Origin: a virus
Lineage: Duplodnaviria; Heunggongvirae; Uroviricota; Caudoviricetes
Length of the DNA stretch: 64,000 bases
Strand: one strand, 5' to 3'
IMG/VR virus record: IMGVR_UViG_3300016476_000987
Shown: positions 1 to 64,000 of the stretch, piece after piece
Layout: each line of letters begins with the position of its first letter
Numbering within the stretch: the first letter of the stretch is position 1
Made by a program: the position numbers and the translations under genes
Notes under the pieces: model-generated
Databases searched by the model: none
What the model saw: only the letters and a program-made list of their open reading frames with translations
What the model was told of the DNA's origin: nothing

Positions 1-959
1 GAGAAATTTTTAGAGTTAATGATAATATACTTCCATCCGAATATAAAAATAAAGATGTAGGATTTATTGTTACTGGGATTAGTCAAGAAGTGATCAGATC
101 TGATTGGCACACTACTTTAACCACTCAGTTTTGTCTTTTAAATCAGAAGCAGAAAAATGACATTTCTTTAGAAAAATCTAAAGAGTTTTATGAAGGATTG
201 GCTCAATTTTATGAAACTTCCAAAATTACTACTTCTGCGGCTATAAAATTATACAATCTTCTTCTGGCTTTTATGGAAGATTTTTTTGCAGATAGGTATG
301 TTATTAAAAACATATTAGGGGATGCTACTTTAGACTACAAATCTAATGTTGCTCAAAATATTAAATCTGCTTTTAATCAAATAACGTCTTATGGTATAGG
401 AGGAGGAAATCTTGATACCTTTAAAAAAGAGTTTGGAAATCTTACTAAGCAAGGATGGAGTTCTTATAGAAATCCTAAAAATAGATTTGAAATCTCGTCT
501 ACATTAGATTCTGACTTTTCTACCGAGGTGATTCTTTCTGACTATCTTGCTTGGGATGCTTTATTAGTACAACAGGTAGGAGGGCCGGAACAAAGCGAAT
601 ATGTAAAGCAGCCTATAAAAAATAATATAAAGAGGTATCTAGATTACGTAGTAAAAAGCAGTTCATACTATAGAGAACTCAAATATAATAGTCAAGAAAT
701 AACTAATATGTTTGATTCTGTATACACCACGATTGTAAATAAATATACTAATCCAGATCAACGTGATTCTAGTACTACAATAATAGTCCCTCCTGCTTTT
801 ACCGGCCCTCTAACTGGTATTATTAGTAGTACAGGGGAAAGTTTTACAACAAAGTATCTAAACCCAGATAGCTTAGATCCACAGTTTCAAAAAATAATTC
901 CAGAAAAAATGTTTTTGGAAAAATCAATATACATAGATTTTAGCGTATTACCCGATTAA
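1..959 (+). CDS. hypothetical protein, probably 5'-truncated at window edge (listed start 90 is a GTG; frame stays open to position 3)
   Basis: Long ORF with no in-frame stop back to the window start; no recognisable motif. Confidence 0.45.
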   Translation, partial: EIFRVNDNILPSEYKNKDVGFIVTGISQEVIRSDWHTTLTTQFCLLNQKQKNDISLEKSKEFYEGLAQFYETSKITTSAAIKLYNLLLAFMEDFFADRYVIKNILGDATLDYKSNVAQNIKSAFNQITSYGIGGGNLDTFKKEFGNLTKQGWSSYRNPKNRFEISSTLDSDFSTEVILSDYLAWDALLVQQVGGPEQSEYVKQPIKNNIKRYLDYVVKSSSYYRELKYNSQEITNMFDSVYTTIVNKYTNPDQRDSSTTIIVPPAFTGPLTGIISSTGESFTTKYLNPDSLDPQFQKIIPEKMFLEKSIYIDFSVLPD

Positions 960-963
960 TAAT

Positions 964-1491
964 ATGTACTATCCATTATCAGAAATAACTCCAGATTTAT
1001 ATACAGAGGGATCGGAATTTATATATAAGGATAGCAGCGCTCCTTATGCAGGATACTATTTTTCTACTACAGACGGAAGGTTTTATACAGAGAGGACCTT
1101 ACTCCCTACTTCTAAAGAAATAGTAAAGAGTTTCAATACGTTACCTCAGGATACAACTAATCCGGAACATGTTATTCCTCAACCTTCAGAAGCAGACTAT
1201 CAAGCCGGATACATAACCAGGTATGTATGCAAAAGAGTTAATTCCGGTATAGAAACCATGAGGGAAATAAGTAAAGAGGAGTATAATAGGATAAAACGGG
1301 ATCCTCTTTATAATAATGTGGAATTTAAATGGGTTATTGTAGGAAATACATTAGACGATTTTAGCAATCCAAAAATTCCCGTATACGGAATTATTCGCAT
1401 AAATAAGATAACTGTGAATAACTTGGAGCCCAAAATGCCAGGGATTAGCCAATTTTTTAAGAATTACGCAGAATTCGCCAAAGACCCTTAA
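964..1491 (+). CDS. hypothetical protein
   Basis: ORF tightly packed after previous gene (4-nt gap); no motif recognised. Confidence 0.45.
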   Translation: MYYPLSEITPDLYTEGSEFIYKDSSAPYAGYYFSTTDGRFYTERTLLPTSKEIVKSFNTLPQDTTNPEHVIPQPSEADYQAGYITRYVCKRVNSGIETMREISKEEYNRIKRDPLYNNVEFKWVIVGNTLDDFSNPKIPVYGIIRINKITVNNLEPKMPGISQFFKNYAEFAKDP

Positions 1492-1514
1492 CTTTGCTTC
1501 AAAGGTTGTGAAGC

Positions 1515-2852
1515 ATGTATTACATAGTAGAGACTCAAGAACAGCTAAAAAAGTTCAAGAGTTATGATTTTTCTAGATGTATAGTAGATGTTGTAACCAA
1601 TAATGATCATTGGCACCTACTATTATCTCACGTATCCTTGGTGTATATTCGTCCCTTTAGGTCTAGAGCCGGATTTATCATCCCCATAAACCATAGTGAA
1701 TCTACCGGACTAGAGTATTCTGATATAGAGCCTATCATATCGCAGCAAATAGGCCAAATTTACGCTATAGATGCTAAAAGGCTTAGGTACTTTTTTAAAA
1801 GAAAGAAGGCCTTATTTTGCCTTAAAACGGCTTATTATTTGAAAGAGGGCCAAGCTTTTAACGAGAATAATCATGACACGTCTGCTCATAGGTTTTTTAT
1901 GTCTAAGTATGAAGACTATGAAGACATAAATACTATAGTGCCTATAGCAAAACACTATGAGAAATTAGAAGCGATATCTGCGCAACTAAAGAAACACGTA
2001 GCTGTTATAGATGAGCCCTATTACGATTTATACGCAGATGCAGCAATCAAAGTTTTCTCTACTATAGAAAAGTCCGGAGTTCCTACAGATCAAAAAGAGT
2101 TTGAAGCCAATTTTTCTTTAAAAGTACCGGCAGCTTCTTATTACAAAGAGAGGGTTTATACTTCGTATAATCTCTACACTGCTACTGGGAGGCCTTCTAA
2201 TTCTTTCAATGGAGTTAACTTTGCGGCTTTAAATAAAGAAAACAACTCTAGAAAATCTTTTGTAGCTAAGAATGACTACTTTGTAGAGTTTGATTACTCC
2301 TCTTACCACTTAAAAATACTTTGTAAACTTATTAACTATGAATTTCAAGACGAAGACATACATACTCATATTGCAAAGTTTTACTTTGAAAAAGATACAA
2401 TATCTGAAAAAGAGTACATCGAAGGGAAGCAGCTAACTTTTAAATTGCTATATACAGAGTCTAACATTAAAGAAGTAGACAAGATTCCGTTTTTTACTAA
2501 AGTTAGAGAGTTTAAACATTCTCTATGGGAAAAGTATAAAATAGATAAGTATATTCCAAGCCTTAGATCCGGTAGACCCCTCAAGAATATAGATAGCATT
2601 ACTCAGATACTTCCTTACATACTACAGAATTATGAAACGGAAAGAAATATAGAAGTTCTTCAGAAAATAATCTCTTACCTAAGAGGAAAAAAGACCAAGC
2701 TAATTCTATATTGTTACGATTCTTTTCTTTTTGATTACTCAAAAGAGGACGGTAAGGATATTTTATGTAATATTGCAGAAATACTTGAAGAAGAAGGCTA
2801 TAATACTTCTTTTAAGTACGGAAAGAATTACCAAGATTTAAAACAGATTTAA
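1515..2852 (+). CDS. divergent family A (PolA-like) DNA polymerase palm/fingers domain protein, no exonuclease domain
   Basis: TATGRPSNSFNGVNFAAL resembles Pol I TGRLSSxxPNLQNIP; FDYSSYHLKIL resembles motif A DYSQIELR; KQLTFKLLYTE resembles motif B K..NFG..YG; YCYDSFLFD resembles motif C VHDELVFE. Confidence 0.6.
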   Translation: MYYIVETQEQLKKFKSYDFSRCIVDVVTNNDHWHLLLSHVSLVYIRPFRSRAGFIIPINHSESTGLEYSDIEPIISQQIGQIYAIDAKRLRYFFKRKKALFCLKTAYYLKEGQAFNENNHDTSAHRFFMSKYEDYEDINTIVPIAKHYEKLEAISAQLKKHVAVIDEPYYDLYADAAIKVFSTIEKSGVPTDQKEFEANFSLKVPAASYYKERVYTSYNLYTATGRPSNSFNGVNFAALNKENNSRKSFVAKNDYFVEFDYSSYHLKILCKLINYEFQDEDIHTHIAKFYFEKDTISEKEYIEGKQLTFKLLYTESNIKEVDKIPFFTKVREFKHSLWEKYKIDKYIPSLRSGRPLKNIDSITQILPYILQNYETERNIEVLQKIISYLRGKKTKLILYCYDSFLFDYSKEDGKDILCNIAEILEEEGYNTSFKYGKNYQDLKQI

Positions 2853-2881
2853 TTTTTTTATTGTTTAATTGATATTTATAT

Positions 2882-3310
2882 ATGTTATACGATGAAATAG
2901 ATGTTATAATTGACGATCAATTGAACAAACTTTTTTGTACATTTACGCAGAAGGATGATTTAGAAGAGACGATTACTAAAATCGGCTCAATGTATTCGGT
3001 TATTTATTCTAAAATTTTTGTTTTGGAGATCGCCGATAGCAGCGAATTTGTATGTACATATAATATTGAATCGGAAAACACAGATCGCTCCAAGATTATT
3101 CCTGGAACTATTCTGATGCATCGTAGAAAAGAGACTGATACCCTCTACACAATTAATTCTTTAAACCTTCTCATTGCCAGCCTAAATAATGGAGTAGTTG
3201 ATAAGACATTCAAAATCAACTGGTCCGATTATAGAAATAGTATCCTCCTCACCAGAGCTGGCCAATTCACCCAACTGAACACAAAAGTCCACAAGATTAT
3301 TGCTCTCTAA
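2882..3310 (+). CDS. hypothetical protein
   Basis: ORF only. Confidence 0.4.
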   Translation: MLYDEIDVIIDDQLNKLFCTFTQKDDLEETITKIGSMYSVIYSKIFVLEIADSSEFVCTYNIESENTDRSKIIPGTILMHRRKETDTLYTINSLNLLIASLNNGVVDKTFKINWSDYRNSILLTRAGQFTQLNTKVHKIIAL

Positions 3311-3347
3311 GAGAGAAAAAATATTTTGCTATTCCAAACTGCTTTCT

Positions 3348-3355
3348 TATTTTTG
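3348..3355 (+). promoter_or_regulatory. candidate Bacteroidetes-type -7 promoter element TAttTTTG upstream of SSB gene
   Basis: TTATTTTTG matches TAnnTTTG, 23 nt upstream of ATG at 3379. Confidence 0.25.
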
Positions 3356-3378
3356 TAAACACTTAAAATTTAAATGCC

Positions 3379-4221
3379 ATGTCAAACATTGATTTGATCA
3401 AACAGCGCCTTCAGAAATTGCAATCGAAAACCTCAGACAGCAGCTCTCAGGTTGATTACTCCAAGATCTTTTGGAAACCGAAGTTGGGAACACAGATTGT
3501 TCGTATTGTTCCCCGTAAAGAAAACAGGGATTACCCCTTTGTAGAAGTTTCCTTCCATCAGTACAATGTCTTCAAAAAGAGCGTCTATTGCCTGGATGTT
3601 TTCGGAGAAGAGGATCCGGTGCTTCAATATCGGAAAGAGTTGTACAACGAAGGTACTCCAGAAGCCAAAGATCTGGCTAAAAAGATCGCCCCCCGCACTA
3701 AGTATTTTGCACAAGTAGTAGTAAGAGGAGAAGAGGACATGGGGACTCGTCTCTGGGAATTTAACAAGACTACTTACGAAAAGCTTCTTAGCATTATGGC
3801 TAACGAAGACTTTGGTGATGTTACAGACATTATTGATGGTACTGATCTTACGATTGAAGGGTATAAGGATACTGTTGCAATCGGAAAAAAGAATGTAGAG
3901 TACATCGCTGTAAACGTCACTCCTAAAAGAAGGACCTCTCCTCTTTCGGAAAATGCAGAACAAGCTAAGTCTTTCCTTGAAAATCAAAACAACATTCTTG
4001 AAGTCTATAAGAAGTTTACTTATGACGAAATCAAGACTATGTTGAAGAACTATCTTGTTCCGAAAGAAGACTCCGCTGAAGAACCTGTCGCTTCTGTCTC
4101 CGTAGCTGCTCCTGCTAAAGCATCGGCTATCATGGATGACGAAGATGATGAGCCTCCATTTCCGGTAGTAAAGAAGCAGTCCACTGCTCAGAAGTTTAAC
4201 GATATTTTTGACGAAGAGTAA
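3379..4221 (+). CDS. single-stranded DNA-binding protein, T4 gp32-like, with acidic C-terminal tail
   Basis: N-terminal region (FWKPKLGTQIVRIVPRKENRDYPFVEVSFHQYNV) resembles gp32 ([21 protein letters not shown]...); C-terminus DDEDDEPPF...DIFDEE acidic tail; sits between replication genes. Confidence 0.6.
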   Translation: MSNIDLIKQRLQKLQSKTSDSSSQVDYSKIFWKPKLGTQIVRIVPRKENRDYPFVEVSFHQYNVFKKSVYCLDVFGEEDPVLQYRKELYNEGTPEAKDLAKKIAPRTKYFAQVVVRGEEDMGTRLWEFNKTTYEKLLSIMANEDFGDVTDIIDGTDLTIEGYKDTVAIGKKNVEYIAVNVTPKRRTSPLSENAEQAKSFLENQNNILEVYKKFTYDEIKTMLKNYLVPKEDSAEEPVASVSVAAPAKASAIMDDEDDEPPFPVVKKQSTAQKFNDIFDEE

Positions 4222-4232
4222 TCTCTAAACTT

Positions 4233-5336
4233 ATGGATGAAAAAAGAAGTGCAAAGAGCGGTCTAACAGCCGCTCTTTCTAAGAAGTCTAGTGCCTTTAG
4301 CCTAGATAATTTTAAGAAATCCAAAAACCTCACAGAAGGGTCTAAGTTTAAAAAGCAAGAGTGGATTCCTCTGTCTCCTGCTTTTAATTCTGCGATTGGA
4401 TTTCCAGGACTGCCTAAAGGACATATTACAGTAATTAGGGGCCATAGCGATACCGGTAAGACTACCGCTATGATTGAGACTGCAATCTCTGCTCAAAAAA
4501 TGGGCCTTCTTCCTGTATTCATTATTACAGAAATGAAATGGTCTTTTGAGCATGCCAAAGAAATGGGATTTGAAGTAGAAGCTATTCCGGATCCTGAGAC
4601 TGGAGAAGTTACCTACACTGGAGAGTTTCTCTACATAGACAGGTCTTCTTTGAATGTGATCGAAGATGTCTCTTCCTTTATCATTGATATTCTCAATGAA
4701 CAGAAAAAAGGAAACCTTCCTTACGATCTTGTATTCTTGTGGGACTCTGCCGGTTCTATCCCTTCTGCTCAATCAGTAGAAGCCAAGAAGAACAACGCTA
4801 TGTGGAATGCAGCAGCAATGTCTATTCAGTTTTCCAACTTTGTTAACCAGGAGTTTTCAATGTCTAGGAAGGCTAGTAGTCAATACACAAACACTTTCAT
4901 TGTCGTAAACAAGGTCAGAGTAGAATATCCGGTGTCAAATCCGATGGAGAAGCCTAAGCTTAGAAACAAAGGAGGCGATGTCATGTATTGGGATGCTACT
5001 CTTGTGATTACCTTCGGTAACATTACTAACTCTGGCGTGTCCAAAGTAGAGGCTACAAAGGATAAAAAGACGGTAGTGTTTGCCAAGAGGACTAAAGTTT
5101 CTGTTGATAAAAACCACATGACAGAATCAAATACCTCTTCTAGGATAGTTATGACAGCTCATGGCTTCATTGAAGACACTCCAACTGCTATTGAGAAGTA
5201 CAAAAAAGAGCATAGGCATGAGTGGCTTAAAGTTCTTGGAGAAGGAGACTTCGATGTGGTATTTGAGCCCGACATGCAGGAGGATATGAAACCCAGGTAC
5301 GAGAATGTTATTGATGATGAAATAGGAGATGAGTAA
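4233..5336 (+). CDS. RecA/UvsX-family recombinase
   Basis: FPGLPKGHITVIRGHSDTGKTT Walker A in RecA-like context; LVFLWDSAGS Walker B-like; position after SSB as in T4. Confidence 0.6.
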   Translation: MDEKRSAKSGLTAALSKKSSAFSLDNFKKSKNLTEGSKFKKQEWIPLSPAFNSAIGFPGLPKGHITVIRGHSDTGKTTAMIETAISAQKMGLLPVFIITEMKWSFEHAKEMGFEVEAIPDPETGEVTYTGEFLYIDRSSLNVIEDVSSFIIDILNEQKKGNLPYDLVFLWDSAGSIPSAQSVEAKKNNAMWNAAAMSIQFSNFVNQEFSMSRKASSQYTNTFIVVNKVRVEYPVSNPMEKPKLRNKGGDVMYWDATLVITFGNITNSGVSKVEATKDKKTVVFAKRTKVSVDKNHMTESNTSSRIVMTAHGFIEDTPTAIEKYKKEHRHEWLKVLGEGDFDVVFEPDMQEDMKPRYENVIDDEIGDE

Positions 5337-6372
5337 CAGACTATTGGACATATTCTCTAAAGTCCAAAAAACAGAGAGACCTGCTAACATCCATGCTAAT
5401 AGCAGAGTGTTGATTGTGGATGGAATGAACACATTCTTGCGCAGTTTTGCAGTTGTTAATAGACTTAACCTTTTGGGTCATGAAATTGGAGGGTTAGTAG
5501 GTTTCTTTAAGTCTGTAGGTTCTGCTATAAAAACTATTAACCCGACCCGTGTTATCCTCGTTTTTGACGGGGAGGCCGGGTCGGCTAATAGGCGGTATCT
5601 TTATCCTGAGTACAAAGGAAATAGGCAGCATAATAGAATAATGAACAAAGTTCTATATCAAGATAGAGCTGTTGAGGATGATTCTAAGTATGAGCAATTA
5701 GTTCGTTTGGTAGACTACTTAGAGTATCTTCCGCTGCTAACTATTTCTTTAGACAATTTAGAAGCTGATGACATTATAGGCAATCTAGCATCTTTATCCT
5801 ACAATGGATTTTCTGATAGTGAGACTTATATCATGTCTTCAGACAATGACTTCATGCAGCTAGTAAATGATCGGGTTAGAGTGTATAGCCCTATAAAGAA
5901 AAAGATATATCAAGTAGATCATGTCCTTTCTGATTTTGGCGTACACCCAAATAATTTTGTTATTTACAAAGCTTTGATTGGAGATACTTCAGATAATGTT
6001 CCTGGCGTACAAGGAATAGGAGAGAAAAATGCTCCTAAGTTGTTTGAGTTCCTTTCTCAAAGCGATAGAAAAGACTTGGATTATTTATTTGAAGTATGTG
6101 CTAACCCTCCTAAAAAGTCTGTGCTTTATGATAGAGTACTGAATGTAAACAAAAATGTTGATATTTTTTATAGGATCATGGACCTAGTAAATCCTAATAT
6201 TTCAGATGAGTACAAAGAACTAATTAAAACAAAGTTTTATGATCCAATCCCCGAATTTAAAAAGCATGAGTTCATAAAGTTGTATAATTATGATAGAATG
6301 GGAGATGCTATCCCTAATTTGGATAGCTGGTTAAATGTTTTTATACCTTTGAATAATTATAGGCAGTTATGA
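5329..6372 (+). CDS. 5'-3' exonuclease / flap endonuclease (T4 RNase H / Pol I 5' nuclease family)
   Basis: LIVDGMNTFLRSF, FDGEAGS, YKGNRQ, and helix-hairpin-helix motif IGDTSDNVPGVQGIGEKNAPKL. Confidence 0.85.
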   Translation: MSNRLLDIFSKVQKTERPANIHANSRVLIVDGMNTFLRSFAVVNRLNLLGHEIGGLVGFFKSVGSAIKTINPTRVILVFDGEAGSANRRYLYPEYKGNRQHNRIMNKVLYQDRAVEDDSKYEQLVRLVDYLEYLPLLTISLDNLEADDIIGNLASLSYNGFSDSETYIMSSDNDFMQLVNDRVRVYSPIKKKIYQVDHVLSDFGVHPNNFVIYKALIGDTSDNVPGVQGIGEKNAPKLFEFLSQSDRKDLDYLFEVCANPPKKSVLYDRVLNVNKNVDIFYRIMDLVNPNISDEYKELIKTKFYDPIPEFKKHEFIKLYNYDRMGDAIPNLDSWLNVFIPLNNYRQL

Positions 6373-7718
6373 CAGCAAATAAGCTAAATCAGTACGGTTA
6401 TTCTTTTCAGTTAAAAGTTCTCTATTCTCTACTAAACGACAAGCCCTTTCTTCAAAACATCTCAGATGTAATACAAGTAGAGTTTTTTGAGTCTCCGGCT
6501 CACAAATGGATTGTTACTACGATACTTGAATATTATTCCAAGTATCACACTTTCCCCACAATGGAAGTGGTTAAGATCGAAATGATGAAAGAACAGAACG
6601 AAGTTCTTCGTCTTTCGATTAAAGAGGAGCTAAAACACATATACACTACCGCTCACGATGAAATTGAGTACGTAAAAGAGGAGTTTTTTAATTTCTGTAA
6701 GAACCAAAGACTTAGGGATGCTCTTCTTACTTCCGTAGATCTTCTTAAAGGAGGAGAATACGAAGGTATCCGAAAGATCATTGATGAAGCTCTCAAAGCC
6801 GGTAATGATAAACAAATCGGACATGAGTATGAAAAAGATATTGAGTCTAGATTTAGAGAAGAAGAAGATAAAAAGATTCCTTTTCCTTGGAAGGCTTTTA
6901 ATGATGCTACCGATGGGGGAATTGGATCTGGTAATCTTATGCTTCTATTTGCTCCTCCTGGCATAGGAAAGTCCACAGTGGTTTGTAATATCGCTGCCCA
7001 TGTATTGAAAATTGGATATAAAGTAGTCTACTATACTTTGGAATTGGATGAAAGGTACGTAGGTAAAAAGATAGACTCTATTCTTACCGGTATTGATGTT
7101 AAAAACCTAAAGCATCACCGTAAAGAAGTAGAAAAAGCAGTAAAAGATCTTAAAGGCCGGATTGTAATCAAGGAGTACTCTCCTAATCGTGCTTCTCTTG
7201 ACACTATAGAATCTCACCTGAGGCAATTAGAGGCCAATAGCGACTTCGTTCCGGATATAGTTATCATTGACTACCCTGACCTTTTAAGGCCCAGGAAGAT
7301 AAGGAAAGCGACCATAGAAGAGATTGATGACATCTATGTGGATGTTAAAGGTCTTGCTAAAGACTTAAAGATTCCCGTAGTAGCACCTTCCCAGATTAAC
7401 AGGATGGGAGCAAGGGATGAAATCATCGAAGGAGATAAAGTAGCCGGTAGTTTTAGTAAGATGATGATTGCAGATCTCAGCATCTCTCTTTCTAGAAAAA
7501 GAAAAGACAAACTTAACGGTACCGGTCGATTTCACTTTATGAAATCCCGTCTTGGGCCCGATGGTATGACCTATGAGGCAAAGATTGATCTCAATAAAGG
7601 TTATATCGAAGTATCAGAGGAACTGTATGATGAAGCTTCAGGAGATTCAGATGGAGGGAATGGGGATTTTTCAGCTGATGAACTAGACAAATTGAAGAAC
7701 AAGTTTCTAAAAGGATAA
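6369..7718 (+). CDS. replicative DNA helicase, DnaB/gp41 family
   Basis: Walker A LLFAPPGIGKSTVV, Walker B IVIIDYPDLL, DnaB-like C-terminal RecA fold motifs (SQINR). Confidence 0.85.
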   Translation: MTANKLNQYGYSFQLKVLYSLLNDKPFLQNISDVIQVEFFESPAHKWIVTTILEYYSKYHTFPTMEVVKIEMMKEQNEVLRLSIKEELKHIYTTAHDEIEYVKEEFFNFCKNQRLRDALLTSVDLLKGGEYEGIRKIIDEALKAGNDKQIGHEYEKDIESRFREEEDKKIPFPWKAFNDATDGGIGSGNLMLLFAPPGIGKSTVVCNIAAHVLKIGYKVVYYTLELDERYVGKKIDSILTGIDVKNLKHHRKEVEKAVKDLKGRIVIKEYSPNRASLDTIESHLRQLEANSDFVPDIVIIDYPDLLRPRKIRKATIEEIDDIYVDVKGLAKDLKIPVVAPSQINRMGARDEIIEGDKVAGSFSKMMIADLSISLSRKRKDKLNGTGRFHFMKSRLGPDGMTYEAKIDLNKGYIEVSEELYDEASGDSDGGNGDFSADELDKLKNKFLKG

Positions 7719-7737
7719 GAGTCCTATAAGTATCATA

Positions 7738-7793
7738 TATACCGTATAAAAAATCCGGGCAATTACAGAAATTTTCTTTTTTATATACGGTAT
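7738..7793 (+). terminator. long imperfect inverted repeat (ATACCGTATAAAAAAT ... TTTTTTATATACGGTAT) followed by T-rich tract; terminator-like hairpin after helicase gene
   Basis: Inverted repeat read directly; ~21-nt loop; followed by TTTATTCTT. Confidence 0.4.
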
Positions 7794-7810
7794 TTATTCT
7801 TGCCTCCCAT

Positions 7811-7818
7811 TAATTTTG
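7811..7818 (+). promoter_or_regulatory. candidate Bacteroidetes-type -7 promoter element TAATTTTG upstream of RNR gene
   Basis: Matches TAnnTTTG, 31 nt upstream of ATG at 7849. Confidence 0.25.
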
Positions 7819-7848
7819 TAACTCCAATTAATAAAAATACACTCTATT

Positions 7849-9753
7849 ATGAAAGATTTAGGGCTTGAAGCGTTGTCTAGGATCACAATTTTTTCCAAAT
7901 ATGCGAAATACATTCCGGAACTACAGAGGAGAGAGACCTGGGATGAGATTGTAGATCGTTACGAAAGCATGCTAGTAAAGAAATTCCCGAACTTACAGTT
8001 GGCTATTGTAGAAAATGCCAAATTTATTCGGGACAAAAAAATACTCCCTTCTATGAGGGCCTTGCAGTTTGCTGGTCCAGCTATGGAGGTGAATAATGCT
8101 AGAGGATACAACTGTTGCTACCTTCCTATTGATAGCATTCACGGGTTTAGTGAGACTATGTTCCTGTTATTGGGAGGTACCGGTGTAGGATATTCTGTAC
8201 AAAAGCATCATGTAGCCCAGCTTCCTGAAGTTAAAAAACCCGGAAAAGCTAGGAACTATCTGATCGAAGACAGTATTATGGGATGGGCCGATGCTGTAAA
8301 AGTGCTTATGAAAGCATATCTTGAAGGATCTTTTATGCCTAAGTTTGACTTTAGAGCTATTAGGCACAAAGGAGCACGTCTTATTACTGCTGGAGGTAAA
8401 GCTCCTGGTCCTGAGCCGTTGAAAATTTGTCTTACTCACATTCAGGCTATCTTAGATAGGAAAGAAGAAGGAGAGGCTTTGTCTCCCCTGGAGTGTCATG
8501 ACATTCTTTGTCACATTGCAAATAGCGTTCTATCCGGAGGAATCAGGAGATCAGCTATGATCGCTCTGTTTAGCCATGATGATGAGGAGATGATTACTTG
8601 TAAATATGGTAACTGGTGGGAACTCAATGAACAAAGAGGAAGAGCTAATAACTCTGCTGTTCTTAAAAGAGGAGAAGTAGAAGCTCAGGAATTTTTTGAT
8701 CTTTGGAAAAGAATCGAACTTAGCAACAGCGGAGAGCCTGGTATTTACTGGACTAACAATCTTGAATGGGGAACTAATCCATGCTGCGAGATCGCCCTTC
8801 GTCCCTATCAGTTCTGTAACCTTTGTGAAGTAAATGTTAGCGATGTTACTAGTCAACATGATTTAAACGAGAGAGTAGCAAAAGCGGCATTCTTCGGCAC
8901 ACTACAAGCTAGCTTTACAGACTTCCATTATCTTCGTCCTATCTGGCAAAAAACCACACAAAAGGATGCTCTATTAGGTATTGGTATGACCGGCATTGGT
9001 AGTGGAGAAATTTTGAAATATGATCTAGAAGAAGCGGCTAGTATAGGAATTTCTATAAATAAAGAAACAAGTGATGCTATAGGTACTAACCCAGCCGCTA
9101 GGGTTACTTGCATAAAGCCTTCAGGCACAACGAGTTTGGTATTGGGAACTGCTAGCGGTATCCACGCTTGGCATAATGATTACTATCTTCGCACTATGAG
9201 GTTTAACAAGAACGAAGACTTGGCTGCTTACCTTATGGTAAACCATCCTGAGCTTTGTGAAGATGACCAACTGAGACCTCATGACACTGTATGTGTAAGA
9301 ATTCCTGTTAAGGCTCCTGAAGGTTCTATATTCAGAACAGAGACAGCTATTGATACATTAGAGCGTGTTAAGAAGTTCTCTGTAGAATGGATTAAGGCAG
9401 GACATGTCAATGGAGACAACACACACAACGTAAGTGCTACAATTTCTATTGATAAGAGTAGAATGTATCCCTTCCATGTAGAAAACGGTGAAGTATGGGA
9501 AAGAGATGAGTGGGAAGAAGTAGGTATGTGGATGTGGAACAATAGAGAATTCTATAATGGTCTGTCTGTACTCCCCTACTTTGGAGGCTCATTTGTACAA
9601 GCTCCTTTTGAAGACATCAGCAAGGAAGAGTACGAAACCCGGATTCAGGCTGTCAAAGAAATCGATCTTACTAAAGTATTAGAGCTGGACGATACTGTAG
9701 ACTTTGGAGCTATTGCAGCTTGTGCCGGGGGTCAATGCGAAGTAAATATCTAA
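7849..9753 (+). CDS. ribonucleotide reductase catalytic (large) subunit; no ATP cone, no adjacent small subunit gene (class II NrdJ-like possible)
   Basis: Active-site NPCCEIAL (compare NxCxE of RNRs); C-terminal CAGGQC (CxxxxC redox pair as in NrdA tail); 634 aa. Confidence 0.8.
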   Translation: MKDLGLEALSRITIFSKYAKYIPELQRRETWDEIVDRYESMLVKKFPNLQLAIVENAKFIRDKKILPSMRALQFAGPAMEVNNARGYNCCYLPIDSIHGFSETMFLLLGGTGVGYSVQKHHVAQLPEVKKPGKARNYLIEDSIMGWADAVKVLMKAYLEGSFMPKFDFRAIRHKGARLITAGGKAPGPEPLKICLTHIQAILDRKEEGEALSPLECHDILCHIANSVLSGGIRRSAMIALFSHDDEEMITCKYGNWWELNEQRGRANNSAVLKRGEVEAQEFFDLWKRIELSNSGEPGIYWTNNLEWGTNPCCEIALRPYQFCNLCEVNVSDVTSQHDLNERVAKAAFFGTLQASFTDFHYLRPIWQKTTQKDALLGIGMTGIGSGEILKYDLEEAASIGISINKETSDAIGTNPAARVTCIKPSGTTSLVLGTASGIHAWHNDYYLRTMRFNKNEDLAAYLMVNHPELCEDDQLRPHDTVCVRIPVKAPEGSIFRTETAIDTLERVKKFSVEWIKAGHVNGDNTHNVSATISIDKSRMYPFHVENGEVWERDEWEEVGMWMWNNREFYNGLSVLPYFGGSFVQAPFEDISKEEYETRIQAVKEIDLTKVLELDDTVDFGAIAACAGGQCEVNI

Positions 9754-9947
9754 TGGCAAAGAAAGATCTAATAGAGAACGTTGATTATCATGTAGATGAG
9801 AGGGGGAACATAGTTTTCTCCTCTCTCTTTCTCTTAGAAAGAGGCTACTGTTGTGGAAATAAATGCCGGAACTGTCCTTATTCAAAACCTGTGAAAAAAG
9901 GAAATACGGTTATTGACGAACATTTCTTACATTTGAAAAAACAATAA
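9753..9947 (+). CDS. small Cys-rich protein (GYCCGNKCRNCPY), start overlaps RNR stop (TAATG)
   Basis: ATG at 9753 overlaps the RNR stop codon; 64 aa; CCx3CxxC motif. Confidence 0.45.
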   Translation: MAKKDLIENVDYHVDERGNIVFSSLFLLERGYCCGNKCRNCPYSKPVKKGNTVIDEHFLHLKKQ

Positions 9948-9981
9948 ATATATTTATATAAAATTTTTAAATTAAAACTTA

Positions 9982-10641
9982 ATGGAAAAAGTAAAAGCCT
10001 TTATAGTAAATAGGAATCTATTAACTACATTAACTAATACAGTTGAATTTCTTAAAAAAGAATCTAGAGTTGATATTATTATATTCGATCAACAATCTAC
10101 CTATCCCCCTTTATTAGACTATTATAAAAATAGTGGGGTTTCTGTTGTTTTTTCTAATGATAACGACGGTCCTTATAATGTATGGAAAGGCCAATTAAAT
10201 CCTTATTTTAATGATTCTCCTTATATTGTAACAGATTCGGATTGTTTGTATGATACAGTTCCAGACGATTGGTTTGATAAAATGTTAGAAGCTTTGAATA
10301 ATAATCCTGTGCTCAAAGTAGGGTTTTCTTTAGAAATAAATGATTTACCAGATACATACATGGGAAATTCAGCTAGAGGATGGGAAACGGGATATTGGCA
10401 TAGTAAGAATCAATATGGTTGGCAATCTCCTATAGATACAACCTTTGCTTTATATAAGCCACATTCAAGTCATGATATTAATCCTGCGATAAGATTAGAT
10501 AGGCCTTATTGCATAAAACACGTACCTTGGTATTTGACAAAAGAGAACATTACAGAAGAGTGGTTATATTATTTAGAGCATGCGTCCAGCGCTTCTTCAT
10601 GGGGATCAAAACTAAAAAGATTAATTGAAAATGAACAATAA
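9982..10641 (+). CDS. hypothetical protein (possible nucleotide-sugar transferase fold; IVTDSDCLYD acidic motif)
   Basis: ORF; weak DxD-like motif only. Confidence 0.45.
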   Translation: MEKVKAFIVNRNLLTTLTNTVEFLKKESRVDIIIFDQQSTYPPLLDYYKNSGVSVVFSNDNDGPYNVWKGQLNPYFNDSPYIVTDSDCLYDTVPDDWFDKMLEALNNNPVLKVGFSLEINDLPDTYMGNSARGWETGYWHSKNQYGWQSPIDTTFALYKPHSSHDINPAIRLDRPYCIKHVPWYLTKENITEEWLYYLEHASSASSWGSKLKRLIENEQ

Positions 10642-10713
10642 AAAAATGATGATAATCTTTTTAAGTAAACCCATCTATTGACTAGCATTTATTACATTTA
10701 AAAGTAATTATTT

Positions 10714-11295
10714 ATGAATTACATAGGAGACATTTCAAAAAATGATTTTATAGTGCTGAAGCAAGCAGCGGAAATGTATAAAAACATATTAGAATTTGGA
10801 GTAGGCGCTAGCACTCAAGTTATATTGAATTATACTTCCGGTAATTTTTTATCAATTGATACATCATCAGAATGGGTAGATCTTACAAAAAAAAATTTGA
10901 GCTATCTTAATATAAACAAGCCTATAAACATGATGATGTACCATGAGTTTAAACCTTCATTAGACGATAGTTACGATTTTGTATTTAATGATGGAGTCGA
11001 TGAACTTAGATTAGAGTTTGGACTATCTATATTTCCATACATAAAAATTGGAGGCATAATAGCTTATCATGATACAAGGAGAAATAAAGATATACTAAAC
11101 GTAACAAGTCTTATAAATAAATACCATAATGAAATTGATCTTATTGAAGTAAATAAATATGGTTCTAATATTACAGTAATTAGAAAAAAGAAAGAGGAGC
11201 CTTACGAAGATTGGAACATTGCTGAAGGTAAGACTTATTTGAAAAAAGGAGGGTATATATTCAAAGACACTATTCCACCTCCTCATATGGCATAA
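10714..11295 (+). CDS. class I SAM-dependent methyltransferase
   Basis: Motif I ILEFGVGASTQ (hh(D/E)hGxGxG) and acidic post-I motif VFNDGVDE. Confidence 0.6.
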   Translation: MNYIGDISKNDFIVLKQAAEMYKNILEFGVGASTQVILNYTSGNFLSIDTSSEWVDLTKKNLSYLNINKPINMMMYHEFKPSLDDSYDFVFNDGVDELRLEFGLSIFPYIKIGGIIAYHDTRRNKDILNVTSLINKYHNEIDLIEVNKYGSNITVIRKKKEEPYEDWNIAEGKTYLKKGGYIFKDTIPPPHMA

Positions 11296-11333
11296 ATTGC
11301 TAAATATTCCTTACATTTGAAAAAACAATAATT

Positions 11334-11522
11334 ATGGATTGGTTACATTTTTGCTTATTTGCCCTATTGCTAGTTTCTGTAGGAGTGTTATTTTATTTCA
11401 ATAGCAGGCAAAATAAAATAAATACTGCTCTTTCTACATTTACTACCATCGCTAGTTTAGCTTTTGCAGAGGTGAAAAAAGAAATAGACGAACTTAAAGA
11501 AAAACTTGAAAAAAAACAGTAA
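11334..11522 (+). CDS. small membrane protein
   Basis: N-terminal hydrophobic helix LHFCLFALLLVSVGVLFYF. Confidence 0.4.
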   Translation: MDWLHFCLFALLLVSVGVLFYFNSRQNKINTALSTFTTIASLAFAEVKKEIDELKEKLEKKQ

Positions 11523-11524
11523 CT

Positions 11525-11767
11525 ATGCAAGCAGGATCTTTAGTTTTATGCATTCAGGGATATCCTGGCCTTTTAGAAGAAGGGCAAATTTATACCGTTG
11601 ATTCTTTGGAAGAGCATGAGAGAACTAAAACTATAGGAGTATGGTTGTATGAAGTATCTCCTCCCCCTCCGCATCTAGGATTTTCCGTTCATCGATTTAT
11701 TGAAATTCAAGAACCTTTAGACGTTAACTCCTTAGTAAAAGATGTTTTATATGAAAGTAAAAATTAA
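11525..11767 (+). CDS. hypothetical protein
   Basis: ORF only. Confidence 0.4.
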   Translation: MQAGSLVLCIQGYPGLLEEGQIYTVDSLEEHERTKTIGVWLYEVSPPPPHLGFSVHRFIEIQEPLDVNSLVKDVLYESKN

Positions 11768-12176
11768 AAAACTACATCCTAACGCAGTAATTCCTAAATA
11801 CGCAAAGGAAGGAGATGCAGGACTAGACTTAGTAGCTACTGAGGTTTATGAAGACTCTGAGGATCGAATTACTTATGGAACTGGCGTAGCTATAGAAATC
11901 CCCGAAGCATATTTAGGTCTCCTCATGCCTAGATCTTCTGTGAGAAACTATGATCTTATTCTATCAAACTCTGTTGGACTTTCGGATAGCGGATATCGGG
12001 GGGAGATTATGGCTACTTTTAAAAAGACAAAAGGATTCTACAGCAAAGCGTATTTTCCAGGAGAGCGTATTGTTCAATTAGTTATACTACCTTACCCCTA
12101 TATTTCTTTTGAGGAAGTGGAAGAACTGTCTGATTCTGAGAGGGGAGCCACAGGGTTTGGTAGCTCAGGTAAATAA
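11742..12176 (+). CDS. dut: dUTP diphosphatase (dUTPase); true start may be the second ATG at 11751 (MKVKIKKL)
   Basis: Motifs GDAGLDL, PRSSVRNY...GLSDSGYRGEI, ERGATGFGSSG. Confidence 0.9.
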   Translation: MFYMKVKIKKLHPNAVIPKYAKEGDAGLDLVATEVYEDSEDRITYGTGVAIEIPEAYLGLLMPRSSVRNYDLILSNSVGLSDSGYRGEIMATFKKTKGFYSKAYFPGERIVQLVILPYPYISFEEVEELSDSERGATGFGSSGK

Positions 12177-12181
12177 TAGTT

Positions 12182-14485
12182 ATGTTTGATAAGAAGTATG
12201 TTTTGGTAAATAGTGAGGAATCGCTAATAGAAATGGTTTCTCATATTAAATCTTTTAATATTATATCTTTTGATACGGAAACTACTTCTTTAAATCCAAG
12301 GAAAGGCAATATAGTGGGATTGTCCGTATCTGCTGAAGTAGGGATAGGCTATTATATGCCTACTTATTTGATGAAAGAAGGAGAGCTTGTTGAAGCAGAA
12401 ATTGCCGGTACTTCTTGTAAAGAGTTAGCCAGAAAGACCTTTAACTTATTGAAAAAGAAAAAGTTAGTAGGTCATAATCTATCTTTTGACTGTAGGTTTG
12501 TTTATCACGAATATGGTATAGACTTAGTTCCAAGCATTTACGCTGATACTTTATTGTTAGTACACACAGTATCTGAAGAAGGTATTGGCGTAGGCGGATC
12601 TTTTGCTCTTAAAGAAATTGCTAAAGGCATACAAGAGCATATAGGATTAGACATGGATAAAGAGGCTAACGAAGAACAGATAGAACTGAAGGCCTCTATA
12701 AAAGCTAATGGAGGGTCTACTACTAAAGAAAACTACGAAATCTACAAGGCAGATATAGATATTCTGTGTAAGTATGCTTGCGCAGATACTGACTTGACTC
12801 TTAGGGTATTTAATCACTTCTCCGACATACTAAAGGAAGAAAAACTAGAGTCTTTCTTTTATGAAGAAGAGGTTATGCCTTTGTATAAAGAAGTAACCAT
12901 TCCTATGGAAATGAACGGAGTTCTATTAGATATAGAACTCATGGAATCATCTAGAAAAGAAATAAAAGAAGACCTAGCTAAATACAAAAAGTTAGTTATT
13001 TCAGAACTTCTTAAAGATGATAGAGTTAGGGATTGGGTAGTAGCGAAAGCCATAACAGAGTTCCCAACCAGCAATAAAGGGAGGTTTGTCCAAGAATTGA
13101 TAAAAGTAACCGGCCAGGAATTCCCAGTATCTGCTAAAACCGGAAAATACTTAGTAAATGCTACTAATGTAAAATTGTGTGCTAATGAAGAGACTAAAGA
13201 GTTTCTTCTTACGGGAGATCCTAGTCTTATAGATGAAAATCTGTCCCTTAAAATAAGCATATCTTTATGGAAGGAAACTCAAGACGGAGATTTCTTTAAC
13301 ATACAATCCAAAGATCATTTAGGTCAAATAGCTTTTACTGCACTAGGAATGACTCCTATATCTACTACAGATAAAGGAAAGGCTCAATTCGATGATGATT
13401 TTATTCAATCCATCTCTGATAAACATGAGTGGGCTAAGAACTTACGCATATACAATAAACTGCTGAAGATAAAGTCTACATACATGGACCGGTTCCTTGA
13501 AAAGCAAGAGAATGGGATGTACTACTTTTACTATAAGCAGCATGCCACAGTATCCGGAAGATATGGATCAGACGCTCAACAGCTACCCAGACCTAAAGAA
13601 GAAGGAGAAGAGGACCCTATTGTACTGAAATACAATAATCTTATACGGGCTTTCTTTATATCAAAACCAGGGAACGTGTTTATTGATTGTGACTATGAGT
13701 CTTTGGAGCCTAAAGTATTCTCTCATGTATCTGGAGATGAAGGATTAAAGGACATTTTTAAGAATAATTGGGACTTTTACTCTACGATTGCTATAAAAAC
13801 TGAGAAGCTGCATCAGTACTCACCTGACAAAAAGGCACCCAACTACCTAAAGAAACTGGCAAATGATGTAAGACAGAAGGCTAAGGCATACTCTTTGGGG
13901 ATTGCTTATGGCATGGGAGCCTATGCTTTAGGTAAAAATATCAACGTTTCTACCAAAGAAGCAGAGAAGCTTGTCGAAGGTTATCTAAATGGGTTTCCTG
14001 AATTGAAAAGGTGGATGGAAGAATCCAGAGAGTTTGTAAAGAAAAACGGCTATATTAAAACTCAAGTAGGAAGAGTTCGACATTTATCAAAAGTTTCCTA
14101 TCTTTACAAGAAGTTTGGAGATAATCTTTTAGAATGGGATTATCAAAGAAAGCTAGAAGAAAAGCTAGGTAAAGACTTGGTTGTGAATATGGTAAGGGAT
14201 TATAAGAACGGTTTGAATAATGCAATGAACGTACAGATTCAAGGCTTAGCAGCATCTATTGTTAATAGGTCTGCTATAGCTATAAACCGTGCTTTTAAAG
14301 AAGCCGGAATAAAAGGACAAGTAATTGCACAGATTCATGACCAGTTAGTTATGGAAGTAGAAGAGGCAAGAGCGGAGGAGGCATCTAAAATAGTACAGGA
14401 TAAGATGGAAAACACAATCAATCTTACTGTAGAATTGAAAGCTCCTCCTGCTCTTGCTCATAATCTTAGAGATGGTCATGGCTAA
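12182..14485 (+). CDS. polA: DNA polymerase I (family A) with 3'-5' exonuclease domain
   Basis: Exo I ISFDTETTSL; motif A DCDYESLEPKVF; motif B RQKAKAYSLGIAYGMG; motif C QIHDQLVMEV. Confidence 0.95.
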   Translation: MFDKKYVLVNSEESLIEMVSHIKSFNIISFDTETTSLNPRKGNIVGLSVSAEVGIGYYMPTYLMKEGELVEAEIAGTSCKELARKTFNLLKKKKLVGHNLSFDCRFVYHEYGIDLVPSIYADTLLLVHTVSEEGIGVGGSFALKEIAKGIQEHIGLDMDKEANEEQIELKASIKANGGSTTKENYEIYKADIDILCKYACADTDLTLRVFNHFSDILKEEKLESFFYEEEVMPLYKEVTIPMEMNGVLLDIELMESSRKEIKEDLAKYKKLVISELLKDDRVRDWVVAKAITEFPTSNKGRFVQELIKVTGQEFPVSAKTGKYLVNATNVKLCANEETKEFLLTGDPSLIDENLSLKISISLWKETQDGDFFNIQSKDHLGQIAFTALGMTPISTTDKGKAQFDDDFIQSISDKHEWAKNLRIYNKLLKIKSTYMDRFLEKQENGMYYFYYKQHATVSGRYGSDAQQLPRPKEEGEEDPIVLKYNNLIRAFFISKPGNVFIDCDYESLEPKVFSHVSGDEGLKDIFKNNWDFYSTIAIKTEKLHQYSPDKKAPNYLKKLANDVRQKAKAYSLGIAYGMGAYALGKNINVSTKEAEKLVEGYLNGFPELKRWMEESREFVKKNGYIKTQVGRVRHLSKVSYLYKKFGDNLLEWDYQRKLEEKLGKDLVVNMVRDYKNGLNNAMNVQIQGLAASIVNRSAIAINRAFKEAGIKGQVIAQIHDQLVMEVEEARAEEASKIVQDKMENTINLTVELKAPPALAHNLRDGHG

Positions 14486-14514
14486 ATTTATGATATTTAT
14501 AGTAAATAAATACT

Positions 14515-15279
14515 ATGAATAATAACTACGTTGTTTACCAACATAGAAGATTAGATAATAATCAAATTTTTTATGTTGGACAAGGATTGTTAAGCAGAGC
14601 TTATCAAAATCAAGTGAACAGAAGAAACACTAATTGGATAAAAGTAGTCAAAGAAGCAGGAGGATTTATAGTAGATATATTAAAAGAAGGACTTAGTAAA
14701 GAGGAGTCTTTGATTATAGAATCTGAGTATATAAAAAAATATGGAACTATAAAACATAACACTGGAATTCTTGTAAATGAAAGACTGTCCGGGAGTAGAG
14801 GAGTAAAAAGTGGCTACACCCACTCTGAAGAAAAAAGAAAAGAGATAAGCGAAAAAACAAAAAAAGCCATGCAAAATCCGGAAACAAAAAAAAGATTAAT
14901 AGAAAGTCATTTAAAATATTGGGAAAATTCGGAAAATCATATAAAAGCTTCTATTTCTACTAAAGGAGTTCATGCTGGCAGTAAACACCCAATGTACGGT
15001 AAAACTCATTCGGAAGAGTCTAAAGATAAAATGTCAAAAGCTAAATTAGGAAAAAAAAGATCTTTAGAAGCAATTGAAAAATTAAAAAAAAGAATTCCTT
15101 GGAATAAAGGACTTAAAGGAGCATATAAACAAAAACAAGAGACTATAGAAAAAAGAAAAAATACTTTAAAAAATAGACCCTATACTCCTCAAAAAAAAGT
15201 AGAATGTCCTTATTGTAAATTAATAGGCGGTTTTACTAATATGAAAAGATATCACTTTGATAATTGCAAAAACAAATAA
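14515..15279 (+). CDS. GIY-YIG homing endonuclease with NUMOD3-like repeats and C-terminal zinc finger (I-TevI-like, free-standing)
   Basis: YVVYQH...IFYVGQG GIY-YIG core; repeated GKTHSEESKDKMSKA-type NUMOD3 motifs; CPYC...HFDNC. Confidence 0.85.
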   Translation: MNNNYVVYQHRRLDNNQIFYVGQGLLSRAYQNQVNRRNTNWIKVVKEAGGFIVDILKEGLSKEESLIIESEYIKKYGTIKHNTGILVNERLSGSRGVKSGYTHSEEKRKEISEKTKKAMQNPETKKRLIESHLKYWENSENHIKASISTKGVHAGSKHPMYGKTHSEESKDKMSKAKLGKKRSLEAIEKLKKRIPWNKGLKGAYKQKQETIEKRKNTLKNRPYTPQKKVECPYCKLIGGFTNMKRYHFDNCKNK

Positions 15280-15775
15280 ACAAAAGATAATGGTTATTAA
15301 AAAAAACACACATGCTCCGCTTAGGTTTCCTAAATTGCTTATTGGGGAAGTCCTTATTAGCGCTGTTGTAGAATTTACAGACTCTTGTAGGTACGATGTA
15401 GGAGAAGATCAACTAGATGTCAATAAACTATTTGGTATCGGATACTTCCCTACTCATCATACTAATAGCGTAAGATTTGGATGGAGATACGATAAAAATG
15501 TAGATAAGATAGAAATCTTAGCCTACTATTATTTAAATGGTGATAGGCATTTTGATACTCTGACTTGGGCAGATATTGGAGTTTCTTATAGATGCGTTAT
15601 CTTTATTGAGCCCAATAATCATACTTTGTGTATGGGTAAAAAAGATATAGGAAGTTTGTTTGAAGTAGAACATTCCGTTCCTGTTAAAAGAAAATCTGTA
15701 GGGTACCTTCTTAGGCCTTACTTTGGCGGAAACAAAAAAGCACCTCACAACATAGAAATTAAAATTGAGATATGA
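15257..15775 (+). CDS. hypothetical protein (start possibly at later ATG 15290 to avoid overlap with GIY-YIG gene)
   Basis: ORF only. Confidence 0.4.
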   Translation: MIIAKTNKQKIMVIKKNTHAPLRFPKLLIGEVLISAVVEFTDSCRYDVGEDQLDVNKLFGIGYFPTHHTNSVRFGWRYDKNVDKIEILAYYYLNGDRHFDTLTWADIGVSYRCVIFIEPNNHTLCMGKKDIGSLFEVEHSVPVKRKSVGYLLRPYFGGNKKAPHNIEIKIEI

Positions 15776-16068
15776 GAAAAGTAGTAGCATTACACGACAA
15801 AGTTGTTCTTAAAAAAATTGAAGACGAAGACAAAGTAGTAGGAGGGATTATCATTCCCGATACCGGTAAAGAAAAATCAAACTATTTTGAGGTAGTTGAT
15901 ATAGGCCCAGGAATGTACCATCCTCACGTAATTAAAGAATATTATCCTATGGAGACATGTGTAGGAGACGTTGTTATTGTCCCTAAAGCAGTAGTAACGC
16001 AGATAATTGTAGACGGGGATGAATATTATGTTTGTAGAGAAGTAGAAATTCTAGCAATAATTAAGTGA
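15772..16068 (+). CDS. groES: co-chaperonin GroES (Cpn10)
   Basis: LHDKVVLKKIEDEDKVVGGIIIPDTGKEK...VVDIGPG matches GroES pattern (PLGDRVLVKR..EKTAGGIVLPD...VVAVGPG). Confidence 0.85.
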   Translation: MRKVVALHDKVVLKKIEDEDKVVGGIIIPDTGKEKSNYFEVVDIGPGMYHPHVIKEYYPMETCVGDVVIVPKAVVTQIIVDGDEYYVCREVEILAIIK

Positions 16069-16075
16069 TATAGAT

Positions 16076-16285
16076 ATGGACAAACATTTTGCTGTATTAG
16101 TAGATGTTCCTACAAAAGGAGAAATGATGTTGTTTCTTGGTTACTATGAAGATAATAAAGAGCAAATGGATGAAAGATATGAAGAGGTATCTATGGATCT
16201 TCCATTAACTCCTATCCTTGATAAATTGAAATCACACAAGTATAAATTGTTTAAACAAAAAGAAATAAATAATGATCAAGACTGA
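16076..16285 (+). CDS. hypothetical small acidic protein between groES and groEL
   Basis: ORF only. Confidence 0.4.
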   Translation: MDKHFAVLVDVPTKGEMMLFLGYYEDNKEQMDERYEEVSMDLPLTPILDKLKSHKYKLFKQKEINNDQD

Positions 16286-17945
16286 ATTTGGAAATGAGCT
16301 AAAAAGTAAACTGCTCAGCGGTATTTGTAAATTGAATGATAGCGTATCCTCTACTCTCGGTCCTGGAGGTAGAAACGTTATTATCCGGGATGAGGATGGC
16401 AACATTAAAGTAACGAAAGACGGAGTTACTGTAGCCAGGGCTTTCTCTAAGCTTGAGGATGATATTGAAGACATCGGTGCTCAGATGATCCGTAAAGTGT
16501 CTGAGAAGTCTGCTGATAAAGCAGGAGACGGTACTACAACCTCTACTCTCCTGGCTACTGTAATGGTAGAAGAAGGAATCAAAGTTATCACTCAGGGATG
16601 TAATGCCGTAGAAGTTAAAAAGGGTATTGACATTGGAGTAAAAAAAGTAGTAAGCCTTCTTAAAGAACTCTCAAGAGAAATCTCTTCTGATGATCAAATC
16701 AAACAAGTAGCTACTATCTCTGCCAATAACGATGTTGAAGTAGGAAATCTTATTGCAACAGCGATTGATAAAGTAGGTACTGACGGTGTTGTAGCTATTG
16801 AAGAATCTAAGACTGGTGAGACTTCTCTGGAAGTTGTTGAGGGTATGATGTTTGATCGTGGGTACAAATCCCCTTATTTTGTCACCAATCAGAATACTAT
16901 GCAAGCCGTTCTGGAAAAGCCACTTGTATTTCTGTATGATGGCAAAATAATGAACTCTAGCCAAGCAGTACCAGTTCTACAAGCAGCTGCTATGGAAAAT
17001 AGGCCCCTTCTTATTGTTGCGGAAGAAATCGAAGGAGAAGCCCTGGCTCTTCTTGTAGTAAATAAAGCTAATCAAACGATTAAGGTCTGTGCAGTAAAAG
17101 CTCCAGACTTTGGAGATCGTAGGACTGCTATTCTGGAGGACATCGCTATTCTAACCGGTGGAACTGTCCTGTCTCCTAACAAAGGTCACAAGCTTGATAA
17201 AATGAAGCCGACCGAGTTCAAAGCACATTTCGGAGAAGCAAGGGTAGTTAATGTTACTTCTAAAGACACTACAATCGTAGATGGAAAAGGATCAGCAGAG
17301 GCTATTGAGCAAAGACTGAACGAGATTAAGACTCAAATTGATATTGCTAAGTCTAATTTTGAGATTGAGAAACTTCAAGAAAGGTTGTCTAAACTTACTG
17401 GAGGAGTAGCTATCGTTAACGTAGGAGGTCTTAGTGAAGTGGAAATGAAGGAAAAGAAAGATCGTGTAGAAGATGCTCTTTACGCTACCAAAGCTGCGTT
17501 GGATCAAGGTATTGTCCCAGGAGGAGGAATGGCCCTTGTTATGTGCTCTTATAGGCTTCTTAAAGAAGCTATTACTGAGAACTCAGATCAACAAATTGGA
17601 GTTAGTATTGTATATAAATCATTAGTAGCTCCATTCAGAAAGATTATGCAAAATGCAGGGATTGAAGATTATCATTCTATGCTTAGTGAAATTCGTGATC
17701 TTAGAGTCGAGCATGAAAAGAAGCATCCCGAAGATCCTATGTTTCTCTGGTATGGATACAATGTGAAACTTGGAAATTTTGTTAACATGTATAAGGAAGG
17801 GATTATAGATCCGACTAAAGTAACTAGGACCGCCATAGAGAACGCAGCTAGCGTAGCCGGTACAATCCTTACTACAGAATCAGTAATCTTCTCAGTAGGA
17901 GAAAAAAAGAAAGAAGAAATTGATTACAGCCAATTCATGCAATAA
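16272..17945 (+). CDS. groEL: chaperonin GroEL (Cpn60)
   Basis: [41 protein letters not shown]; 557 aa. Confidence 0.95.
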
Positions 17946-17960
17946 TTTAAATTAATAAAA

Positions 17961-18200
17961 ATGGAGCATAATCCCCTAGCAGGAGTTAAATTTGAACAGA
18001 CATCCGGAGTAGTTTGTGAAAAATGTAAAGAAGCTGTTTTTTCCGAAGCTCTTATCCTTAGAAAGGTGTCTAGATTTTTGGTAGCCACTACTAGTAATAA
18101 AGACACTCTTATTCCGGTACCTGTTTTTTATTGCGTAAATTGCAAGCACGTCAATAAAGAATTTTTACCGGAAGGGTACACACAAGAGGATTCAGAATGA
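17961..18200 (+). CDS. zinc-ribbon protein (CEKC...CVNC)
   Basis: Two CxxC pairs. Confidence 0.5.
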   Translation: MEHNPLAGVKFEQTSGVVCEKCKEAVFSEALILRKVSRFLVATTSNKDTLIPVPVFYCVNCKHVNKEFLPEGYTQEDSE

Positions 18201-18376
18201 ACATAGATGAGATAAATGACAAAATAAAGATTTGTCAACAAAAAATTAACAGTTGCAGTGAAAGATTAGAAGCCGTAACTGATTCCAATACTTCTATGGA
18301 TGAGTACAATAATATCGTCCTGGAATTAGATAAAGCTATAGACGAACTTACTGAACTGATTAAAATCATAGAATGA
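18197..18376 (+). CDS. small coiled-coil protein (59 aa), ATGA overlaps with both neighbours
   Basis: ATG at 18197 overlaps upstream TGA; stop overlaps next ATG at 18373; below the 60-aa ORF-track cutoff. Confidence 0.35.
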   Translation: MNIDEINDKIKICQQKINSCSERLEAVTDSNTSMDEYNNIVLELDKAIDELTELIKIIE

Positions 18377-19308
18377 AAGAGTTCCTGGGTATTTCTGAAG
18401 AGATAAAGAATAAAATAAGAGAAGGGAAGAGGAGCGATCAAAAGAATATTTCTTTTAGTCAATTCTCGGTTTACGAATCTTGTCCGTACCGTTGGTACCT
18501 TACTTATGCTAAGGGAAACTATCTGTTTTCGGCTAGCATAAATACTGTATTTGGTACAGCTATTCATGAAGCTCTTCAGGAATACCTCAGGATCTTATTT
18601 GAAGTAAGTGCTAAAGAAGCAGATCGTTCTGATATTTTAGGCATATTTGAAACCTCTTTTAAAAGAGAGTACTTAAAAGAAGTAGAAAGTAATGGAGGAG
18701 TTCATTTTTCTAATAAAATAGAAATGATGGAGTTCTATGAAGATGGAGTACAAATATTAGAACAGTTTAGAAAAAAAAGGCAGCAGTTCTTTTCTAATAG
18801 AAAGCAAGAACTTTTAGGAATGGAAATTCCTTTATTAGTAGAAATAAAGGAAGACACTGATACTTTTTTATTCAATGGATTTATTGATTTAATTTATCGA
18901 GATAAAGAAGACGGTACGATTTACATAGAAGATATAAAAACATCCACAAAAGGCTGGTCTAAATATGAAAAGTCAGATGAGACCAAACTTTCACAGCTTC
19001 TTCTATATAAAAACTTCTTTTCTAAGCAATATGGATTTGACAAGAAAGATATTGTCCCCCAGTTCAGAATTCTAAAAAGAAAGCTTTGGGAAAATGCAGA
19101 ATTCCCTCAGAGCAGGATACAAACTCATGAGCCAGCGAATGGTACAGCAAAAGTAAATAATGCAGTACAAAGGCTTAATGTGTTCATCAATGAATGTTTT
19201 AATATTGATGGTACGCCTAAAGAAAAAGAGTATCCTAAAAAACCTTCCACTAATAATTGTAGATTTTGTCCTTTTAAAGATAGGCCGGATTTGTGCAATA
19301 AAAAGTAA
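18373..19308 (+). CDS. PD-(D/E)xK nuclease with Fe-S cluster cysteines (Cas4/RecB-like exonuclease)
   Basis: N-terminal ESCPYRW Cys; GFIDLIYRDKEDGTIYIEDIKTS (D..EDIK PD-ExK core); C-terminal CRFCPFKDRPDLC. Confidence 0.7.
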   Translation: MKEFLGISEEIKNKIREGKRSDQKNISFSQFSVYESCPYRWYLTYAKGNYLFSASINTVFGTAIHEALQEYLRILFEVSAKEADRSDILGIFETSFKREYLKEVESNGGVHFSNKIEMMEFYEDGVQILEQFRKKRQQFFSNRKQELLGMEIPLLVEIKEDTDTFLFNGFIDLIYRDKEDGTIYIEDIKTSTKGWSKYEKSDETKLSQLLLYKNFFSKQYGFDKKDIVPQFRILKRKLWENAEFPQSRIQTHEPANGTAKVNNAVQRLNVFINECFNIDGTPKEKEYPKKPSTNNCRFCPFKDRPDLCNKK

Positions 19309-19364
19309 GTAATTTCTTTCGTTTTTGCATATTTGTATATATTTATATATACAAACTGTATATT

Positions 19365-19562
19365 ATGCGAAGCGAAAACTTAAAACTTACTTCCGTAAAA
19401 ATACATAAGGATTTAGCTGACAACTTTAAAGTTGAAAGTGCGTTGACTGGTTTTTCGTTGCAAAAACTGGTCAATCGGAGTTTGCACCTGTTTATGACAG
19501 ATCCAGACTTCAAAGTAAAACTTATGTCTTATAGCACACTCTCACCGAGCGGAAGTCTTTAA
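19365..19562 (+). CDS. hypothetical small protein
   Basis: ORF only. Confidence 0.35.
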   Translation: MRSENLKLTSVKIHKDLADNFKVESALTGFSLQKLVNRSLHLFMTDPDFKVKLMSYSTLSPSGSL

Positions 19563-19574
19563 AAGAAATGATTT

Positions 19575-21014
19575 ATGAAAGAAGGTTATATTAAAAAAGA
19601 AGATAGAAAAAAGATTTTATTAATCTCAGACGACATTAGATTTTTTTCCGGTATCGCCACAGTGTCCAGGGAAATTGTTATTGGAACAGCACATCATTAT
19701 AACTATGTATGTATCTGTGCTGCTCTGCAACATCCGGACAAAGGCAAAAGAATGGACCTTAGCGAATCCACAAACCAAATAACTGGTATTACAGATTCAG
19801 ATGTTACTATTTACCCTTATGATGGTTATGGGGATGCCGATTTTGTAAGAAATTTGATAAAATACGAGAAGCCTGATGCTCTGTTTTTTGTAACAGATCC
19901 CAGGTATTACACTTGGCTTTTTGAAATAGAGAATGAAATTAGGAAAAAAATCCCAATGATTTATTTGCAGATTTGGGATTGCGAACCGGCTCCTCTTTAT
20001 AATAGAGAGTTCTATCGTAGTTGCGATGCCTTATTAGCTATTTCTAAACAAACAGAAATACTTAATAAAGTAGTGTTAGGTAAATACCAAGAAGATTGTC
20101 TTATTAAATATGTTCCTCATGGTATTAACAGTAACATGTTTTTTAAGATAGACTCAGGACATGAAAAGTATGAAGAGCTACAAAACTTTAGAAAAGATTT
20201 ATTCGGTAAAAAAGATTTTCAATTTGTAGTCCTTTTTAACAGTAGAAACATTCGTAGAAAATCTCTCCCGGATACTATTGTAGCTTTTAAATTATTACTG
20301 GACTCTATGTCTCCTGAAGAAGCGGATAAGTGCTGCTTAGTGCTTCATACACATCAAGTAGATGAAAATGGAACTGATCTACCAGCAGTAATTGAAGTAT
20401 TTTTAGGGGACAGGAAAGACCAAGTAATCTTTTCTAACCCTGGATTAGACACCGGTAGAATGAACCTTCTGTATAATCTTGCAGATGTTACAGTACTAAT
20501 AAGTAGTAACGAAGGATGGGGCCTCTCTTTAACAGAGAGCCTAATGTCTGGCACCATGATTATTGCGAACGTAACAGGAGGCATGCAAGATCAAATGAGG
20601 TTTGAAGACGAGAATGGAGATTGGATAGAGTTCACAGAGTCTTTCTGTTCTAATCATTTTGGAAAGTATAAGAATTGTGGAGAATGGGCTATCCCTGTAT
20701 TTCCTTCTAATATTAGTATCCAAGGATCTGTGCCTACTCCTTACATCGCTGACGACAGAGCAGACTTTAGAGACGTTGCTAATGCTATGAAGCAAGTATA
20801 CGGTATGTCTAAAGAAGAAAGGATTAGCAGAGGAATGAAAGGACGAGAGTGGGTAACTTCAGACGAGGCTATGATGACTGCTGATAATATGTGTAAAAAC
20901 GTCATAGAAGCAGTAGATCAAACTATAGAGGAGTTCAGCCCTAGAAAAAAATATTATATCATAAACACAAATGATAGAGATAAGAAAACTCTTGCTTTCC
21001 CTCTTTCTTTATAA
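19575..21014 (+). CDS. glycosyltransferase, GT-B fold (GT4-like)
   Basis: EX7E motif SSNEGWGLSLTESLMSGTMIIA. Confidence 0.7.
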   Translation: MKEGYIKKEDRKKILLISDDIRFFSGIATVSREIVIGTAHHYNYVCICAALQHPDKGKRMDLSESTNQITGITDSDVTIYPYDGYGDADFVRNLIKYEKPDALFFVTDPRYYTWLFEIENEIRKKIPMIYLQIWDCEPAPLYNREFYRSCDALLAISKQTEILNKVVLGKYQEDCLIKYVPHGINSNMFFKIDSGHEKYEELQNFRKDLFGKKDFQFVVLFNSRNIRRKSLPDTIVAFKLLLDSMSPEEADKCCLVLHTHQVDENGTDLPAVIEVFLGDRKDQVIFSNPGLDTGRMNLLYNLADVTVLISSNEGWGLSLTESLMSGTMIIANVTGGMQDQMRFEDENGDWIEFTESFCSNHFGKYKNCGEWAIPVFPSNISIQGSVPTPYIADDRADFRDVANAMKQVYGMSKEERISRGMKGREWVTSDEAMMTADNMCKNVIEAVDQTIEEFSPRKKYYIINTNDRDKKTLAFPLSL

Positions 21015-21022
21015 TATTAGTT

Positions 21023-21991
21023 ATGATAAAAAGAGCATTAATTACCGGGATCAACGGTATGGATGGTAGTCATTTAGCGGATTTACTATTGACTAAAGGA
21101 TATGTTGTGTATGGTATGGAAAGACGAAAGTCTGTAAAACAAAATACTAACACAAAACATCTAGAAGGGAAAGTTAACTTTTTAGTTGGAGATCTAACAG
21201 ATCAAAATTCTTTAGTAAGAGCTTTAGTAGAATCTGATCCTCATGAAGTGTATAATTTAGCTGCACAGTCTTTTGTAGGAGAGAGTTGGAATACCCCAGA
21301 GCAAACTTCTGATGTAACTGGTTTAGGAGTTCTTAGGGTGTTAGAGGCAATCAGAATGTATGATAAATACAATAAGATTAGATTCTATCAAGCCTCTTCT
21401 TCTGAGATGTTTGGTAGAATGGTAGAGAATCCGGCTACCGAACAAACTCCTTTTTATCCTAGAAGTCCTTATGGAGTAGCCAAGCTATATGGACATTGGA
21501 TAACTAAGAATTATAGAGAGTCTTATAACATGTTCACTTGCAGCGGTATTCTTTTCAATCATGAATCTGAAAGAAGAGGATTAGAATTTGTAACCAGGAA
21601 AATAACTAACGGAGTAGCTAAAATACAAAAAGGATTGGCCGACAGTATTTCTTTGGGAAATCTAGATGCAAAAAGAGATTGGGGATATGCTCCTGATTAT
21701 GTAGAAGCTATGTGGGCCATGTTACAAAGAGATACTCCGGATGATTATGTTATATCTACAGGAAATACTTACAGTGTAAGAGACTTTCTAGACGTTGCTT
21801 TTCAAACAGTAGGAATTTCTAATTGGGAACCCTATGTTAAAATAGACCCTAAGTTTTTTAGACCGGCAGAAGTAGATGTCCTAAGAGGACATTCAGGTAA
21901 AGCTAGAGCCTCTTTAGGTTGGTACCCTAAAACTTCTTTTGAAGATATGGTAAAGATTATGGTTAATAATGATATTAAATTACTAAACTAA
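21023..21991 (+). CDS. gmd: GDP-mannose 4,6-dehydratase
   Basis: ALITGINGMDGSHLADLLLTKGYVVYGMERR Rossmann N-terminus typical of Gmd; SPYGVAKLYGHW (YxxxK); ILFNHESERRG. Confidence 0.9.
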   Translation: MIKRALITGINGMDGSHLADLLLTKGYVVYGMERRKSVKQNTNTKHLEGKVNFLVGDLTDQNSLVRALVESDPHEVYNLAAQSFVGESWNTPEQTSDVTGLGVLRVLEAIRMYDKYNKIRFYQASSSEMFGRMVENPATEQTPFYPRSPYGVAKLYGHWITKNYRESYNMFTCSGILFNHESERRGLEFVTRKITNGVAKIQKGLADSISLGNLDAKRDWGYAPDYVEAMWAMLQRDTPDDYVISTGNTYSVRDFLDVAFQTVGISNWEPYVKIDPKFFRPAEVDVLRGHSGKARASLGWYPKTSFEDMVKIMVNNDIKLLN

Positions 21992-21992
21992 T

Positions 21993-23303
21993 ATGAATAA
22001 GTTATCGTGTGTAGTAGCCAGTCCAATTGATACATTTAGCGGATATGGTGTTATGGCTAGAAATTTTGCAAAAGCTCTTCTTAAAATAAGGAAAGACGAA
22101 TGGGATATTAAATTCTTGTCTTTGAGATGGGGAATGACTCCTTTTGGAGCATTAGATGAATCTGATCCTTCAGATGCAGAGATTATGAGTCTAATTATCC
22201 CAGACGGACAACTAAAATATAAACCAGATATTTGGTTTCAGATTAGCGTGTCTGAAGAGTTTACTCCTGTAGGAACGGTAAATATTGGGTACTCTTGTTT
22301 AGTAGAGACTACCATTCTTCCTGGGGAAATGCTTGAAGGGCTCAATAGAATGAATTTTAATCTTGTTTCTTGTGAGCATGCAAAAACTATTGCTACATCT
22401 ACTTCATGGGATAAAGTAGACCAAAATCAGAAAAAAATAGGAGAGTTAGTACTAGAAAAGCCAGTAGAAACTTTATTTATTGGGCTTGATACAGATAAGT
22501 TTAAGAAGCCTAAATCGGTATCTTTTGATCTTTCTAACATTAAAGAATCTTTTTGTTTTTTATCAGTAGGGCATATGCTTCCCGGAGCTGTAGAGTTAGA
22601 AGATCGAAAAATGATGGGAAGATTAATTAAAACTTTCTTAGAGACTTTTAAAGATAAAAAAAACAAACCTGCTCTTATACTTAAAACAGCAACCTCAGGT
22701 TATTCTTATGTAGACCAAGAAAGGACGTTATCTATTATAGACAAAATTAAAAGTACTGTATCAGGAAAAGACCTCCCAAATATTTACCTAATTCATGGAG
22801 AATTAAGTGAACAGGAACTTTGTGAGCTATATTCTCATGATAAAGTAAAAGCTTTTGTACTAACCGGCAACGAAGGTTTTGGTCTACCTTACATAGAATT
22901 TTCAGCAGTATCAGGAAAACCTTTGATTGTGTCTCCCTGGAGCGGTCATTTAGATTTTTTAGATAAAGAATTTAACACTTTTGTATTTGGGGCTATAGAG
23001 CAAATTCACCCAGCAGCAGCAAATAAGTATTTACTAAGAGAGGCTGCGTGGTATAAACCTGATGTAAAAGATCTTTCGGACAAACTTGTAGACATGCATA
23101 AGAATTATTCTAAGTATGTAGACAACGGAAAAAGACAAGGATTTAAATCTAGAACAGAATTTACTATTGATAAGATGGCTGAGAAATTAGACGATATTCT
23201 TAAAACTAATATTCCTCCTATTAGCAAACCCGTTCCCTTATCTTTACCTAAACTAGTTGATATAAAAAAGCCTAACTTTGACTATCTAGAAGAATCTAAA
23301 TAA
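21993..23303 (+). CDS. glycosyltransferase, GT-B fold (GT4-like)
   Basis: EX7E motif TGNEGFGLPYIEFSAVSGKPLIV. Confidence 0.6.
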   Translation: MNKLSCVVASPIDTFSGYGVMARNFAKALLKIRKDEWDIKFLSLRWGMTPFGALDESDPSDAEIMSLIIPDGQLKYKPDIWFQISVSEEFTPVGTVNIGYSCLVETTILPGEMLEGLNRMNFNLVSCEHAKTIATSTSWDKVDQNQKKIGELVLEKPVETLFIGLDTDKFKKPKSVSFDLSNIKESFCFLSVGHMLPGAVELEDRKMMGRLIKTFLETFKDKKNKPALILKTATSGYSYVDQERTLSIIDKIKSTVSGKDLPNIYLIHGELSEQELCELYSHDKVKAFVLTGNEGFGLPYIEFSAVSGKPLIVSPWSGHLDFLDKEFNTFVFGAIEQIHPAAANKYLLREAAWYKPDVKDLSDKLVDMHKNYSKYVDNGKRQGFKSRTEFTIDKMAEKLDDILKTNIPPISKPVPLSLPKLVDIKKPNFDYLEESK

Positions 23304-23310
23304 ATAAAGT

Positions 23311-23511
23311 ATGAACTCTAAAGAATTTGTAATTTGGTTAAAAGGATTTGTAGCCGCAGCAAATGAATATAATATAACTCCTAAGCAATTTGAACAAATT
23401 GTAGAGCAGTTGAGTAAAGTATCGGAAGGTACTAATGTATACTACGGAACTACTATTACAGGAGTTTCAAGCACTTCTCCAGTGTCAAAAACAAACACAT
23501 TAAACGGATAA
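23311..23511 (+). CDS. hypothetical small protein
   Basis: ORF only. Confidence 0.35.
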   Translation: MNSKEFVIWLKGFVAAANEYNITPKQFEQIVEQLSKVSEGTNVYYGTTITGVSSTSPVSKTNTLNG

Positions 23512-23513
23512 TA

Positions 23514-23957
23514 ATGTCAGATCAATTAACTACTTGTAGAAAATGCGGATCTCCTCTATGTTATGAAAGACATACAGAGAGTATCATCTTCTGGGACTGT
23601 TTACAATGTGGCTATAGCACTAACACCCTTCTTTTAGTAAACACAGAAGCCGTGTTCTCTTATGAATCTATGGTACCTAGACTATTTCAGGATATTAAGT
23701 ATGTAGACAGTGATGGGCTAGTTTGGTTTCCTACCACTGTAACTAAAGAAGGAGTAGGGATTATTTTTCCAGATGGAACCAATAAAGATGATTGGAAGTG
23801 GGCAGTAGCTAGACATGTGCCGGTAGAAGAAGCAGAAAAAGAGAGATTTAAAAAGAAAGATGGGACATATCATACCTATAAAACGGATATGAAAAATGTT
23901 CTTCATTTTGATAAAGAGTATTTTTCTAAAGCATTAGAATCGTTAGGATTTATTTAA
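23514..23957 (+). CDS. zinc-ribbon domain protein
   Basis: CRKCGSPLC...CLQCGYS. Confidence 0.45.
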   Translation: MSDQLTTCRKCGSPLCYERHTESIIFWDCLQCGYSTNTLLLVNTEAVFSYESMVPRLFQDIKYVDSDGLVWFPTTVTKEGVGIIFPDGTNKDDWKWAVARHVPVEEAEKERFKKKDGTYHTYKTDMKNVLHFDKEYFSKALESLGFI

Positions 23958-23967
23958 TAAAGTAATT

Positions 23968-24591
23968 ATGGTAAGCGTATCATATTGTATTACAGTTCAT
24001 AATGAAGGCTCTATGTATTTAGAGCCTCTTTTTCAAAAGCTATTTAAGTATTTACAACCGGAAGATGAGATTGTAGTAGTAGATGATATGTCTGATGAAG
24101 AGACTACTATCGCTACTCTTTCTAAATACGAAGATAGAATCAATTATTATAAGCATAAGTTTGAAGGAAATTTTGCTAATCATAAGAACTTTGCAAAATC
24201 AAAATGTACTAAGGATTATATATTCTTTATAGATGCTGATGAAAATATGCACGATAATCTTCTGCTTACTTTAAAAGAAGTGCTTTACAATAATCCTACC
24301 GTAGAAATGTACATGGTACCAAGAATTAATATAGTTCCTGGATTGACTGAGGAACATAAGAAAGCTTGGGGGTGGGTAACTAATGAAAAAGGGTGGATAA
24401 TGTTTCCGGATTATCAGACTCGAATTATTAAAAACTTGTCTAGTATTAACTGGGAAGGGAAAGTACATGAAAGATTGTCCGGACACACCGTTCATACAGC
24501 ATTGCCTCACGAAACAGAAGACTATTGTCTATTGCATATCAAAGATATAAAAAGACAAGAAGCGCAAAATAATCTATATAACAGTTTATGA
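23968..24591 (+). CDS. glycosyltransferase family 2
   Basis: VSYCITVHNEG ... IVVVDDMSDE ... FFIDADE (DxD). Confidence 0.75.
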   Translation: MVSVSYCITVHNEGSMYLEPLFQKLFKYLQPEDEIVVVDDMSDEETTIATLSKYEDRINYYKHKFEGNFANHKNFAKSKCTKDYIFFIDADENMHDNLLLTLKEVLYNNPTVEMYMVPRINIVPGLTEEHKKAWGWVTNEKGWIMFPDYQTRIIKNLSSINWEGKVHERLSGHTVHTALPHETEDYCLLHIKDIKRQEAQNNLYNSL

Positions 24592-25502
24592 AAATCGTAT
24601 TTCATAGCAATCAACTAGGAATCAGAGGCACAGAAGTAGCTTTATACGATTATGCGCACTATAATGAATCTATACTGGGAAATATTTCTTATATAGCTGC
24701 TCCGGTGTACTCAGACATGCAGGCGCATGAAAAATTTAAAAATAGATTTAAAGATAGAGTACTATTATACGGTACTTTAGATGAACTGCGTTCTTATAAT
24801 TTTGACGTAGCTTATTTTATAAAGGCAGGATATAATGATGGAAAATTAATTGAAGGAGCTAAAAACATAGTTCATTATGTGTTTGATGGATCTGCTCCTC
24901 ATGGAGATGCTTATGTTGGAGTAAGTGAGTGGTTATCTAAAAAATACAATACAGAGTTTCTCCCCCACATAGTATCCCTCCCAGAAGTAGATTATTCTTA
25001 TAGAGAATACTTAGGTATCTCAAAAGAAGATATTGTGTTTGGTAGATATGGAGGACTAGATCAATTTGATGTTTCTTACTTGAGAGAATCAGTAGAAGCT
25101 GCTGCCGATACAGGTATCAAGTTTCTTTTTATGAACACTTCTGTTTTTACAATAGATCATCCTAATATCATATACTTAACTCCTTCTTATGAATTAGAAA
25201 CTAAGTCTGCTTTTATAAACAGTTGCGATGCTATGCTTCATGGTAGAACAGAAGGAGAAACCTTTGGTTTATCTATTTGTGAGTTCTTGTATTTTAATAA
25301 ACCGGTAGTAACTAACATAATTTGTAGAGATAGAAATCACATAGAATTATTAAAAGACAAAGGATTTTATTACACAAATGCAAATGAGTTATATTCTATA
25401 TTAGTGAATTTTACTAAAAAAGATTATAGCGTAAAACAGCTAGTACAAAAGTATAGCCCAGAAGAAGTTATTAATAAATTTAAAAATTTATATAATGGAT
25501 AG
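24588..25502 (+). CDS. glycosyltransferase, GT-B fold-like
   Basis: EX7E-like GRTEGETFGLSICEFLYFNKPVV. Confidence 0.5.
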   Translation: MKIVFHSNQLGIRGTEVALYDYAHYNESILGNISYIAAPVYSDMQAHEKFKNRFKDRVLLYGTLDELRSYNFDVAYFIKAGYNDGKLIEGAKNIVHYVFDGSAPHGDAYVGVSEWLSKKYNTEFLPHIVSLPEVDYSYREYLGISKEDIVFGRYGGLDQFDVSYLRESVEAAADTGIKFLFMNTSVFTIDHPNIIYLTPSYELETKSAFINSCDAMLHGRTEGETFGLSICEFLYFNKPVVTNIICRDRNHIELLKDKGFYYTNANELYSILVNFTKKDYSVKQLVQKYSPEEVINKFKNLYNG

Positions 25503-26178
25503 AGTATTTCAGAATTATCATAGAGTATATAATTATTTTTCTCCAAAATCTTATTTAGATATAGGGGCTTGCAAAGGACATCACATTCCATACGTTTTAC
25601 AAATCTTAAAAGATTTGAATAAAATAGAATTAATAGAAGCTTGTAGATATCATGAATATGATTTAAAATTATTACAAAACAGTTTTTTTACAAAAAATAT
25701 TTCTTATAAAATAGAAGTACTGTCTGATTGTGTAAAGGAAGTAGACTTCTACTTATCTGGCCTAGAGGAACAAGGCTCCGGTGGGACCGGTAACTCTTAT
25801 TACAAAGAGGATACTCCTCATTATGTAAACTGCGTAATAGAAAAAAGAATAACTAATACTTTAGACATATTGTATAAATACGAAGAGCCTTTTGATCTAA
25901 TTAAAATGGATACTCAAGGTAGTGAGTTGGATATAATAAAAGGAGGATTAAACATAATATCTAATGCTAAAGGTATTATATTAGAAGAAAACGTAGTTAC
26001 TTTTAATACCGGCGCTCCTTTGCATTATGAAGTAAAGCCTTATATGGAATCTATTGGATTTGTATTATGCGAAATATTAGATGAAAAAAACTATCCTATT
26101 AATAATAGTAAAGGAGTGCTTACTCCTCATCATGAAATAGACACGCTTTATATTAGAAAAGACGTGCTTAATCTTTAA
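25495..26178 (+). CDS. FkbM-family methyltransferase
   Basis: DIGACKGHH and FDLIKMDTQGSELDIIKGG match FkbM pattern (DIGAN.G ... LLKIDVEGAELEVLKG). Confidence 0.75.
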   Translation: MDRVFQNYHRVYNYFSPKSYLDIGACKGHHIPYVLQILKDLNKIELIEACRYHEYDLKLLQNSFFTKNISYKIEVLSDCVKEVDFYLSGLEEQGSGGTGNSYYKEDTPHYVNCVIEKRITNTLDILYKYEEPFDLIKMDTQGSELDIIKGGLNIISNAKGIILEENVVTFNTGAPLHYEVKPYMESIGFVLCEILDEKNYPINNSKGVLTPHHEIDTLYIRKDVLNL

Positions 26179-26186
26179 TATATACT

Positions 26187-27065
26187 ATGAAAATATGTTT
26201 TGTTTATGATTATGAATCTGAGCTTTTGTCTCCTGCTCAATCTTTAATAAACGAATTTATTAGACGGAGTTGTTTAGTATCTAGAGTACATCTATCAAAC
26301 ACTTTAAATTTTCACAAAGCATTAATAGCAAACTACTACGATATTATCATTATCCTGGACAAAACTGGTACTGATATTCCACAAATTATTCACAATCAGA
26401 TTTCTAAGGACATTTTTAAAATCAGAGATTGTGGGGGCACTCCTCAAAAATATGAAGCACATTTACCGCATATAAAAAATTATAATATGTTGCTGACTTC
26501 TGACTATGTCTCCTGTCAGAAGTATATGGCTGAAGGAATCCCCTGTTTATGGTTTAATCATTTTGCGGATACTGATATTCATAAAATATACGAGGGAGAG
26601 GATAGAATGCCTCCTGTACGCTCTACAATGGGCCAAGAAGGCTCTAAAATAGTCGATGCGCTGTCTACCCTTATGCCAAATAAATTTGTCAATAAAAGCG
26701 ATCTAATAGGCTCAGAATACGGGCGCTTTTTAGGGCAAGGAAAAATAGTAGTTCATCACAGTAGGAACGAACAGATCAGCCATAAAATTTTTGAAGCAAT
26801 GGCCTGTAAAAAACTAGTCATTACTGACCGTCTTCCTGAGCATACCCGGATAGCGGACTTATTTGAAGAAGGAAAAGACATCGTTTTTTATGATGATTTT
26901 TCTGATCTCATTTCAAAAATAAACTACTATCTTTGCCCTGAGGGGGAAAGGGGGAGAGAGGATATAGCTATTAGTAGCTATACTAAAGTAATAAATAGTC
27001 ATACTGAGTATAATAGAGTAAATAGTATTATAAGTAGTTATAATAATTGGAAAAATAATCTATAG
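26187..27065 (+). CDS. glycosyltransferase, GT-B fold-like (C-terminal domain motif)
   Basis: SRNEQISHKIFEAMACKKLVITD (EX7E + EAMAC motif). Confidence 0.5.
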   Translation: MKICFVYDYESELLSPAQSLINEFIRRSCLVSRVHLSNTLNFHKALIANYYDIIIILDKTGTDIPQIIHNQISKDIFKIRDCGGTPQKYEAHLPHIKNYNMLLTSDYVSCQKYMAEGIPCLWFNHFADTDIHKIYEGEDRMPPVRSTMGQEGSKIVDALSTLMPNKFVNKSDLIGSEYGRFLGQGKIVVHHSRNEQISHKIFEAMACKKLVITDRLPEHTRIADLFEEGKDIVFYDDFSDLISKINYYLCPEGERGREDIAISSYTKVINSHTEYNRVNSIISSYNNWKNNL

Positions 27066-27072
27066 TATTATT

Positions 27073-27909
27073 ATGAAAACATTTGATTGTTTTACTTTTT
27101 TTAATGAAATAGATCTACTAAAGATAAGATTAGAGCTTCTTAAAGATGTAGTAGACTATCATGTCATTGTAGAAAGTAATCTAACGTTTAGTGGTTTAAA
27201 TAAAAACTACATATTAGAAGATCACTGGAATGATTTTATAGATTGGAAGAATAAGTTAATTTATATAAAAATAGAACAGTCTAAAGAGGGATTAGAATTT
27301 AGAAAAGTAAATAGCTACTCTCCAGATAACGGAAGTTGGATATTAGAATATCAGCAAAGAAATAGTTTACAGAACGTGTCAGATATAGTAAATGACAATG
27401 ACGTTTTATTGATAGGAGACGTAGACGAAATTCCTGATCCGGAAGCTGTATTAGCTTTAAAAGAATATTTAAAGTCTGGGTACCCTATAGCATTGTCTAT
27501 GCTGTTTCATTACTACTATATGAATTGCCAGAATGTAGGATATGAAAGATATTGGAACGGTACTGTAGGATGTAAGGGAGTTGATTTTAAAAATAATACT
27601 CCTCAACAATTTAGAGATAAAAGGAACAACTATCAAAGATTCTCTAACGGAGGATATCATTTTTCTTTCTTAGGAGGAGTAGAAAAGATTAGAACTAAGA
27701 TCCAGTCTTTTGCTCATACTGAGTTTAATAGAGAAGACATTCTATCAGAAGAAAATATAGTAGAATCTATAGAGAAAGGTAAAGACGTATTCAACAGACC
27801 TGGGGTTTCTTATGAGTTTGTAGATCCTTATCAATATCCGCAAAGAATAAGAGAGTTAATGTTTAAGTATCCTCATTTAATGAAATATGAAAATAAAAGA
27901 TCTAGTTAA
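27073..27909 (+). CDS. glycosyltransferase family 17-like
   Basis: N-terminus FDCFTFFNEIDLLKIRLELLKDVVDYHVIVESNLTFSG matches the GT17 (PF04724) signature FNE.DLLE.RL.EL...VD.FVIVES..TF.G. Confidence 0.65.
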   Translation: MKTFDCFTFFNEIDLLKIRLELLKDVVDYHVIVESNLTFSGLNKNYILEDHWNDFIDWKNKLIYIKIEQSKEGLEFRKVNSYSPDNGSWILEYQQRNSLQNVSDIVNDNDVLLIGDVDEIPDPEAVLALKEYLKSGYPIALSMLFHYYYMNCQNVGYERYWNGTVGCKGVDFKNNTPQQFRDKRNNYQRFSNGGYHFSFLGGVEKIRTKIQSFAHTEFNREDILSEENIVESIEKGKDVFNRPGVSYEFVDPYQYPQRIRELMFKYPHLMKYENKRSS

Positions 27910-28720
27910 TAAATCAGTATTTGGTACAATAGCAACTATAAGAGACGAGTTTTCGATAAGGAAACTCGATCTTTTTTTACAGTATAACCTACCATTCATT
28001 TTAGAATTTAAAGATAGAGTAGTGATAGCTGTAAATAAAATGGAGCACACTCCGGAACAAGTAGTAAAACAATACAAAGAAGTATTAGAATGTAATATTC
28101 CTGGCTGCGTAATTATAGAAACAGATAACCGGGGCCATATGTTTGGGACTATAGATTTAGAAGAGTCTGTATTAAAATATACAAAGAGACTTTTCCCAGA
28201 AGCAGAATATTTATTTAAGTCGATGGATGATGTTATTACTTACCCATCTTTATTAGAAGTAGAGGTAGATCCGGCAGACTTCTATTATATCCCAGGATTT
28301 AGTTACGAATCTATTTTAAAAGCTGGTTCTAAAGAAAAATTAAGATCTATATATGAAACCTTTGAGAGCGGTTTTTGGACTCCTCAAACAACTTTTTTTA
28401 TTCTCCGTATCAATAACATTGATCTGCTTTATGGCGACGATATTGACTATAAACATAGTGTATATCTCGAAGCTAAAAGATCCCTACCTGAAATAAAGCC
28501 TTGGGAGATTCCCTTTGATATTAAATTTGACTGTGAGACTCACTTAGGTAGAACTGTAAAAGACATGGCTAAGTACTGTCTAATCAAGGACAAGTTCAAA
28601 GATCTACTAGATTTAGTAGAAACTATTCCTATAGGGGATCCGTCTCATAAGAATGTATTCTTTAAAGACATTGGAGTTTGTCATTATCATTATTATGAAT
28701 CTCATGTATTCGATCTGTAA
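27887..28720 (+). CDS. hypothetical protein (end of glycan island)
   Basis: ORF only. Confidence 0.45.
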   Translation: MKIKDLVNKSVFGTIATIRDEFSIRKLDLFLQYNLPFILEFKDRVVIAVNKMEHTPEQVVKQYKEVLECNIPGCVIIETDNRGHMFGTIDLEESVLKYTKRLFPEAEYLFKSMDDVITYPSLLEVEVDPADFYYIPGFSYESILKAGSKEKLRSIYETFESGFWTPQTTFFILRINNIDLLYGDDIDYKHSVYLEAKRSLPEIKPWEIPFDIKFDCETHLGRTVKDMAKYCLIKDKFKDLLDLVETIPIGDPSHKNVFFKDIGVCHYHYYESHVFDL

Positions 28721-28745
28721 TCGATATATACCATATTTATAGACG

Positions 28746-29534
28746 ATGGAAACTTTAATGCAATTATTACTAGAAGCGCCAATTACTCCTGATCAGGTAA
28801 ATAAATTCTTATTGCCTAGAGATAACCAGGTTAGTATCTTCTATGATAAGAAATGGATTTCTGTAGAACCGGTAAGGGTACAGGAAATAGACGGGGAAGA
28901 TTACTTAATTGCATTTGAAGTATCAGACCCTCAAGCTAAGACTCCAGTTAGATACGAACTTAAAAAAATAACCAATTGGAACGTACTTAGTAAAAAATCT
29001 GCTGATAGAGCTAAGAAAGAAAAACAGAAAGGAGTAGTTAAAATAAAATCTGAGAAAAATAAAATAGTAGATTCTATAGTAAATAAAAGATATGTGAAGT
29101 TCTATTACAAGGGAGATAAGGAAAATAAACCGGGATATAGAACAAGCGTTCAGCCAGTATGTTACGGGGTGACCAATGGTAAAAAGTATCTTAGGGCATG
29201 GCAAGACGAAGGAGAGACTTATAGAGGTAAACTACCTAAAGACAACAAAGAGTATAGGCCTATGCCTGGCTGGAGGTTTTTTAGAGAAGATAGAATAAGC
29301 ATGAACACTTATCAAGAAACAGGAAAAAATTTTACTGTTCCTCCTAGAGCAGACTATAATCCTACCGGCGATAAACATATAAATGATGTTATAGCTATTG
29401 CTAAGTTTGATACTGGTAACAAACCTCCTCCTGTTCCGGAGGAACCAAAGGCACCTGCTCCAACAAAAGGAAAGAAGAAGTTACAAGAAAATAAAATAAT
29501 AAGTGCTATCTTAGAGGCTGTGAGAATTTTATAA
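28746..29534 (+). CDS. hypothetical protein, Lys/Pro-rich C-terminus
   Basis: ORF only. Confidence 0.45.
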   Translation: METLMQLLLEAPITPDQVNKFLLPRDNQVSIFYDKKWISVEPVRVQEIDGEDYLIAFEVSDPQAKTPVRYELKKITNWNVLSKKSADRAKKEKQKGVVKIKSEKNKIVDSIVNKRYVKFYYKGDKENKPGYRTSVQPVCYGVTNGKKYLRAWQDEGETYRGKLPKDNKEYRPMPGWRFFREDRISMNTYQETGKNFTVPPRADYNPTGDKHINDVIAIAKFDTGNKPPPVPEEPKAPAPTKGKKKLQENKIISAILEAVRIL

Positions 29535-29545
29535 AACTATGTAGT

Positions 29546-29896
29546 ATGAGAAGGAAGAACCCAAAAAGAACTGTCCCAACTTTAAACTATTATGTAAATT
29601 CTTTTAGTGATTACCAGACCATAAGTACGATGCAAGACACTAGGAAGTTAGTATTTAACAATCTTATAGAAGCTATAGAAGATAGCATGAGAAGCAAAAA
29701 AAACGAAGCTTCTATTTTTATGTTGGATTATGATCATTATGTAGCATTAAATAAAAGAAGTTGGAAAAAAAGCTTAAATACTGCTATTGAGTTTTTTTCT
29801 TCTGAGGGAGTAGAAGAGTATGAGATTTGTAAAAAGTGCGTAGATTTGATTAATAAAATAGACTCTGAAGAAAAAACAAAGGTTGAAGATGAGTAA
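29546..29896 (+). CDS. hypothetical protein
   Basis: ORF only. Confidence 0.4.
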   Translation: MRRKNPKRTVPTLNYYVNSFSDYQTISTMQDTRKLVFNNLIEAIEDSMRSKKNEASIFMLDYDHYVALNKRSWKKSLNTAIEFFSSEGVEEYEICKKCVDLINKIDSEEKTKVEDE

Positions 29897-30314
29897 AGAT
29901 TTTAATCCAGGTAATTCGCATCAAGAAAATGTTAAGATTGCTATAGATAATATTATAGGAGAGACTACCAATCTTAAAAAGAAAAAAAAGAATGATGCAG
30001 ATCAAAAAAGAATTCTATTCAAAAAAATTATAGAAGGGATTATCTCTGCGGAAGAGCGATCAATAATGTTAGATGAAGCTTTTTCTATTGATTTGAATAA
30101 ACACAATAGTTTATTTTTTGAAGTTATAGATAATTTTTTAAAGTATAATTTTACCAAAGAACAAATAAGACTAATAGATTTCTATTTGTACGATAGGTAT
30201 AGCGCAGATGGATCTGTCTTAGATCTTATGGATGATAATAAGAACGTAGTTAAATTAGATACAGCAGACGATTTGTGGTACTTAATAAAAGCTATGGAGA
30301 CAAATGCGAAGTAA
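29883..30314 (+). CDS. hypothetical protein
   Basis: ORF only. Confidence 0.4.
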   Translation: MKMSKDFNPGNSHQENVKIAIDNIIGETTNLKKKKKNDADQKRILFKKIIEGIISAEERSIMLDEAFSIDLNKHNSLFFEVIDNFLKYNFTKEQIRLIDFYLYDRYSADGSVLDLMDDNKNVVKLDTADDLWYLIKAMETNAK

Positions 30315-30999
30315 GGGATTTAGAAATGCGATTTCGCTGACTATAGATCGGTCGGATGTGGAGAGAGCTATAAGGAATAGCAAGTCTAATAGAGGCGCTG
30401 CTAGGTACTTAGGAGTAAGCGTAAAGACGTATAAGAAAGTAGCATCCCGGTATAGAACAGATGACGGAAAGACACTGTACGATATTCATTGCAACAAAGC
30501 AGCTGCCGGTATCCCAAAGTATTCTAATAGAAAATCTAGAGGCGATGCCTTAATGGATATTCTAGAGGGGAGAGCAAGCATGAAGTTTGTTTCTGTTAAG
30601 GAGATAAAGGCCAGGCTTATTGCTGAGGGATACATTAAAGAAGAGTGCTGCCGTTGTAAATACAACGAAAGAAGGTCCATAGATGAGAAAGTTCCTCTGT
30701 TGATAAATTATGTAGATGGAAACAAGAGGAACTGGCAATTAGAGAACTTACAATTACTATGTTATAATTGTTATTTTTTACACATAGGGGATGTGTTTCA
30801 GCAAAAACAAATAGATGCATTAGAAGATTTTCAGGTCCTACAAAGCAAACCGGTAAGCTTCGATCTTCCTAAAATGCAAGAAGAGAAGATCAAAGAGACT
30901 CTTAACCTGGACAATAGACACATATACAGTATAGACGAAGAAGAGGAGAGACCGGAGGATTACGGTAATGATTTAATAGCTGGCTATAAAAGAAAGTAG
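30304..30999 (+). CDS. HNH homing endonuclease with N-terminal helix-turn-helix
   Basis: CCRCKYNERRSIDEKVPLLINYVDGNKRNWQLENLQLLCYNCY (HNH: C..C...H/D...N...N...C..C); N-terminal ARYLGVSVKTYKKVA HTH. Confidence 0.8.
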   Translation: MRSKGFRNAISLTIDRSDVERAIRNSKSNRGAARYLGVSVKTYKKVASRYRTDDGKTLYDIHCNKAAAGIPKYSNRKSRGDALMDILEGRASMKFVSVKEIKARLIAEGYIKEECCRCKYNERRSIDEKVPLLINYVDGNKRNWQLENLQLLCYNCYFLHIGDVFQQKQIDALEDFQVLQSKPVSFDLPKMQEEKIKETLNLDNRHIYSIDEEEERPEDYGNDLIAGYKRK

Positions 31000-31317
31000 A
31001 TGGCAGTTAAGCTGTATTACATATATGTGGATAGCCTAGATGTAGACTATAAAGAAGTGCTAAAAGAGCACGAACTGCCTTTATCTTTACAAATAATAGA
31101 CGCTATATGTACTGCCATAGAGGAAGGCAAATCTTTTGTAGAGATAGCTAAAATAATAACTCCTACCCACAACATAACTTTACAGTCCACACAAAAGAAT
31201 TTTGTAGAGACCTTGGAGCTAAACATGCAGACTCTTATAGAATATGAAGAGTATCTCCCTTGTGCCAGGGCTAAAAAGGCAATCGACATCCTATCAAAAA
31301 AATTTTTGGAGAATTAA
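31000..31317 (+). CDS. hypothetical protein
   Basis: ORF only. Confidence 0.4.
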   Translation: MAVKLYYIYVDSLDVDYKEVLKEHELPLSLQIIDAICTAIEEGKSFVEIAKIITPTHNITLQSTQKNFVETLELNMQTLIEYEEYLPCARAKKAIDILSKKFLEN

Positions 31318-31342
31318 GAAACTTGTTTACCTTTGACCTGAA

Positions 31343-31422
31343 GCCCTCTTGCTGAAATCGGTAGACAGGCCAGACTTAGGATCTGGTGCTTAGGCGTGTC
31401 AGTTCGAGTCTGACAGAGGGCA
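31343..31422 (+). tRNA. tRNA-Leu (anticodon TAG), type II with 11-nt variable region
   Basis: Hand fold: acceptor GCCCTCT/AGAGGGC, D stem CTG/CAG with GG loop, anticodon stem CCAGA/TCTGG loop CTTAGGA, T arm GTCAG-TTCGAGT-CTGAC, discriminator A. Confidence 0.8.
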
Positions 31423-31610
31423 CTTTCCCTATAAATAAATATTCGTAGTATGATAACTAAATTAGTAACAGTATCTTCAGTTGTTATTGGAATTTTTTTT
31501 ATAATTGGAAGTACTTTTAATCACATTAATCCTTGGTTGGCCGTAGGATTATTCGTAGGTGTGTTGTATTTTGCAGCTCATAAAATAGACAAGATAATAA
31601 AAAAAGAAAA

Positions 31611-32420
31611 ATGAAAAAAACAATCAGTCTTATCGCAGTCGTAGTTTTGTTCGTAGTATCCTCTTGCGAACGAGTAGCTCCTAATTATTACGGGGTATTG
31701 ATGGAAAACTTTGGTAAGTCCGGTAAATCTGACTACTCTCGTCAGCAGGGCCGAGTAAACACAATGTCTCCAGGTACGGAACTGTTCCAGGTACCGGCTT
31801 GGGAACAAAGGGCAAATTTCACTGATGATAATGGGAATGAAAGAGTATTAAAATTAAAAGCTTCTGATAACACAGAATTTTCTGCAAAGCCCATCTATTC
31901 CTATAAAGCTATCGAAAACAAAGTAGTAGACTTGGTATTCCAAAACTCACGCCTTGGCTCAGGAGACGGCTTTATGAGAGCCTTAGAAGACAACGTACTT
32001 GAGCCTCGAATGTACGACATTATTAAAGAAGAGAGCCGTAGATACACTACAGATACGCTTATGGCACAAGGTGGGGGCCTTTTGTTTGAGCAACGAGTTC
32101 AAGAGGTAATTCGTAAAGCCTTTGAAGATGCTGGTCTCCAGCTGGTCTCCTTCAGTTCTAACCTTGACTTTAGTGAGAAGGTGAAGCAAAAGATTGATAC
32201 TCGTAATGAGGTGAATACTAATATCTCTGTACTTGATCAGCAGATTGCAGAGCAGCGTAAGCGTAATGAACTTGCTGAGCTCCAAACCCAAGAAAACATT
32301 ATCAAGAGTCGAGGTATTACTGAAGAGCTGCTTCAGCAACAAGCTATTCAGAAGTGGAATGGCGTTCTTCCTTCTACCTGGTCTGGATCTAATCTGCCTT
32401 TTGTAAAAGCGATTAAGTAA
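31611..32420 (+). CDS. lipoprotein with coiled-coil region (possibly SPFH/band-7-like)
   Basis: Signal peptide plus lipobox MKKTISLIAVVVLFVVSSC; long Glu/Gln-rich coiled coil; lies between tRNA genes. Confidence 0.5.
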   Translation: MKKTISLIAVVVLFVVSSCERVAPNYYGVLMENFGKSGKSDYSRQQGRVNTMSPGTELFQVPAWEQRANFTDDNGNERVLKLKASDNTEFSAKPIYSYKAIENKVVDLVFQNSRLGSGDGFMRALEDNVLEPRMYDIIKEESRRYTTDTLMAQGGGLLFEQRVQEVIRKAFEDAGLQLVSFSSNLDFSEKVKQKIDTRNEVNTNISVLDQQIAEQRKRNELAELQTQENIIKSRGITEELLQQQAIQKWNGVLPSTWSGSNLPFVKAIK

Positions 32421-32563
32421 AGTAAAAAGTACCTCGAACGCTTCCCGTAAGATCAGCGCACCAGCATGAGGTCTTGTTTCCACGTAAGTGAATAGCCCAA
32501 GGCATAAGCTATGGTGGAGTACCAAACCTCTCTTTGACTGGCCATCAAATGATGTTTGGATAT

Positions 32564-32651
32564 AGTCAGGCGACCTTGTGGTAAAGGTTTTAGGAGGGCG
32601 CATCTCTGTTATGCATAAATCCTCCCTTGGGTTCGAGTCCCTTCCTGACTA
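32564..32651 (+). tRNA. atypical tRNA-like element (unit A, 88 nt): canonical acceptor/T arm, anticodon stem GGAGG/CCTCC enclosing a 23-nt loop
   Basis: Acceptor AGTCAGG/CCTGACT, D arm ACCT-TGTGGTAA-AGGT, T loop TTCGAGT; inner hairpin GCAT-CTCTGTT-ATGC. Confidence 0.4.
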
Positions 32652-32772
32652 CTGATTCAGTTTGCCCGTGGTAACGACTTGTTATAAGAAATTATAATTG
32701 GTTTCTGTGATCAAAATCCAAGCAATGTCTCACTGTTGTTTGGGCTAAATGTGAGGAAAAAACGGGATGTTT

Positions 32773-32875
32773 AGTCAGGTGGCGGAGTGGGCTAACGCTA
32801 ACTAGGAAGAGTCTGAGGGGTGGTAGCCTAGTACCAATACCCTGATGACCACAGGTTCGAATCCTGTCCTGACTA
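32773..32875 (+). tRNA. atypical tRNA-like element (unit B, 103 nt): tRNA-Leu-like D arm GCGG-AGTGGGCTA-ACGC, stem CTAGG/CCTAG with 20-nt loop
   Basis: Same acceptor AGTCAGG/CCTGACT; T arm ACAGG-TTCGAAT-CCTGT. Confidence 0.4.
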
Positions 32876-33005
32876 CAATTGGTTGCAGGTTTTGGAAACA
32901 CTGCGTAATGTCAAGTATAAATCCAGCGGCTACACTTGGTCCAGTAGCAGAGGGTCTTGCCCCAATTATTTTTAATTCAGTCCTGGCTACTTAACAAGTA
33001 ATTAA

Positions 33006-33431
33006 ATGGAGATAACAAAATATAATATTTGTGAAACTATTGAGAACTATCTTAAAGAATTAAAAGTAAGGTATTCTATTCTTGATCCAGATTCTAAAGG
33101 TTGCGTCTATGAGCTTTTCAGTACATCAATGTCAGGACATATTCAAGTTGAATATAATCTTGATGATGAGAATGATAGTTATTTTGTTTTGCAGTTTTAT
33201 ACAGCAGTAGATAACCTCGGTTATTCAATATACCATCAGGAATGGGATAATGAATGTGAAAATTGTGATTCTGTAGAAGGTGAAATAGATAATTTATTAG
33301 AGTCTGTTAAAAAAATAAATCAAGGAATTTCAAAAATATCTACAAAGATTGAACAAATAAAAGATCTATGTGGTGAATATGGGTTAGACTTTGATAGTCT
33401 TATAACATTAAATTATGATTTTGATTCTTAA
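33006..33431 (+). CDS. hypothetical acidic protein inside tRNA island
   Basis: ORF only. Confidence 0.45.
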   Translation: MEITKYNICETIENYLKELKVRYSILDPDSKGCVYELFSTSMSGHIQVEYNLDDENDSYFVLQFYTAVDNLGYSIYHQEWDNECENCDSVEGEIDNLLESVKKINQGISKISTKIEQIKDLCGEYGLDFDSLITLNYDFDS

Positions 33432-33454
33432 TAAATCTACTAAAACAAACAGTT

Positions 33455-33727
33455 ATGAAATCAAATAAAGAATACAGATTTGCCGACAATCCAAAAGAAA
33501 AAGAGTTTCACGATAAATTCAAACAAATGTTTGAAATATCAAACACTACAAGAAATTCATTATCGGCAATTATCTTTGGTTGGAAAGATGCTTCACAAAA
33601 CTATCCAAATGTATATTTAACTGATAAAGAAGAAGATATTTGCCTAAATCTTATACAATGGCTTGGCAGTCCTGTCGGTCAATCATTTCTTAAAGAATGT
33701 GGTTTTGATAACAATGAAAACAAATAG
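33455..33727 (+). CDS. hypothetical protein
   Basis: ORF only. Confidence 0.4.
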   Translation: MKSNKEYRFADNPKEKEFHDKFKQMFEISNTTRNSLSAIIFGWKDASQNYPNVYLTDKEEDICLNLIQWLGSPVGQSFLKECGFDNNENK

Positions 33728-33729
33728 TT

Positions 33730-33936
33730 ATGGCAAACAAAGTATGGCACAAAGTAGTAATTGCAACAGAGGAACAGGATGTTACAGTTCGTCCTACTGA
33801 TGAAAACGATGGTATTATTTTAGAAACGAAAGAGCCAGATGGCACTGGAAGTCCCAGACTATATCTTAATAGAGATGAAATGGAGTTTCTTATCACTAAG
33901 ATGAGAGAGATGATGGATTATGTAACTTCTAAATAA
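33730..33936 (+). CDS. hypothetical protein
   Basis: ORF only. Confidence 0.4.
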   Translation: MANKVWHKVVIATEEQDVTVRPTDENDGIILETKEPDGTGSPRLYLNRDEMEFLITKMREMMDYVTSK

Positions 33937-33943
33937 AAAAACA

Positions 33944-34261
33944 ATGTTGTATCCAAGAGCTTATCATAAAGACGGCAGACATAGAAGACCAATTCCTCAA
34001 TGGGCTAAAATTGTAATAGGAATTATTCTAGTTTCTATATGGGTTTTTATTGGTATTGAGTCTATAGTAAGTCGTACTAAAAAAGTAAAAGTATATGGAA
34101 CGGTAGTAAGTCACCATATAACTAATGACAGGTCTGGAAATCCTACTTACTACACTATTATCAAAACAGATGATGGACAAATAATGACTAAGAAGGGTTT
34201 AAATTACTTTATAATTAAAGAGGATGATAGGGTAGTGATAGACGATTATGTATTTGAGTAA
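33944..34261 (+). CDS. hypothetical membrane protein (one TM helix)
   Basis: IVIGIILVSIWVFIGI hydrophobic segment. Confidence 0.45.
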   Translation: MLYPRAYHKDGRHRRPIPQWAKIVIGIILVSIWVFIGIESIVSRTKKVKVYGTVVSHHITNDRSGNPTYYTIIKTDDGQIMTKKGLNYFIIKEDDRVVIDDYVFE

Positions 34262-34327
34262 AAAAATTTTGTTCGTATTCTTAAGTGCCCTATCTTTGCC
34301 CTGGATCTTTGAAATAAGGGATTAGTT

Positions 34328-34413
34328 GCCCCGGTGATGGAACTGGTAGACATGAAGGACTTAAAATCCTTTTCGCCGAAAAGCGAGTACGGGTTCGACT
34401 CCCGTCTGGGGCA
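34328..34413 (+). tRNA. tRNA-Leu (anticodon TAA), type II
   Basis: Acceptor GCCCCGG/CTGGGGC, anticodon stem AAGGA/TCCTT loop CTTAAAA, variable hairpin TCGCCGAAAAGCGAG, T arm ACGGG-TTCGACT-CCCGT. Confidence 0.85.
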
Positions 34414-34419
34414 CAAAAT

Positions 34420-34529
34420 AGTCAGGTGGCGAAATTGGTTAGACGCTAAAAGCGGGTTCGTAACCCTTGACCGTCTGGTATCAGATGCTTAGAGTAACAC
34501 TCGTACAAGTTCGAATCTTGTCCTGACTG
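34420..34529 (+). tRNA. atypical tRNA-like element (unit C, 110 nt): Leu-like D arm GCGA-AATTGGTTAG-ACGC, expanded central region with small hairpins
   Basis: Acceptor AGTCAGG/CCTGACT, T arm ACAAG-TTCGAAT-CTTGT, discriminator G. Confidence 0.4.
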
Positions 34530-34558
34530 CAATTATTAAACAATAAAACAAATAAACA

Positions 34559-34810
34559 ATGAGACCAGACGAAATGAGAAACGAAATTGTAAGAGAAAAG
34601 GTAGAGTATAAACCCGATCCTAGTGACCTAAGAAAAAGACATCCAATTATTATTGAATTTCTTGATAGCGGGTGTATTGTTAGAGTAGGATGTAAATCAA
34701 TAGCATTTAATGATTATAGAAATGGAATGGAAGAAATAAATGCTTATGTAAAAGATCCTATTACTGCATATCAAAAGTGGGGTAAAGAATTAGGAATAGA
34801 ATTGTACTGA
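34559..34810 (+). CDS. hypothetical protein
   Basis: ORF only. Confidence 0.45.
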   Translation: MRPDEMRNEIVREKVEYKPDPSDLRKRHPIIIEFLDSGCIVRVGCKSIAFNDYRNGMEEINAYVKDPITAYQKWGKELGIELY

Positions 34811-34819
34811 TACAAGGTT

Positions 34820-34906
34820 AGTCAGGTGGCTGTAGGTATCAGCTTTAGGAGGTTGCATCTCTGTTATGTGTAATGCCTTCCACGGGTTCGAATCCTGTTC
34901 TGACTA
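34820..34906 (+). tRNA. atypical tRNA-like element (unit D, 87 nt), homologous to unit A (stem GGAGG/CCTTC, 23-nt loop containing GCATCTCTGTTATG)
   Basis: Acceptor AGTCAGG/TCTGACT (one GU), D arm GCTG-TAGGTAT-CAGC, T arm ACGGG-TTCGAAT-CCTGT. Confidence 0.4.
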
Positions 34907-35030
34907 CAAAAAAATAAAAGTAATGCAAAAAGAAGAAATCAAACTATGGATTGATAGATGGTCTAAATTAAAACCATCTCCGAAAAAAGATATGTTAATT
35001 AAGATTTGGTCTAGGTTTTTATAACAAATA

Positions 35031-35152
35031 GTCAGGTGGCGGAATGGTAGACGCAGAGGGGTCAACATCCTCGAAATAGGGAGTATAAAAAAGTTGAAAT
35101 ATAGGTACCGCACACTCCAGACATCGTACAAGTTCGAATCTTGTCCTGACTA
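35031..35152 (+). tRNA. atypical tRNA-Leu(CAA)-like element (unit E, 122 nt): normal anticodon arm GAGGG-GTCAACA-TCCTC but ~54-nt variable region
   Basis: Acceptor AGTCAGG/CCTGACT, D arm GCGG-AATGGTAG-ACGC identical to bacterial tRNA-Leu, T arm ACAAG-TTCGAAT-CTTGT. Confidence 0.45.
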
Positions 35153-35272
35153 CGAGGGGAAAGTAACCTAAAGAGAGCCTCAAATGGTGAATGTCTGTAG
35201 CTTATCTAAGCATAGCAGATTGTGACCGCCGGTAATGATCTCAGCAGGTGACACACGGGAGAGACCGTACAT

Positions 35273-35376
35273 AGTCAGGTGGCGATAATGGATATACGCA
35301 CCCTTAGTTCAGGGAGTATGGAAATATGAGGTAATGAATACCATACAATGTGCAAGTTCGAATCTTGCCCTGACCG
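35273..35376 (+). tRNA. atypical tRNA-like element (unit F, 104 nt); T stem GCAAG/CTTGC covaries relative to other units
   Basis: Acceptor AGTCAGG/CCTGACC, D arm GCGA-TAATGGATAT-ACGC, T loop TTCGAAT. Confidence 0.35.
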
Positions 35377-35507
35377 CGCAGAAATCCAACACAACGACGT
35401 GGTAGCCATTTTCGGATGGAGAGTAACCGTGAAGTAATAGTAGCGGAGCATACCCAAAAAAATGTTATCGGGACGTGCAATGGTTGACAGCCGGAAAGAC
35501 GGCAAAT

Positions 35508-35592
35508 GGTCAAATAGTGTATGGCGCACAGAGGAAGTAGTCGCAGCAATGTAGACCCGAATCGAGGGTGGGTTCGATTCCCAGTTTGACCG
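35508..35592 (+). tRNA. possible type II tRNA-like gene (85 nt) with no clean anticodon arm
   Basis: Acceptor GGTCAAA/TTTGACC perfectly paired, T arm TGGG-TTCGATT-CCCA, D stem GTG/CAC with GG loop; no 5-bp anticodon stem found. Confidence 0.3.
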
Positions 35593-35699
35593 CATATTCC
35601 CCTGCATAGTGCGGAATGGTGTGGAGTAATCAGGTAGGCGCACCCCAAAACCAGTAAGGTTATGAGAGGCAAAACAATTGTCTGACACTGGTAAAATCG

Positions 35700-35740
35700 T
35701 GACAGCGTGGAAAGACACCCTGACAGCGTGGAAAAGACAC
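35700..35740 (+). repeat. tandem direct repeat TGACAGCGTGGAAAGACAC x2 immediately upstream of tRNA-Met
   Basis: Two copies, 19/20 nt identical, read directly. Confidence 0.6.
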
Positions 35741-35746
35741 GCAATT

Positions 35747-35820
35747 GGACCCTTAGCTCAGTTGGTTAGAGCAAATGACTCATAATCATTAGGTCCACGG
35801 TTCAAGCCCGTGAGGGTCCA
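35747..35820 (+). tRNA. tRNA-Met (anticodon CAT; elongator-type or Ile-lysidine type cannot be distinguished)
   Basis: GGACCCT...AGGGTCC acceptor, D arm GCTC-AGTTGGTTA-GAGC, anticodon stem AATGA/TCATT loop CTCATAA, T arm CACGG-TTCAAGC-CCGTG. Confidence 0.9.
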
Positions 35821-35827
35821 CAATACT

Positions 35828-35901
35828 GGTCTGGTAGCTCAGTTGGATAGAGCGGCAGCCTTCTAAGCTGTAGGTCATTGGTTCGAATCCAATCCGGATC
35901 A
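35828..35901 (+). tRNA. tRNA-Arg (anticodon TCT)
   Basis: Acceptor GGTCTGG/CCGGATC, anticodon loop CTTCTAA, T arm ATTGG-TTCGAAT-CCAAT. Confidence 0.9.
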
Positions 35902-35944
35902 CTAATAACTCTTTATGGAAGACAACAAAGGTGAGTATTATTAT

Positions 35945-35990
35945 ATAGCAGTTAGAGTCTTAACTATGACTTTAGCTGCTATTCTTTTTA
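35945..35990 (+). terminator. hairpin ATAGCAG...CTGCTAT followed by TCTTTTTAT; likely terminator of the tRNA cluster
   Basis: 7-bp perfect stem plus partial extension, T-run downstream. Confidence 0.45.
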
Positions 35991-36113
35991 TAGCACTAGT
36001 GGAAGGTTGCTAATTTATTTATTAAAAAATATTTTGATACATAAACAATACTTTGTAAATTCGACAAAATGTATAACAAAAACAAAAGGTTTAATTTTTA
36101 AATTGATTTTAGA

Positions 36114-36656
36114 ATGAACAATTCTTATCTTGACGAGGTAGCAGAGAAGTTTGTAAGTGTTATTAAAAAGACACCGGAGTGTGGTTTGTATAGAGATTCA
36201 AACAACACATCCGGCCAATCTTATGAGTCTAAATACTTTAGCAGTGCTCAAATAATAAAACACTCTAGTAATGGAGTAGATCAGATTGTAGTAAAGACTA
36301 TTCCGCATTCCTGGAGTCCTGAGCCTATCTATGTATTTAAACTAAAGATTAATAAGAAAGGAATTTCAGAAGGATTCCTGGATATTATTCCGACATTGAA
36401 AAACTATAACTTTAATACTAAGCATAAGTGGACAAGGAAAGAAGATTCTCCAGAGTGGATGTACTTGCTTAGTTTACAATATTTACATGTGGAGTTACCT
36501 ACACAAGACGATATTAATAGTTTTGTAGACATGGCAACCTCTATGTACTCTTCTTACCTCTTTTCAACATTGGAGACCGGATCTAGAGACAATGATAAAA
36601 TGGTATCTGAAATCCAGGAGTTTTATAAAAAAATACTAAACAACATTATAGAATGA
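36114..36656 (+). CDS. hypothetical protein
   Basis: ORF only. Confidence 0.45.
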   Translation: MNNSYLDEVAEKFVSVIKKTPECGLYRDSNNTSGQSYESKYFSSAQIIKHSSNGVDQIVVKTIPHSWSPEPIYVFKLKINKKGISEGFLDIIPTLKNYNFNTKHKWTRKEDSPEWMYLLSLQYLHVELPTQDDINSFVDMATSMYSSYLFSTLETGSRDNDKMVSEIQEFYKKILNNIIE

Positions 36657-36976
36657 AAAAAGAACCTGAAGTTAAGACAGAAGCAGTTGTGGAAGTAAAA
36701 GCGACTACCCCTAGTAAGAAGTACAAGCTTACTAGTTCTGATAAAAAAGTATCTCTAGAGGCTGATGAAGTTCAGTACATAGTATGGAGATCTAATGGAA
36801 CTTTTGGAAGTACTACTAATAACCCTTCTGTAGGTAACAGCCTGGCTTTAGATCTAGTAGTAGGAGAGTCTGCTACCCATGTTACTGATGTTATAGTAGA
36901 GATAGTAGAGAACACCGGCAAATCAGTAAAGTTTAAGACTAAAGACAAAAGTTACGAATTGGTAGTACAGAAGTAA
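36653..36976 (+). CDS. hypothetical protein
   Basis: ORF, 4-nt overlap coupling. Confidence 0.45.
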   Translation: MKKEPEVKTEAVVEVKATTPSKKYKLTSSDKKVSLEADEVQYIVWRSNGTFGSTTNNPSVGNSLALDLVVGESATHVTDVIVEIVENTGKSVKFKTKDKSYELVVQK

Positions 36977-36988
36977 TATAAAGGCTGT

Positions 36989-37306
36989 ATGAGCAGAAAA
37001 AACAGTAAGACAACAGAACTGTACTTAGGCTCAGGAGCTAATTTAGAACTAGTATCAACTAAAGTATTGTCTACTACAGATACTCTTGTATTGTACGGCC
37101 CTTCGGGAGATAATTACGAATTACAAATAAAAATTGAGGGAGACTTGAGTAATATTCCTGAGGAGTATCATCAAGCCTTCCTCAATATGTTTTCGGCCAA
37201 GTATTTGGGAAGAGTGTCCTACACAGAGAATATTTTATCTGATCATGAAAATCCTCCTAAGAGAAAGTGGTATGAGTTCTGGAAAATAATAAAGATTTCC
37301 TTTTAA
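36989..37306 (+). CDS. hypothetical protein
   Basis: ORF only. Confidence 0.45.
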   Translation: MSRKNSKTTELYLGSGANLELVSTKVLSTTDTLVLYGPSGDNYELQIKIEGDLSNIPEEYHQAFLNMFSAKYLGRVSYTENILSDHENPPKRKWYEFWKIIKISF

Positions 37307-37307
37307 T

Positions 37308-37568
37308 ATGAAAAGACAATACACAGATGTCTTAGAAGACATAATAAATAAGATGTTTGAGATTTCCAATCATACAGTAACGTATAAGTCTTTATTAGGT
37401 AGAACAGATCCTTGGTATACTCAATATGAAATGACTAAAGAACAGGAGCAGCAGTGGTTAGAGTATGGTGTTTCATATATTAGAACTGAGATGAAAGTTC
37501 CAAAATACATAGCTAAAAATATGATGGCAAACATACATCTTCTGTATGGATTAAAAGTAAAAGAATGA
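37308..37568 (+). CDS. hypothetical protein
   Basis: ORF only. Confidence 0.4.
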   Translation: MKRQYTDVLEDIINKMFEISNHTVTYKSLLGRTDPWYTQYEMTKEQEQQWLEYGVSYIRTEMKVPKYIAKNMMANIHLLYGLKVKE

Positions 37569-38293
37569 AAACTGTTTTTATAGGAGATCTTCATGGCAAT
37601 CCTGCCTGGAAAAAGATTGTAGAAGATAATTTGGATGCCGGTAGGTTTGTCTTTGTGGGGGACTACTTTGACAGCTTTCATTATAGCGCAGTAGAACAAT
37701 TAGCAAATTTTAAAGACGTTGTAGAGTTTAAGGAGACTTCTAGTGCTGAAGTTGTAATGCTAGTAGGGAATCATGATATACATTACTATCCTGGCGTAAC
37801 AGATACAGCTACACGGGGATTTCAAAGGTCTTTATATTTTTCAATAATGCCCGTCGTAGAAGAGCATAGGAAGCATCTACAGATAGCCTATTCTTTTGAA
37901 GATGTCTTATGTACTCATGCCGGAGTTAGTGAAGACTTTATGAAAGATAATTTTAACTATGATTGGAAAATGAGCACTATAGCCGAGCAGCTTAATATGC
38001 TGTTTGAGTATAGACCTAATAAGTTTCGTTTTCCGGAATACTGTATTGATCCTTATGGAGATGATAAAGACCAAACTCCAATTTGGATACGACCTAAGAG
38101 CCTTATGAGAGCTAGTAAGAATATAAGAAAAGTCTATAGGCAAGTAGTAGGACATACTAAAATGGATAGACTAAGAATAGAAGACTTAAAAAAATGGACC
38201 GGAGGAAATTATTTTTTCATAGATACTATAAACACTTCTGGTGAATATTTGATTAGAGAATCAGATGGTACTTATCGTACAGGTAAAATATAA
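37565..38293 (+). CDS. Ser/Thr protein phosphatase (PPP family, lambda phosphatase-like metallophosphatase)
   Basis: IGDLHGN, VGDYFDS, VGNHD, VVGHT motifs in lambda-PPase order. Confidence 0.8.
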   Translation: MKTVFIGDLHGNPAWKKIVEDNLDAGRFVFVGDYFDSFHYSAVEQLANFKDVVEFKETSSAEVVMLVGNHDIHYYPGVTDTATRGFQRSLYFSIMPVVEEHRKHLQIAYSFEDVLCTHAGVSEDFMKDNFNYDWKMSTIAEQLNMLFEYRPNKFRFPEYCIDPYGDDKDQTPIWIRPKSLMRASKNIRKVYRQVVGHTKMDRLRIEDLKKWTGGNYFFIDTINTSGEYLIRESDGTYRTGKI

Positions 38294-38567
38294 AAATGAA
38301 GTTATGTGCCACGTTGTTAGATTAAAAGATGGAACTTACGGAACAGTTATCCGTGAATGGAGCTGGAAAGATAATCCACACTTTAAAATATATAAAGACA
38401 GAACATACAAAGAAAGATTATATGAAGATTTTGTTGATGTAGAATTAGATGCCCACTTTAAAGGTGAAACTTTTAAAATGGCTAATCCTCTACATAGTAA
38501 TTTCTATCAAGTTTTTTCTACTGTATGTCAAAAAGATGTAGAATACGTTTACTTAACAAAAGAATAA
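38265..38567 (+). CDS. hypothetical protein
   Basis: ORF only. Confidence 0.4.
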   Translation: MVLIVQVKYKNEVMCHVVRLKDGTYGTVIREWSWKDNPHFKIYKDRTYKERLYEDFVDVELDAHFKGETFKMANPLHSNFYQVFSTVCQKDVEYVYLTKE

Positions 38568-38571
38568 AGGT

Positions 38572-38826
38572 ATGAAGTTATATTATTTCAATCCAAATAG
38601 TTATGGATTACAATGGTTTGTGGTATCTGACAGTGAAGAGAATGCTATCAAAGCATTAAATGAGTTTTTTGCAAACAATGAAGAGCCATATATGGCTAAG
38701 TTTAAATGGGTTGATGGACAGTTAACAGAACCTTCTAAATATTCTGAAGACGGAATTCATAGGTATAAACATTATACTATTGATGTATATGAACCCAATC
38801 AGGTCCTTGATAGCGAAATAGCTTAA
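38572..38826 (+). CDS. hypothetical protein
   Basis: ORF only. Confidence 0.4.
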   Translation: MKLYYFNPNSYGLQWFVVSDSEENAIKALNEFFANNEEPYMAKFKWVDGQLTEPSKYSEDGIHRYKHYTIDVYEPNQVLDSEIA

Positions 38827-38843
38827 TTATTAAAAATAAAGTT

Positions 38844-39380
38844 ATGAAAGATCTAAAAGTAGGAGATAAAGTATGGATGGGGTGTTACACCTCTATGGGA
38901 GCTTCATCAGAAGGAGAATCAACTATTGAGGAAGTAGACTACCGGTATGATGAAAAGACTGGAAGCAAATACAAAGTATATAAAGTAGGGAGCGATTGGT
39001 TCAATGAAGCGGGATGTTGTTTAAATAAAGACTCTATGTTTTACATAGAAGAAATGTGTCCTCCGTCAAAACCAATCTATAAAAAAAGAATTATAGATGA
39101 TAAGACTGCTGAGATCTATAGTAACTATAATCCCAAAGCAGTTAATACTATTTTAACTGATTTGCAAAAAGAGTTCAAACCAAAAAGAAAAATATCTAAA
39201 AGATATAATAAAAAATCTCTTACTGCCGAAGAAAAGAAAGTATCAAGAAAAACTGCTAAAATGAAAAAAGAATTGATACAAAAGTATTTAGATAGAGGAC
39301 ACGATAAAGAGCAAGCCGAAACTATGGCAATGAGAATTTTATATATAGCTGGTTTTTCTGGACCTACTTTTAAAGACTAA
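38844..39380 (+). CDS. hypothetical protein, Lys-rich C-terminus
   Basis: ORF only. Confidence 0.45.
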   Translation: MKDLKVGDKVWMGCYTSMGASSEGESTIEEVDYRYDEKTGSKYKVYKVGSDWFNEAGCCLNKDSMFYIEEMCPPSKPIYKKRIIDDKTAEIYSNYNPKAVNTILTDLQKEFKPKRKISKRYNKKSLTAEEKKVSRKTAKMKKELIQKYLDRGHDKEQAETMAMRILYIAGFSGPTFKD

Positions 39381-39390
39381 AATAAAGATT

Positions 39391-39945
39391 ATGACATTAG
39401 TAGATCATGCAAGGTTTGAATTAGAATTAAAGGGTCTTATGTCTGAAGAAGGAGACTTCTACGGAGGTATGACAGGACAGGCAGTAATGGAGTTAATTGA
39501 GGTGTTTTCCAAACAAGGACACTCTGGTATGTCTGCGGGTAGGGTGCTATCGCTATTTAGTAAATTAGCTCGTTTTGAGCCTATAGGACCTCTTACAGGA
39601 AAAGATGAAGAATGGAGGTTGTTAGATTACTCAAAAAAAGTCATATACCAAAATATGCGTTGCTCAGCAGTATTTAAAGATGCACAGGGTATAGCAACGT
39701 ATAATTCAGCTATAGTAAAAAGATGTCCTAACGGAGCAAATTGGACCGGTCCGCTATACATGACTAAAGAAGATGCTATTAATAATACTAATAAAATTGA
39801 AGTAGCTATTAAAGAATTTCCTTTTACTCCTAAAACTTTTTTTATAGATGTTATTGAAGAAGAAATTGAAGAAGATGATTGGATAATGTGGGTAAAAGAT
39901 CCTCAACAGTTAGAAGAAGTATTCGAGTATTATAAACAAGTATAA
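39391..39945 (+). CDS. hypothetical protein
   Basis: ORF only. Confidence 0.45.
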   Translation: MTLVDHARFELELKGLMSEEGDFYGGMTGQAVMELIEVFSKQGHSGMSAGRVLSLFSKLARFEPIGPLTGKDEEWRLLDYSKKVIYQNMRCSAVFKDAQGIATYNSAIVKRCPNGANWTGPLYMTKEDAINNTNKIEVAIKEFPFTPKTFFIDVIEEEIEEDDWIMWVKDPQQLEEVFEYYKQV

Positions 39946-39949
39946 GGTT

Positions 39950-40378
39950 ATGAACAACGAAAGATACAATCAGATAATTGATGAGGCGTATGAGAATTAC
40001 ACAAATTATCCATTAGCAACAATACACGACCACCATACAAATATTCTTTATCAAAATAGAGATAAAGGTTGGTGCATGATAAATGGACGTTCGATAGTAT
40101 CTCCACACCCAACCCGACATCTAACACGAGAAGAGTTCATCAACAAAATTAAAACCGATAATGAGTTCTCAGAAAAGTGGGAATTGAAAATTGAAGAAAG
40201 AAAATTAACTTTAGAGGAACGCTATAATAAATGGTTCAATAGCAATTACGAAACCGGTATGGAAAGATATTTTGATCTAAATGATCTACCTGATTTTAAC
40301 GATCCTTATTATGAACCAACCCCTACTAAAGTAATTACAGTAACATACCAGGGAGAAAAAACAGAAGTTTATGAATGA
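39950..40378 (+). CDS. hypothetical protein, paralog 1 of NNERYNQIIDEAY...EKTEVYE family
   Basis: Near-identical N- and C-termini to 40567..40953; shares EFINKIKTDNEFSEKW segment with thyA insert. Confidence 0.5.
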   Translation: MNNERYNQIIDEAYENYTNYPLATIHDHHTNILYQNRDKGWCMINGRSIVSPHPTRHLTREEFINKIKTDNEFSEKWELKIEERKLTLEERYNKWFNSNYETGMERYFDLNDLPDFNDPYYEPTPTKVITVTYQGEKTEVYE

Positions 40379-40580
40379 ATACTACATAAATAAAAAACAG
40401 ATTAGATACTTTTATGATTCAAAACGATATCAATGGGTGGATAAAAATGGACATTATTTAGATAGCTTTGAGGAAGTCATCATGTTTCGAGAAACTGAAG
40501 AGGGACAAATGCTTTGGCCTTATTATGATAAACATGAGTATCGAACAGACATAAGATTTAAAATAATTGAAAATGAATAA
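40371..40580 (+). CDS. hypothetical protein
   Basis: ORF only. Confidence 0.4.
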   Translation: MNEYYINKKQIRYFYDSKRYQWVDKNGHYLDSFEEVIMFRETEEGQMLWPYYDKHEYRTDIRFKIIENE

Positions 40581-40953
40581 CGAAAGATACAATCAGATTA
40601 TTGATGAGGCGTATAAGAATTATTCCAAAGAATATGAAAAGGATAATTCAATAGGTATGACTTTACTTGTTCAAAGAGTAGATGGCAAAGCAGTCTATCG
40701 TAAACCTGACAGAGAAAGGTTCGTAACTATGTGCACCTACGATAAAACATTCTCAGAAAGGTGGGGATTGAAAATTGAAGAAAGAGAGTTGAGTTTGGAA
40801 GAAAGAGGACAATGGTGTCAAGACTTTTTAGATTGGGATTTGGTAGTTGGTAATTTAGACCATGACCATATACGAGAAGATGTTGAAGAAAATGCCCCAA
40901 CCAAACTAATCACAATAACATACAAAAATGAAAAAACAGAAGTTTATGAATAA
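40567..40953 (+). CDS. hypothetical protein, paralog 2 of NNERYNQIIDEAY...EKTEVYE family
   Basis: See paralog 1. Confidence 0.5.
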   Translation: MKMNNERYNQIIDEAYKNYSKEYEKDNSIGMTLLVQRVDGKAVYRKPDRERFVTMCTYDKTFSERWGLKIEERELSLEERGQWCQDFLDWDLVVGNLDHDHIREDVEENAPTKLITITYKNEKTEVYE

Positions 40954-41200
40954 CGAACCAAAATTTCAAATAGTTACACAAGAACTATTAGAAACAATGC
41001 ATTTAAAATATTATTCATCAGGTAAAAAATTAAAAGAAGGTGACTTAATAATACCTGGTTTTACAATAGGATATGCAAATATAAATGGACATCCTCCACC
41101 AAATTATTATAGTCACGATGATGCATCTTCTTTAAACCTTAATATTTTTGTTTGGGATAAAGAAAGTAATTTACTATTTCAATTATATAACATAGTATAA
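40928..41200 (+). CDS. hypothetical protein
   Basis: ORF only. Confidence 0.4.
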   Translation: MKKQKFMNNEPKFQIVTQELLETMHLKYYSSGKKLKEGDLIIPGFTIGYANINGHPPPNYYSHDDASSLNLNIFVWDKESNLLFQLYNIV

Positions 41201-41210
41201 AAATAAAATT

Positions 41211-41471
41211 ATGAACCAAATTTATGAACAAATAAAAAGTGAGTGCCAATTACCTGTTGCACTATTAACATACACATACAAAGATTTTGATGGTGTGTTA
41301 CATCCATTTGGTAGTATTACTATAAATTTTGGAGATAGTGATGAAATCAACATTGAAAAAATGGAAAAAATAAAAAGTGAGTATGGAGAATTTTTTATGT
41401 TTTTTAATAATAGTACAGAAGGGAAAGAGTTTTGGAAAAATAATCCAATAACAATAACACAGAAAAAATAA
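41211..41471 (+). CDS. hypothetical protein
   Basis: ORF only. Confidence 0.4.
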   Translation: MNQIYEQIKSECQLPVALLTYTYKDFDGVLHPFGSITINFGDSDEINIEKMEKIKSEYGEFFMFFNNSTEGKEFWKNNPITITQKK

Positions 41472-41475
41472 AATT

Positions 41476-42651
41476 ATGAACCAAATCGATATTGATTATC
41501 AAAACTTAGTAAGAGACATTCTTGAGAACGGAAGTCGTAAAAATGATCGTACCAAAACGGGAACCATAAGTGTCTTTGGTAGGACTATTAGACATAGTAT
41601 GAAGGATGGATTTCCACTTCTCACTACAAAGAAGATGGCGTTCAAAACAATGACAACAGAGTTATTGTGGTTTTTGCGTGGTGATACCAATATCAAATAC
41701 CTTGTTGACAATGGGTGTCACATTTGGGATGGTGATGCATGGAAACATTTTTCTACTGTTAGGAAGAGTATGTTAATGTTAAAACCACCTGCATCAGAAG
41801 ATAAATTACGTGAGTATATTGAATGGTATGAGCAAATAACAACACAAGAAGAGTTTATCAACAAAATCAAAACCGATGATGAGTTTGCAAAGAAGTGGGG
41901 AGACCTCGGACCTGTGTATGGAAAGCAGTGGAGGAGTTGGGAAAAATATGGGGTCAGAGGAGTTCAAAATGGAGCAGCCGATATGGGATGGGAAGTTGAA
42001 TCTCCATATATTGACCAAATCGCAAACGTAATCAATCTACTCAAGACAGACCCTGACAGTCGAAGAATGATTGTGAGTGCCTGGAACACAGCGGATTTGT
42101 CAGCAATGGTCCTGCCACCATGCCACATGATGTTTCAGTTTTATACGAGAGAGTTGAGTGAGAGCGAGATATGGGATTATATTCACAAAAATAAAATTGA
42201 AATTAAACATCAACACGCTGTACTATATGGTCACGAAGTTGGAAGTGAATTAAGAAAATCATTTATACCAACACTAAAAGAGAATTATAACATACCAACC
42301 AGAGCAATCTCACTACGATGGGACCAACGCAGCGTTGACGTAGGTCTCGGTTTGCCGTTCAACATAGCAAGTTACGCTCTACTATTGGAGATAGTAGCTA
42401 AAGCAGTTAACATGATTCCTGAAGAACTTATTGGTGATTTAGGTGATTGTCACATCTATAATAATCATATTGATGGCTTGAAAGAACAATTGACTAGAGT
42501 ACCGTATGAGCTACCAACAGTAAAATTACCAAAAACTGATGCGTTTTGGAAAGTATTTGATGTTTCTTTGTTTGGTCACCTCAACTCGACTGATTTCATT
42601 TTAGAAAACTATCAATCACATCCGGCAATTAAACTTCCACTTTCAAATTAA
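41476..42651 (+). CDS. thyA: thymidylate synthase (ThyA family) with two large insertions (391 aa)
   Basis: RTKTGTISVFG, ELLWFLRGDTNI, DLGPVYGKQWRSW, DPDSRRMIVSAWN, LPPCHMMFQFY (catalytic Cys), GLGLPFNIASYALL (Asn retained, so dUMP-specific). Confidence 0.9.
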   Translation: MNQIDIDYQNLVRDILENGSRKNDRTKTGTISVFGRTIRHSMKDGFPLLTTKKMAFKTMTTELLWFLRGDTNIKYLVDNGCHIWDGDAWKHFSTVRKSMLMLKPPASEDKLREYIEWYEQITTQEEFINKIKTDDEFAKKWGDLGPVYGKQWRSWEKYGVRGVQNGAADMGWEVESPYIDQIANVINLLKTDPDSRRMIVSAWNTADLSAMVLPPCHMMFQFYTRELSESEIWDYIHKNKIEIKHQHAVLYGHEVGSELRKSFIPTLKENYNIPTRAISLRWDQRSVDVGLGLPFNIASYALLLEIVAKAVNMIPEELIGDLGDCHIYNNHIDGLKEQLTRVPYELPTVKLPKTDAFWKVFDVSLFGHLNSTDFILENYQSHPAIKLPLSN

Positions 42652-42657
42652 AAAACC

Positions 42658-42918
42658 ATGGATAAATTAATTATCGTACATTACATTGATATATCAAAAG
42701 CAGAACCAAATAATATTCCCGAATTAATGGAAGATGTTGCAAAGAGATTTACCCCAACCGAAGACAACATACTAACATACTGGATACCTGTTTATAGTGA
42801 AACCAGAATTGAGTGCATAAATCCAAAACTGATCACAGAAGGAGAATACATTGATGTAAAGTCTTTTTTAGATAAACATCAACAAGCAGTGAATGAATTT
42901 TTAATGCAAGCAAAGTGA
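42658..42918 (+). CDS. hypothetical protein
   Basis: ORF only. Confidence 0.45.
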   Translation: MDKLIIVHYIDISKAEPNNIPELMEDVAKRFTPTEDNILTYWIPVYSETRIECINPKLITEGEYIDVKSFLDKHQQAVNEFLMQAK

Positions 42919-43091
42919 CAGAATCAGAATACTTAAAGTCTAAAGAATTCCAAGAAGACTTTAGAAAACAAGTCGAGAAAGATACTTGGGATAAAGATCT
43001 TCCTATGGTATATCTAAACGAAGAAGGTTGGATAGTTAAACATTATAAAGACGGTACAATAGAAAAAGTAAAAAAGATAGATAACAAATAA
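42915..43091 (+). CDS. possible small protein (58 aa) with GTG start overlapping upstream TGA
   Basis: Fills a 183-nt gap; GTG start only, so weak. Confidence 0.2.
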   Translation: MTESEYLKSKEFQEDFRKQVEKDTWDKDLPMVYLNEEGWIVKHYKDGTIEKVKKIDNK

Positions 43092-43101
43092 ATTAGTAGT
43101 T

Positions 43102-43386
43102 ATGAGAATTAAATCTTTTAGCGTAGATATAGACATAGATGATTTTCTATCTGAGTTATCCAATAGAGACAGGGAGTATATGATGGAATCTCTACAGGAA
43201 GACGGGTACATATCTGATCTCTGTATTATAAAATATGATGGAACAGTAGAGCCTAAGTCAACGAAAAATTCTCCTAGTCCTAATGATGAGTTTGAGGTAG
43301 CTTTGATTAAACTATCCGGTAATGGTTGGAAGCTAACAAAAGAAGAAGAGGAGTTAGTAATAAAGATTTCTCAAAGGATCCCATAA
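43102..43386 (+). CDS. hypothetical acidic protein
   Basis: ORF only. Confidence 0.45.
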   Translation: MRIKSFSVDIDIDDFLSELSNRDREYMMESLQEDGYISDLCIIKYDGTVEPKSTKNSPSPNDEFEVALIKLSGNGWKLTKEEEELVIKISQRIP

Positions 43387-43396
43387 GAAATAAAAA

Positions 43397-43425
43397 AGGG
43401 TAGATCTCTCTACCCTTTTCTTTTC
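43397..43425. terminator. bidirectional rho-independent terminator between convergent genes (GGGTAGA tctc TCTACCC flanked by A-run and T-run)
   Basis: AAAAAAGGGTAGATCTCTCTACCCTTTTCTTTTC read directly. Confidence 0.65.
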
Positions 43426-43438
43426 TAGCTTAATTCAA

Positions 43439-43633
43439 TTAAGCTGCTTTCTTCTTGTCCAGAATGGACCAAACGGCACCTGCGAGGGTGATAACAGCAC
43501 CGATAACCTGGCTAAGGCCAGCTTCATCGAATATGCCATTAGTTACCATAAAGCCACCGCCAAAGGTTAATACGTGGCGAAGAAGACCGAGTACTTGATC
43601 TTTTGTCATAAATTTACTAATTTTGGTACACAT
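43439..43633 (-). CDS. small two-TM membrane protein, holin-like topology with charged C-terminus (DKKKAA)
   Basis: Two hydrophobic segments LLRHVLTFGGGFMVTNGIF and VIGAVITLAGAVWSIL; only minus-strand gene in this block. Confidence 0.4.
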   Translation of the reverse strand: MCTKISKFMTKDQVLGLLRHVLTFGGGFMVTNGIFDEAGLSQVIGAVITLAGAVWSILDKKKAA

Positions 43634-43671
43634 ATAAATATAGTATATACTTTTAAAAAATAGATTACAAG

Positions 43672-44400
43672 ATGAACCCTCCCCCTAAGTATCCATTACT
43701 ATCAGATGATACTATCAATATAGTGATATGTGAAGATCATATTCTATACAGGCAAGGAATAAAATACACTCTGGATCAAAAGAATAATATACAAATTATC
43801 GGAGAAGCCGATAACGGAGTGTCTTTATTAAATCTACTAAAGCATGTGACTCCTAACATTATTATCCTGGATATTAACATGCCGGTAATGGATGGGGTAG
43901 CTGTGCTACCGGAAATAAAAAGACTGTACCCGGCCATAAAAGTACTGGTCCTTACTATGAATAATACTCCGGAAATGATAGAGATCATGATGTCTAAAGG
44001 AGCTGACGGGTATCTCACAAAGAATGATGATCCGGAAGTTATCTATACGGCCATCTTAGATTGCCATAAAGAAGGAAAATACATAGATAAGAGAACCCAG
44101 GACGTACTTATAAACACTGTTAGGAGAGTAGGAGGAGATCCTATTATAGATATCCCTAATAAAACTACTCAGCCTGCTAGATTTGACACCCCTATACCAG
44201 ACAAAGAACCTTGGTATAAAATGCCAACCAGAGCTACTCTAGTAGGCCTAGGAATAGCTTTTGCTGTGTTTATAGGTCTATACGCATATGAGAAGCTTAG
44301 GGTCAGTAATAAGCCTGTAAAGACGGTACAAGCTCCTCCTAGTTATCCACAAGATTATAACAATAATCGATATGGACTAGATACCATATTCTCTAAATAA
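43672..44400 (+). CDS. response-regulator receiver (REC) domain protein with C-terminal TM helix, no DNA-binding output domain
   Basis: VICEDH (acidic pair), ILDINMPVMDG (phospho-acceptor Asp), VLVLTM (Thr), GADGYLTK (Lys); C-terminal TLVGLGIAFAVFIGLYAY. Confidence 0.75.
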   Translation: MNPPPKYPLLSDDTINIVICEDHILYRQGIKYTLDQKNNIQIIGEADNGVSLLNLLKHVTPNIIILDINMPVMDGVAVLPEIKRLYPAIKVLVLTMNNTPEMIEIMMSKGADGYLTKNDDPEVIYTAILDCHKEGKYIDKRTQDVLINTVRRVGGDPIIDIPNKTTQPARFDTPIPDKEPWYKMPTRATLVGLGIAFAVFIGLYAYEKLRVSNKPVKTVQAPPSYPQDYNNNRYGLDTIFSK

Positions 44401-44432
44401 GCAAGGGGCACATATTTATATTAAAGAGAAAA

Positions 44433-44834
44433 ATGAAAAACATGAAGAACAAATTAGTCGAGTGGCTTATAGTTCTGGTTGTAGCATTTACTGCTGTTTT
44501 TTTTGTGGTTACAAAAACAATAAAAGGAACAAACGTACAAGTAGCCCTACAATTAGAGAAGCAATCTAAAGATCTGGAGCAGATTAGTAGCGATGTAATG
44601 TTGAATCAACAAAGCATATTGATGGTCAACGACTTAATCGTTGATATGGATACTAATCAAGCTAAGTATCTGAATGCAATAAAAGAGAACACTAGGTGGC
44701 AGCAAATCAACTACCAGCAGATGTTAAAACTAAAAACCATTTACGATGAAAAAATTAATTCTGTTAGTAATTATAATTACAATCAGGTTGACAGCTTTTT
44801 CGCAAACCGATACGACAGTTACAAAAAAGATTGA
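44433..44834 (+). CDS. hypothetical membrane-anchored coiled-coil protein (overlaps next ORF by 89 nt; one of the two may be mis-called)
   Basis: N-terminal TM LVEWLIVLVVAFTAVFFVV. Confidence 0.35.
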   Translation: MKNMKNKLVEWLIVLVVAFTAVFFVVTKTIKGTNVQVALQLEKQSKDLEQISSDVMLNQQSILMVNDLIVDMDTNQAKYLNAIKENTRWQQINYQQMLKLKTIYDEKINSVSNYNYNQVDSFFANRYDSYKKD

Positions 44835-45195
44835 TACTTCTTTTGTAAGTCTACCTAAAGCCGTAGCGGTACAAGTAATAAAAGATTTAGTAACAAAAGA
44901 TTATTTAGTAGAAGAAAATAAACTTTTAACTTCTACTAATATCTTATTAACAAATAATATATTATTAAAAGACAGCTTACTACAAAAAAAAGATTCTATT
45001 GTTAGTTTATATATACAAAAAGAATCTTATTTTACTAAGACATTAGAAATGAAAGACTTAGAAATCCATTCTTATAAATCCACACAGTCTATTCTAATAA
45101 AAGAAAATAGTAAATTAAACAAAAAACTTTCTTTTTCTAGAGGACTTATTATTAGCGTTTTAGTATTAATGTCTACTTTATTTGCTATTAAATAA
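44746..45195 (+). CDS. secreted/membrane protein with signal peptide and C-terminal TM
   Basis: MKKLILLVIIITIRLTAFSQ signal peptide. Confidence 0.45.
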   Translation: MKKLILLVIIITIRLTAFSQTDTTVTKKIDTSFVSLPKAVAVQVIKDLVTKDYLVEENKLLTSTNILLTNNILLKDSLLQKKDSIVSLYIQKESYFTKTLEMKDLEIHSYKSTQSILIKENSKLNKKLSFSRGLIISVLVLMSTLFAIK

Positions 45196-45227
45196 AATTT
45201 GTAGTTAGCTGTGCAAAAACACAGCTT

Positions 45228-45710
45228 ATGAAAAAAATATTGATCAGCATAGTACTCATGCTGACCTCCCTATTTTCTATTAGCCAGGATTTTATAAAGG
45301 ATAGAAAGTACGCTGGAGACCCTCTATTTGACTTTGTATATGAATGGTGGAGGACTCCCTACAGGTATGGAGGCCAAAGCAAGAAAGGAATAGACTGTAG
45401 CGCTTTTACTCAGAGATTAGCTAAAGAAGTGTATGGAAAGTCCTTGCTAAGGACTGCTAGTCAGCAATATAGATCTTCAAGAAGAATCCCAAAAGACTCC
45501 TTAACAGATGGAGATCTAGTATTTTTTAAGATAAAGTCAAGGAGATATACTAGAAAAGGAAAGACTTACTATACATCCGGATGGCATGTGGGAGTTTATC
45601 TTACAAAAGGGTGGTTTATACATTCTAGTTCTAATGGAGGAGTAAAGCTTAGTAATTTAGAAGATCCTTTTTATAAACGGATCTATTATTCTTCTGGTAG
45701 GTTTTTATAA
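45228..45710 (+). CDS. NlpC/P60-family (C40) cell-wall peptidase with signal peptide
   Basis: MKKILISIVLMLTSLFSISQ signal; YRYGGQSKKGIDCSAFTQ catalytic Cys motif; GWHVGVYL His motif. Confidence 0.75.
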   Translation: MKKILISIVLMLTSLFSISQDFIKDRKYAGDPLFDFVYEWWRTPYRYGGQSKKGIDCSAFTQRLAKEVYGKSLLRTASQQYRSSRRIPKDSLTDGDLVFFKIKSRRYTRKGKTYYTSGWHVGVYLTKGWFIHSSSNGGVKLSNLEDPFYKRIYYSSGRFL

Positions 45711-45765
45711 ATAATTTTTGGTGAGTTGCCCGTAATTACTTATTTTTGAAACAAATAAACAGTTT

Positions 45766-46911
45766 ATGAAATTGACTCTTGATGCTAGTAGAGAGAAGCT
45801 GTATTATGATAGAAGCTATGAAAGCTCTTTTCCAATAGCCAATTACTATGTTCAAAAGTTTGGGAGGTTTCCTTTAGTATATACTTTCGGGGTATATTAT
45901 GAGGAAACTCTTGTTGAATATCTTGTTTCTTCTGGGTATGAAAAGTTATGGTCTTCAGAGAAGGAAACCAAAAAGGGCCAGAAAGAAGACGTATCTGTGT
46001 ATTATAAATCTGATACACTAGTACAAGTAGAGTACCACACAAACAATGAGAATTACGAACGTAGTTATGATTTTGGAGATAGTTCTCTACTAAAAGAAGT
46101 CGATTCTAAACAACCTGGAGATATTGTACTAAAAATGGTAGTATACTATTCTAGCAGAGAAATGTTTGAGATATTAAGGGAGAATATCAATAAGTACAAA
46201 ATAGACGATTCTGATAAGCCTAAGATCCTCCTGGTTACTTCTAACAGTAGGGGATTGACGACTATTCCTCAATACATTAATAATATGGAGGGGCTTGACA
46301 TCGGACTTAATTATGGAGAAGCGTTTGAAAAGACTCACAACAAAATTGTAGAAAGACTAAGCCAAGATAAAGGAAAGGGGCTTGTACTTCTTCATGGAAA
46401 GCCTGGGACCGGTAAGACTAGCTATATCCGGTACTTGTGCTCTGTAGTAGATAAAAGAGTGATCTTTATCCCCCCTTACCTTACCGAGAATATCTCCAGC
46501 CCTCAGTTTGTTCCCTTCCTTATAGAGCACTCTAATTCTATTCTAGTGATAGAAGATGCTGAAAAGATCATTATAGATAGAGATTCAGCTGAGAGCAGCC
46601 GACAAGGAGTAGCAAACATTCTTAATCTTACAGACGGTATATTGAGCGATTGCTTATCTATTCAGATAATAGCAACCTTTAATACTACTAGAGAAAAAAT
46701 AGACAAAGCTTTGTTGAGGAAGGGGAGACTTATCGCAGAACATAAGTTTGATGAACTCAGCGTAGAAAATAGCAATAAACTATTGAAGCATCTCCAAAAA
46801 GACTACACAACCAATAAACCAATGACTCTTACTGAGATATACAACTTCGGAGAAGAAGAGTATCTTGCTCAAGAAGAATCTAGGTCGATCGGATTCAACT
46901 CTCGTTATTAA
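45766..46911 (+). CDS. AAA+ ATPase
   Basis: Walker A VLLHGKPGTGKTSYI, Walker B ILVIEDAEKI. Confidence 0.7.
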   Translation: MKLTLDASREKLYYDRSYESSFPIANYYVQKFGRFPLVYTFGVYYEETLVEYLVSSGYEKLWSSEKETKKGQKEDVSVYYKSDTLVQVEYHTNNENYERSYDFGDSSLLKEVDSKQPGDIVLKMVVYYSSREMFEILRENINKYKIDDSDKPKILLVTSNSRGLTTIPQYINNMEGLDIGLNYGEAFEKTHNKIVERLSQDKGKGLVLLHGKPGTGKTSYIRYLCSVVDKRVIFIPPYLTENISSPQFVPFLIEHSNSILVIEDAEKIIIDRDSAESSRQGVANILNLTDGILSDCLSIQIIATFNTTREKIDKALLRKGRLIAEHKFDELSVENSNKLLKHLQKDYTTNKPMTLTEIYNFGEEEYLAQEESRSIGFNSRY

Positions 46912-46930
46912 CCATTAAAACCCCATAGTT

Positions 46931-47137
46931 ATGGCAAAAACCAAGAGCCAGCAACAGAAGCTGGTAAATTACCTGATGAAGAACCGTAAGATCACAGCAA
47001 AGCAAGCTGAGGCTAAGTTTGGAACTAAGAACCTCCGGGCCAGGATTAATGATCTCCGACAGGCTGGATGGGAAATCGTTTCCGATCGAAATCCCAAAGA
47101 TCAACGAACTGTTATTTATCGGGTAGTTTCTTATTAA
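46931..47137 (+). CDS. small basic HTH DNA-binding protein
   Basis: KITAKQAEAKFGTKNLRARINDLRQAGWEI HTH-like. Confidence 0.45.
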   Translation: MAKTKSQQQKLVNYLMKNRKITAKQAEAKFGTKNLRARINDLRQAGWEIVSDRNPKDQRTVIYRVVSY

Positions 47138-47149
47138 TCTTTAACTCAA

Positions 47150-47180
47150 GTAGGAGAGAGGCTCATAGCTTTTCTCCTAC
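47150..47180 (+). terminator. hairpin GTAGGAGA ... TCTCCTAC (8-bp perfect stem, 13-nt loop), terminator-like
   Basis: Read directly; followed by AT-rich tract rather than a clean T-run. Confidence 0.35.
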
Positions 47181-47195
47181 TTAATTAATTATTCT

Positions 47196-48017
47196 ATGGC
47201 AATTATTGGTATATCTGGAAAAATAGGAAGTGGGAAAGATACGGTTGGTAAACTCGTACAACTTCTTATCTGTAAAAGTAAAGGAACAAAAGCAGACCTT
47301 ACTGATGTAACAGACCATACTGGTACACATGACTGGTGGTTAGAAGACAACTCAGGCTGGGAAATAAAAAAGTTTGCCGGTAAACTCAAACAGGTAGCCT
47401 CTATTCTTACAGGTATTCCTATAGAAAAGTTTGAAGACCAGGAATTCAAAAAGACATTTCTTCCAGAAGTCTGGAATAATTCTGATATGGAACCGGAAGA
47501 TTGGTGTGTTGAAAATCACTGGGAGAAGTGGAAAGTCTTTATTTTAGAAAACAAAAATGCAACTTTAAAACTAAAAGATATAATAGAGTTTGCTCGGACA
47601 TGTGGATGGGAAGACCGCATGACAGTAAGAGACTTCTTACAACGTCTTGGTACAGAGGGTTTGAGAGACGGTCTTCATCCCAACACTTGGGTAAATGCTC
47701 TTATGGCTGACTATAAGCCAGGTCCTTTTTTTCCTGAAGTACCTGCTGAAGACCACGCTAAGTTACCCAACTGGATCATTACAGATACTAGGTTTGAAAA
47801 CGAAGCTCAAGCTATTAAAGATAGATGGGGTATTCTTATTAGAGTTGAGAACAAAAACATTACTAGTACACAATCTCACCCCTCTGAAACTGCATTAGAC
47901 GATTGGGAATTTGATTATGTAATAGATAATAGTGGAAGTATCGAAGAACTTTCAGATAAGGTGTATGAGATGTTAAGGCACTTTGATATTATTCCTGCGC
48001 CAGCGGCCAACGACTAA
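47196..48017 (+). CDS. deoxynucleoside monophosphate kinase-like P-loop kinase (T4 gp1-like)
   Basis: MAIIGISGKIGSGKDTVGKLV matches dNMP kinase N-terminus (GVKRSGKDT). Confidence 0.5.
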   Translation: MAIIGISGKIGSGKDTVGKLVQLLICKSKGTKADLTDVTDHTGTHDWWLEDNSGWEIKKFAGKLKQVASILTGIPIEKFEDQEFKKTFLPEVWNNSDMEPEDWCVENHWEKWKVFILENKNATLKLKDIIEFARTCGWEDRMTVRDFLQRLGTEGLRDGLHPNTWVNALMADYKPGPFFPEVPAEDHAKLPNWIITDTRFENEAQAIKDRWGILIRVENKNITSTQSHPSETALDDWEFDYVIDNSGSIEELSDKVYEMLRHFDIIPAPAAND

Positions 48018-48062
48018 TTTTATCTGATAACGATATATTTATAAAAAACCCTCGCCGGTCCT

Positions 48063-48248
48063 ATGCCAGTAATAAATCCTGAGACTATCTTTTCGGAGAT
48101 AATAGCTGAACTAGAAGCAATAAAGGATATTTATTCCTATTCTAACAACAATCAATTGTATAATTCCTTTGTAGATCTTTGCATAGAAAAAGTTTTGGAG
48201 ATCAAAGAAAAGCACGATTCAGAAAATCAAAATAACACAAATGAGTAA
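48063..48248 (+). CDS. hypothetical small protein
   Basis: ORF only. Confidence 0.35.
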   Translation: MPVINPETIFSEIIAELEAIKDIYSYSNNNQLYNSFVDLCIEKVLEIKEKHDSENQNNTNE

Positions 48249-49434
48249 AAAAGAAGAGATCCAAACAAGAAATGATAGAATCCAGAAATATCTTATAGAA
48301 AATCCTGAAAAACTATCCGCAGATTACGAAGACACTGCTAAACTATTTAATGTTACTTCTGAGACTATTAGGCACATTTGTAGAAAACTTAGAGCAAAGA
48401 TATCGATTAACGAAAAAGAAGAAAGGTTTGTAATCACCGAGCAGGTATTACTTAGAAAGGAAAATGCAGAGATCAAGTCTTTAAAAAGACAACTAGAACA
48501 AGCGGTAAAAGACTACCAGGAATTATCAGATGCTTATGATATTGCTCTAAATCTAAAGAGCTCTCCGGTAATAGATAATGTTCCCTCTATAGATTTTAAT
48601 CAAAAAGAAACACAGGAAGCCACAGTAATTGTACAAATAAGCGATGGTCACTTTGGAAAAGTGATTACACCTTCTACAGTAAATGGATTGAACAAATACA
48701 ATCCGGACATCGCTAAGAAAAGGATGGAGACCTGCGCAGAGAATACGATCAGACTAGTAAAAAAAGAAAGGGAAGATATTAAGATCACCAATATGGTATT
48801 GATCTTGGGAGGAGACTTCCTGGAGAATAGCCAGCTTCATCATCACAGTGAAATGACAACGGCCCTCTCTCCTATGGAAGAAACTTTATTTTCCAGGGAA
48901 GTATTAAAAAAGTATATAAAGACTGTAGGAGAGTATTGCAATTTCAATAAGATGATCGTAGCCTGTACGAGAGGAAACCATGCGAGGATTACCCACAAGA
49001 TGATCTCTTCTGTAGACTACAGAATGAACTATGAGACTATACTCTACAACATCCTTCGTAGTGATTTTGAAGGAGAGAATATAGACTGGACAATTCCGGA
49101 TTCAGAAGTAGCTGAAGTAGAAGTATATGGTAATAGCCTTAGAATTATTCACGGACACCAAGTTAAGTACCAGGGTGGAGTTGGAGGATTGACTATCCCT
49201 CTTAATAAGTATGTTATGAGGATGGACCAAATAAATAAGGCTTATTATAATTTTGTGCATCACTATCATAACCTCAGCTACCCTACTGTAAACACTACTG
49301 TAAATGGAAGCATTGTAGGATATGATCCATATGCTATGAGTATAGGATGTTCTTATCAACCTCCTATGCAAGCATTTCAACTATTAGATTCTAGAAGAGG
49401 CATGACAATCAAGGCTCCAATATTTTGTGATTAA
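48241..49434 (+). CDS. calcineurin-like metallophosphoesterase with N-terminal HTH-like region
   Basis: ISDGHFG, LGGDFLE, GNHARI, IIHGHQ motifs. Confidence 0.6.
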   Translation: MSKKEEIQTRNDRIQKYLIENPEKLSADYEDTAKLFNVTSETIRHICRKLRAKISINEKEERFVITEQVLLRKENAEIKSLKRQLEQAVKDYQELSDAYDIALNLKSSPVIDNVPSIDFNQKETQEATVIVQISDGHFGKVITPSTVNGLNKYNPDIAKKRMETCAENTIRLVKKEREDIKITNMVLILGGDFLENSQLHHHSEMTTALSPMEETLFSREVLKKYIKTVGEYCNFNKMIVACTRGNHARITHKMISSVDYRMNYETILYNILRSDFEGENIDWTIPDSEVAEVEVYGNSLRIIHGHQVKYQGGVGGLTIPLNKYVMRMDQINKAYYNFVHHYHNLSYPTVNTTVNGSIVGYDPYAMSIGCSYQPPMQAFQLLDSRRGMTIKAPIFCD

Positions 49435-49444
49435 AATATAATAT

Positions 49445-49696
49445 ATGAATAAGAGAGACATATTAATAGAAAGTACTGAAGAGAACATTCTTACTGCTGA
49501 TGGTTTTGATGAAGCTATCCTTGGGTATGAAGAGAGCTCCGGTAGAGTTATATACTCTGTATCTAAATGCATAGAGATCTTGATGGAGGATGATATGACT
49601 TACGAAGATGCTATTGAGTATTTCTATTTTAATGTATCTGGTGGTTACGTAGGTGAGCTTACTCCTATATGGTGCGATGATAGAATGTATGAATAA
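49445..49696 (+). CDS. hypothetical protein
   Basis: ORF only. Confidence 0.4.
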   Translation: MNKRDILIESTEENILTADGFDEAILGYEESSGRVIYSVSKCIEILMEDDMTYEDAIEYFYFNVSGGYVGELTPIWCDDRMYE

Positions 49697-49806
49697 ATTC
49701 CTGGGTAACTTTTTGACCTCCAAATAAAAAATGGCTTTTTATTTTTTTACTCAATTTTTATAGTTTTAAACGATTTTTTAGGATTTACCTTAACCCTCCA
49801 GAGAAT

Positions 49807-50202
49807 ATGACAGACTCGAATAAAAGATATGGTCTCGGACATATGATAGGAGTTCGAGAAGGAGATGTAGGAGAAATAGTAGGAATGACGTTGGAAACTG
49901 TAACTGTTCGATATAAAGATCAAGAAGACACAACAGTTAGTTGGAATTCAATATACCCAGTTCCGGTATCGGTAGAAATGATGCAGAAGATCGGATTCTC
50001 TATAATAAAGAAACAAGATCTTCCGCATCATACCGAATACCTAATGGATATAAAAATCAATGGCAGGTTCTACTCTTCTAAAGGGATACTATTAAAAGAC
50101 AGATCTATATGGTCCTTTAATAATGTTTCCGCTAGGTTCATACACCAGATACAATCTTTAATTTGGATAATAGAACCTAGCATATCATTTAATCTATATT
50201 GA
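49807..50202 (+). CDS. hypothetical protein; last + strand gene, 3' end overlaps convergent minus-strand gene by 14 nt
   Basis: ORF only. Confidence 0.45.
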   Translation: MTDSNKRYGLGHMIGVREGDVGEIVGMTLETVTVRYKDQEDTTVSWNSIYPVPVSVEMMQKIGFSIIKKQDLPHHTEYLMDIKINGRFYSSKGILLKDRSIWSFNNVSARFIHQIQSLIWIIEPSISFNLY

Positions 50203-50722
50203 AGTAGTTAGCATCAAATAGATTAGAGTATACCTCATTAAGATCTTTTATATCTTTCATTAAGAAATTACCATTGTGAAACAGACCGGCCCTAATTAAA
50301 AAGTGTATCATTTTAACGTAGTCATCTTTAGTAGCCCAACCAAAATATTTAGCAGCTGTCTCTGCTACAGCTTCTATATTATTTCCTAAAGGGATCTTAT
50401 TAAGACTGAAAAAAGTCAAACACTTTTTTAGCCTGAACTCATTAGATAACACTCTCGGCTTCTTTCTTTTTCCAAAGCTTTTAGAAGCCAGATCAAAGTG
50501 AGTAAACAAGGGCCAGGTATAAGTGAAACAACTATCCGGAAGATATACCTCAGCCTTTACAAATACTTCCTGGAAGTTCTTAGTGTGGATCCTTGATACC
50601 TCTGCTCTGCCATAATATCCGTGATCGTATAAACATTCTTGAAACTCATGGGCAGTTCTTAAATTAGAAGTAAATACTAAACTGTTAATTGATATACTGT
50701 ACTCGTCACTTCTAGAATTCAT
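50189..50722 (-). CDS. hypothetical protein
   Basis: ORF in tightly packed minus-strand array. Confidence 0.45.
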   Translation of the reverse strand: MNSRSDEYSISINSLVFTSNLRTAHEFQECLYDHGYYGRAEVSRIHTKNFQEVFVKAEVYLPDSCFTYTWPLFTHFDLASKSFGKRKKPRVLSNEFRLKKCLTFFSLNKIPLGNNIEAVAETAAKYFGWATKDDYVKMIHFLIRAGLFHNGNFLMKDIKDLNEVYSNLFDANYFNID

Positions 50723-50727
50723 AATAA

Positions 50728-51051
50728 TTAGTTTGCACAGATTTCGATAGCTTCTATAATACTGACATCAACTATAGACTTTTTAGGATTAAAACAAAAG
50801 TCTAGCTGTCTTTTTATAGCTGATACTCTTCTGTAGTCTTCTTCTTGTAAATAATAACATAGGCACACCCTGAGCCCAAACATAGTAGCATTAAGCAGCG
50901 TATTGTTAGTAATGCTAGCATTACCTATGAACATTAGCTCTTCGTAGTAATTAGCCATGTATTCTTCTAGATTCTCTTCTGACTCCCGCATCTTCTCTAC
51001 GATCTCAGCTATTTCCTCATCAGTGTACTTTGTGAAATTTTCCATAACCAT
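50728..51051 (-). CDS. hypothetical protein
   Basis: ORF only. Confidence 0.45.
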   Translation of the reverse strand: MVMENFTKYTDEEIAEIVEKMRESEENLEEYMANYYEELMFIGNASITNNTLLNATMFGLRVCLCYYLQEEDYRRVSAIKRQLDFCFNPKKSIVDVSIIEAIEICAN

Positions 51052-51058
51052 TGATTTG

Positions 51059-51484
51059 TTAAGTGAATAGATTTTCTGGTTTACTTCCTTTACTAATTAG
51101 ATCCTCTAGATTATTTATAACTCGTACATGATGCCGGAACATATCTAACTGTTCTTGAGAGATTTTCCAATCTTGCTCAATAACTTTTCTTAGTACGTCA
51201 CAGCACCTCTTTATCATTAGAGATTGAAACTGTTCTAAGGTACGATTACCTTTCATATTATTACAAGGCCTACATGCAAAAACTTTGTTATTTATTAGAG
51301 TGTTACCTTTAGATAAAGGCTCAAAGTGATCCCTGGTAATTAGTTCATAGGGAGTATTATCTTTGCAATAGAAACACTGGCTACCTTGTAATTTGTACTG
51401 CTCTTCTAGGGTTTCATTCTTTTTTCTTTTTATCATATTACATATCTGTATAAAGTTTTCTACCATTACTCCAGATAGTATCAT
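51059..51484 (-). CDS. HNH endonuclease (start more likely the internal ATG near 51436, which removes overlap)
   Basis: CFYCKD...TRDHFEPLSKGNTLINNKVFACRPCNNMKGN. Confidence 0.7.
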   Translation of the reverse strand: MILSGVMVENFIQICNMIKRKKNETLEEQYKLQGSQCFYCKDNTPYELITRDHFEPLSKGNTLINNKVFACRPCNNMKGNRTLEQFQSLMIKRCCDVLRKVIEQDWKISQEQLDMFRHHVRVINNLEDLISKGSKPENLFT

Positions 51485-51806
51485 AATCGTGATTGTCTAC
51501 TATCTCTCCATTAATAGTCCAATTAGGAAGGATCCTCGGATTGTATTTGATCTGATGCTTGTTAGTTACATCATTTTGTAACAAAGCTATACTAACTTTA
51601 TTACAAAGGACCCAAGCACATACTACCTTTTCTCCTCCATTATAAATCTTCTCAGCTGTCTTTTTATAGTTCTTTAATGTACAGCCGGTCATTACAAGAG
51701 AGTATTCTTCCGGATCGTAGTAGGCTATTCCTTCTTTAGATTCTACTTTCCACTTCATGTAGTTTGGTCCTCTACCTAAATGAAATCTAACTTTTGTTCT
51801 GGTCAT
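51438..51806 (-). CDS. hypothetical protein
   Basis: ORF only. Confidence 0.45.
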   Translation of the reverse strand: MTRTKVRFHLGRGPNYMKWKVESKEGIAYYDPEEYSLVMTGCTLKNYKKTAEKIYNGGEKVVCAWVLCNKVSIALLQNDVTNKHQIKYNPRILPNWTINGEIVDNHDYDTIWSNGRKLYTDM

Positions 51807-51816
51807 GGTATATGTA

Positions 51817-52101
51817 TTAAATCATTATGCTAATATCTGTATCATGAGTAGAAGGGTTCTCTTTTATAAGAAGCCCTTTATAATAATAAAGATCTCCGGA
51901 TCTTTCAAAGTCTTCCGGGTACTTTTCTAACCTTGCAAACAGTAAGATCATAGCGCTGCTCACTACAAAGTACTGAGGGTTTTTTCTTCTGTAGCTTTCC
52001 AACAAACTGTTTGCTGATTTAATAAAGTACTCTATGCTAACAGACTTTACAACATGGCCTGTTTTCCAGGAGTCTAAATTATTGTCTGATGTACCGTACA
52101 T
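51817..52101 (-). CDS. hypothetical protein
   Basis: ORF only. Confidence 0.45.
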   Translation of the reverse strand: MYGTSDNNLDSWKTGHVVKSVSIEYFIKSANSLLESYRRKNPQYFVVSSAMILLFARLEKYPEDFERSGDLYYYKGLLIKENPSTHDTDISIMI

Positions 52102-52114
52102 ACTCTTTACTTGA

Positions 52115-52408
52115 TTATTTATATTTTTCTAGATATTCCCACAGACCTTTTACGTCTTGGCATATAAGGTTACCATCCGAATCATGTGCAGTTATGTCCT
52201 CTCTTTTTCCATAGTCTCTATCGTAACAATACCAATTGAACATGTCCAGACCCTCCTCTCCGTAATATTCTTCTATTAGAGTAGAAATTACAAAGCGGTA
52301 TGGGTCTATAAATTCTATCAGGTCTACACTAAGTTCGTACAGTTTAGATGCAATCTCGTCCTGTTCTTTCAAAGTATTTACAATTGATTCAAAAGTTTCA
52401 AATTTCAT
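52115..52408 (-). CDS. hypothetical protein
   Basis: ORF only. Confidence 0.45.
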   Translation of the reverse strand: MKFETFESIVNTLKEQDEIASKLYELSVDLIEFIDPYRFVISTLIEEYYGEEGLDMFNWYCYDRDYGKREDITAHDSDGNLICQDVKGLWEYLEKYK

Positions 52409-52599
52409 TTCTTAAAGTTTTTATTGTAAAAATCGTTTACACCACAAATCAATGCTGTAAATCCTTGACTAAAACAAAACAAAGTAACAATATGTCCTCT
52501 ATCGATCCTAGTAGTAGGTTGTCCGTCAAAATAAACGTATTGCACCATCAAGCAAAAAATAATTGCCGATATAATATGAACAGTTAATCCCTTATTCAT
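52405..52599 (-). CDS. small membrane protein
   Basis: Hydrophobic, two predicted TM segments. Confidence 0.35.
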   Translation of the reverse strand: MNKGLTVHIISAIIFCLMVQYVYFDGQPTTRIDRGHIVTLFCFSQGFTALICGVNDFYNKNFKK

Positions 52600-52904
52600 T
52601 TCTTATAGTTTTTATTGTAATATTCTTTAGCGTTTGAGTAGTCAACCACGACCAGTCCATTTTTGCCAAGAGCGTGCCCATCTGTCCAAGCCATGCAGAT
52701 GTTCTGCTCTTCTCTTTGTTTGGCTTCGTTTTTTAATTTGTAGACCAATTCGGTTAGAGGTTTATTGTCACACAACAGTTTGTGATTTAATATATTATTG
52801 TGCGCTAACATCTCAAAGAACCATTCAACTGCGGTCATGTTATTCTTTTCCATAAGTGTCGTTGTAGTATTGTTTACCACTGCCATAATTCGGCTCATAC
52901 CCAT
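52596..52904 (-). CDS. small protein, MTAVEW / QYYNxxY paralog family member (start may be the internal MTAVEW Met)
   Basis: NMTAVEWFFEML, AKQREEQ, EYYNKNYKK. Confidence 0.5.
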   Translation of the reverse strand: MGMSRIMAVVNNTTTTLMEKNNMTAVEWFFEMLAHNNILNHKLLCDNKPLTELVYKLKNEAKQREEQNICMAWTDGHALGKNGLVVVDYSNAKEYYNKNYKK

Positions 52905-53136
52905 CTAATGTACCTTGTTCGTAGGCTTTTTCTATTTGTTTGTTCTCTATCTGTTTGGCTTGATTTATCAAGGCATCTAAAACTTCCCAATTTATCTCAC
53001 AAACCTGCGGGTTTCCATAATCTTCTAACTCTTTAGCTAACCATTCAACTGCTGTCATGTTAATGTTTTTTGTAATGTTTTTTAGTTCATACTCTTTCAA
53101 TAAAGCCATCATGTAATTCTCTGCTGATTGTAGCAT
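52840..53136 (-). CDS. small protein, MTAVEW / QYYNxxY paralog family member
   Basis: NMTAVEWLAKEL, QAKQIENKQ, KQYYNDTYGKE. Confidence 0.5.
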   Translation of the reverse strand: MLQSAENYMMALLKEYELKNITKNINMTAVEWLAKELEDYGNPQVCEINWEVLDALINQAKQIENKQIEKAYEQGTLDGYEPNYGSGKQYYNDTYGKE

Positions 53137-53150
53137 GTGTATGTGTGTTG

Positions 53151-53390
53151 TTATTTATCGAATGTTTCTTTGTAGTATTGTTCCCAAGACTCCCAGACAG
53201 GGGGCATACCGTCATCGAGTGATTGTCTTGATTGTTTAAATGTTTCTTCATGTTGCTCCTTCTCCATTTGTTTTGCCTGTTCAAATTCACCCCTTACTTT
53301 CATTAAATGATGCAAATCATGTGATGTACTTTCAATCCTTTCTATTAACCATTCAACTGCTGTCATGTTATTTTGTTCCATATGTTTCAT
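53151..53390 (-). CDS. small protein, MTAVEW / QYYNxxY paralog family member
   Basis: NMTAVEWLIERI, QAKQMEKEQ, EQYYKETFDK. Confidence 0.5.
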   Translation of the reverse strand: MKHMEQNNMTAVEWLIERIESTSHDLHHLMKVRGEFEQAKQMEKEQHEETFKQSRQSLDDGMPPVWESWEQYYKETFDK

Positions 53391-53871
53391 TATAATATTG
53401 TTCTCCGTTTAAAAAATTTCCATTATCATCTAGAAATACGTTATCATAAGCATTCAATAGTTGCTTCTTCTCCATTTGTTTTGCCTGTTCAAGTAGCTCC
53501 GAATAGTTTGTTTTTCCTTCCACTACTGTTTGATTATAGTACCAATCAACAGCACTAATTAGTTCTGTAGAAGGTTCCTCCGGTTGATCTAAGGCATTAA
53601 AGAAGATCTGAGCATCTCTTTCAGAGAAAAACTCAATGCTGTTTTTAGAACTATTTTCTACCGGATAATCTTTATTAAAATCTAAAGAAGGAATATAAGC
53701 CATACCGTGTTTAACTTCATAACGTACAAAAGGGAAGGATAGTATCCTGGCTTCTATATTATCAAACTTTTTTGATAGCTCTTCTATCTGTTTAACATTA
53801 TCATCGTGAAGAACTAGATTAGATTCTACTTCCCATTGATCAAATACTTTTTTAATTATACCGTCTATCAT
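53368..53871 (-). CDS. protein with C-terminal domain of the same family (SAVDWYY, QAKQMEKKQ, EQYYNETYGTK) plus N-terminal extension
   Basis: Motifs read in translation. Confidence 0.5.
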   Translation of the reverse strand: MIDGIIKKVFDQWEVESNLVLHDDNVKQIEELSKKFDNIEARILSFPFVRYEVKHGMAYIPSLDFNKDYPVENSSKNSIEFFSERDAQIFFNALDQPEEPSTELISAVDWYYNQTVVEGKTNYSELLEQAKQMEKKQLLNAYDNVFLDDNGNFLNGEQYYNETYGTK

Positions 53872-53882
53872 AGTAGTCTATT

Positions 53883-54116
53883 TTACATTTTTTCAATCTC
53901 TGCTTTTACTTGAGTCCAATATGTCCAACTTGTCTCATAATCAGTATTCATACTGGTAATGTTCCGAATAATTTCATTCACGGCTATCAACGCACACTTC
54001 TTTGTATACGGGTTAGTATAAACCGGTATATCATCCCCTCCGGTATAGTTTGTCAAATACGAGATAGATATGCCCATGGCATCGAACAACTCTATTGCCT
54101 TGTCTCTTGGTGTCAT
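53883..54116 (-). CDS. small protein, paralog of 59610..59837
   Basis: KAIELFDAMG...ALIAVNEIIRNITSMN...YWTQVKAEIEKM versus KAKELFDKYQ...ALIAVDEIINTLSMD...YWRQVKQEIEIL. Confidence 0.5.
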   Translation of the reverse strand: MTPRDKAIELFDAMGISISYLTNYTGGDDIPVYTNPYTKKCALIAVNEIIRNITSMNTDYETSWTYWTQVKAEIEKM

Positions 54117-54493
54117 TACTTTAATCTTTTTATGTGTCTTTTGATCCAGTAGGTTCTGGGTTTTAGTTTACCTACTGGGAAATAATAGAATTCTGAATTT
54201 TTAGGTGTCTTGTATTTTTCTATTAGGTTGGCCCATGAGAAGTAGTCTGGTGGATTATTATCGATATATTTGAGTAGTAAGTCTCCTTCCTCTTCTGTAA
54301 TTAGATCTTTATATACTAATCCATAGGTCCACCAACACATTCCTGTTTTGAACAGTTGTTTGTTATTGAGCATTATCTCTAGTAGTTCTTTGGTCGATCT
54401 CATGGAAGATATTTTGTAATTAGGTGAATGATTGTTGGTATTAATATAGATACTAGTATTATCGATAGTAATACAAAGATCATACTTTGCCAA
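54116..54493 (-). CDS. hypothetical protein (start possibly internal ATG ~54403)
   Basis: ORF only. Confidence 0.45.
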   Translation of the reverse strand: MAKYDLCITIDNTSIYINTNNHSPNYKISSMRSTKELLEIMLNNKQLFKTGMCWWTYGLVYKDLITEEEGDLLLKYIDNNPPDYFSWANLIEKYKTPKNSEFYYFPVGKLKPRTYWIKRHIKRLK

Positions 54494-54600
54494 AAAGGTA
54501 TATTGTTATGAAATGGATCAAATGTTCCTTCTGATAACTTTTTTATTCTGAAGTATAATATTATCTTTCCTAGGATTAGTAGTACTGTTAGTGATATCAT
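54400..54600 (-). CDS. possible small membrane protein; overlaps neighbour by 94 nt, may be spurious
   Basis: Hydrophobic ORF. Confidence 0.25.
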   Translation of the reverse strand: MISLTVLLILGKIILYFRIKKLSEGTFDPFHNNIPFWQSMIFVLLSIILVSILIPTIIHLITKYLP

Positions 54601-54920
54601 TGTTTAGGTTTTATTGTTTTAAATAAATTATCGATTTTTCTATGTCCATGTGACCACCTCCACACTCTACCCATACCTTGAATATGGTATTTGGATAAGA
54701 AGCTAAGCGGTATATGTTTAGATATAAATTTAAAATCCCAAGGATTGTGAAAAGAAATAATGTCCTTATTAAAAGGATTTAATTCAAAGTTGCCATCTCT
54801 CTTATCAAGATATTCTTCGACATCTTCTTCTGTTATAAAGGAACCATAGACAGTAAATAAAGATAGTTCAATCATTCCTATTAATGTAATTATAAAGCCT
54901 AAGATTTCTATTGTATTCAT
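54597..54920 (-). CDS. hypothetical protein with N-terminal TM helix
   Basis: ILGFIITLIGMIELSLFTVYGSF. Confidence 0.45.
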   Translation of the reverse strand: MNTIEILGFIITLIGMIELSLFTVYGSFITEEDVEEYLDKRDGNFELNPFNKDIISFHNPWDFKFISKHIPLSFLSKYHIQGMGRVWRWSHGHRKIDNLFKTIKPKQ

Positions 54921-55438
54921 GACTTGAGTTTTAGTTTACCATTAACGAATTCAACTTCCCACTCTGTTTTGGGTTGGAGAGCTTGAATAATTTCCTCAAT
55001 AGAATGCTCTTGATGATGTCTTGCCTCATACAAAGCCCATTGCATATCTTCCTCTGTATATTTCTTCTCCTTATTGTCTTCAAGAGCTTGGTTATAACCT
55101 TTTCTAACTCCATTTTCAAAATCATAATTTCCACCAACATATAATTCTAACCCCATTTTTAATGATAATTCTTCAACTTTATTCACCTCACCAATAAGTT
55201 CTTTCACTTCTGATAATAGAAGAGGCAGTACTGATTGCATCCAACCGGTACCTAAGGATTCTGGTTGTGTTGAACAGATGATCTTCTTCTGTCTTAGTTT
55301 ATCTATATCATTCAGGGTGTGGATTGTAAACAAATCATACTTACCTGTCAGTAACCTCTCTGCTACTATATCTCCGATATTAATTTCTGAATCATCTGCC
55401 ACTATATAGTGGTCCTCAGACAGTTTTATTAGTGTCAT
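54917..55438 (-). CDS. hypothetical protein
   Basis: ORF only. Confidence 0.5.
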   Translation of the reverse strand: MTLIKLSEDHYIVADDSEINIGDIVAERLLTGKYDLFTIHTLNDIDKLRQKKIICSTQPESLGTGWMQSVLPLLLSEVKELIGEVNKVEELSLKMGLELYVGGNYDFENGVRKGYNQALEDNKEKKYTEEDMQWALYEARHHQEHSIEEIIQALQPKTEWEVEFVNGKLKLKS

Positions 55439-55452
55439 TGTTCTGATTGTAA

Positions 55453-55651
55453 TTAATCTTGCTCATTATATTTAATACCATCACCTTCTACAAGCACATC
55501 ATCTGCTATTTTAGACAGTAAATCAGGAGCATAAATGATGGCATTATCACTTTGCATTATGCATTCCCCAACTCCATATACTTCAAAGTATTTTGTAAGC
55601 ATTTCTATTGCTTTGTCTTTTTTTTTCTTCTGTCCAAGTAATTGTGTACAT
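55453..55651 (-). pseudogene. ORF split by an A9 homopolymer (T9 on + strand at 55618..55626): 49-aa ORF from ATG 55602, or 65-aa product if one A is removed / -1 slip
   Basis: Minus-strand reading from ATG 55651 hits a stop just after A9; a shift of 1 nt continues to the stop at 55453. Confidence 0.3.
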
Positions 55652-55666
55652 AGTTGTTTAATTTAA

Positions 55667-55969
55667 TTAGTCTTTTACAGGTTCCCAATATGTTTCAGTA
55701 ATTACCCTCTCTCTTTTCTCCACTCTTGTTAATTCTTGTATTTCATTTTTATCCCAATCAAATTCTGACCAAATATATGGATTGGTCTCCCAATAACCAT
55801 CGAGTTCTCTTGGTACTTCTGGACACCACCTTTCATTTATTGTTACAATAGAACTCATATAGAATGTCGATCCTTTACGATGCTCTTGCTTGCTTGTTTC
55901 CATATCCTCCAAAAGAATGTCAAAATCAAAACCTATTTCTTTTGCTGTCTGTCTTGTAATCTTGTTCAT
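55667..55969 (-). CDS. hypothetical protein
   Basis: ORF only. Confidence 0.45.
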   Translation of the reverse strand: MNKITRQTAKEIGFDFDILLEDMETSKQEHRKGSTFYMSSIVTINERWCPEVPRELDGYWETNPYIWSEFDWDKNEIQELTRVEKRERVITETYWEPVKD

Positions 55970-56005
55970 TTGTTTATTTTTTACTGGTTTGTGATACTAT
56001 TAGTA

Positions 56006-56191
56006 TCAATAATATTTGTCAATCCAATCTGCTGTTATTGTAAGAAAATTTACTAAAACAGTTGCTGGAAGCCACCAAATAAGATATAGAAAAATAAGCC
56101 AATAGTTGTCTTTATATATTGACAGTCCAATTGGAAATAACCAAATAAGAATCATCAACAAAAGAATAAGTAGTAGGATTAGTTTTTTCAT
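56006..56191 (-). CDS. small membrane protein
   Basis: LILLLILLLMILIWLF, two TM segments. Confidence 0.4.
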   Translation of the reverse strand: MKKLILLLILLLMILIWLFPIGLSIYKDNYWLIFLYLIWWLPATVLVNFLTITADWIDKYY

Positions 56192-56457
56192 TGCTTTGCT
56201 TTTAGAAATTCTTGGAATAGTGTTTTACCTGAATATTCACTTAACCCAAAGTTATTTGTCCAATTTCCTGAGTTCAATTTGAGAAATTCTGCATTCCCAA
56301 GCCATTCAGCAAACTCAATAGCAATTTGTTCTGTAACTTTTTCTGATTCCATCGCAGCAGAATTAATGCCTGATAAGTATGGATATCCATTATCAGGGTA
56401 ATCTAGATAAATTGTAGAATTCATAATATCACGATGCATTTCATGTATTTTACTCAT
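56188..56457 (-). CDS. hypothetical protein
   Basis: ORF only. Confidence 0.45.
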   Translation of the reverse strand: MSKIHEMHRDIMNSTIYLDYPDNGYPYLSGINSAAMESEKVTEQIAIEFAEWLGNAEFLKLNSGNWTNNFGLSEYSGKTLFQEFLKAKQ

Positions 56458-56722
56458 TGTTTTGTTTTTCTTGTTTTATTATATTAGCTGTGTATTCGTT
56501 GAGTTGTTCTGGTGTAAATACAAATACTTCTTGTGGTTTAAGCCAATAAGCGACTTGAGCTAATATTTGATGCTCATCTTCACATTGAAATTCATCATCA
56601 TCAATTTTATAAATATTTCCTACAAGTAAATCATTTGAAATATTTATACATATAACCTCTTTTTCAGGCAATTCATCTTCTACTTTTACAGGTAAATAAA
56701 CTGTTTGTTTAGTAGGTGTCAT
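56450..56722 (-). CDS. hypothetical protein
   Basis: ORF only. Confidence 0.45.
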   Translation of the reverse strand: MTPTKQTVYLPVKVEDELPEKEVICINISNDLLVGNIYKIDDDEFQCEDEHQILAQVAYWLKPQEVFVFTPEQLNEYTANIIKQEKQNNE

Positions 56723-56970
56723 AGCTCAGAAAGTTTTTGTTCAAGTATTATTATTTGTTGTTTTATTTTATTGCCAAGTAAATCACCATTAGGTTGTTCA
56801 ATTACTTTTAATAAACCAATAGCAAATTGTAGTTTTTGTTTTTCAATCCAATTACTTGTTGCTCCTGCTATAAACCCTTCATTGAACGCTAAATATTTTT
56901 CACCCAATGGTTTACCATAATACGCATATCCATTAGCTTTTTCTGCTTCTAATTCAAGTTCTTTGTTCAT
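56719..56970 (-). CDS. hypothetical protein
   Basis: ORF only. Confidence 0.45.
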   Translation of the reverse strand: MNKELELEAEKANGYAYYGKPLGEKYLAFNEGFIAGATSNWIEKQKLQFAIGLLKVIEQPNGDLLGNKIKQQIIILEQKLSEL

Positions 56971-57286
56971 TGTTATACCAAATTAAAAATTGATTAATTG
57001 CTTCTACTACTGCTTCTTTTGCAGATTTACCTAACAGAGCTTGTACTTCTCTTTTTAAAGTAGAATGTGTTGTATCTCCTCCTTGTTTTGGATTTTGAGT
57101 TTTATTAATAGCCTCAACTACTTCCATTATCCAGTTCCAATCTGAATGGAATTTTAAATCAATAGATTCTACAAAAGAATATTGACGAAGCATGTCTTCA
57201 TTCCATCTATCTTTTTCTTCACTATATTTCCAACCTAAAAACTCAGCACATCTTTTATTATATTCAAGTGTTTCTTGTTCTGTCAT
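56954..57286 (-). CDS. hypothetical protein
   Basis: ORF only. Confidence 0.45.
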   Translation of the reverse strand: MTEQETLEYNKRCAEFLGWKYSEEKDRWNEDMLRQYSFVESIDLKFHSDWNWIMEVVEAINKTQNPKQGGDTTHSTLKREVQALLGKSAKEAVVEAINQFLIWYNNEQRT

Positions 57287-57289
57287 AAT

Positions 57290-57487
57290 TCACCTTTTAA
57301 AAAGTTTGACAAAGAATTTTAGCATATACTTTATTAGAATAAGAACCCAGAAAATACCATAAAACAACCAATCGTAAAAATTATCTATTTCAGGTATGGC
57401 ATCTTCTATGCCAAATGCAAGTGCTGTTATACCTAATACTGAAAGTGTAACTATAAAGTAAATTAATAATATTGTTTCTATTGTCAT
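57290..57487 (-). CDS. small membrane protein
   Basis: Two hydrophobic segments. Confidence 0.4.
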   Translation of the reverse strand: MTIETILLIYFIVTLSVLGITALAFGIEDAIPEIDNFYDWLFYGIFWVLILIKYMLKFFVKLFKR

Positions 57488-57490
57488 ACA

Positions 57491-58018
57491 TCAAGTTTTA
57501 AGTTTGTTTGGTTCTTCACTTGGAATGATTATTTTGTATTTTATATTTTCATGTGTGGGTATAAAATTACCTACTCTCATAAAACATCCTTTTTTACAAC
57601 TATAACCTCTTTTTACAATTTCTCCACATTCTCTACATTTTTGAGAGTAGTCTTCTTCTTTAATATCAACCTCTTTACAACTTGGATTCTTAACAAACCA
57701 TTCAAGGAATGTATCATCAATGGGTTGAACACCATCAACGATAAGTTGAAGGTCTGTTGTTAGAATTACTTTTTTCCAAAATTCATCAAATTCGTGACTG
57801 CAATTAAAAATAAGATTTTCATCTGCTTTCACAATATTTCCATTTTCATAAATTACCCAATCTCCTTCTTTAATTTCTGAATCATGAGTGATGTAGATGT
57901 GTTGGTTGATTCTACCCAAAGGAATTTCAATCCATTTGTTATTAAAACCTAAATTTCCATTAATGTCTTTAAATAAACTACTTGGTTTGTCTGTTGAAGT
58001 AACGTGTATATTTTTCAT
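57491..58018 (-). CDS. hypothetical protein with C-terminal zinc-ribbon-like Cys cluster
   Basis: CRECGEIVKRGYSCKKGC. Confidence 0.5.
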   Translation of the reverse strand: MKNIHVTSTDKPSSLFKDINGNLGFNNKWIEIPLGRINQHIYITHDSEIKEGDWVIYENGNIVKADENLIFNCSHEFDEFWKKVILTTDLQLIVDGVQPIDDTFLEWFVKNPSCKEVDIKEEDYSQKCRECGEIVKRGYSCKKGCFMRVGNFIPTHENIKYKIIIPSEEPNKLKT

Positions 58019-58296
58019 ATATCAAGTTTTAAGTTTGAGATGTATTCATTTTTATCTCCATCGTATTTATTTTCTATGTTTACATTAAAGCAAAACACGC
58101 CTCCAGCATCAAAAGCCTTTTCAATCTCAGGAATTAATGGTGTTGATTGAGATAGGATTTGTTTTAAAGAATTGATTTTACCTAAGTATAAAATGTCGTA
58201 GAAATCATCTTTTAGCTCTAGTAACCTTTCTTTTTCCAACTCTTCTATTCTTTTTTGAATAGCTGTCTTATTGACAATTATGTACTCGTTATTCAT
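58015..58296 (-). CDS. hypothetical protein
   Basis: ORF only. Confidence 0.45.
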   Translation of the reverse strand: MNNEYIIVNKTAIQKRIEELEKERLLELKDDFYDILYLGKINSLKQILSQSTPLIPEIEKAFDAGGVFCFNVNIENKYDGDKNEYISNLKLDI

Positions 58297-58639
58297 TCTC
58301 TTTATTTATTTTGTCTAAGTCTTCTAAGTCTTCCTTCAATCTTCTTAAGAAACTATCGTCTCCATCATCACCACTCAATAACCAGTCAATCCTATGAGCA
58401 TATATCTCAGCCATACGAAGTATCTTTACTGCCTCTTTGAACTTCTCAATAACTTCATTGGGGTATTCGTAATGATATAACTCGTCTGGATACTTCTCAT
58501 ACCAATCCGGTAAATTCCAAGACTCTTCTTTTAGTTCTTCGGCAGTCTTCTTCCTACCATTCTTTTCTATATGATACTCTATATCATCAGCAATGTCCCC
58601 TATCTTGTATTGGTTATAGTCAAATCTTCCTCCCGACAT
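58289..58639 (-). CDS. hypothetical acidic protein
   Basis: ORF only. Confidence 0.45.
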   Translation of the reverse strand: MSGGRFDYNQYKIGDIADDIEYHIEKNGRKKTAEELKEESWNLPDWYEKYPDELYHYEYPNEVIEKFKEAVKILRMAEIYAHRIDWLLSGDDGDDSFLRRLKEDLEDLDKINKENE

Positions 58640-58653
58640 AGCAACCTCCTTTT

Positions 58654-58938
58654 TTAGTTATTTAATAATTTAGTATAAGTTTCGTTGTAGTATTGTTCGG
58701 CATCCTCAAACGCTTTTGTTGTGCATCCGTATGTTTTATTGTTCAAACATCTGTTGTGGACATGCGACATTATTATCTGCTCCTTCTCCATTTGTTTGGA
58801 TTTTTGAACCGTCTCTCTGATTTCATCCCACCTATGTAATGGTATTTCACCTATCAATTCCGTACTTAATTTTCTTACCAACCATTCTACTGCCGTTATA
58901 GATTTATCGGAATTTCCGATTTTTTTTTGCTGTGCCAT
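58654..58938 (-). CDS. small protein, MTAVEW / QYYNxxY family member with MAQQ start
   Basis: ITAVEWLVRKL, KSKQMEKEQ, EQYYNETYTK. Confidence 0.5.
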   Translation of the reverse strand: MAQQKKIGNSDKSITAVEWLVRKLSTELIGEIPLHRWDEIRETVQKSKQMEKEQIIMSHVHNRCLNNKTYGCTTKAFEDAEQYYNETYTKLLNN

Positions 58939-58953
58939 GTGTCAAATTTTAAT

Positions 58954-59145
58954 TTAATCTAAAAGGGGACATATCCAAATTGGGCAAATAATTAGCCAAC
59001 ACATAAACCTTTCTTGCAGGCTAACGGCTAAATTATCTTGACCAATTTCTCTGCAATCTTTTTTCCAAATAAAATAGAATGGGATAAAAAAAACAAATTG
59101 CAATGATATACATATTATATATGCTACTATTGTTTGCTGTGCCAT
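58954..59145 (-). CDS. small membrane protein with MAQQ start
   Basis: Hydrophobic; conserved start motif. Confidence 0.4.
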   Translation of the reverse strand: MAQQTIVAYIICISLQFVFFIPFYFIWKKDCREIGQDNLAVSLQERFMCWLIICPIWICPLLD

Positions 59146-59146
59146 G

Positions 59147-59386
59147 TTATTTGTTTAATATTTGATCTCTCATCCATTTAGCACCGTATAAAAAAGATAC
59201 TCTTTCCTTAGGCCAGTCTGAAAATCCAAAAGATTTTTCTTCTATCTCCTCATCACTTGGTAGTTTAACTGGTCTAACATATTCATCGATGTATTCCATA
59301 ATATGTTTAGCATCAATCATAGACACCTCGCATCTCTCCGCTGCATGTAAAAACATTTCTTTTGTGTATAGTTTTTGCTGTGCCAT
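59147..59386 (-). CDS. hypothetical protein with MAQQ start
   Basis: Conserved start motif. Confidence 0.45.
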   Translation of the reverse strand: MAQQKLYTKEMFLHAAERCEVSMIDAKHIMEYIDEYVRPVKLPSDEEIEEKSFGFSDWPKERVSFLYGAKWMRDQILNK

Positions 59387-59393
59387 GTGTTAT

Positions 59394-59606
59394 TTAATTT
59401 ATTGGTTCGTCAGGAAGTGTTGTCCAATGGGTTACATCATCTAAAAAATTTTCAGATGATTCACTATAAAATCCTTTAACATCATCGTAATATTCAGCCA
59501 CTAACCAACGACTGTTTTTTGGAAAACTTTTTGGTGCGTAAACTAAAAAACTTCCATGTTCAACGTTTGGTAATTTTTCTTTCACACTAAATATTTGTTG
59601 TGCCAT
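59394..59606 (-). CDS. hypothetical protein with MAQQ start
   Basis: Conserved start motif. Confidence 0.45.
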   Translation of the reverse strand: MAQQIFSVKEKLPNVEHGSFLVYAPKSFPKNSRWLVAEYYDDVKGFYSESSENFLDDVTHWTTLPDEPIN

Positions 59607-59609
59607 GTG

Positions 59610-59837
59610 TTACAATATTTCTATCTCTTGTTTAACTTGTCTCCAATAATCAATCAAATCCAATAGTATATTACCTCTCACATCCACATCTCTAATATCC
59701 ATACTTAGAGTGTTAATTATCTCATCCACAGCTATTAATGCATAATTTTTAGTTCTGTCAACATACCATTGACTTCCTGCAATTTGATACTTATCAAATA
59801 ACTCTTTTGCTTTTTCTTTAGGTGTTTGCTGTGCCAT
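59610..59837 (-). CDS. small protein with MAQQ start, paralog of 53883..54116
   Basis: See paralog. Confidence 0.5.
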   Translation of the reverse strand: MAQQTPKEKAKELFDKYQIAGSQWYVDRTKNYALIAVDEIINTLSMDIRDVDVRGNILLDLIDYWRQVKQEIEIL

Positions 59838-59903
59838 ATGTTTGTTTTTATCGCCTATTCATGGAATAATTTACAATTATCGCCTTAGAATATTACAGGT
59901 ATA

Positions 59904-59939
59904 AAACCGGACTCCATATAAAGTTATGAAGTCCGGTTT
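59904..59939 (-). terminator. rho-independent terminator for minus-strand gene 59953..60936 (AAACCGGACT / AGTCCGGTTT 10-bp stem, U-run on minus strand)
   Basis: Perfect 10-bp inverted repeat, 16-nt loop, followed on the minus strand by TTTTAT. Confidence 0.6.
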
Positions 59940-59952
59940 AAATTATAAAATC

Positions 59953-60936
59953 TTACTTAACCATTTCCAAAGCAAGATCAAAGGCTTTGCTGATCTTAGC
60001 AGCAGCCGTACCATAGTTAAGGTCTTTCATCCTCTGCTCAGCATTCTTATAGTCTTTGATGTGAGTATAATATCCGGAGATAGAATTATAAGCTCCCCAC
60101 AAAGTCTTATAAGCCGCCTCTGTTCTCTGAGTAGAATGAGTCATTGCAAAGTCAAAGACGGTGTCTGTAGTATTCTTAAGCTTAGTAGACAGCTCTTTAG
60201 CCTCAGCGCTTACAACTTCTCTTTCAACTTTCATGGCATTAGTAATAAACTCTTTGAACTCAAAGTCAGACAGTCTCTTCTGACTCATTCGATCAAAGAT
60301 AGTATTCACCTCTGTCATATACTTAGAAGCGATTCCCATGACCCTAGAAGCCTCTTTTAGCTTGCTTTCAGCAGATGCTGTGTGAGAGATGCTGACCTTA
60401 TTATCAAGGCCCTTAAGAGCTGCCTGGAGGGTGTTATTACACACTACTCGAATGGATGTAAACCCTGCAATAATAGTGGTAGATCCATCGTGAGAGTTAG
60501 TAAGAATAATATACTTCTCTACCTTTTCCCCATGGACCAACATATCTTCCGGAAGTTTGGCAGTAACGAAGATCTTCTCTCCGAGTCCCAAAGCACCGGC
60601 AGTCTCGAAGATAGCCTCACCCTGATCAATGATAGAGTCAAAGAAACCAAAAGCATCTTGATTCTGTACGATAGTGTACCTACCTTTAACAATTCCGAGA
60701 GGACTTCCGGTATCAGTCCTAACAGTAGAGAAGTGACCAGGAACCTCAACCAATCCTTTAGAAGGATCGTTTACATACAGAGGTCTTTTCTCTACTCTAT
60801 AGTCAAGACCACCGAGTCGGATAGCCTCCTCAGCTGTCATTGCTTTGTCAACATACTGGCCAAGACCATGCCATGCTTTTTCTCCTTTAGCTACGAAAGA
60901 CCATTTGTCGTTTGAGAAATTCAGATTGTGAGCCAT
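59953..60936 (-). CDS. DUF932-like phage/plasmid protein (tentative family assignment)
   Basis: N-terminal KAWHGLGQYV region resembles the phage/plasmid-like protein family; 327 aa. Confidence 0.5.
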   Translation of the reverse strand: MAHNLNFSNDKWSFVAKGEKAWHGLGQYVDKAMTAEEAIRLGGLDYRVEKRPLYVNDPSKGLVEVPGHFSTVRTDTGSPLGIVKGRYTIVQNQDAFGFFDSIIDQGEAIFETAGALGLGEKIFVTAKLPEDMLVHGEKVEKYIILTNSHDGSTTIIAGFTSIRVVCNNTLQAALKGLDNKVSISHTASAESKLKEASRVMGIASKYMTEVNTIFDRMSQKRLSDFEFKEFITNAMKVEREVVSAEAKELSTKLKNTTDTVFDFAMTHSTQRTEAAYKTLWGAYNSISGYYTHIKDYKNAEQRMKDLNYGTAAAKISKAFDLALEMVK

Positions 60937-60962
60937 AACTGTTTGATTTTAAATGTTGTTTT

Positions 60963-61226
60963 TTATTTTTTACTAGGCAATGCTTCAATATCAGCTAACG
61001 TCTTTTCTACATCTTTTGTACTCAGATACCCTAGTACATCACTAGTAACAGGAGTATCATATGTTATATTGCCTCCATCAAGTACAGCAATCTCATACAA
61101 TCCTTCTGGGCCTCCATAACTAAATGGGTGGCATATAATGGAAGCTCCATATCCATTAGGAAATACTACGATTGCTTGCACTCCTCCATGCCGCTCAAGC
61201 TTAAATACTAAATCATCAAATTTCAT
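60963..61226 (-). CDS. hypothetical protein
   Basis: ORF only. Confidence 0.45.
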   Translation of the reverse strand: MKFDDLVFKLERHGGVQAIVVFPNGYGASIICHPFSYGGPEGLYEIAVLDGGNITYDTPVTSDVLGYLSTKDVEKTLADIEALPSKK

Positions 61227-61255
61227 ATCTCTTATTTTTACAAATATATGAATTA

Positions 61256-61969
61256 TTATTTCTTTTTAGAGTATCCTCTGATACCTTTTTTTCTAAGATT
61301 TGATAGAGCTTGGGAGGCTTCTGACCCGCTCTTCTGTGTGCCATGAATAAGGAGAGCAAAGCTTTCTCCTTTATTATAGGCATAACTGTCATCGTGATCA
61401 ATCTCCAACTGTAGGTTTGTAGCTTCTTCTTCGGTGAAGACGACCCTAGCATTCTTTAAGTTATTGAGAGTCACTACTTTATCTCCTGCTCCTCCCATTG
61501 AAGCAGTCAATTCAAAATTACCTGGGATAGAATCCTTTCTAGCCAGCCAGTAGTTTACGCTTTTCGTATAGGCATAAAATTTAATATGTTTAAAATTCGT
61601 TGCTACCTCCATCCAAGCATCAAAGTAATCTTGATTAAAGAAGTCCCCTGATACATGCACTCTAACTATCTGTGCTTTCTTAGGAAGGCTTTCCATAATC
61701 AAGTTACGCATACCTTCCTTTGTTTTCCTGGCCCGTAACAGATCGTAATTCTTCCACCTGGATGCTCTAGTGGAAGCATACAACGCTTCTGCTGAGGCTG
61801 AGAAACACCTGAACTTTTGGAATCTACCGTCTGTTATCTTACCGGTATGTCGATCTGCTGATGCTTGACACTCGTAAGCAAAGGGACAACTGTGTCCTGC
61901 CGGTAAAGAGAAGGTAAGAATCTTCTTCTCTAGCTTAGCGTTTCCTTTCTGGAATCTTAGTTTTTCCAT
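61256..61969 (-). CDS. conserved phage protein with HxCP...C...C cysteine motif (possibly gp88-like)
   Basis: LPAGHSCPFAYECQ ... FRCF motif. Confidence 0.5.
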   Translation of the reverse strand: MEKLRFQKGNAKLEKKILTFSLPAGHSCPFAYECQASADRHTGKITDGRFQKFRCFSASAEALYASTRASRWKNYDLLRARKTKEGMRNLIMESLPKKAQIVRVHVSGDFFNQDYFDAWMEVATNFKHIKFYAYTKSVNYWLARKDSIPGNFELTASMGGAGDKVVTLNNLKNARVVFTEEEATNLQLEIDHDDSYAYNKGESFALLIHGTQKSGSEASQALSNLRKKGIRGYSKKK

Positions 61970-62012
61970 CTATTTGTTTTTACTTGTTTACCAATGTGGA
62001 AGCTCAAGTGTG

Positions 62013-62180
62013 TTAGCTAAAATACACTTCGTAAACGGACACATACTCAAAGTTAATACCCGGGTAGATGTTTACTCGCTTACAACCTATAGGTCTAGTC
62101 CCGTATTTTTTCTCAGCGGTATCAAATACTTGATCGTTTGTGTACTCATTGTTCCGGGAAATCATTGTTACATAATTCAT
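62013..62180 (-). CDS. possible small protein (55 aa) filling a gap in the minus-strand array
   Basis: ATG-initiated ORF below the 60-aa track cutoff. Confidence 0.25.
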   Translation of the reverse strand: MNYVTMISRNNEYTNDQVFDTAEKKYGTRPIGCKRVNIYPGINFEYVSVYEVYFS

Positions 62181-62194
62181 AATCTTGATTTTTA

Positions 62195-62488
62195 TTATTC
62201 TACTTCATCTGTATTGTATCCCCACTCTTTCAATTTACTGATAACAGGATCAGGTAAACTAAATACACCGTCATACCCTGTGATACTTTTACCTTCTATT
62301 TGTAATGACCCCTCAGCATACCATTCATTACCGTCTGATTTGAGATCATAAAACTCAAACCATCCATAATCTTCACTCTTGATACCTACTGTAATCTCTA
62401 ACTGAACACTCTCTTCTGAGTCAATTACCCCAAAGGAATTCTCAAGGGTTAAATTCTGTACTGCTGTAAATGTCTCTTGCTTAATCAT
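62195..62488 (-). CDS. hypothetical acidic protein
   Basis: ORF only. Confidence 0.45.
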   Translation of the reverse strand: MIKQETFTAVQNLTLENSFGVIDSEESVQLEITVGIKSEDYGWFEFYDLKSDGNEWYAEGSLQIEGKSITGYDGVFSLPDPVISKLKEWGYNTDEVE

Positions 62489-62497
62489 AGCTATTGT

Positions 62498-62716
62498 TTA
62501 TAATTGATTGATTAGTTCTATTATCTCTTCCGGTGTCTCTTTAACATCAAACCCTCCATTATTGTGGGTCACTACTCCTACGGTTGTATAAGTTATTGAG
62601 TTGTTACTATAATAGGATGTCTGCTCAGTAGTTCTATACATGTGCCCTATGTGATCTATGTTAATGTAGATAGCTCTATCTGCTGATCTAAGACTCGTAA
62701 GCTTGATTAGTTTCAT
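62498..62716 (-). CDS. hypothetical protein
   Basis: ORF only. Confidence 0.45.
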   Translation of the reverse strand: MKLIKLTSLRSADRAIYINIDHIGHMYRTTEQTSYYSNNSITYTTVGVVTHNNGGFDVKETPEEIIELINQL

Positions 62717-62940
62717 AATTTATTATTAAAGTATATGTAAGAAATCCAGTATTGTTCTAAATCAATTTCTTGATCATTACAACTATCCATGAAGGTATGC
62801 AAGTCCATCAGAACAGCTTTCCTATCTAACAAAGCTCTTATCTTATCCTGATTACATTGCATACCTTCGATAGTCTCTGCATCCTTCCTCCTATCAAAGT
62901 CATTAATGTTTAGGAGAGCAACTATCAGATTGTTTTCCAT
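62713..62940 (-). CDS. hypothetical protein
   Basis: ORF only. Confidence 0.45.
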   Translation of the reverse strand: MENNLIVALLNINDFDRRKDAETIEGMQCNQDKIRALLDRKAVLMDLHTFMDSCNDQEIDLEQYWISYIYFNNKL

Positions 62941-62996
62941 AAAACGGCTTTTTTGTTTTGAGATAAAAAATGGAAATTGAATTGATTTTTTGGGAT

Positions 62997-63434
62997 TTAA
63001 GACGAGGGTAGACGAGGGGAAACAGAGAACGGTACATCCGGATATCTCTTCTTAAACTTATGAATGAACTCTTCTATAGGCTCATTCTTAGGAAAGTATA
63101 TGGTAACAGTCTTAGATTCCGGTCCGTAATATCCATCTAGCCTTCTATTGATGTTATCATAGGCTTTAGTGATATAGTCATCATTAATAGATAGAAAGTC
63201 CTTTACACTCTTTACAGAATGTATAACTGTAGTGTGGTGCATCTTTCTACCTCCGGTGCTCATGATAGCAGCAATACTTTCATAACTAAGTTTGAGTCTT
63301 TCTTTTAATACCATGTGAGACATCTGCCTAGATATCACAATACGGTGCTCTCTCTTTTTAGAATAGAAGTCCTCTAAAGAAACATTAAATTCTTTACAGC
63401 ATTCTAATACTACATCTGTTACCGTAATAGTCAT
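62997..63434 (-). CDS. DNA-binding protein with DnaA C-terminal (domain IV)-like HTH
   Basis: GGRKMHHTTVIHSVKSV resembles DnaA domain IV (DHTTVLHA.KKI). Confidence 0.5.
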   Translation of the reverse strand: MTITVTDVVLECCKEFNVSLEDFYSKKREHRIVISRQMSHMVLKERLKLSYESIAAIMSTGGRKMHHTTVIHSVKSVKDFLSINDDYITKAYDNINRRLDGYYGPESKTVTIYFPKNEPIEEFIHKFKKRYPDVPFSVSPRLPSS

Positions 63435-63439
63435 AAATT

Positions 63440-63790
63440 TTAATTTATTAAGTCCTTGTGATATTTAATAATAGTGGCTGTGTGATCATCTACATCCCCT
63501 CTCCATTGGTCTACCATTAAAGTAGAATCAGATTTCATATACTCTTTGGCCTCTTCTAAAGTATCAAACGTAGCCACAGTCGTAGTACTTCCATCCTCTA
63601 GAGTAGTGAATACCTCAAACCAATCTTTGTCTTCGTCTATTACCTCATAATAATCTGTATCTAAAAAATCCATTGGCTCTGATGAGTATGGAATATTACT
63701 TACTTTTAATAGAGCATCTGTTTCGCTACTTGCTTCTACTGTTATTAATTGAAGAAAGAGCACCTGTCTGCTAACTAAATACTTTTTCAT
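63440..63790 (-). CDS. hypothetical acidic protein with signal-like N-terminus
   Basis: ORF only. Confidence 0.45.
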   Translation of the reverse strand: MKKYLVSRQVLFLQLITVEASSETDALLKVSNIPYSSEPMDFLDTDYYEVIDEDKDWFEVFTTLEDGSTTTVATFDTLEEAKEYMKSDSTLMVDQWRGDVDDHTATIIKYHKDLIN

Positions 63791-63807
63791 AATCTTAATT
63801 TTTGTTA

Positions 63808-64000
63808 TTATCTTTTATAAAATTCCCAACTATCCCATATGAAGTAAGGAGTCAAGGGAGGCCCTGCCGGGAATCTATACCTAGGAAAGTCCCCATAGCT
63901 AAAGCTAGCTATCCAAATATCTTCAATCAAACAATCGTCTTCTTCTGCATAAAATACATAACTTTTAAACATACTACAGTGTTCTTGCATTTTGTAGTAG
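63808..64000 (-). CDS. hypothetical protein, possibly extending beyond window end
   Basis: ORF reaching near the window edge. Confidence 0.3.
   Translation of the reverse strand, partial: YYKMQEHCSMFKSYVFYAEEDDCLIEDIWIASFSYGDFPRYRFPAGPPLTPYFIWDSWEFYKR

Follow-up and report, generated by a model that had tools for sequence, protein, structure and literature searches.

The window, which is the whole stretch of 64,000 nucleotides of viral DNA under IMG/VR record IMGVR_UViG_3300016476_000987, carries a chaperonin operon within a block of replication genes. Three ORFs, encoding the co-chaperonin GroES, a 69-aa protein (ORF69, also named X herein) and the chaperonin GroEL, were found at exactly the coordinates given in an earlier note on this DNA, all on the plus strand. 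The same note had placed a family A DNA polymerase (PolA) and a homing endonuclease on one side and a Cas4-like nuclease on the other, and the Pfam and PHROG matches verified these flanks. The features of the block are listed in Table 1. ORF161, the Zn-ribbon ORF and the ORF following it were not part of the earlier note.

Table 1 Features of the chaperonin block, with positions in the window.
Feature	Position	Strand	Description
Family A DNA polymerase (PolA)	12182..14485	+	Pfam DNA_pol_A E 9.2e-67, DNA_pol_A_exo1 (3'-5' exonuclease domain)
Homing endonuclease	14515..15279	+	Pfam NUMOD3 E 6.1e-08; phrog_314, phrog_655
ORF161	15290..15775	+	161 aa; listed as 172 aa from TTG at 15257; just upstream of groES
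groES	15772..16068	+	Cpn10 co-chaperonin, 98 aa; Pfam PF00166, phrog_3188
ORF69 (X)	16076..16285	+	69 aa; family without earlier characterization
groEL	16272..17945	+	Group I chaperonin Cpn60, 557 aa; Pfam PF00118, phrog_5725
Zn-ribbon ORF	17961..18200	+	79 aa, CxxC…CxxC
Further ORF	18197..18376		Downstream of groEL
PD-(D/E)XK (Cas4-like) nuclease	18373..19308	+	Pfam PDDEXK_1 E 3.3e-23; phrog_69 exonuclease; closes the block

The genes are tightly packed. The stop codon of ORF161 overlaps the start codon of groES (ATGA), ORF69 begins after a gap of 7 nt from the groES stop, and ORF69 overlaps the start of groEL by 14 nt. The GC content of the block is uniform, at about 0.32-0.38. The scan for sigma-70 promoters gave 26 hits with 26.7 expected, and the scan for intrinsic terminators gave 6 with 4.6 expected. 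Both counts are at the chance level, and neither scan is informative for a phage whose host is probably in Bacteroidota.

The window shows the module order of the phages related to Flavobacterium phage vB_FspM_immuto (immuto), with DNA polymerase, groES-groEL, Zn-ribbon ORF and PD-(D/E)XK nuclease, and a glycosyltransferase downstream. PolA is the conserved left neighbor of the chaperonin operon in the immuto-like phages, with synteny in most of the loci compared (L001-L073). The Zn-ribbon ORF is the conserved downstream partner of groEL, with tblastn matches of 41-96% located 3' of GroEL in most loci, and its immuto counterpart is annotated as 'Zn-finger protein'. The PD-(D/E)XK nuclease is syntenic in many loci. 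Relative to this module, the homing endonuclease, ORF161 and X are extras of the window. The homing endonuclease, with a GIY-YIG-like motif recognized by eye in its N-terminus, is a variable element; L004 has it at this junction too (54% amino acid identity), and L002, L003 and L005 lack it. ORF161 gave no match in the Pfam and PHROG searches. It is common only to L002 (97% amino acid identity, dN/dS 0.028), with no counterpart among the other loci compared, and is also called at 161 aa in L178. A gene of about 240 aa, distinct from ORF161, was observed upstream of groES in PolB-type loci; the window does not carry that gene.

Integrity of GroEL and GroES

The earlier note had described the GroES-GroEL pair as complete, and full-length profile alignments were obtained for both genes. 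GroEL matches Pfam Cpn60_TCP1 at residues 21-540 (E 3.2e-65, 221 bits with a cut-off of 34.3) and the chaperonin groEL profile of PHROGs over its full length (E 8.4e-149). The best PDB match is Chlorobaculum GroEL 5DA8 (E 6.9e-160), and residues 5-542 were aligned by phmmer with residues 6-523 of E. coli 1AON (E 5.4e-138). Similarly, GroES matches Pfam Cpn10 at residues 3-97 of 98 (E 1.8e-18, 66.8 bits with a cut-off of 21.1), the co-chaperonin GroES profile of PHROGs, and T. thermophilus GroES 1WNR over the full length (E 4.8e-16).

The ATP-binding and equatorial signatures, whose possible loss had been raised in the earlier note, are intact in GroEL. The nucleotide site is kept, including TLGP 30-33, K51/D52, GDGTTT 86-91, D398, GGG 414-416, N479, I493 and D495 (E. 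coli numbering). A480V is the sole exception to conservation among the 22 ATP, Mg and K site positions checked. Eight of the nine apical residues that bind substrate and GroES are identical (Y199, S201, Y203, F204, L237, L259, V263 and V264), and the ninth is conservatively replaced (L234V). The hinge pair R197/E386 is also kept. The E. coli reference sequence in this residue table aligned as the PDB search predicts.

GroES has a canonical mobile loop, GGIIIPDTGKEK, and its dN/dS is 0.10 against L002. Within the loop, VVGGIIIPDTGKEK lines up with T. thermophilus KGGIVLPDTAKEK, a Gly followed by three small hydrophobic residues, which is the mobile-loop criterion given by Marine et al. 2017 (PMC5649160).

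In comparison with the E. coli GroEL/GroES complex (1AON), the three-domain alignment, the ATP site, the apical face, the hinge salt bridge and the mobile loop are all conserved. The identity between the two GroELs is 49%. The differences are two clade-specific insertions in the window GroEL, 4 aa after E. coli position ~305-314 and 12 aa after ~469-474, the cavity-facing substitutions F44D and Y360F, the substitutions E434S and V464M at the ring-ring contacts, and a C-terminus without the Gly-Gly-Met (GGM) repeat tail. The GGM tail is typical of group I chaperonins but not strictly defining. In the tail survey, G/M-rich tails were found in 76 of 80 cellular GroELs and in none of the window's clade. 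A non-GGM motif, ID[YP]SQFM, is conserved through the viral GroEL clade, which indicates function rather than decay. Since the GGM tail is missing, the chemistry inside the cavity may depart from that of the E. coli model.

To judge by these signatures, the pair appears to be complete and functional, encoded by the phage and placed inside a replication and nucleotide-metabolism module. It is from conservation that ring assembly, ATPase activity and the clients of GroEL are predicted.

Distribution and origin of the operon

Full GroEL genes had been regarded in the earlier note as rare and known mainly from a few large phages, and the data speak against this. At least 547 IMG/VR contigs carry a gene related to the window GroEL, and 254 GenBank phage records match it, some of which are bacterial contaminants. 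Dozens of IMG/VR contigs, as well as immuto, show the order PolA-GroES-GroEL-Zn ribbon-PD-(D/E)XK-glycosyltransferase. Viral GroES>GroEL operons in virioplankton were already described by Marine et al. 2017 (ISME J, PMC5649160). According to a second paper (Virol J 2024, PMC11348598), immuto-like phages of 155-190 kb always encode GroEL/GroES near their 'regular' DNAP, which is of family A, B or C. The operons in the two papers resemble the window in having their own GroES, the canonical order, chaperonins distinct from the cellular ones and a polA linkage; the papers contain no description of the ORF69 family, and their available text does not single out the GroEL sub-clade of the window. The GroES-GroEL pair itself is one more divergent example of a kind of phage chaperonin operon that had been described before, and it brings no conceptual change.

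A megablast search of GenBank phages with the 4.9-kb block gave no match, and no close cultured relative exists. Identity above 60% to the window GroEL was reached by 4 among the best 80 of the 547 IMG/VR matches. The GroEL identity is 48-55% for the best cellular sequences and 53-57% for other viral sequences. A phylogeny, built by neighbor joining (NJ) only, placed the window GroEL, together with that of immuto, inside the main viral clade (99/100 bootstraps). The GroELs of the window and L002-L005 form a subclade with 100/100 NJ bootstraps.

Immuto (Immutovirus; MW353175-7, NC_055915) is the nearest cultured phage. It shares with the window the annotated PolA, GroES and GroEL, then the Zn-finger ORF and later the PD-(D/E)XK nuclease, and its GroEL also has a non-GGM tail, ending with IDPSQFM. 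The size class is similar, as immuto is 160 kb and the cluster with identical ORF69 includes a contig of 183,965 bp. However, the amino acid identity to the window is only 54% for GroEL, 39% for GroES and 53% for PolA. The groES-groEL gap of immuto is 2 nt without X, nothing is inserted between its PolA and groES, and its GroES has Gly-Ser, not Gly-Gly, preceding the hydrophobic tripeptide. The chaperonin gp146 of Pseudomonas phage EL and other jumbo-phage chaperonins (OBP, AR9) are also phage-encoded members of the Cpn60 family. These EL-type chaperonins are only about 25% identical to the window GroEL over the match and need no co-chaperonin, whereas the window has a canonical GroES and the GroES-binding apical residues.

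Two other origins or states of the pair were considered. If groESL had been captured recently from a bacterial host, or if the contig were chimeric, the pair would be essentially a bacterial operon. The bacterial order groES>groEL is kept, and the best PDB and cellular relatives are in the Fibrobacteres-Chlorobi-Bacteroidetes group, and their affinity would fit an ultimate origin there. However, the best cellular GroEL reaches at most 53% identity by tblastn (55% on trimmed columns) among the matches listed from 185,579 species genomes. The position inside the viral clade, the flanking phage replication genes, with synteny conserved across dozens of viral contigs as well as in a cultured phage, the uniform GC content of the block and the loss of the cellular-type tail also argue against this origin. 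Identity, phylogeny and synteny effectively refute capture or contamination, which we consider extremely improbable. Decay of the chaperonin genes, or their repurposing for a moonlighting, non-folding role, could be suggested by the lost GGM tail, the two lineage-specific insertions and the inter-ring substitutions. We regard it as very unlikely, as every catalytic, nucleotide-binding, apical and hinge residue that was checked is kept, the dN/dS of GroEL (0.045) shows strong purifying selection, the operon still has a co-evolving GroES whose mobile loop is intact, and the replacing tail motif is itself conserved in the viral clade.

The reading that we hold with high confidence is a functional group I chaperonin operon, groES-X-groEL, of an uncultured immuto-related phage of about 180 kb, inherited vertically, with X as an accessory gene. 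The phage is Immutovirus-like, with a host probably in Bacteroidota. The chaperonin operon is predicted to share its transcription with the genes for replication and nucleotide metabolism. GroEL would form heptameric rings and most likely binds non-native phage proteins on its conserved hydrophobic apical face; the phage GroES lid would close over these clients via the canonical mobile loop, and GroEL would cycle by ATP hydrolysis. Phage proteins, presumably the large structural ones, could then be folded without dependence on the host chaperonin capacity. The operon has been passed on vertically within an old viral GroEL clade, with no recent host capture, at a conserved position beside a 'regular' DNA polymerase that can itself be exchanged (PolA here, PolB in relatives).

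The ORF69 family and its possible role

ORF69 is acidic, as had been claimed, with a pI of 4.9 and 15 D+E versus 10 K+R, and this acidity is not kept across its family (pI 4.5-9.2). The dN/dS of ORF69 against L002 is 0.147, which indicates purifying selection. AlphaFold2 (AF2) prediction with an alignment of 18 sequences gave a pLDDT of 81.7 and a compact beta-beta-alpha-beta-alpha-beta domain; an earlier run with 6 near-identical sequences (pLDDT 60) was set aside. ORF69 is a real gene, based on the dN/dS (0.15) and the pLDDT (82).

In a set of 1.84 billion representative proteins, the ORF69 family makes up 13 clusters (50% identity), with identities ranging from 33% to 100%. Its conserved motifs include KH[LF]AF..D.P.G..MFP.YYE and YK[VI]FK.K, and samples that carry such contigs include ERZ27292652 and SRR29078204. 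The L003 ORF was left out of the alignment used for this search and for the structure prediction. Cpn10 is encoded upstream in 12/12 readable cases and Cpn60 downstream in all readable cases, and no relative of ORF69 was found outside chaperonin operons among the same 1.84 billion representatives. Despite the divergence to about 33% identity, the gap between X and groES stays between -47 and +9 nt across the family. The surroundings are less constant; the ORFs upstream are variable among X-bearing operons, one contig has three inserted ORFs that separate X from groEL, and X operons occur in both PolB and PolA neighborhoods. The GroELs of X operons are monophyletic in 48/50 bootstraps of an NJ tree that takes in partial sequences for some X loci.

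The sequence and fold searches gave no functional hint for ORF69. Pfam and PHROGs searches with ORF69, and Pfam searches with 18 family members, returned only sub-threshold noise (PRMT5 and PH_18, E~0.02). A tblastn search with ORF69 at E≤10 gave no match among GenBank phages, and no match was found in the search for folds similar to the predicted one. The best hit of the ORF69 profile against PDB sequences (E 0.0097) covers 25 residues of Pol gamma B and was judged to be spurious.

X is not present in every related operon. In L004, whose GroEL is 74-76% identical to that of the window, groES and groEL are 3 nt apart without X. In L005, X is replaced by an unrelated lipoprotein-like ORF of 109 aa and an ORF of 57 aa. 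A GIY-YIG endonuclease is at the groES-groEL junction of L031, and in 70 of 75 related viral operons X is absent and groEL follows groES with no gene between them. Its absence from the close relatives L004 and L005 marks X as an accessory gene rather than a specificity factor that the chaperonin requires. For the suggestion in the earlier note that the small ORF could be a specificity factor, the evidence points both ways: in its favor, the family is strictly tied to phage groES-groEL operons; against an obligate role stand L004, L005 and the 70 operons without X.

A similar arrangement is found in Cellulophaga phage phi38:1 / Calle_1 (Pervagoviridae), with Cpn10, one short hypothetical ORF and GroEL, and with a PD-(D/E)XK nuclease at the end of the replication module. 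This phage is a podovirus of 73 kb whose GroEL is about 37-40% identical to that of the window and whose polymerase context is different. The Calle_1-type spacer ORF of 90 aa was rejected as an ORF69 homologue (no BLASTP match, hhalign probability 0.1%); only the position is common. T4 Gp39.2 (NwgI) and gp31 are precedents for small phage proteins dedicated to tuning GroEL/GroES. Gp39.2 moves GroEL towards an open state that accepts GroES, and gp31 takes the place of GroES. Gp39.2 targets the host GroEL, and its gene, unlike X, is outside any chaperonin operon; T4 has no groEL. Gp39.2 was also rejected as an ORF69 homologue (hhalign probability 0.2%), and the function of X may be analogous to that of Gp39.2 without being homologous.

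X may have been gained once, at the base of one operon sub-clade, and kept directly downstream of groES since. Three accounts of its role were weighed. The gene could be a 'moron' or selfish insertion at a permissive, highly expressed junction, with a role outside folding (e.g., anti-defense or host takeover) or with mere vertical inheritance behind its position. We give this a substantial chance, somewhat short of even. The junction carries other cargo in L005, L031 and Calle_1 and is empty in L004, and the searches for functional homologues of ORF69 were empty. Moreover, the X operons form one GroEL clade, so a single insertion followed by vertical inheritance can explain the strict linkage without functional coupling. 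Against this account, X has stayed beside groES through divergence to about 33% and amid remodeled surroundings with exchange of PolA and PolB, no relative was found outside chaperonin operons among the 1.84 billion representatives, and it is under purifying selection. In a more tentative proposal, possible though rather doubtful at present, ORF69 founds a family of about 65-93 aa that serves as a third component of this phage chaperonin clade, co-translated with GroES and GroEL and binding one of them. Under such a proposal, X could tune the cycle, recruit phage clients, or stop mixing with the host GroES/GroEL. An obligate specificity subunit, without which GroES-GroEL could not act on clients, would fit the strict linkage, the apparent translational coupling to both partners and the conserved fold. 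It is unlikely, given the operons of L004 and L005, the 70 of 75 operons without an intervening gene, and the canonical elements of mutual recognition kept in GroES and GroEL. The most likely role of X is that of a non-essential accessory protein that modulates the phage chaperonin or adapts clients to it.

The X family is a new lead, as a small protein with a confidently predicted fold whose whole known range is inside phage groES-X-groEL operons, and which has been conserved at 33% to 100% identity while the polymerase beside it changed from one family to another. Should X bind the chaperonin, it would give natural access to the question of how viral chaperonins are specialized for viral clients. 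If it is a third component, it would be the first accessory subunit of a group I chaperonin encoded in the chaperonin operon. The system is compact, with three adjacent genes and with L004 and L005 as natural controls without X. A further, small lead for chaperonin mechanism is the conserved ID[YP]SQFM that stands in place of the GGM tail in the viral GroELs.

The chaperonin gene block and its relatives in phages

The three ORFs reported in the earlier note were recovered at exactly its positions, all on the + strand, and alignment to the GroES and GroEL profiles confirmed both chaperonin assignments. A gap of 7 nt separates groES from the 69-aa ORF (ORF69), whose last 14 nt overlap the start of groEL. 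The three genes are tightly packed inside a co-oriented block, and groES-ORF69-groEL is an intact unit under selection. The block lies within a co-oriented replication and nucleotide-metabolism module, with a gp32-like SSB, a RecA-like ATPase, a 5'-3' exonuclease, DnaB helicase, RNR, dUTPase, PolA, the NUMOD3 endonuclease and a 161-aa ORF upstream, and a Zn-ribbon ORF, a 59-aa ORF, the PD-(D/E)XK nuclease, a glycosyltransferase and GDP-mannose dehydratase downstream. The reported flanks, polymerase and homing endonuclease on one side and Cas4-like nuclease on the other, were also verified. A promoter and terminator motif scan, weakly informative for a Bacteroidota-type phage, gave no excess.

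Features of the chaperonin block and its surroundings in the window
Feature	Coordinates	Strand	Assignment or setting
PolA	12182-14485		co-oriented with chaperonin block
NUMOD3 homing endonuclease	14515-15279		co-oriented with chaperonin block
161-aa ORF	15290-15775 (listed from TTG 15257)		no assigned function; co-oriented with chaperonin block
Cpn10/GroES, 98 aa	15772-16068	+	PF00166, E 1.8e-18; phrog_3188
ORF69, 69 aa	16076-16285	+	no Pfam/PHROG family match
Cpn60/GroEL, 557 aa	16272-17945	+	PF00118, E 3.2e-65; phrog_5725, E 8.4e-149, full length
PD-(D/E)XK Cas4-like nuclease	18373-19308		co-oriented with chaperonin block
Glycosyltransferase (GT1) and GDP-mannose 4,6-dehydratase	19575-23303		after nuclease

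The claim that complete GroEL genes are rare and known mostly from a few large phages is not supported by database matches and published operons. The window GroEL has matches in 254 GenBank phage records, some evidently bacterial contaminants, including Vibrio, Flavobacterium, Cellulophaga, Maribacter, Bacteroides, crAss-like and EL-like phages, and relatives on at least 547 IMG/VR contigs. Among the best 80 of these at least 547 loci, the order PolA, GroES, GroEL, Zn ribbon and, further on, PD-(D/E)XK and glycosyltransferase is recurrent. A nucleotide search of GenBank phages returned no close relative of the block. [quoted passage not shown] In immuto-like phages, which measure 155-190 kb, the 'regular' polymerase can be swapped between types A, B and C, and every one of its neighbourhoods is reported to encode GroEL/GroES-family chaperonins (Virology Journal 2024, PMC11348598). 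The protein cluster that holds the identical ORF69 has a member on a 183,965-bp contig, which fits this phage group. Viral GroEL clades have been defined by the presence and order of GroES, and in phi38:1-like phages a short ORF separates groES from groEL (Marine et al. 2017, PMC5649160). The window operon is a divergent new instance of a published phage operon type at a known genomic position, real but ordinary.

Integrity and ancestry of the window GroEL

Residues were checked by alignment to an E. coli GroEL reference sequence, which behaved consistently with the PDB search, where E. coli GroEL aligns over residues 5-542. The nucleotide-site residues T30-P33, K51, D52, D87-T91, S151, D398, G414-G416, I454, N479, I493 and D495 are kept, with A480V the sole change among those checked. 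The apical substrate- and GroES-binding residues Y199, S201, Y203, F204, L237, L259, V263 and V264 (with L234V) and the R197/E386 pair are also kept, and the GroES mobile loop, GGIIIPDTGKEK, is canonical. Compared with L002, the viral locus nearest to the window, GroEL has a dN/dS of 0.045 and GroES one of 0.10. From the nucleotide-site, apical and hinge residues and the low dN/dS it therefore follows that the ATP-binding and equatorial signatures, whose loss the earlier note had named as fatal to its reading, are retained.

Among solved structures, the window GroEL comes closest to Chlorobaculum GroEL 5DA8 (E 6.9e-160) and to an ancestral Fibrobacteres-Chlorobi-Bacteroidetes chaperonin obtained by reconstruction. 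When 185,579 species were scanned, with one genome each, the best cellular GroELs showed 47-53% identity and came mostly from the FCB group. Over trimmed columns, identity is 76-95% to L002-L005, 53-57% to other viral GroELs and 48-55% to cellular ones. The phylogenies were neighbour-joining only, with partial GroELs at some ORF69 loci; the window and L002-L005 formed a subclade in 100/100 bootstraps, within a main viral clade including immuto (99/100). On identity and phylogeny, the window GroEL belongs to an old viral chaperonin lineage. Recent host capture or contamination was rejected, as the best cellular GroELs of that scan are at most 55% identical, the viral clade is recovered in 99/100 and the gene order is shared with other viral contigs. 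The window subclade, neighboured by PolA, nests among GroELs neighboured by a family B polymerase (L165, L166, L172), a pattern that fits the in-situ polymerase swapping of immuto-like phages (PMC11348598).

The window GroEL departs from cellular GroEL in several features. The Gly-Gly-Met tail is missing; a G/M-rich tail was found in 76/80 sampled cellular GroELs and is absent throughout the window's clade. Insertions of 4 aa and 12 aa follow E. coli positions ~305-314 and ~469-474, and R13K, V/A29S, P47I, Y360F and C/A519S are clade signatures. The altered tail and the cavity residues F44D and Y360F suggest that the cavity is tuned to viral clients. A short conserved motif replaces the GGM repeats in the large viral clade (L001-L081; window 17900-17945): ID[YP]SQFM or, in another of its subgroups, DPNMLLG. 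The terms 'C-terminal' and 'GGM' are absent from the text of Marine et al. 2017, so tail replacement is apparently not discussed there.

ORF69 and its possible role

ORF69 is, on its substitution pattern and homologues, a real gene. Its dN/dS against L002 is 0.147 (15 synonymous changes over 35 sites, 15 non-synonymous over 172), and L003 carries a diverged homologue (33% identity) in the same slot. A word-indexed search returned close relatives only; searching 1.84 billion representative proteins exhaustively with an HMMER profile defined a family of 13 clusters, formed at 50% identity, with lengths of 65-93 aa and E-values of 7e-43 to 6e-4. The genomic context was looked up for each cluster. 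The upstream gene is Cpn10 in 12/12 readable contexts (spacing -47 to +9 nt), and wherever the downstream gene is readable, it is Cpn60. ORF69 mostly abuts or overlaps groEL; a single contig has an insertion of three ORFs (68 aa, NikA-like and DUF723) between them. Some of these operons adjoin a family B polymerase rather than PolA (L165, L166, L172), and the trio has therefore been kept across the polymerase swap. This small-protein family, apparently undescribed and with its entire known distribution within phage chaperonin operons, merits a modest flag.

The predicted ORF69 fold (AlphaFold2, 18-sequence alignment) is a confident, compact β-β-α-β-α-β domain (pLDDT 81.7, pTM 0.62). No match was found in Pfam or among PDB sequences, and no relationship to the spacer ORF of Calle_1/phi38:1-type Cellulophaga phages or to T4 Gp39.2, the only small phage protein documented to modulate GroEL. 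Structure and homology yield no functional clue. The small ORF is acidic as described earlier (pI 4.9), while pI ranges from 4.5 to 9.2 across the family, so acidity is not conserved.

By the established GroEL/GroES mechanism, heptameric GroEL rings would bind non-native phage proteins via the conserved apical face, the phage GroES would cap the ring through its mobile loop, and ATP hydrolysis would drive the cycle. The best-supported reading makes ORF69 an accessory factor, dispensable and tied in function to the chaperonin, as modulator or client adaptor. A roughly comparable case can be made for an unrelated passenger, a hitch-hiking moron whose position was kept through vertical inheritance. 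GroELs of the ORF69 operons and L002-L005 form one clade (48/50 bootstraps), which fits a single gain of ORF69 at its base, then its loss in L004, where 3 nt separate groES from groEL, while in L005 its place was taken by a 109-aa lipoprotein-like ORF and a 57-aa ORF. Natural operons without ORF69 in such close relatives make an obligate specificity subunit unlikely. The stronger claim, that ORF69 physically binds the chaperonin and forms its dedicated third component, is less likely than not.

Cargo in the groES-groEL slot and neighbouring genes

Spacing from groES to groEL is -8 to +33 nt in 70/75 viral loci. Cargo occurs only in the window, L002 and L003 (ORF69), L005 (other ORFs) and L031 (GIY-YIG endonuclease, 5291-5926). 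The 109-aa ORF of L005 (5497-5826) has a lipoprotein-like signal peptide, MKKYVIAAALIAVITGC…. The NUMOD3 (GIY-YIG-like) endonuclease between PolA and groES has a counterpart in L004 (5051-5704, 54% amino acid identity) and is missing from L002, L003 and L005. The junctions on both sides of groES are hot-spots at which homing endonucleases insert.

The stop of the 161-aa ORF overlaps the groES ATG. This ORF occurs in L002 at 97% identity (dN/dS 0.028), matches no Pfam or PHROG family and is missing from all other retrieved loci. A conserved protein of ~240 aa (25-55% pairwise identity; no Pfam match; missing from the window) precedes groES, directly or at a short distance, in L165 (2187-2930), L166 (2450-3163), L172 (2408-3160), L170 (112-828) and L173 (443-1162), and also in L007, L049, L052, L060, L065 and L068. 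Its carriers lack PolA upstream and have PolB wherever the upstream gene is readable; it may be a further chaperonin-neighbourhood gene.

Synteny of the glycosyltransferase is kept in many relatives, and with the dehydratase it looks like a sugar-modification cassette embedded past the replication block. Four tRNA genes (Leu-TAG, Leu-TAA, Met-CAT, Arg-TCT) lie at 31343-35902 on the + strand. Both GC skew and AT skew reverse their sign at ~50000, coinciding with a switch from + to - strand ORFs, probably a module or transcription-direction boundary.

Follow-up and report, generated by a model that had tools for sequence, protein, structure and literature searches.

A phage glycan island with a virus-specific core and a hypervariable cassette

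Which molecule does a tailed phage glycosylate when it carries a whole block of sugar-transfer genes of its own? The question is raised by IMG/VR record IMGVR_UViG_3300016476_000987 (Caudoviricetes), from which we examined a stretch of 64,000 nt (the window) out of a ~184-kb contig. An earlier note on this DNA had read positions 19575-28720 as a phage-encoded island for a multi-sugar, possibly O-methylated glycan. This central reading was upheld after HMM searches and a test for host origin.

Gene content and setting of the island

Judged from its sequence, the window belongs to a T4-like myovirus that has Flavobacterium phage immuto as a relative; the PolA proteins of the two are 53% identical. 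The flanks of the island are phage replication genes syntenic with those of immuto, which rules out host-derived DNA. As had been claimed, the island is a contiguous, co-oriented block: its 12 ORFs are all on the + strand, and neighbours overlap or lie at most 12 nt apart (Table 1). It encodes seven transferases (four GT-B, one GT2, one GT17-like and one GT-A-fold protein, u277) together with Gmd and an FkbM methyltransferase.

Table 1. Features of the island and its flanks
Feature	Position	Strand	Remarks
PD-(D/E)XK nuclease (Cas4/AddB-type)	18373..19308	+	Pfam PDDEXK_1 3e-23; conserved left neighbour
s65, small basic protein, pI 9.5	19365..19562	+	conserved directly 5' of GTa
GTa, core GT-B (GT4-like)	19575..21014	+	EX7E at residues 313-321
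Gmd, GDP-mannose 4,6-dehydratase	21023..21991	+	Pfam GDP_Man_Dehyd 1e-128; between GTa and GTb
GTb, core GT-B	21993..23303	+	EX7E at residues 294-302
s66, small protein	23311..23511	+	called as gene in source assembly
Zn147, core protein	23514..23957	+	N-terminal four-cysteine zinc ribbon and alpha/beta domain
Core GT2 (GT-A fold)	23968..24591	+	Glycos_transf_2 1e-16; DAD motif; no membrane domain
GT304, cassette GT-B-like	24588..25502	+	EX7E at residues 224-232; Pfam Glycos_transf_1 marginal, E 0.006
FkbM-family SAM methyltransferase, cassette	25495..26178	+	Pfam Methyltransf_21 7e-10
GT292, cassette GT-B-type	26187..27065	+	Glyco_trans_1_2 PF13524 9e-19; EX7E at residues 195-203
GT17-like glycosyltransferase, cassette	27073..27909	+	Glyco_transf_17 4e-30, 105.5 bits vs cut-off 26
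u277, cassette GT-A-fold glycosyltransferase	27887..28720	+	seventh transferase
WYL-domain protein, basic, pI 9.6	28746..29534	+	Pfam WYL 4e-7; right end of variable segment

HMM searches, set beforehand as a refuting test, supported the GT, Gmd and FkbM assignments. GTa scores over the Pfam cut-off for Glycos_transf_1 (E 3.6e-8) and matches the glycosyltransferase family PHROG 2170 (1e-18). GTb also matches PHROG 2170 (6e-17), had no match in the Pfam search, and is a distant paralogue of GTa (hhalign against the GTa profile: probability 98%, E 2.9e-14). Five to six GT-B enzymes with an EX7E motif had been counted; the motif is present in the four ORFs named, at the canonical C-terminal-domain position in each, and the higher number did not hold. 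The GT2 with a DxD motif and the GT17-like enzyme were likewise recovered, and both NCBIfam models agree with the Pfam families: Gmd reaches 430 bits with the equivalog gmd (TIGR01472; cut-off 415), and the methyltransferase reaches 39.2 bits with fkbM_fam (cut-off 37.7). u277 matched no family in Pfam or PHROG. A second SAM methyltransferase proposed at 10714 is not supported: this ORF has no Pfam or PHROG match and its O-methyltransferase matches in the PDB are non-significant (E 0.03-0.1). Absent from the earlier note are the small s66 and Zn147 ORFs, and also the division into a conserved core and a hypervariable cassette described below, the most informative feature of the locus.

None of the island proteins has a hydrophobic or membrane segment, and every enzyme has an acidic pI (5.2-6.3). 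No phosphoglycosyl transferase, flippase, polymerase, ligase, Gtr-type membrane protein or other lipid-carrier enzyme was found in the island or the window. To the right, the WYL-domain protein had no tblastn match in any related locus and is probably outside the pathway. The conserved right flank, u116/u143/HNH, begins at 29546.

Conserved core and hypervariable cassette

A core made up of the GTa/GTb pair, the zinc-ribbon protein and the GT2 comes after the nuclease in all 49 related contigs; GTb is present in 49 of 49 and the GT2 itself in 48. At least 598 IMG/VR stretches carry a relative of GTa (56-72% identity). The nuclease lies immediately 5' of GTa in nearly all related loci, and it is uncertain whether it works together with the island. 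Homologues of s65, which has no match in Pfam or PHROG, occur in essentially all related loci, including immuto (gp182). s66 is present in 24 related loci (about half) and missing from the rest, immuto included. Its conserved N-terminal domain of 40 residues is followed by a hypervariable tail of 4-123 residues, rich in Ser, Thr, Gly and Asn, in which N-x-S/T motifs are frequent and the ending ...QLL(N)D is conserved.

On the 3' side of the core lies a hypervariable cassette of 5-8 kb, with 34 architectures among 36 loci and a median pairwise Jaccard index of 0.08 between gene sets. A glycan-gene cassette of some kind directly follows the core GT2 in every locus with enough sequence. Its GC content is 0.313, compared with 0.347 in the surroundings. 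GT304 homologues occupy the same cassette position in L003, L004, L005, L008 and L009, and L003, the closest relative, also carries an FkbM gene at the same position. Relatives also hold methyltransferases, DegT aminotransferases and a GT10-like fucosyltransferase. Among the window ORFs scanned, Gmd has no partner of the reductase, epimerase or aminotransferase type, in agreement with the earlier note. Gmd is placed between the core transferases only here and in L003; elsewhere it is in the variable cassette, where many relatives have it beside an RfbH/ColD-type dehydrase, which scores 441 bits (cut-off 423), and an Fcl-like reductase. The lone Gmd is therefore a lineage-specific reduction rather than the rule.

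In immuto (vB_FspM_immuto, Immutovirus, NC_055915, gp183-gp169), an orthologous syntenic core occupies the same place after PolA/GroEL. It shares the PD-(D/E)XK nuclease, the small protein, GTa (60% identical), GTb (47%), Zn147 (39%) and GT2 (42%). The immuto cassette, however, is wholly different, with aminotransferases, an acetyltransferase-like ‘pilin glycosylation protein’, an epimerase, a mannosyltransferase and a GT2, and it lacks Gmd, the GT17-like enzyme, FkbM and u277, all four of which the window has. The cluster is annotated in GenBank, and we found no functional study of it in the literature.

The core is virus-specific. Among 185,579 reference genomes, GTa turned up on no more than a few MAG contigs, and at least one of them, 184.7 kb long and with GTa 52% identical, resembles a binned phage genome. 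Microcystis phage Mel-JY01, with a cyanobacterial host, has PDDEXK, GTa, GTb (orthologue, E 3.6e-154) and GT2 (homologue, 37% identical), the nuclease being one gene from the core. In megaphage LR756508, the core lies beside a PD-(D/E)XK nuclease, with a DNA methylase and a ThyA homologue immediately 5'. Rhodothermus phage RM378 has GTa, next to a gene annotated ‘similar to DNA polymerase I’, and a GT2-like gene, but no comparable cassette.

What the island may glycosylate

The evidence on the acceptor now leans towards a phage-encoded, non-lipid molecule. Core genes occur also in phages of cyanobacterial and Rhodothermus hosts, and an acceptor kept across such hosts is more plausibly encoded by the phage than part of the host surface. 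One packed block with seven transferases, a methyltransferase and a nucleotide-sugar enzyme implies an oligosaccharide rather than a mark of one to three sugars. Tentatively, we read the island as a phage-autonomous system of the cytoplasm, which would add a lineage-specific oligosaccharide to a phage protein, most likely a virion or virion-associated protein. The soluble acidic enzymes and the universal core of the clade are consistent with this reading, as are the solved relatives of two core transferases. The best PDB relative of the core GT2 is GmaR (E 2e-8), the Listeria flagellin O-GlcNAc transferase, which modifies protein directly. This likeness is confined to query residues 4-121, the nucleotide-binding half of the GT-A fold, and therefore tells little about the acceptor. 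GTa is closest to chlorovirus NY-2A B736L (E 8.7e-15), whose own acceptor is not established (PMC9614988). Counting against the reading, B736L is also among the top HHpred matches of T4 DNA glucosyltransferases (PMC6024577), and the island is located in the replication and nucleotide-metabolism region, outside the structural module. Possible acceptors are s66, speculatively an acceptor or accessory protein, and an immuto protein with 34% Ser/Thr encoded two genes 3' of the major capsid protein gene.

In such a system, GTa and GTb, both retaining GT-B enzymes, would together with the soluble GT2 start and build a conserved inner part of the glycan on the acceptor itself, no lipid carrier being involved, and Zn147 could serve as an adaptor for them. 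The exchangeable cassette, here GT304, GT292, the GT17-like enzyme and u277, would put on the outer, variable sugars. Gmd may provide a GDP-6-deoxyhexose precursor; either a reductase of the host or, as in chlorovirus PBCV-1, Gmd itself would complete it, and FkbM would O-methylate a sugar.

The machinery with which giant viruses (chloroviruses PBCV-1/NY-2A; Mimiviridae with their glycogene clusters) glycosylate capsids or fibrils likewise includes virus-encoded soluble transferases, GDP-mannose 4,6-dehydratase and sugar O-methyltransferases. De Castro et al. reportedly described chlorovirus capsid N-glycans in 2016 as a conserved core with variable decoration, a layout that the island parallels. 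Mimivirus glycogene clusters are clade-specific (review PMC9614988), as are the island gene sets. Giant viruses, however, have eukaryotic hosts, most chlorovirus enzymes are GT-A proteins with several domains, and capsid glycosylation is demonstrated there whereas we infer it here. Mycobacteriophage systems for virion glycosylation contain only two to four transferases and belong to actinobacterial hosts, and a core/cassette organization is not described for them. They offer a tailed-phage precedent: the capsid and tail-tube proteins of mycobacteriophages are glycosylated by transferases that the phages themselves encode (Freeman et al. 2023, via PMC12619734), and those of the Che8/Corndog type use cytoplasmic transferases on structural proteins with no lipid carrier.

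It is unlikely that the transferases instead attach sugars to a hydroxylated base of phage DNA once it has been replicated, with the cassette diversifying the DNA glycan in an arms race against restriction systems and modification-dependent nucleases. The genomic context fits such a role: the core lies amid replication and nucleotide-metabolism genes in all four lineages (immuto-like clade, LR756508, Mel-JY01 and RM378), the nuclease adjoins it or is one gene away in the first three, LR756508 has the methylase and ThyA homologue mentioned above, and the window encodes a T4-gp1-like dNMP kinase and a dUTPase-family enzyme. Known DNA-glycan clusters (T-even alpha/beta-gt; RB69/DLP3 poly-arabinosyl-5-hydroxycytosine; MT/5mYOX-GT) also have transferases amid DNA-metabolism genes, sometimes with their own nucleotide-sugar genes, and are diversified between relatives (10.1101/2023.12.21.572611; PMC13326640; PMC6024577). 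Multi-transferase phage clusters, even with nucleotide-sugar synthesis, put mono- to trisaccharides on DNA (bioRxiv 10.1101/2023.12.21.572611; PMC13326640). However, these clusters contain, or occur together with, an enzyme that makes the acceptor hydroxyl, a ThyA homologue acting on dCMP/dUMP or 5mYOX, and no base-hydroxylating enzyme is among the window ORFs scanned. The sole ThyA homologue of the window passes the NCBIfam equivalog cut-off and has lost none of the thymidylate-synthase residues, Asn177 and the C-terminus among them, which marks it as a canonical thymidylate synthase; ThyA of LR756508 likewise keeps Asn177. Palindromic 4-mers (O/E 0.88, p 3e-4) and 6-mers (O/E 0.80, p 1e-6) are depleted, as expected where restriction enzymes still read the DNA. 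Together with the canonical ThyA, this argues against bulk DNA hypermodification. In addition, the GTa and GTb profiles did not match T4 alpha- or beta-glucosyltransferase in the PDB, the island enzymes are all acidic, and the 7-deazaguanine (DpdA) genes of immuto were not found in the syntenic part of the window. Seven transferases plus O-methylation go far beyond any known DNA glycan, the products of these clusters having one to three sugars.

We also doubt that the soluble transferases act at the inner membrane face on host undecaprenyl-linked intermediates, using the host's initiating enzyme, flippase and ligase. LPS, capsule or a Bacteroidota O-glycan would then be altered in infection, for example blocking superinfection or progeny adsorption to debris. 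The sugars are typical of O-antigens, with Gmd in the window and, in relatives, Gmd together with the Fcl-like reductase and the RfbH/ColD-type dehydrase, in known pathways a 3,6-dideoxyhexose (colitose-type) route; the aminotransferases, fucosyltransferase and methyltransferases of relatives point the same way. Membrane segments are likewise missing from the peripheral GT4 and GT2 enzymes that act in O-antigen pathways, and the low GC of the cassette is consistent with horizontal acquisition. T4-like cyanophages P-SSM2 and S-SKS1, like the window phage large lytic myoviruses, carry Gmd (52-54% identical) and transferases in hypervariable regions as putative ‘LPS’ clusters, which are usually taken as host-surface remodelling. 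To our knowledge, these clusters have not been reported to contain a conserved virus-specific core, and the GTa search returned only seven records, none from T4-like cyanophages such as these two. Bacterial O-antigen, capsule and protein-glycosylation loci use the same families (GT4, GT2, Gmd, FkbM; RfbH/ColD-type and DegT in relatives) and also combine a conserved with a serotype-specific part. Unlike them, the island has a virus-specific core and lacks an initiating phosphoglycosyl transferase, flippase, polymerase, ABC transporter, oligosaccharyltransferase and Gtr-type membrane protein. As far as the genome scan reaches, the core transferases are without cellular relatives, and the hosts of core-bearing phages belong to different phyla, so a common host acceptor is unlikely. 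Long-term serotype conversion also seems unlikely, since the window ORFs scanned and the immuto annotation yielded neither an integrase nor a repressor.

Least probable is that core and cassette have different acceptors, the core modifying, for example, a phage component and the cassette being mobile auxiliary metabolic genes with separate roles: their unlike evolution, the GTa of RM378 and the shifting position of Gmd between lineages would fit, but the cassette's constant place behind the core GT2, the gapless packing on one strand and the fact that a single glycan pathway usually combines a constant core with a variable outer part speak against it.

Addition of an oligosaccharide to a phage protein is thus the reading we tentatively retain. 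The main new result is the architecture itself: hundreds of related phages keep the first genes of the island and exchange the rest.

Gene content and phage setting of the island

The island (window 19575-28720) comprises 12 ORFs, all on the + strand and either overlapping or separated by gaps of at most 12 nt, as expected from its earlier description as a contiguous, co-oriented block. HMM matches, together with an EX7E motif where it would be expected in each protein, identified four GT4-like retaining transferases of the GT-B fold (ORFs 19575, 21993, 24588 and 26187). Three further transferases are of the GT-A type: the core GT2 and the GT17-like enzyme, both of which carry a DxD motif, and u277, a cassette protein of a family that has no HMM. 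No PDB sequence matched u277, and only a fold search led to its GT-A assignment. The island therefore encodes seven transferases, and the five to six GT-B enzymes counted in the earlier note are reduced to four. The GT2 with its DxD motif, the GT17-like enzyme, the GDP-mannose 4,6-dehydratase (Gmd, a full-length equivalog) and the FkbM methyltransferase proposed in that note all scored above curated Pfam or NCBIfam cut-offs. We infer that the FkbM enzyme may act as a sugar O-methyltransferase. The SAM methyltransferase that had been placed at 10714 was not sustained, the ORF having no Pfam or PHROG support and only non-significant matches to O-methyltransferases in the PDB. It and its neighbor lie between the genes for ribonucleotide reductase and dUTPase; they had been read by eye as methyltransferase-like and GT-A-like, respectively, and neither reading received significant Pfam, PHROG or PDB support.

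Features of the island, of the rest of the window and of related loci
Feature	Position	Evidence or remark
GTa	start 19575	GT-B; Glycos_transf_1 E 3.6e-8, above Pfam cut-off; PHROG 2170 1e-18
Gmd	21023-21991	Pfam GDP_Man_Dehyd 1e-128, residues 6-313; NCBIfam equivalog TIGR01472, 430.2 bits (cut-off 415)
GTb	start 21993	GT-B; PHROG 2170 6e-17; no Pfam match
s66	23311-23511	Small ORF
Zn147	23514-23957	Zinc-ribbon protein
Core GT2	start 23968	Glycos_transf_2 E 1e-16, 61.7 bits (cut-off 23.3); DAD residues 94-96
Cassette GT-B-like	start 24588	Pfam match only marginal, E 0.006
FkbM methyltransferase	start 25495	PF05050, 39.8 bits (cut-off 22.7); TIGR01444, 39.2 bits (cut-off 37.7)
Cassette GT-B	start 26187	Glyco_trans_1_2 (PF13524) E 9e-19
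GT17-like	start 27073	Glyco_transf_17 E 4e-30, 105.5 bits (cut-off 26); DVD residues 121-123
u277	27887-28720	GT-A-fold transferase of the cassette
WYL-domain protein	28746-29534	Right cassette edge; strongly basic (pI 9.6); no homologue there in any related locus
Family-A DNA polymerase	1515-2852, 12182-14485	Apparently split over two genes ~9 kb apart
NUMOD3-motif ORF	14515-15279	After large polymerase part; possibly a homing endonuclease
Neighbor of ORF 10714	9982-10641	FIVNRN..., TDSDC
ORF 10714	10714-11295	LEFGVGAS
Tad3 (type I Thoeris inhibitor)	39391-39945	Pfam E 1e-32
Thymidylate synthase homologue (ThyA)	41476-42651	NF002496, 336.8 bits (cut-off 325)
Response-regulator receiver-domain protein	43672-44400	
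NlpC/P60 peptidase	45228-45710	
DnaA C-terminal helix-turn-helix protein	62997-63434 (-)	
Gmd, Fcl-like SDR and RfbH/ColD-type PLP dehydrase	L034:4731-7937, L055:14256-17468, L058:5621-8875, L061:7502-10751	Related loci
s66 of relatives	L034:3190-3681, L006:12717-13193	Examples
GTa of Mel-JY01	L083:10007-11498	Adjacent ORFs WWT39373 and WWT39374
Cytidylyltransferase (CMP-sugar synthetase type), LR756508	L086:11626-12267	Downstream of GTa; L086 = 296435-315685
GT29-like sialyltransferase, LR756508	L086:12511-13443	Downstream of GTa

The + strand carries the ORFs up to ~50 kb, where both the coding strand and the GC skew change. PHROG and Pfam searches of the window identified a replication and nucleotide-metabolism region encoding SSB, a UvsX-like recombinase, an exonuclease, DnaB helicase, ribonucleotide reductase, dUTPase and family-A DNA polymerase, as well as GroES/GroEL, a PD-(D/E)XK nuclease, thymidylate synthase and a T4-gp1-like dNMP kinase. 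The island had no megablast match among 50,697 phage records, and relatives were found only at the protein level. By this measure the window is closest, among cultured phages, to Flavobacterium phage vB_FspM_immuto (immuto), a 160-kb T4-like myovirus of the genus Immutovirus, whose gene order is collinear with the window and whose PolA and GroEL are 53% and 54% identical to their counterparts. These collinear phage flanks and the viral relatives of GTa rule out host-derived DNA as the origin of the island. A scan of 15.5-33 kb for sigma-70 promoters and terminators was uninformative, with fewer promoter-like sites than in shuffles. The split of the DNA polymerase is shared with immuto (gp001 and gp199). 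The tad3 homologue is an anti-defence gene and unrelated to the island.

Conserved core and exchangeable cassette

Relatives of GTa, the first GT-B transferase of the island, are present on at least 598 contig stretches in IMG/VR, and the best 80 of these are 56-72% identical to it. The order of the core genes is PD-(D/E)XK nuclease, s65 (a small basic protein), GTa, the second GT-B transferase GTb, s66 in some loci, the zinc-ribbon protein Zn147 and GT2. Among the loci extending far enough, GTa, GTb and Zn147 are each found in 49 of 49 and GT2 in 48 of 49, and immuto has the same order (gp183-gp178). In a scan of 185,579 species, one genome each, GTa relatives were confined to a few MAG contigs; one of these (184.7 kb; 52% identity) resembles a binned phage genome.

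GTa and GTb align as distant paralogues from end to end (hhalign probability 98%, 17% identity), and the catalytic motif is kept in both. GTa is further marked by the motifs VTGGMQDQ and SNEGWGLS. In the GtfA/GtfB pair of the serine-rich-repeat adhesin pathway, also paralogous GT-B proteins, one partner is non-catalytic, whereas GTa and GTb both have EX7E; their profiles matched no PDB chain named GtfA or GtfB, and the likeness is one of logic only. The nearest solved relative of the core GT2 is GmaR (E 2e-8), the O-GlcNAc transferase that acts on Listeria flagellin. In Zn147, the four cysteines of the ribbon are invariant; its fold is predicted with confidence and has no characterised relative. 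The best solved relative of GTa in the PDB is B736L, a GT4 enzyme of chlorovirus NY-2A (E 8.7e-15), which is also the second best of GTb (9.4e-5). B736L is a GDP-mannose-binding enzyme with no established acceptor (PMC9614988).

GTa also occurs in the cultured-phage records of three further lineages. Microcystis phage Mel-JY01 has the order PD-(D/E)XK, GuaB, GTa, GTb (E 3.6e-154), GT2 homologue (37% identity), methyltransferase and further transferases. Its GTa is annotated as two adjacent ORFs, both strong matches to the GTa profile; the gene may be split, or a frameshift or an error of sequencing may have divided it. Rhodothermus phage RM378 has GTa (E 3e-44), a marginal GTb-like neighbor and two GT2-like ORFs after ribonucleotide reductase; with an E value of only 0.009 for GTb (nominal database of 1e6 sequences), we do not claim a GTa/GTb pair in this phage. 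In LR756508, a 484-kb uncultured phage, GTa is preceded by genes for a DNA methylase, ThyA, PD-(D/E)XK and a SLOG protein. The cytidylyltransferase and the GT29-like sialyltransferase downstream of it suggest a glycan with a sialic-acid- or Kdo-type sugar.

The core GT2 is followed by a segment of 5-8 kb, the cassette, which extends to a conserved right flank (u116/u143/HNH endonuclease) and differs in content from locus to locus. Its first 6 kb in 36 loci contain 103 protein clusters in 34 gene orders, with a median pairwise Jaccard index of 0.08. DegT/RfbH-type PLP enzymes are present in 25 loci and Gmd and other SDR enzymes in 27; other families include GT2 and GT10-like transferases, methyltransferases and a nucleotidyltransferase. 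In the window, the cassette spans 24588-29534, and its transferase part (24588-28720) has a GC content of 0.313 compared with 0.347 in the surroundings. Here, as in the closest relative L003, Gmd has been displaced and separates GTa from GTb.

Several relatives encode Gmd followed by an Fcl-like SDR enzyme and an RfbH/ColD-type dehydrase. All three types are present in, for example, L034, L055, L058 and L061, with 440.9 bits for the RfbH equivalog (cut-off 423) and 167 bits for the Fcl-like SDR enzyme, below its cut-off of 500. We take this trio to be the established route to a GDP-3,6-dideoxyhexose such as colitose, and to our knowledge such an enzyme set is unusual for phages. From this GDP-colitose pathway the window has only Gmd. 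No SDR reductase, epimerase or aminotransferase was found among the other window ORFs scanned, in agreement with the earlier note, and Gmd thus stands alone here. Its product, GDP-4-keto-6-deoxymannose, would need a reductase, which might be the Fcl or Rmd of the host. Alternatively, the window Gmd could itself be a dual dehydratase/reductase like PBCV-1 A118R, which yields GDP-D-rhamnose when NADPH is present (PMC9614988), or the reductase could be an unrecognised enzyme elsewhere in the genome.

Acceptor of the glycan

Seven transferases, a nucleotide-sugar enzyme (Gmd) and a methyltransferase are encoded together without lipid-carrier or export machinery. Pfam searches of the island found no phosphoglycosyl transferase, flippase, polymerase, ligase or Gtr-type protein, and it contains neither a Wzx/Wzy- or ABC-dependent locus nor a Gtr serotype-conversion module. 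Across ORFs 18373-30999, no 19-residue Kyte-Doolittle window exceeds 1.6, the highest value being 1.13, and the island proteins are accordingly free of membrane segments. The island thus does not amount to a complete lipid-carrier pathway of its own. Its enzymes are all acidic. The core is common to phages of Bacteroidota, Cyanobacteria and Rhodothermus, which makes a phage-encoded acceptor more likely than a host surface structure. The number of transferases and the methylation indicate that the glycan is an oligosaccharide, and the DNA glycans known so far consist of one to three sugars (10.1101/2023.12.21.572611; PMC13326640). Based on the missing lipid-carrier genes, the lack in the window of a source of DNA hydroxyls, the conservation of the core across host phyla and the predicted oligosaccharide, we tentatively favor direct cytoplasmic glycosylation of a phage protein.

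Under protein glycosylation, the core would build a conserved inner glycan on the acceptor, and the cassette would add a variable outer part. Precedents for virus-encoded glycosylation are found in chloroviruses and mimiviruses (PMC9614988) and in mycobacteriophages (as summarised in PMC12619734). The s66 ORF is found within the core in 24 relatives and is absent from immuto. It combines a conserved N-terminal domain of 40 residues with a hypervariable tail of 4-123 residues that is rich in Ser/Thr/Gly/Asn, contains N-x-S/T motifs and ends in ...QLL(N)D. A candidate acceptor or carrier of the glycan may be s66. Another possible acceptor is gp064 of immuto, in which Ser and Thr make up 34% of the residues and whose gene lies two places downstream of that for the major capsid protein. 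It is conceivable, if somewhat doubtful, that a large, widespread clade of T4-like aquatic phages, with outliers on cyanobacteria and Rhodothermus, has a self-contained protein glycosylation system in which the virus-specific core primes a phage protein in the cytoplasm, the freely exchanged cassette sets a glycan 'serotype' of the virion that differs between lineages and s66 possibly serves as the carrier.

Glycosylation of phage DNA is unlikely, despite the company that the core keeps. It lies among replication genes in every lineage, with PD-(D/E)XK as its neighbor in the immuto-like clade and in LR756508 and at a distance of one gene in Mel-JY01, and a ThyA homologue and a DNA methylase adjoin it in LR756508. 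B736L, the best match of GTa, is also a top HHpred match of T4 alpha-gt, GT-B enzymes like B736L being the closest relatives in structure of the T4 DNA glucosyltransferases (PMC6024577), and nucleotide-sugar genes can belong to phage DNA-glycan clusters (PMC13326640). However, nothing that would create an acceptor hydroxyl was found in the 64-kb window, about a third of the 183,965-bp contig to which exact-sequence look-up assigns its proteins, its scanned ORFs including neither a dioxygenase nor a C5-methyltransferase. The GTa and GTb profiles matched no T4 alpha-gt or beta-gt in the PDB at E values up to 0.01 and 0.1, GT-B enzymes being too divergent for a missing match to decide against a DNA acceptor. 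The only ThyA homologue in the window keeps C146, N177, R166, D169, Y94 and the TS C-terminus, and Asn177 is the dUMP-specificity residue of thymidylate synthase. These active-site residues and the equivalog score rule out a hydroxymethylase or 5-hydroxycytosine synthase. The protein has 391 residues, ~125 of them in insertions at three places, and the ThyA of immuto (423 residues) is similar with one more near the C-terminus. The 7-deazaguanine (DpdA) genes of immuto have no homologues in the syntenic part of the window, and a connection of the island with that system was rejected. Palindromic words are depleted in the window, with observed/expected ratios of 0.88 for 4-mers (p 3e-4) and 0.80 for 6-mers (p 1.4e-6) compared with 1.00 for non-palindromic words, weakly suggesting that its DNA is still exposed to restriction enzymes. 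Among individual words, CGCG occurs once (14 expected) and CTGCAG not at all (5 expected), and CCGG is over-represented (147 compared with 94).

Remodelling of the host surface, the traditional reading of cyanomyovirus clusters with Gmd, is likewise improbable in view of the spread of the core over several host phyla. The sugars encoded in the relatives are classical O-antigen sugars, and the peripheral transferases of O-antigen synthesis likewise have no membrane segments, both of which speak for it.

Implications for phage biology

Phage clusters with transferases and Gmd are already known, and the orthologous cluster is annotated in the GenBank records of immuto. In the searchable literature, we found no analysis of the transferase clusters of immuto, Mel-JY01 or RM378, and no description of a conserved core of a virus-specific paralogous GT-B pair, GT2 and a zinc-ribbon protein across hundreds of phages of several host phyla. 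Nor did we find there a description of the coupling of this core to a hypervariable cassette, or of the families Zn147, s66 and u277. Giant viruses of eukaryotes are the well-studied case of virus-encoded glycosylation, which was shown for mycobacteriophages only recently. The proposed protein-glycosylation system could perhaps, though we hold this with reserve, be a phage counterpart of the glycan machinery of chloroviruses and mimiviruses.

Zn147 and s66, two families of conserved proteins yet to be characterised, also belong to the island. Whichever the acceptor, the GTa motifs make the core a sequence marker, and the acceptor question can be taken up experimentally in the immuto phages, which are in culture. 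If DNA is decorated, the product would far surpass every known DNA glycan in complexity. If virions are coated instead, glycan 'serotypes' would be a common and rapidly exchanged trait of abundant aquatic phages, with a bearing on adsorption, particle stability, grazing and defence evasion.

Follow-up and report, generated by a model that had tools for sequence, protein, structure and literature searches.

Oversized tRNA-like elements in a phage tRNA cluster belong to a large, apparently undescribed family of phage RNAs with a tRNA-Leu scaffold

The sequence examined was IMG/VR record IMGVR_UViG_3300016476_000987 (Caudoviricetes), a stretch of 64,000 nt that is called the window in the following. 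The locus of interest (32,564-35,376) carries oversized tRNA-like elements (TLEs). In total, seven TLEs (units A-G) were found in the window, all on the + strand and interspersed with four ordinary tRNAs. A first-pass annotation of this DNA had listed units A to F. These are present on the + strand at the sites given there, apart from unit E, the start of which had been set one base off (35031 instead of 35030). The seventh element, unit G, had been overlooked. The features of the cluster are:

31343..31423, + strand, canonical tRNA-Leu(TAG), acceptor GCCCUCU, unlike the TLE acceptor
32428..32563, + strand, sp1, structured RNA, 3′ end directly abutting unit A
32564..32651, + strand, TLE unit A, acceptor AGUCAGG/CCUGACU, A73
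32652..32772, + strand, sp2, spacer with edges exactly at the ends of units A and B
32773..32875, + strand, TLE unit B, full scaffold, Levitt pair G15-C48, A73
32876..32990, + strand, sp3, spacer 3′ of unit B, 94.5% identical to the close relative L356
34328..34414, + strand, canonical tRNA-Leu(TAA), acceptor GCCCCGG
34420..34529, + strand, TLE unit C, consensus scaffold except G73
34820..34906, + strand, TLE unit D, paralogue of unit A, G7.U66 wobble, A73
35030..35152, + strand, TLE unit E, consensus scaffold, full LeuRS identity set
35153..35272, + strand, sp4, non-coding spacer with edges exactly at the ends of units E and F
35273..35376, + strand, TLE unit F, A1.C72 mismatch, G73, T stem GCAAG/CUUGC
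35377..35507, + strand, sp5, conserved non-coding spacer with edges exactly at the ends of units F and G
35508..35592, + strand, TLE unit G, acceptor GGUCAAA/UUUGACC, G73, T arm GUGGG-UUCGAUU-CCCAG
35593..35746, + strand, sp6, spacer from unit G to tRNA-Met
35747-35821, + strand, canonical tRNA-Met(CAT) at the end of the cluster
35828-35902, + strand, canonical tRNA-Arg(TCT), the last of the cluster

Past tRNA-Arg, a terminator-like hairpin was located at 35945-35982.

Every unit folds in the order acceptor, D arm, insert and T arm. The scaffold reads AGUCAGG, a tRNA-Leu D arm, the insert, the T arm and CCUGACU, followed by A-C. From a bacterial tRNA-Leu, each unit retains the acceptor stem, both the D and the T arm and the tertiary core, and it also shows the 5′ and 3′ flank signature of true tRNA genes. 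This upper half of the tRNA is kept almost letter for letter, whereas the codon-reading part, i.e., the anticodon arm together with the variable arm, is replaced by a structured insert that differs from copy to copy. In the window, the pattern AGTCAGG...GTTCGARTC....YCTGACY has four matches, whereas 100 dinucleotide shuffles gave none. Neither ARAGORN in default mode nor Rfam at the gathering threshold called any of the six elements A-F, the top Rfam tRNA score being 26.1 bits (unit D) against a threshold of 29. The folding z-scores of the whole window units are modest (−0.1 to −2.1).

The stem AGTCAGG/CCTGACT, described before as shared by all six, holds as the common scaffold, with deviating 3′ strands in unit D (UCUGACU) and unit F (CCUGACC). 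The discriminator is A (units A, B, D and E) or G (units C and F), as had been stated. Canonical D and T arms had been ascribed to all copies, from which unit A departs: its D arm variant carries C8 instead of U8 and lacks A14, and its T stem has 3 bp flanked by two U.U. This unusual form is also kept in a relative.

The insert of unit A is an extended arm (GGAGGG / GCAU-CUCUGUU-AUGC / UCCUCC). What had been read as a 23-nt loop in units A and D resolves into an internal loop and a further hairpin of 4 bp (GCAU-CUCUGUU-AUGY). Both inserts have the core GCAUCUCUGUUAUG in common; compared with unit A, unit D differs in the D arm, where three compensatory pairs are seen. The insert of unit B is a candidate H-type pseudoknot (P1 32801-32806/32827-32832, P2 32817-32821/32839-32843) with two compensatory pairs and a change from G.U to G-C. 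Elements with 93-94% identity to unit B are present in L013, L263, L264 and L266, where the flanks are unrelated. Unit C begins 5 nt past tRNA-Leu(TAA), and its insert, for which a homologue search gave no match, folds into three short hairpins, including a T-loop-like one (GGGUUCGUAACCC).

For unit E, a normal Leu-CAA anticodon arm had been proposed. A hairpin resembling an anticodon arm is indeed present (loop GUCAACA), followed by a second arm of ~54 nt; it carries C37, and the closest homologue, L090 4977-5099 (88% identical, flanks not alignable), has C33 and has lost G18G19. The insert of unit F consists of a small hairpin and a 6-bp arm, and GGGAGUAU..GAAAUAU.AGGUA is common to units E and F. 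The insert of unit G contains AGUAGUCGCAGCAAUGUAGACCCGA and is also found in AGUCAGG-type scaffolds of L038, L115 and L258-L262 (90-96% identity over 26-36 nt).

Several spacers are conserved as well. The sp1 RNA comprises three hairpins with an invariant GAAUAGCCCAAGGCAUAAG and is 94.4% identical to L356, compared to 86% for the adjacent ORF. Homologues were found in six more TLE-bearing loci, with compensatory changes in 15 of 34 pairs, and in several loci the RNA stops at the 5′ end of a TLE or tRNA. The sp2 spacer is identical in L353 (120/120). The counterpart of sp3 in L356 has the 3′ end AAUCCUGUCCUGAUUGC, and sp3 may be a degenerate TLE. For sp4, the homologue search remained without a match. 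The sp5 spacer is ~81% identical to L090 4393-4533 and to L267, where the counterparts run from the 3′ end of one TLE to the 5′ end of the next. Within sp6, a direct repeat UGACAGCGUGGAAA(A)GACAC is located at 35700-35718 and 35721-35740.

As had been suggested, related phages were searched for the scaffold. It was found in at least 205 IMG/VR viral contigs, frequently in several copies per contig; a scan with the 3′ half gave at least 120 contigs and an independent scan with the 5′ half at least 85 additional ones. The scaffold was found neither in cultured phages nor in Rfam. Among the listed matches of the 5′-half scan, 77 of 89 elements are completed by the T arm and the 3′ strand as expected (CCUGACU in 60 of the 77, then AC in 64), and ~12 of the 89 show small 3′-end indels. 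The family members are 53-190 nt long, many of them just 53-70 nt. The inserts (25-130 nt) are hyperdiverse, with 23 small classes and more than 130 singletons among the matches listed, and no motif common to them was detected in a family-wide comparison. In all 83 cases with a canonical tRNA in the locus, the TLE lies on the strand of this tRNA, at a median distance of 260 nt. The scaffold is almost unchanged over hundreds of contigs, and the acceptor-stem sequence is nearly invariant, which exceeds what generic tRNA processing requires and counts against the explanation favored below. The six elements first noted are real and part of a large, apparently undescribed family of phage RNAs. The duplicated family proposed earlier is supported as a family; instead of a local duplication, the elements represent members of a very large family of modular build that extends over hundreds of phage contigs.

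For the analysis of conservation, the ORF adjacent to the units was used as neutral yardstick; compared to L356, 74 of 270 third codon positions differ (~27%). Unit A and its orthologue in L356 are 97.7% identical, with two changes in 88 nt that together form a single compensatory pair (A10-U25 to G10-C25). In an alignment of 50 family members, double changes were detected in 8 of 15 scaffold pairs, and none of 500 shuffles reached the observed score. The T-stem covariation noted in the first pass was reproduced, with double changes in three of the five T-stem pairs (0 of 500 shuffles). The inserts are more stably folded than shuffled sequences (mean z −1.06, 160 elements) and contain invariant loop sequences of 9-14 nt. 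Covariation of the window's own inserts is based on 2-5 distinct sequences only; other insert classes covary too, and in one hairpin, three adjacent compensatory pairs lie below an invariant loop of 9 nt. Strong purifying selection acts on TLEs.

Of the 185 distinct elements among the matches listed, only ~5 have a 7-nt loop with U33 and R37 on a stem of 5 bp. ARAGORN in default mode called 33 of the 185, with scattered identities. Judged by their sequences, TLEs cannot decode. The earlier suggestion of a family of tRNA-derived structured ncRNAs is supported by conservation far above the neutral rate, covarying helices and the lack of anticodon loops.

The tRNA features retained were analyzed in the 161 elements that possess a D arm. 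Of these, 154 have U8, 142 A14, 151 GG and 143 A73. Positions 15-48 are A-U in 129 and G-C in 9 elements, C48 accompanying G15 in 9 of 10 cases, and U8, A14, the 15-48 pair, GG and A73 occur all together in 107. The base preceding the T stem is a U in 134 of 160 elements. At position −1, a U was found in 151 of 185 TLEs and, for the tRNAs located in the same loci, in 185 of 268 (background T 32%). For C74, the corresponding numbers are 182 of 185 (TLEs) and 236 of 268 (tRNAs), and the CCA is unencoded.

The LeuRS of E. coli requires A73, A15-U48, G18G19, A20a and D/T tertiary pairs, and charging persists for a tRNA-Leu that has neither anticodon arm nor variable arm (review PMC9976931). The conserved scaffold (U8, A14, A15-U48, G18G19, A73) corresponds to this minimal LeuRS substrate, so, more speculatively, most TLEs may also be leucylated and bound by EF-Tu. 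Leucylation cannot be general, since units C, F and G carry G73, a known LeuRS antideterminant in tRNA-Ser (PMC9976931), unit F has the A1.C72 mismatch, unit A lacks U8 and A14 and has the 3-bp T stem, and the L090 homologue of unit E lacks G18G19.

Taken together, TLEs are probably non-decoding chimeric small RNAs derived from tRNA-Leu, a natural 'tRNA scaffold' family. They would be co-transcribed with the tRNAs of the cluster and excised at the 5′ end by RNase P, whereas the 3′ end would be formed by the pathway for CCA-less tRNAs (RNase Z or exonucleases). The CCA-adding enzyme would complete them, and folding into the L-shape would follow. The tRNA part is most likely a handle for processing (maturation), stability and perhaps charging, and the insert would act as effector by binding to a partner from the host or the phage. 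The conserved spacer RNAs between the units would likewise be freed in this processing. The search for a partner gave no candidate: among the 138 loci, no protein family was found in more than 15, and none of the co-occurring families is an RNA enzyme.

It is rather unlikely that the units serve as processing punctuation only, i.e., as RNase P/RNase Z cut sites on a polycistronic transcript with the inserts as filler. They would then free neighboring tRNAs, small-ORF mRNAs and conserved spacer RNAs, consistent with the exact coincidence of the edges of sp2, sp4, sp5 and sp6 with unit ends, with the sp5 arrangement preserved in L090 and with the covarying sp1 RNA ending at TLE or tRNA 5′ ends. 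The hyperdiversity of the inserts and their lack of a common motif would also fit. However, the inserts are conserved and covary, and filler would not keep invariant loops of 9-14 nt. A minihelix would be a sufficient substrate of RNase P, but the units have retained the D arm, A15-U48 and A73 as well, and many units adjoin ORFs without any spacer RNA.

We consider it unlikely that TLEs are abundant anticodon-less tRNA mimics which act as decoys or sponges and titrate host factors that recognize the acceptor end, the elbow or the variable region. Candidate targets would be tRNA-targeting defense nucleases or modifiers, LeuRS and EF-Tu, leaving decoding undisturbed. Such a role would be in line with the conserved acceptor end, elbow and LeuRS identity set, with the location in phage tRNA clusters, which are known counter-defense loci (in T6, for example, Septu cleaves tRNA-Tyr at the variable loop; PMC13096335), and with the high diversity and fast turnover expected in an arms race. 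A pure decoy could do without a structured, covarying insert and without several different inserts in one genome, however, and no defense-related or anti-defense protein context was found at the loci. Titration overlaps with the chimeric small RNA explanation, as one possible effector mode.

TLEs are swapped between phages as cassettes, with junctions in the conserved scaffold ends. The block of sp2 and unit B is missing in L356, the junction lying exactly after CCUGACUAC; in L353, a different TLE replaces unit B after the identical sp2, and the insert of unit G occurs in a distinct scaffold in L038. These exact junctions, units that are conserved while their flanks are not, and a SegE-like GIY-YIG homing endonuclease in the fetched flanks of 11 of 138 loci could point to elements acting at the DNA level. 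The ends would be recombination sites or ends of small mobile elements via which cassettes of inserts and small ORFs are shuffled, and the RNA fold a relic of tRNA origin. This is very unlikely, since compensatory changes preserve the D, T, acceptor and insert RNA helices, the strand-specific flank signals U−1, A73 and C74 are conserved, and every unit lies on the tRNA strand. Recombination at repeated ends is the expected by-product of any repeat.

It is highly improbable that TLEs are interrupted tRNA-Leu genes with inserts removed like introns to give functional tRNAs, one of the explanations offered before. The proposed ARAGORN intron search fitted units B, C and E (the latter with its CAA hairpin) and 123 of the 185 family members, but the fits are forced: in the window, the identities assigned are Tyr, Leu and Arg, over the whole family they number 22 (Leu in only 23 elements), and the fitted intron positions are non-canonical. 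In addition, many members (53-70 nt) are too short for any anticodon arm, the unit E hairpin has C37 and its homologue C33, and models of group I/II introns and ribozymes gave no match to TLEs. Decaying tRNA-Leu pseudogenes from duplications in the tRNA cluster, likewise proposed earlier, are hardly credible: copies with defects do exist (unit F, the T stem of unit A, the 3′-end indels, the degenerate appearance of sp3), but decay is excluded by the near-identity of unit A, which differs from its orthologue by one compensatory pair where third codon positions differ by ~27%, its odd T stem is itself conserved, and the scaffold is nearly invariant with covarying inserts.

Among known systems, the RNAs RNAC and RNAD (species 1 and 2) of phage T4 are small stable non-tRNA RNAs of still unknown function within a tRNA cluster (PMC3014915; PMC9697503), a location similar to that of TLEs. 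They are two fixed genes in T4-like phages and are not known to share sequence or scaffold with TLEs, to carry variable inserts or to have expanded into a family.

The Ro60-associated bacterial Y RNA YrlA (PMC4201824; RF02553) is, like TLEs, non-decoding with a D arm, a T arm and an acceptor-like stem, and it is a mimic of the tRNA elbow. Unlike TLEs, it is circularly permuted, has its ends in the Ro-binding stem and a loop-capped acceptor stem, and its gene adjoins rsr. A single YrlA match was obtained, in L090 (35 bits, threshold 69); it corresponds to the boundary between two neighboring tRNAs. Neither Ro60 nor RtcB was found in the window.

In MALAT1 mascRNA, gammaherpesvirus tRNA-miRNA units and mitochondrial tRNA punctuation, RNase P and RNase Z cut at tRNA shapes. 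Neighboring RNAs are thereby cut out, which resembles the spacers of the window with edges set exactly by the units. These modules are eukaryotic or organellar, single and without a variable insert, whereas the TLE itself carries a conserved payload. C4, an antisense repressor RNA of ~77 nt in phages P1 and P7, arises from a tRNA-like precursor through cleavage by RNase P, similar to what is proposed for TLEs. By loop-loop antisense pairing, C4 binds a target in the same operon, whereas no antisense target of the inserts was found within the window. C4 is not known to have a tRNA-Leu scaffold.

The tmRNA (SsrA) also consists of a tRNA upper half (acceptor and T arm, with a reduced D region) that ends in the acceptor stem, with a large structured insert at the position of the anticodon arm. 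It is a substrate of RNase P, is charged by a synthetase without regard to the anticodon, and binds EF-Tu (PMC3985003). However, tmRNA is one conserved gene of ~360 nt with pseudoknots, a tag reading frame, the G3.U70 alanine identity and SmpB as partner, whereas TLEs (53-190 nt) have Leu-type identity features, a full D arm and hypervariable inserts and occur in many copies per genome. TLEs were matched neither by the tmRNA mode of ARAGORN nor by the Rfam tmRNA model.

An engineered 'tRNA scaffold' for recombinant RNA was reportedly developed by Ponchon and Dardel. In this scaffold and in aptamer-tagged tRNAs (PMC7590224; PMC5397188), a foreign structured RNA takes the place of the anticodon or variable region or extends it, an architecture shared with TLEs. 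The cargo is processed and stabilized by the cell as a tRNA, which is what is proposed here for TLEs. The engineered scaffolds are laboratory constructs, whereas TLEs are natural, occur in hundreds of phage contigs and show selection on their inserts.

The first-pass annotation had described six oversized tRNA-like elements (TLEs) on the + strand, each opening with AGTCAGG and closed by its complement. Their presence was confirmed, with small corrections to the description. Unit F ends with CCTGACC followed by G-C; in the other five of these six units, the 3′ acceptor strand is followed by A or G and then by C. The combined scaffold pattern had four matches in the window and none in 100 shuffles. 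When T arms closed by a 7-bp acceptor stem were searched for generically, units B, C, D and E were recovered together with the canonical tRNAs, and a seventh element was added, unit G, with the acceptor GGUCAAA/UUUGACC. The array consists of the following elements:

32564-32651, + strand: unit A, TLE
32773-32875, + strand: unit B, TLE
34420-34529, + strand: unit C, TLE
34820-34906, + strand: unit D, TLE
35030-35152, + strand: unit E, TLE
35273-35376, + strand: unit F, TLE
35508-35592, + strand: unit G, TLE

Every unit folds into an acceptor stem, a D arm and a T arm, with the insert placed between these two arms. The 7-bp acceptor stem, the D arm and a TPsiC-type T loop are present in all units; in unit A the T stem and the D loop are weakened. 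With default settings, ARAGORN identified only four ordinary tRNAs in the window (Leu-TAG, Leu-TAA, Met and Arg). Three of these were reported by Rfam at the gathering threshold, and Leu-TAG was added at E values up to 10. The best score of a unit on the Rfam tRNA model (RF00005) was 26.1 bits (unit D; threshold 29), and some family members elsewhere exceed 29 bits. In the region 31200-36100, no intron, ribozyme, tmRNA or other Rfam family was matched at E values up to 10.

Exact matches to the 3′ half of the scaffold (GGTTCGAATC....YCTGACT) were found in at least 120 contigs of IMG/VR. Multiple copies per contig are common; among the matches listed, seven were found in L013 and four or five each in L019, L025, L039, L052, L101 and L105 (L numbers denote other TLE-bearing viral or metagenome contigs or loci). 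From the matches listed, 185 distinct elements of 53-190 nt were extracted, which form the basis of all counts out of 185. An independent IMG/VR scan with the 5′ half only yielded at least 85 further contigs, and among the matches listed 77 of 89 elements ended with the T arm and 3′ strand expected of the scaffold. The two halves thus go together, and the family is not an artefact of either scan. The scaffold covariance model R1 could not bridge inserts of 30-100 nt and aligned only the 3′ halves with spurious 5′ partners; its matches fell only inside the cluster, and membership was not defined by it.

The TLE contigs span 4-288 kb among the matches listed. In the genome collection, the signature was found on 17 MAG contigs, nine of which were binned to Bacteroidota (Chitinophagia, Sediminibacterium, Flavobacterium and Saprospiraceae). 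No scaffold match was obtained among the cultured phages of INPHARED. The cultured phage nearest to the window is Flavobacterium phage immuto, whose DNA polymerase PolA is 53% identical and syntenic; no tRNA or TLE was found in the 50 kb examined of this phage.

The 5′ consensus of the scaffold is AGUCAGG-UG-GCGG-AAU(U)GGUAG-ACGC, followed by the insert and the 3′ consensus U-ACAGG-UUCGAAU-CCUGU-CCUGACU-A-C. The consensus D arm is presumably identical to that of E. coli tRNA-Leu. In an alignment of 50 sequences, in which D-stem pairs were pre-filtered and T-stem and acceptor pairs were not, changes on both sides were found in 8 of 15 helix pairs and 99.9% of the cells pair. None of 500 shuffles of this alignment reached the observed covariation values. 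Other acceptor helices occur in the same arrays (e.g., AGUCUUG/CAGGACU, AGCAAGG/CCUUGCU and AGUCGAG/CUCGGCU). Since related elements carry such alternatives, the helix is kept, not the sequence alone. A second large insertion in the D loop, between GGCGGAA and GGUAGACGC, was observed in L061, L029, L079 and L090 (4213-4392), so the scaffold tolerates expansion at more than one site. A possibly separate tRNA-like set of 155-175 nt was found in L015 (588-742), L045 (5303-5469), L060 (12257-12431) and L111 (836-991), with acceptors of the UGUCAGG/CCUGACA type, the T stem GGAGG or GAAGG and a G-C trailer.

U occupies position −1 in 151 of 185 listed TLEs; among the canonical tRNAs of these loci it does so in 185 of 268, compared with a background T content of 32%. 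The discriminator is followed by C (C74) in 182 of 185 listed TLEs and 236 of 268 tRNAs, the next base being A or U; CCA is not encoded. Where a locus contains a canonical tRNA, the TLEs all lie on the same strand as the tRNA, at a median distance of 260 nt. The TLEs share the features of a processing substrate, namely the coaxial helix of acceptor and T arm with the elbow, U(−1) and a CCA-less trailer like that of the neighbouring tRNAs. From these flank signals, common to TLEs and tRNAs, we infer that the TLEs would be cleaved by RNase P, undergo CCA-less 3′ processing and receive CCA. The near-invariant sequence of the acceptor stem is not demanded by generic tRNA processing.

Among the listed elements with a D arm (n = 161), U8 was found in 154, A14 in 142, the D-loop GG in 151 and A73 in 143. 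Positions 15 and 48 are A-U in 129 and G-C in 9 of them, and U8, A14, the 15-48 pair, GG and A73 occur all together in 107. The T stem is preceded by U in 134 of 160 listed elements. For E. coli leucyl-tRNA synthetase (LeuRS), A73, the A15-U48 Levitt pair, G18G19, A20a and D/T tertiary pairs are required, and the anticodon and the variable arm are dispensable (PMC9976931). Because the conserved family features match these requirements, the conserved part corresponds to a minimal LeuRS substrate. In the window, the set A73, A15-U48 (or R15-Y48), G18G19, A14 and U54-A58 with intact pairing of the D and T loops is complete in E and, with G15-C48, in B. It is partial in A and D, which have A73 and a variant D loop, and incomplete in C, F and G, which have G73. 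Judged from these positions, leucylation of consensus members is plausible, in the window for B and E, and C, F and G are unlikely to be leucylated given their G73.

A decoding function of the units was rejected, as they have no proper anticodon arm, score below the Rfam gathering threshold and are missed by ARAGORN with default settings. An arm with a 5-bp stem, a 7-nt loop, U33 and a purine at position 37 is present in about 5 of 185 listed elements. It was not found in A, B, C, D, F and G, and the anticodon-like stem-loop of unit E has C37. ARAGORN default calls were obtained for 33 of 185 listed elements, with eleven amino-acid identities and malformed loops included. The possibility raised by the first-pass annotation that the elements are interrupted tRNAs was not supported. 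With introns allowed (ARAGORN -i), B, C and E are fitted as Tyr, Leu and Arg, respectively, with introns starting at positions 34-35. The same setting fits 123 of 185 listed elements to 22 different identities, Leu accounting for only 23. No group I or group II intron core or self-cleaving ribozyme was detected in 58 kb of related loci (Rfam, E values up to 0.5).

The inserts of the listed elements were grouped into 23 small similarity classes and more than 130 singletons. No k-mer is common to them (the most frequent 6-mer was found in just 13 of 160 listed elements), and no Rfam family matches them. The inserts are more stably folded than shuffles (mean z-score −1.06); one arm is predicted in 57% and two arms in 37%. 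In one class, three consecutive compensatory pairs lie below the invariant loop GCUGGGUAA, and a four-member class has two compensatory pairs. The class of unit B shows a compensatory pair in both stems of a proposed H-type pseudoknot, plus one change from G.U to G-C. The insert core GCAUCUCUGUUAUG is invariant between units A and D, whose D stems are three compensatory pairs apart. With respect to antisense pairing, the longest complementary stretch that each insert has in the 64-kb window was no better than in shuffles, and the matches of A and D were each other. An insert class without a normal D arm (consensus GYGUAAUGAGG ... GAAUCC ... GGUUGC) was observed in at least ten contigs (L076, L027, L049, L117, L112, L101, L026, L002, L046 and L075). 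The same three motifs are present, in a different order, in the window spacer sp3.

An IMG/VR scan with the 14-mer GCATCTCTGTTATG gave chance matches only, and a longer pattern of the A/D insert was successful in the metagenome collection, where it identified contig L356. This contig is 88-93% identical to the window across most of 29605-33110, with gaps present.

Identity of window features to contig L356
Adjacent 269-aa ORF: 86%; of the 82 mismatches, 74 fall on third codon positions, about 27% of which differ
32564-32651, + strand, unit A: 97.7%; two changes, which together make up a single compensatory pair
32428-32563, spacer sp1, non-coding: 94.4%
32876-32990, spacer sp3, non-coding: 94.5%

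The first-pass annotation had also considered decaying tRNA pseudogenes. The identities of unit A and of the spacers, set against the third-position divergence of the ORF, exclude decay. In L356, sp3 ends with AAUCCUGUCCUGAUUGC and may therefore be a degenerate TLE.

In L356, sp3 directly follows unit A; the block of sp2 (window 32652-32772) and unit B is missing, with the junction right after CCUGACUAC, and a small ORF and a different TLE are located further on. In L353, sp2 is identical in 120 of 120 positions, and the TLE that follows it in place of unit B differs from unit B in both D loop and insert. Elements with 93-94% identity to unit B were found in four contigs, and their 1.5-kb flanks share nothing. 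Units D and E are likewise islands of similarity, and the insert of unit G was found elsewhere within the AGUCAGG scaffold. Recombination in the invariant scaffold ends is the simplest account of these cassette swaps. A SegE-like GIY-YIG/NUMOD3 homing endonuclease gene was observed within a few kb of the TLE arrays in 11 of 138 loci (e.g., L055 13013-13684) and may be relevant to cassette turnover. It recalls segB of the T4 tRNA cluster. In L271, L283, L288 and L295, found with the 5′ half, the element is interrupted within the 3′ acceptor strand (CCUGUCCU|...), beyond which the sequence is unrelated and hairpin-rich; these breaks could be recombination junctions or truncated copies.

The spacers of the array were also analyzed. 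Spacer sp1, about 135 nt long, is a structured RNA that recurs at several loci; it has three hairpins and contains the invariant sequence GAAUAGCCCAAGGCAUAAG. Homologues are present in L356, L283, L286, L109, L035, L126 and L320, compensatory changes were found in 15 of 34 predicted pairs across 7 sequences, and Rfam gave no match. Its end usually coincides exactly with the 5′ terminus of a TLE or tRNA. Spacer sp5 (35377-35507) is non-coding and about 81% conserved in L090 (4393-4533) and L267. In both phages, it extends from the 3′ end of a TLE to the 5′ end of the TLE that follows, so that tRNA-type processing would free a separate RNA of about 130 nt. By thermodynamic stability alone, sp1 to sp6 were indistinguishable from shuffles. 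A direct repeat, UGACAGCGUGGAAA(A)GACAC, occurs twice at 35700-35740 just upstream of tRNA-Met, and each copy can form a small hairpin. Promoter-like sites occurred at chance level, using a scanning tool that does not cover promoters of Bacteroidota. In L090 (IMGVR_UViG_3300008448_000024), which carries a unit E homologue, a tmRNA (68.5 bits) and about 30 tRNAs adjoin the TLEs (5724-6218 and 6700-12900). Between tRNAs within the TLE-bearing array of L019 (4124-4186), the orphan Rfam motif freshwater-1 scores 70.1 bits, just short of its threshold of 72.

All-against-all clustering of ORFs from 138 loci revealed no family in more than 15 loci and no co-occurring RNA enzyme. The top co-occurring families were DUF932, small unknown proteins, the SegE-like GIY-YIG endonuclease and terminase. 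Among 30 window ORFs scanned, no RNA ligase, Ro60, RtcB, CCA enzyme or synthetase was found. The thymidylate synthase ORF (41476-42651, 391 aa) spans the 335-position PHROG profile and has about 110 extra residues, which suggests an inserted domain or an intein-like segment. The window further encodes GroEL (16272-17945), a WYL-domain protein (28746-29534) and a response-regulator receiver-domain protein (43672-44400). A block of glycosyltransferase and sugar-nucleotide genes at 19.5-28 kb is syntenic with Flavobacterium phage immuto.

In the model that the data favour, the tRNA-Leu-derived chassis would recruit the host tRNA maturation machinery and confer stability, and the insert would act as the effector. 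A speculative extension, which we regard as rather improbable, is that Bacteroidota phages keep a natural 'display library' with hundreds of swapped structured RNA effector modules on this chassis. The chassis would then be processed, CCA-tagged by the host and possibly leucylated, and the modules would include pseudoknots, T-loop hairpins and extended arms. The effectors would inhibit or decoy host proteins of defence or RNA metabolism, like RNA antitoxins or anti-CRISPR mimics, and the cassettes would be swapped through recombination in the invariant chassis ends. Such a library would be an RNA counterpart of anti-defence protein islands. If made and matured as in the favoured model, the TLEs themselves would provide a natural panel of folded, nuclease-resistant RNA modules whose targets could reveal new host-phage conflicts, and would raise the questions of whether LeuRS charges anticodon-less RNAs in vivo and of what the inserts bind. 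As non-coding viral RNAs, they would form a new class that is abundant in phages of Bacteroidota, from freshwater and elsewhere, and that standard tRNA finders miss or mislabel with arbitrary anticodons. Their cassette-like turnover offers a model for RNA-gene exchange between phages.

An identity as YrlA/Ro60 RNA was rejected, as the TLE topology is not permuted and no TROVE or RtcB protein was found among the 30 window ORFs scanned; the single weak YrlA match, in L090, is an artefact that spans the junction of two adjacent tRNAs. The same applies to tmRNA, for which ARAGORN -m and Rfam gave no match in the window; positions 3-70 are U-A in the TLEs, in contrast to the alanine identity G3.U70 of tmRNA. 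A survey of viral structured RNAs names unspecified tRNA-like candidates (PMC10690425), and in full-text literature searches and Rfam 15 no description of the family was found. Since they lack the defining features of decoding tRNAs, intron-containing tRNAs, tmRNA and YrlA, and no published description was found, the TLEs are counted among the non-decoding tRNA mimics. There is a sizeable chance that their modular, hypervariable design is a new principle.

In their location within phage tRNA clusters, the TLEs resemble RNAC and RNAD of T4, small stable RNAs other than tRNAs whose roles are still unknown (PMC3014915, PMC9697503). In their architecture, the TLEs resemble the tRNA-like domain of tmRNA and engineered tRNA scaffolds. 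If they are made and matured as proposed, phages would use the upper half of tRNA as a general chassis that expresses and stabilises many different small structured RNAs. To our knowledge, this principle has so far been seen only in 'tRNA scaffold' constructs made in the laboratory and, as one fixed form, in tmRNA.
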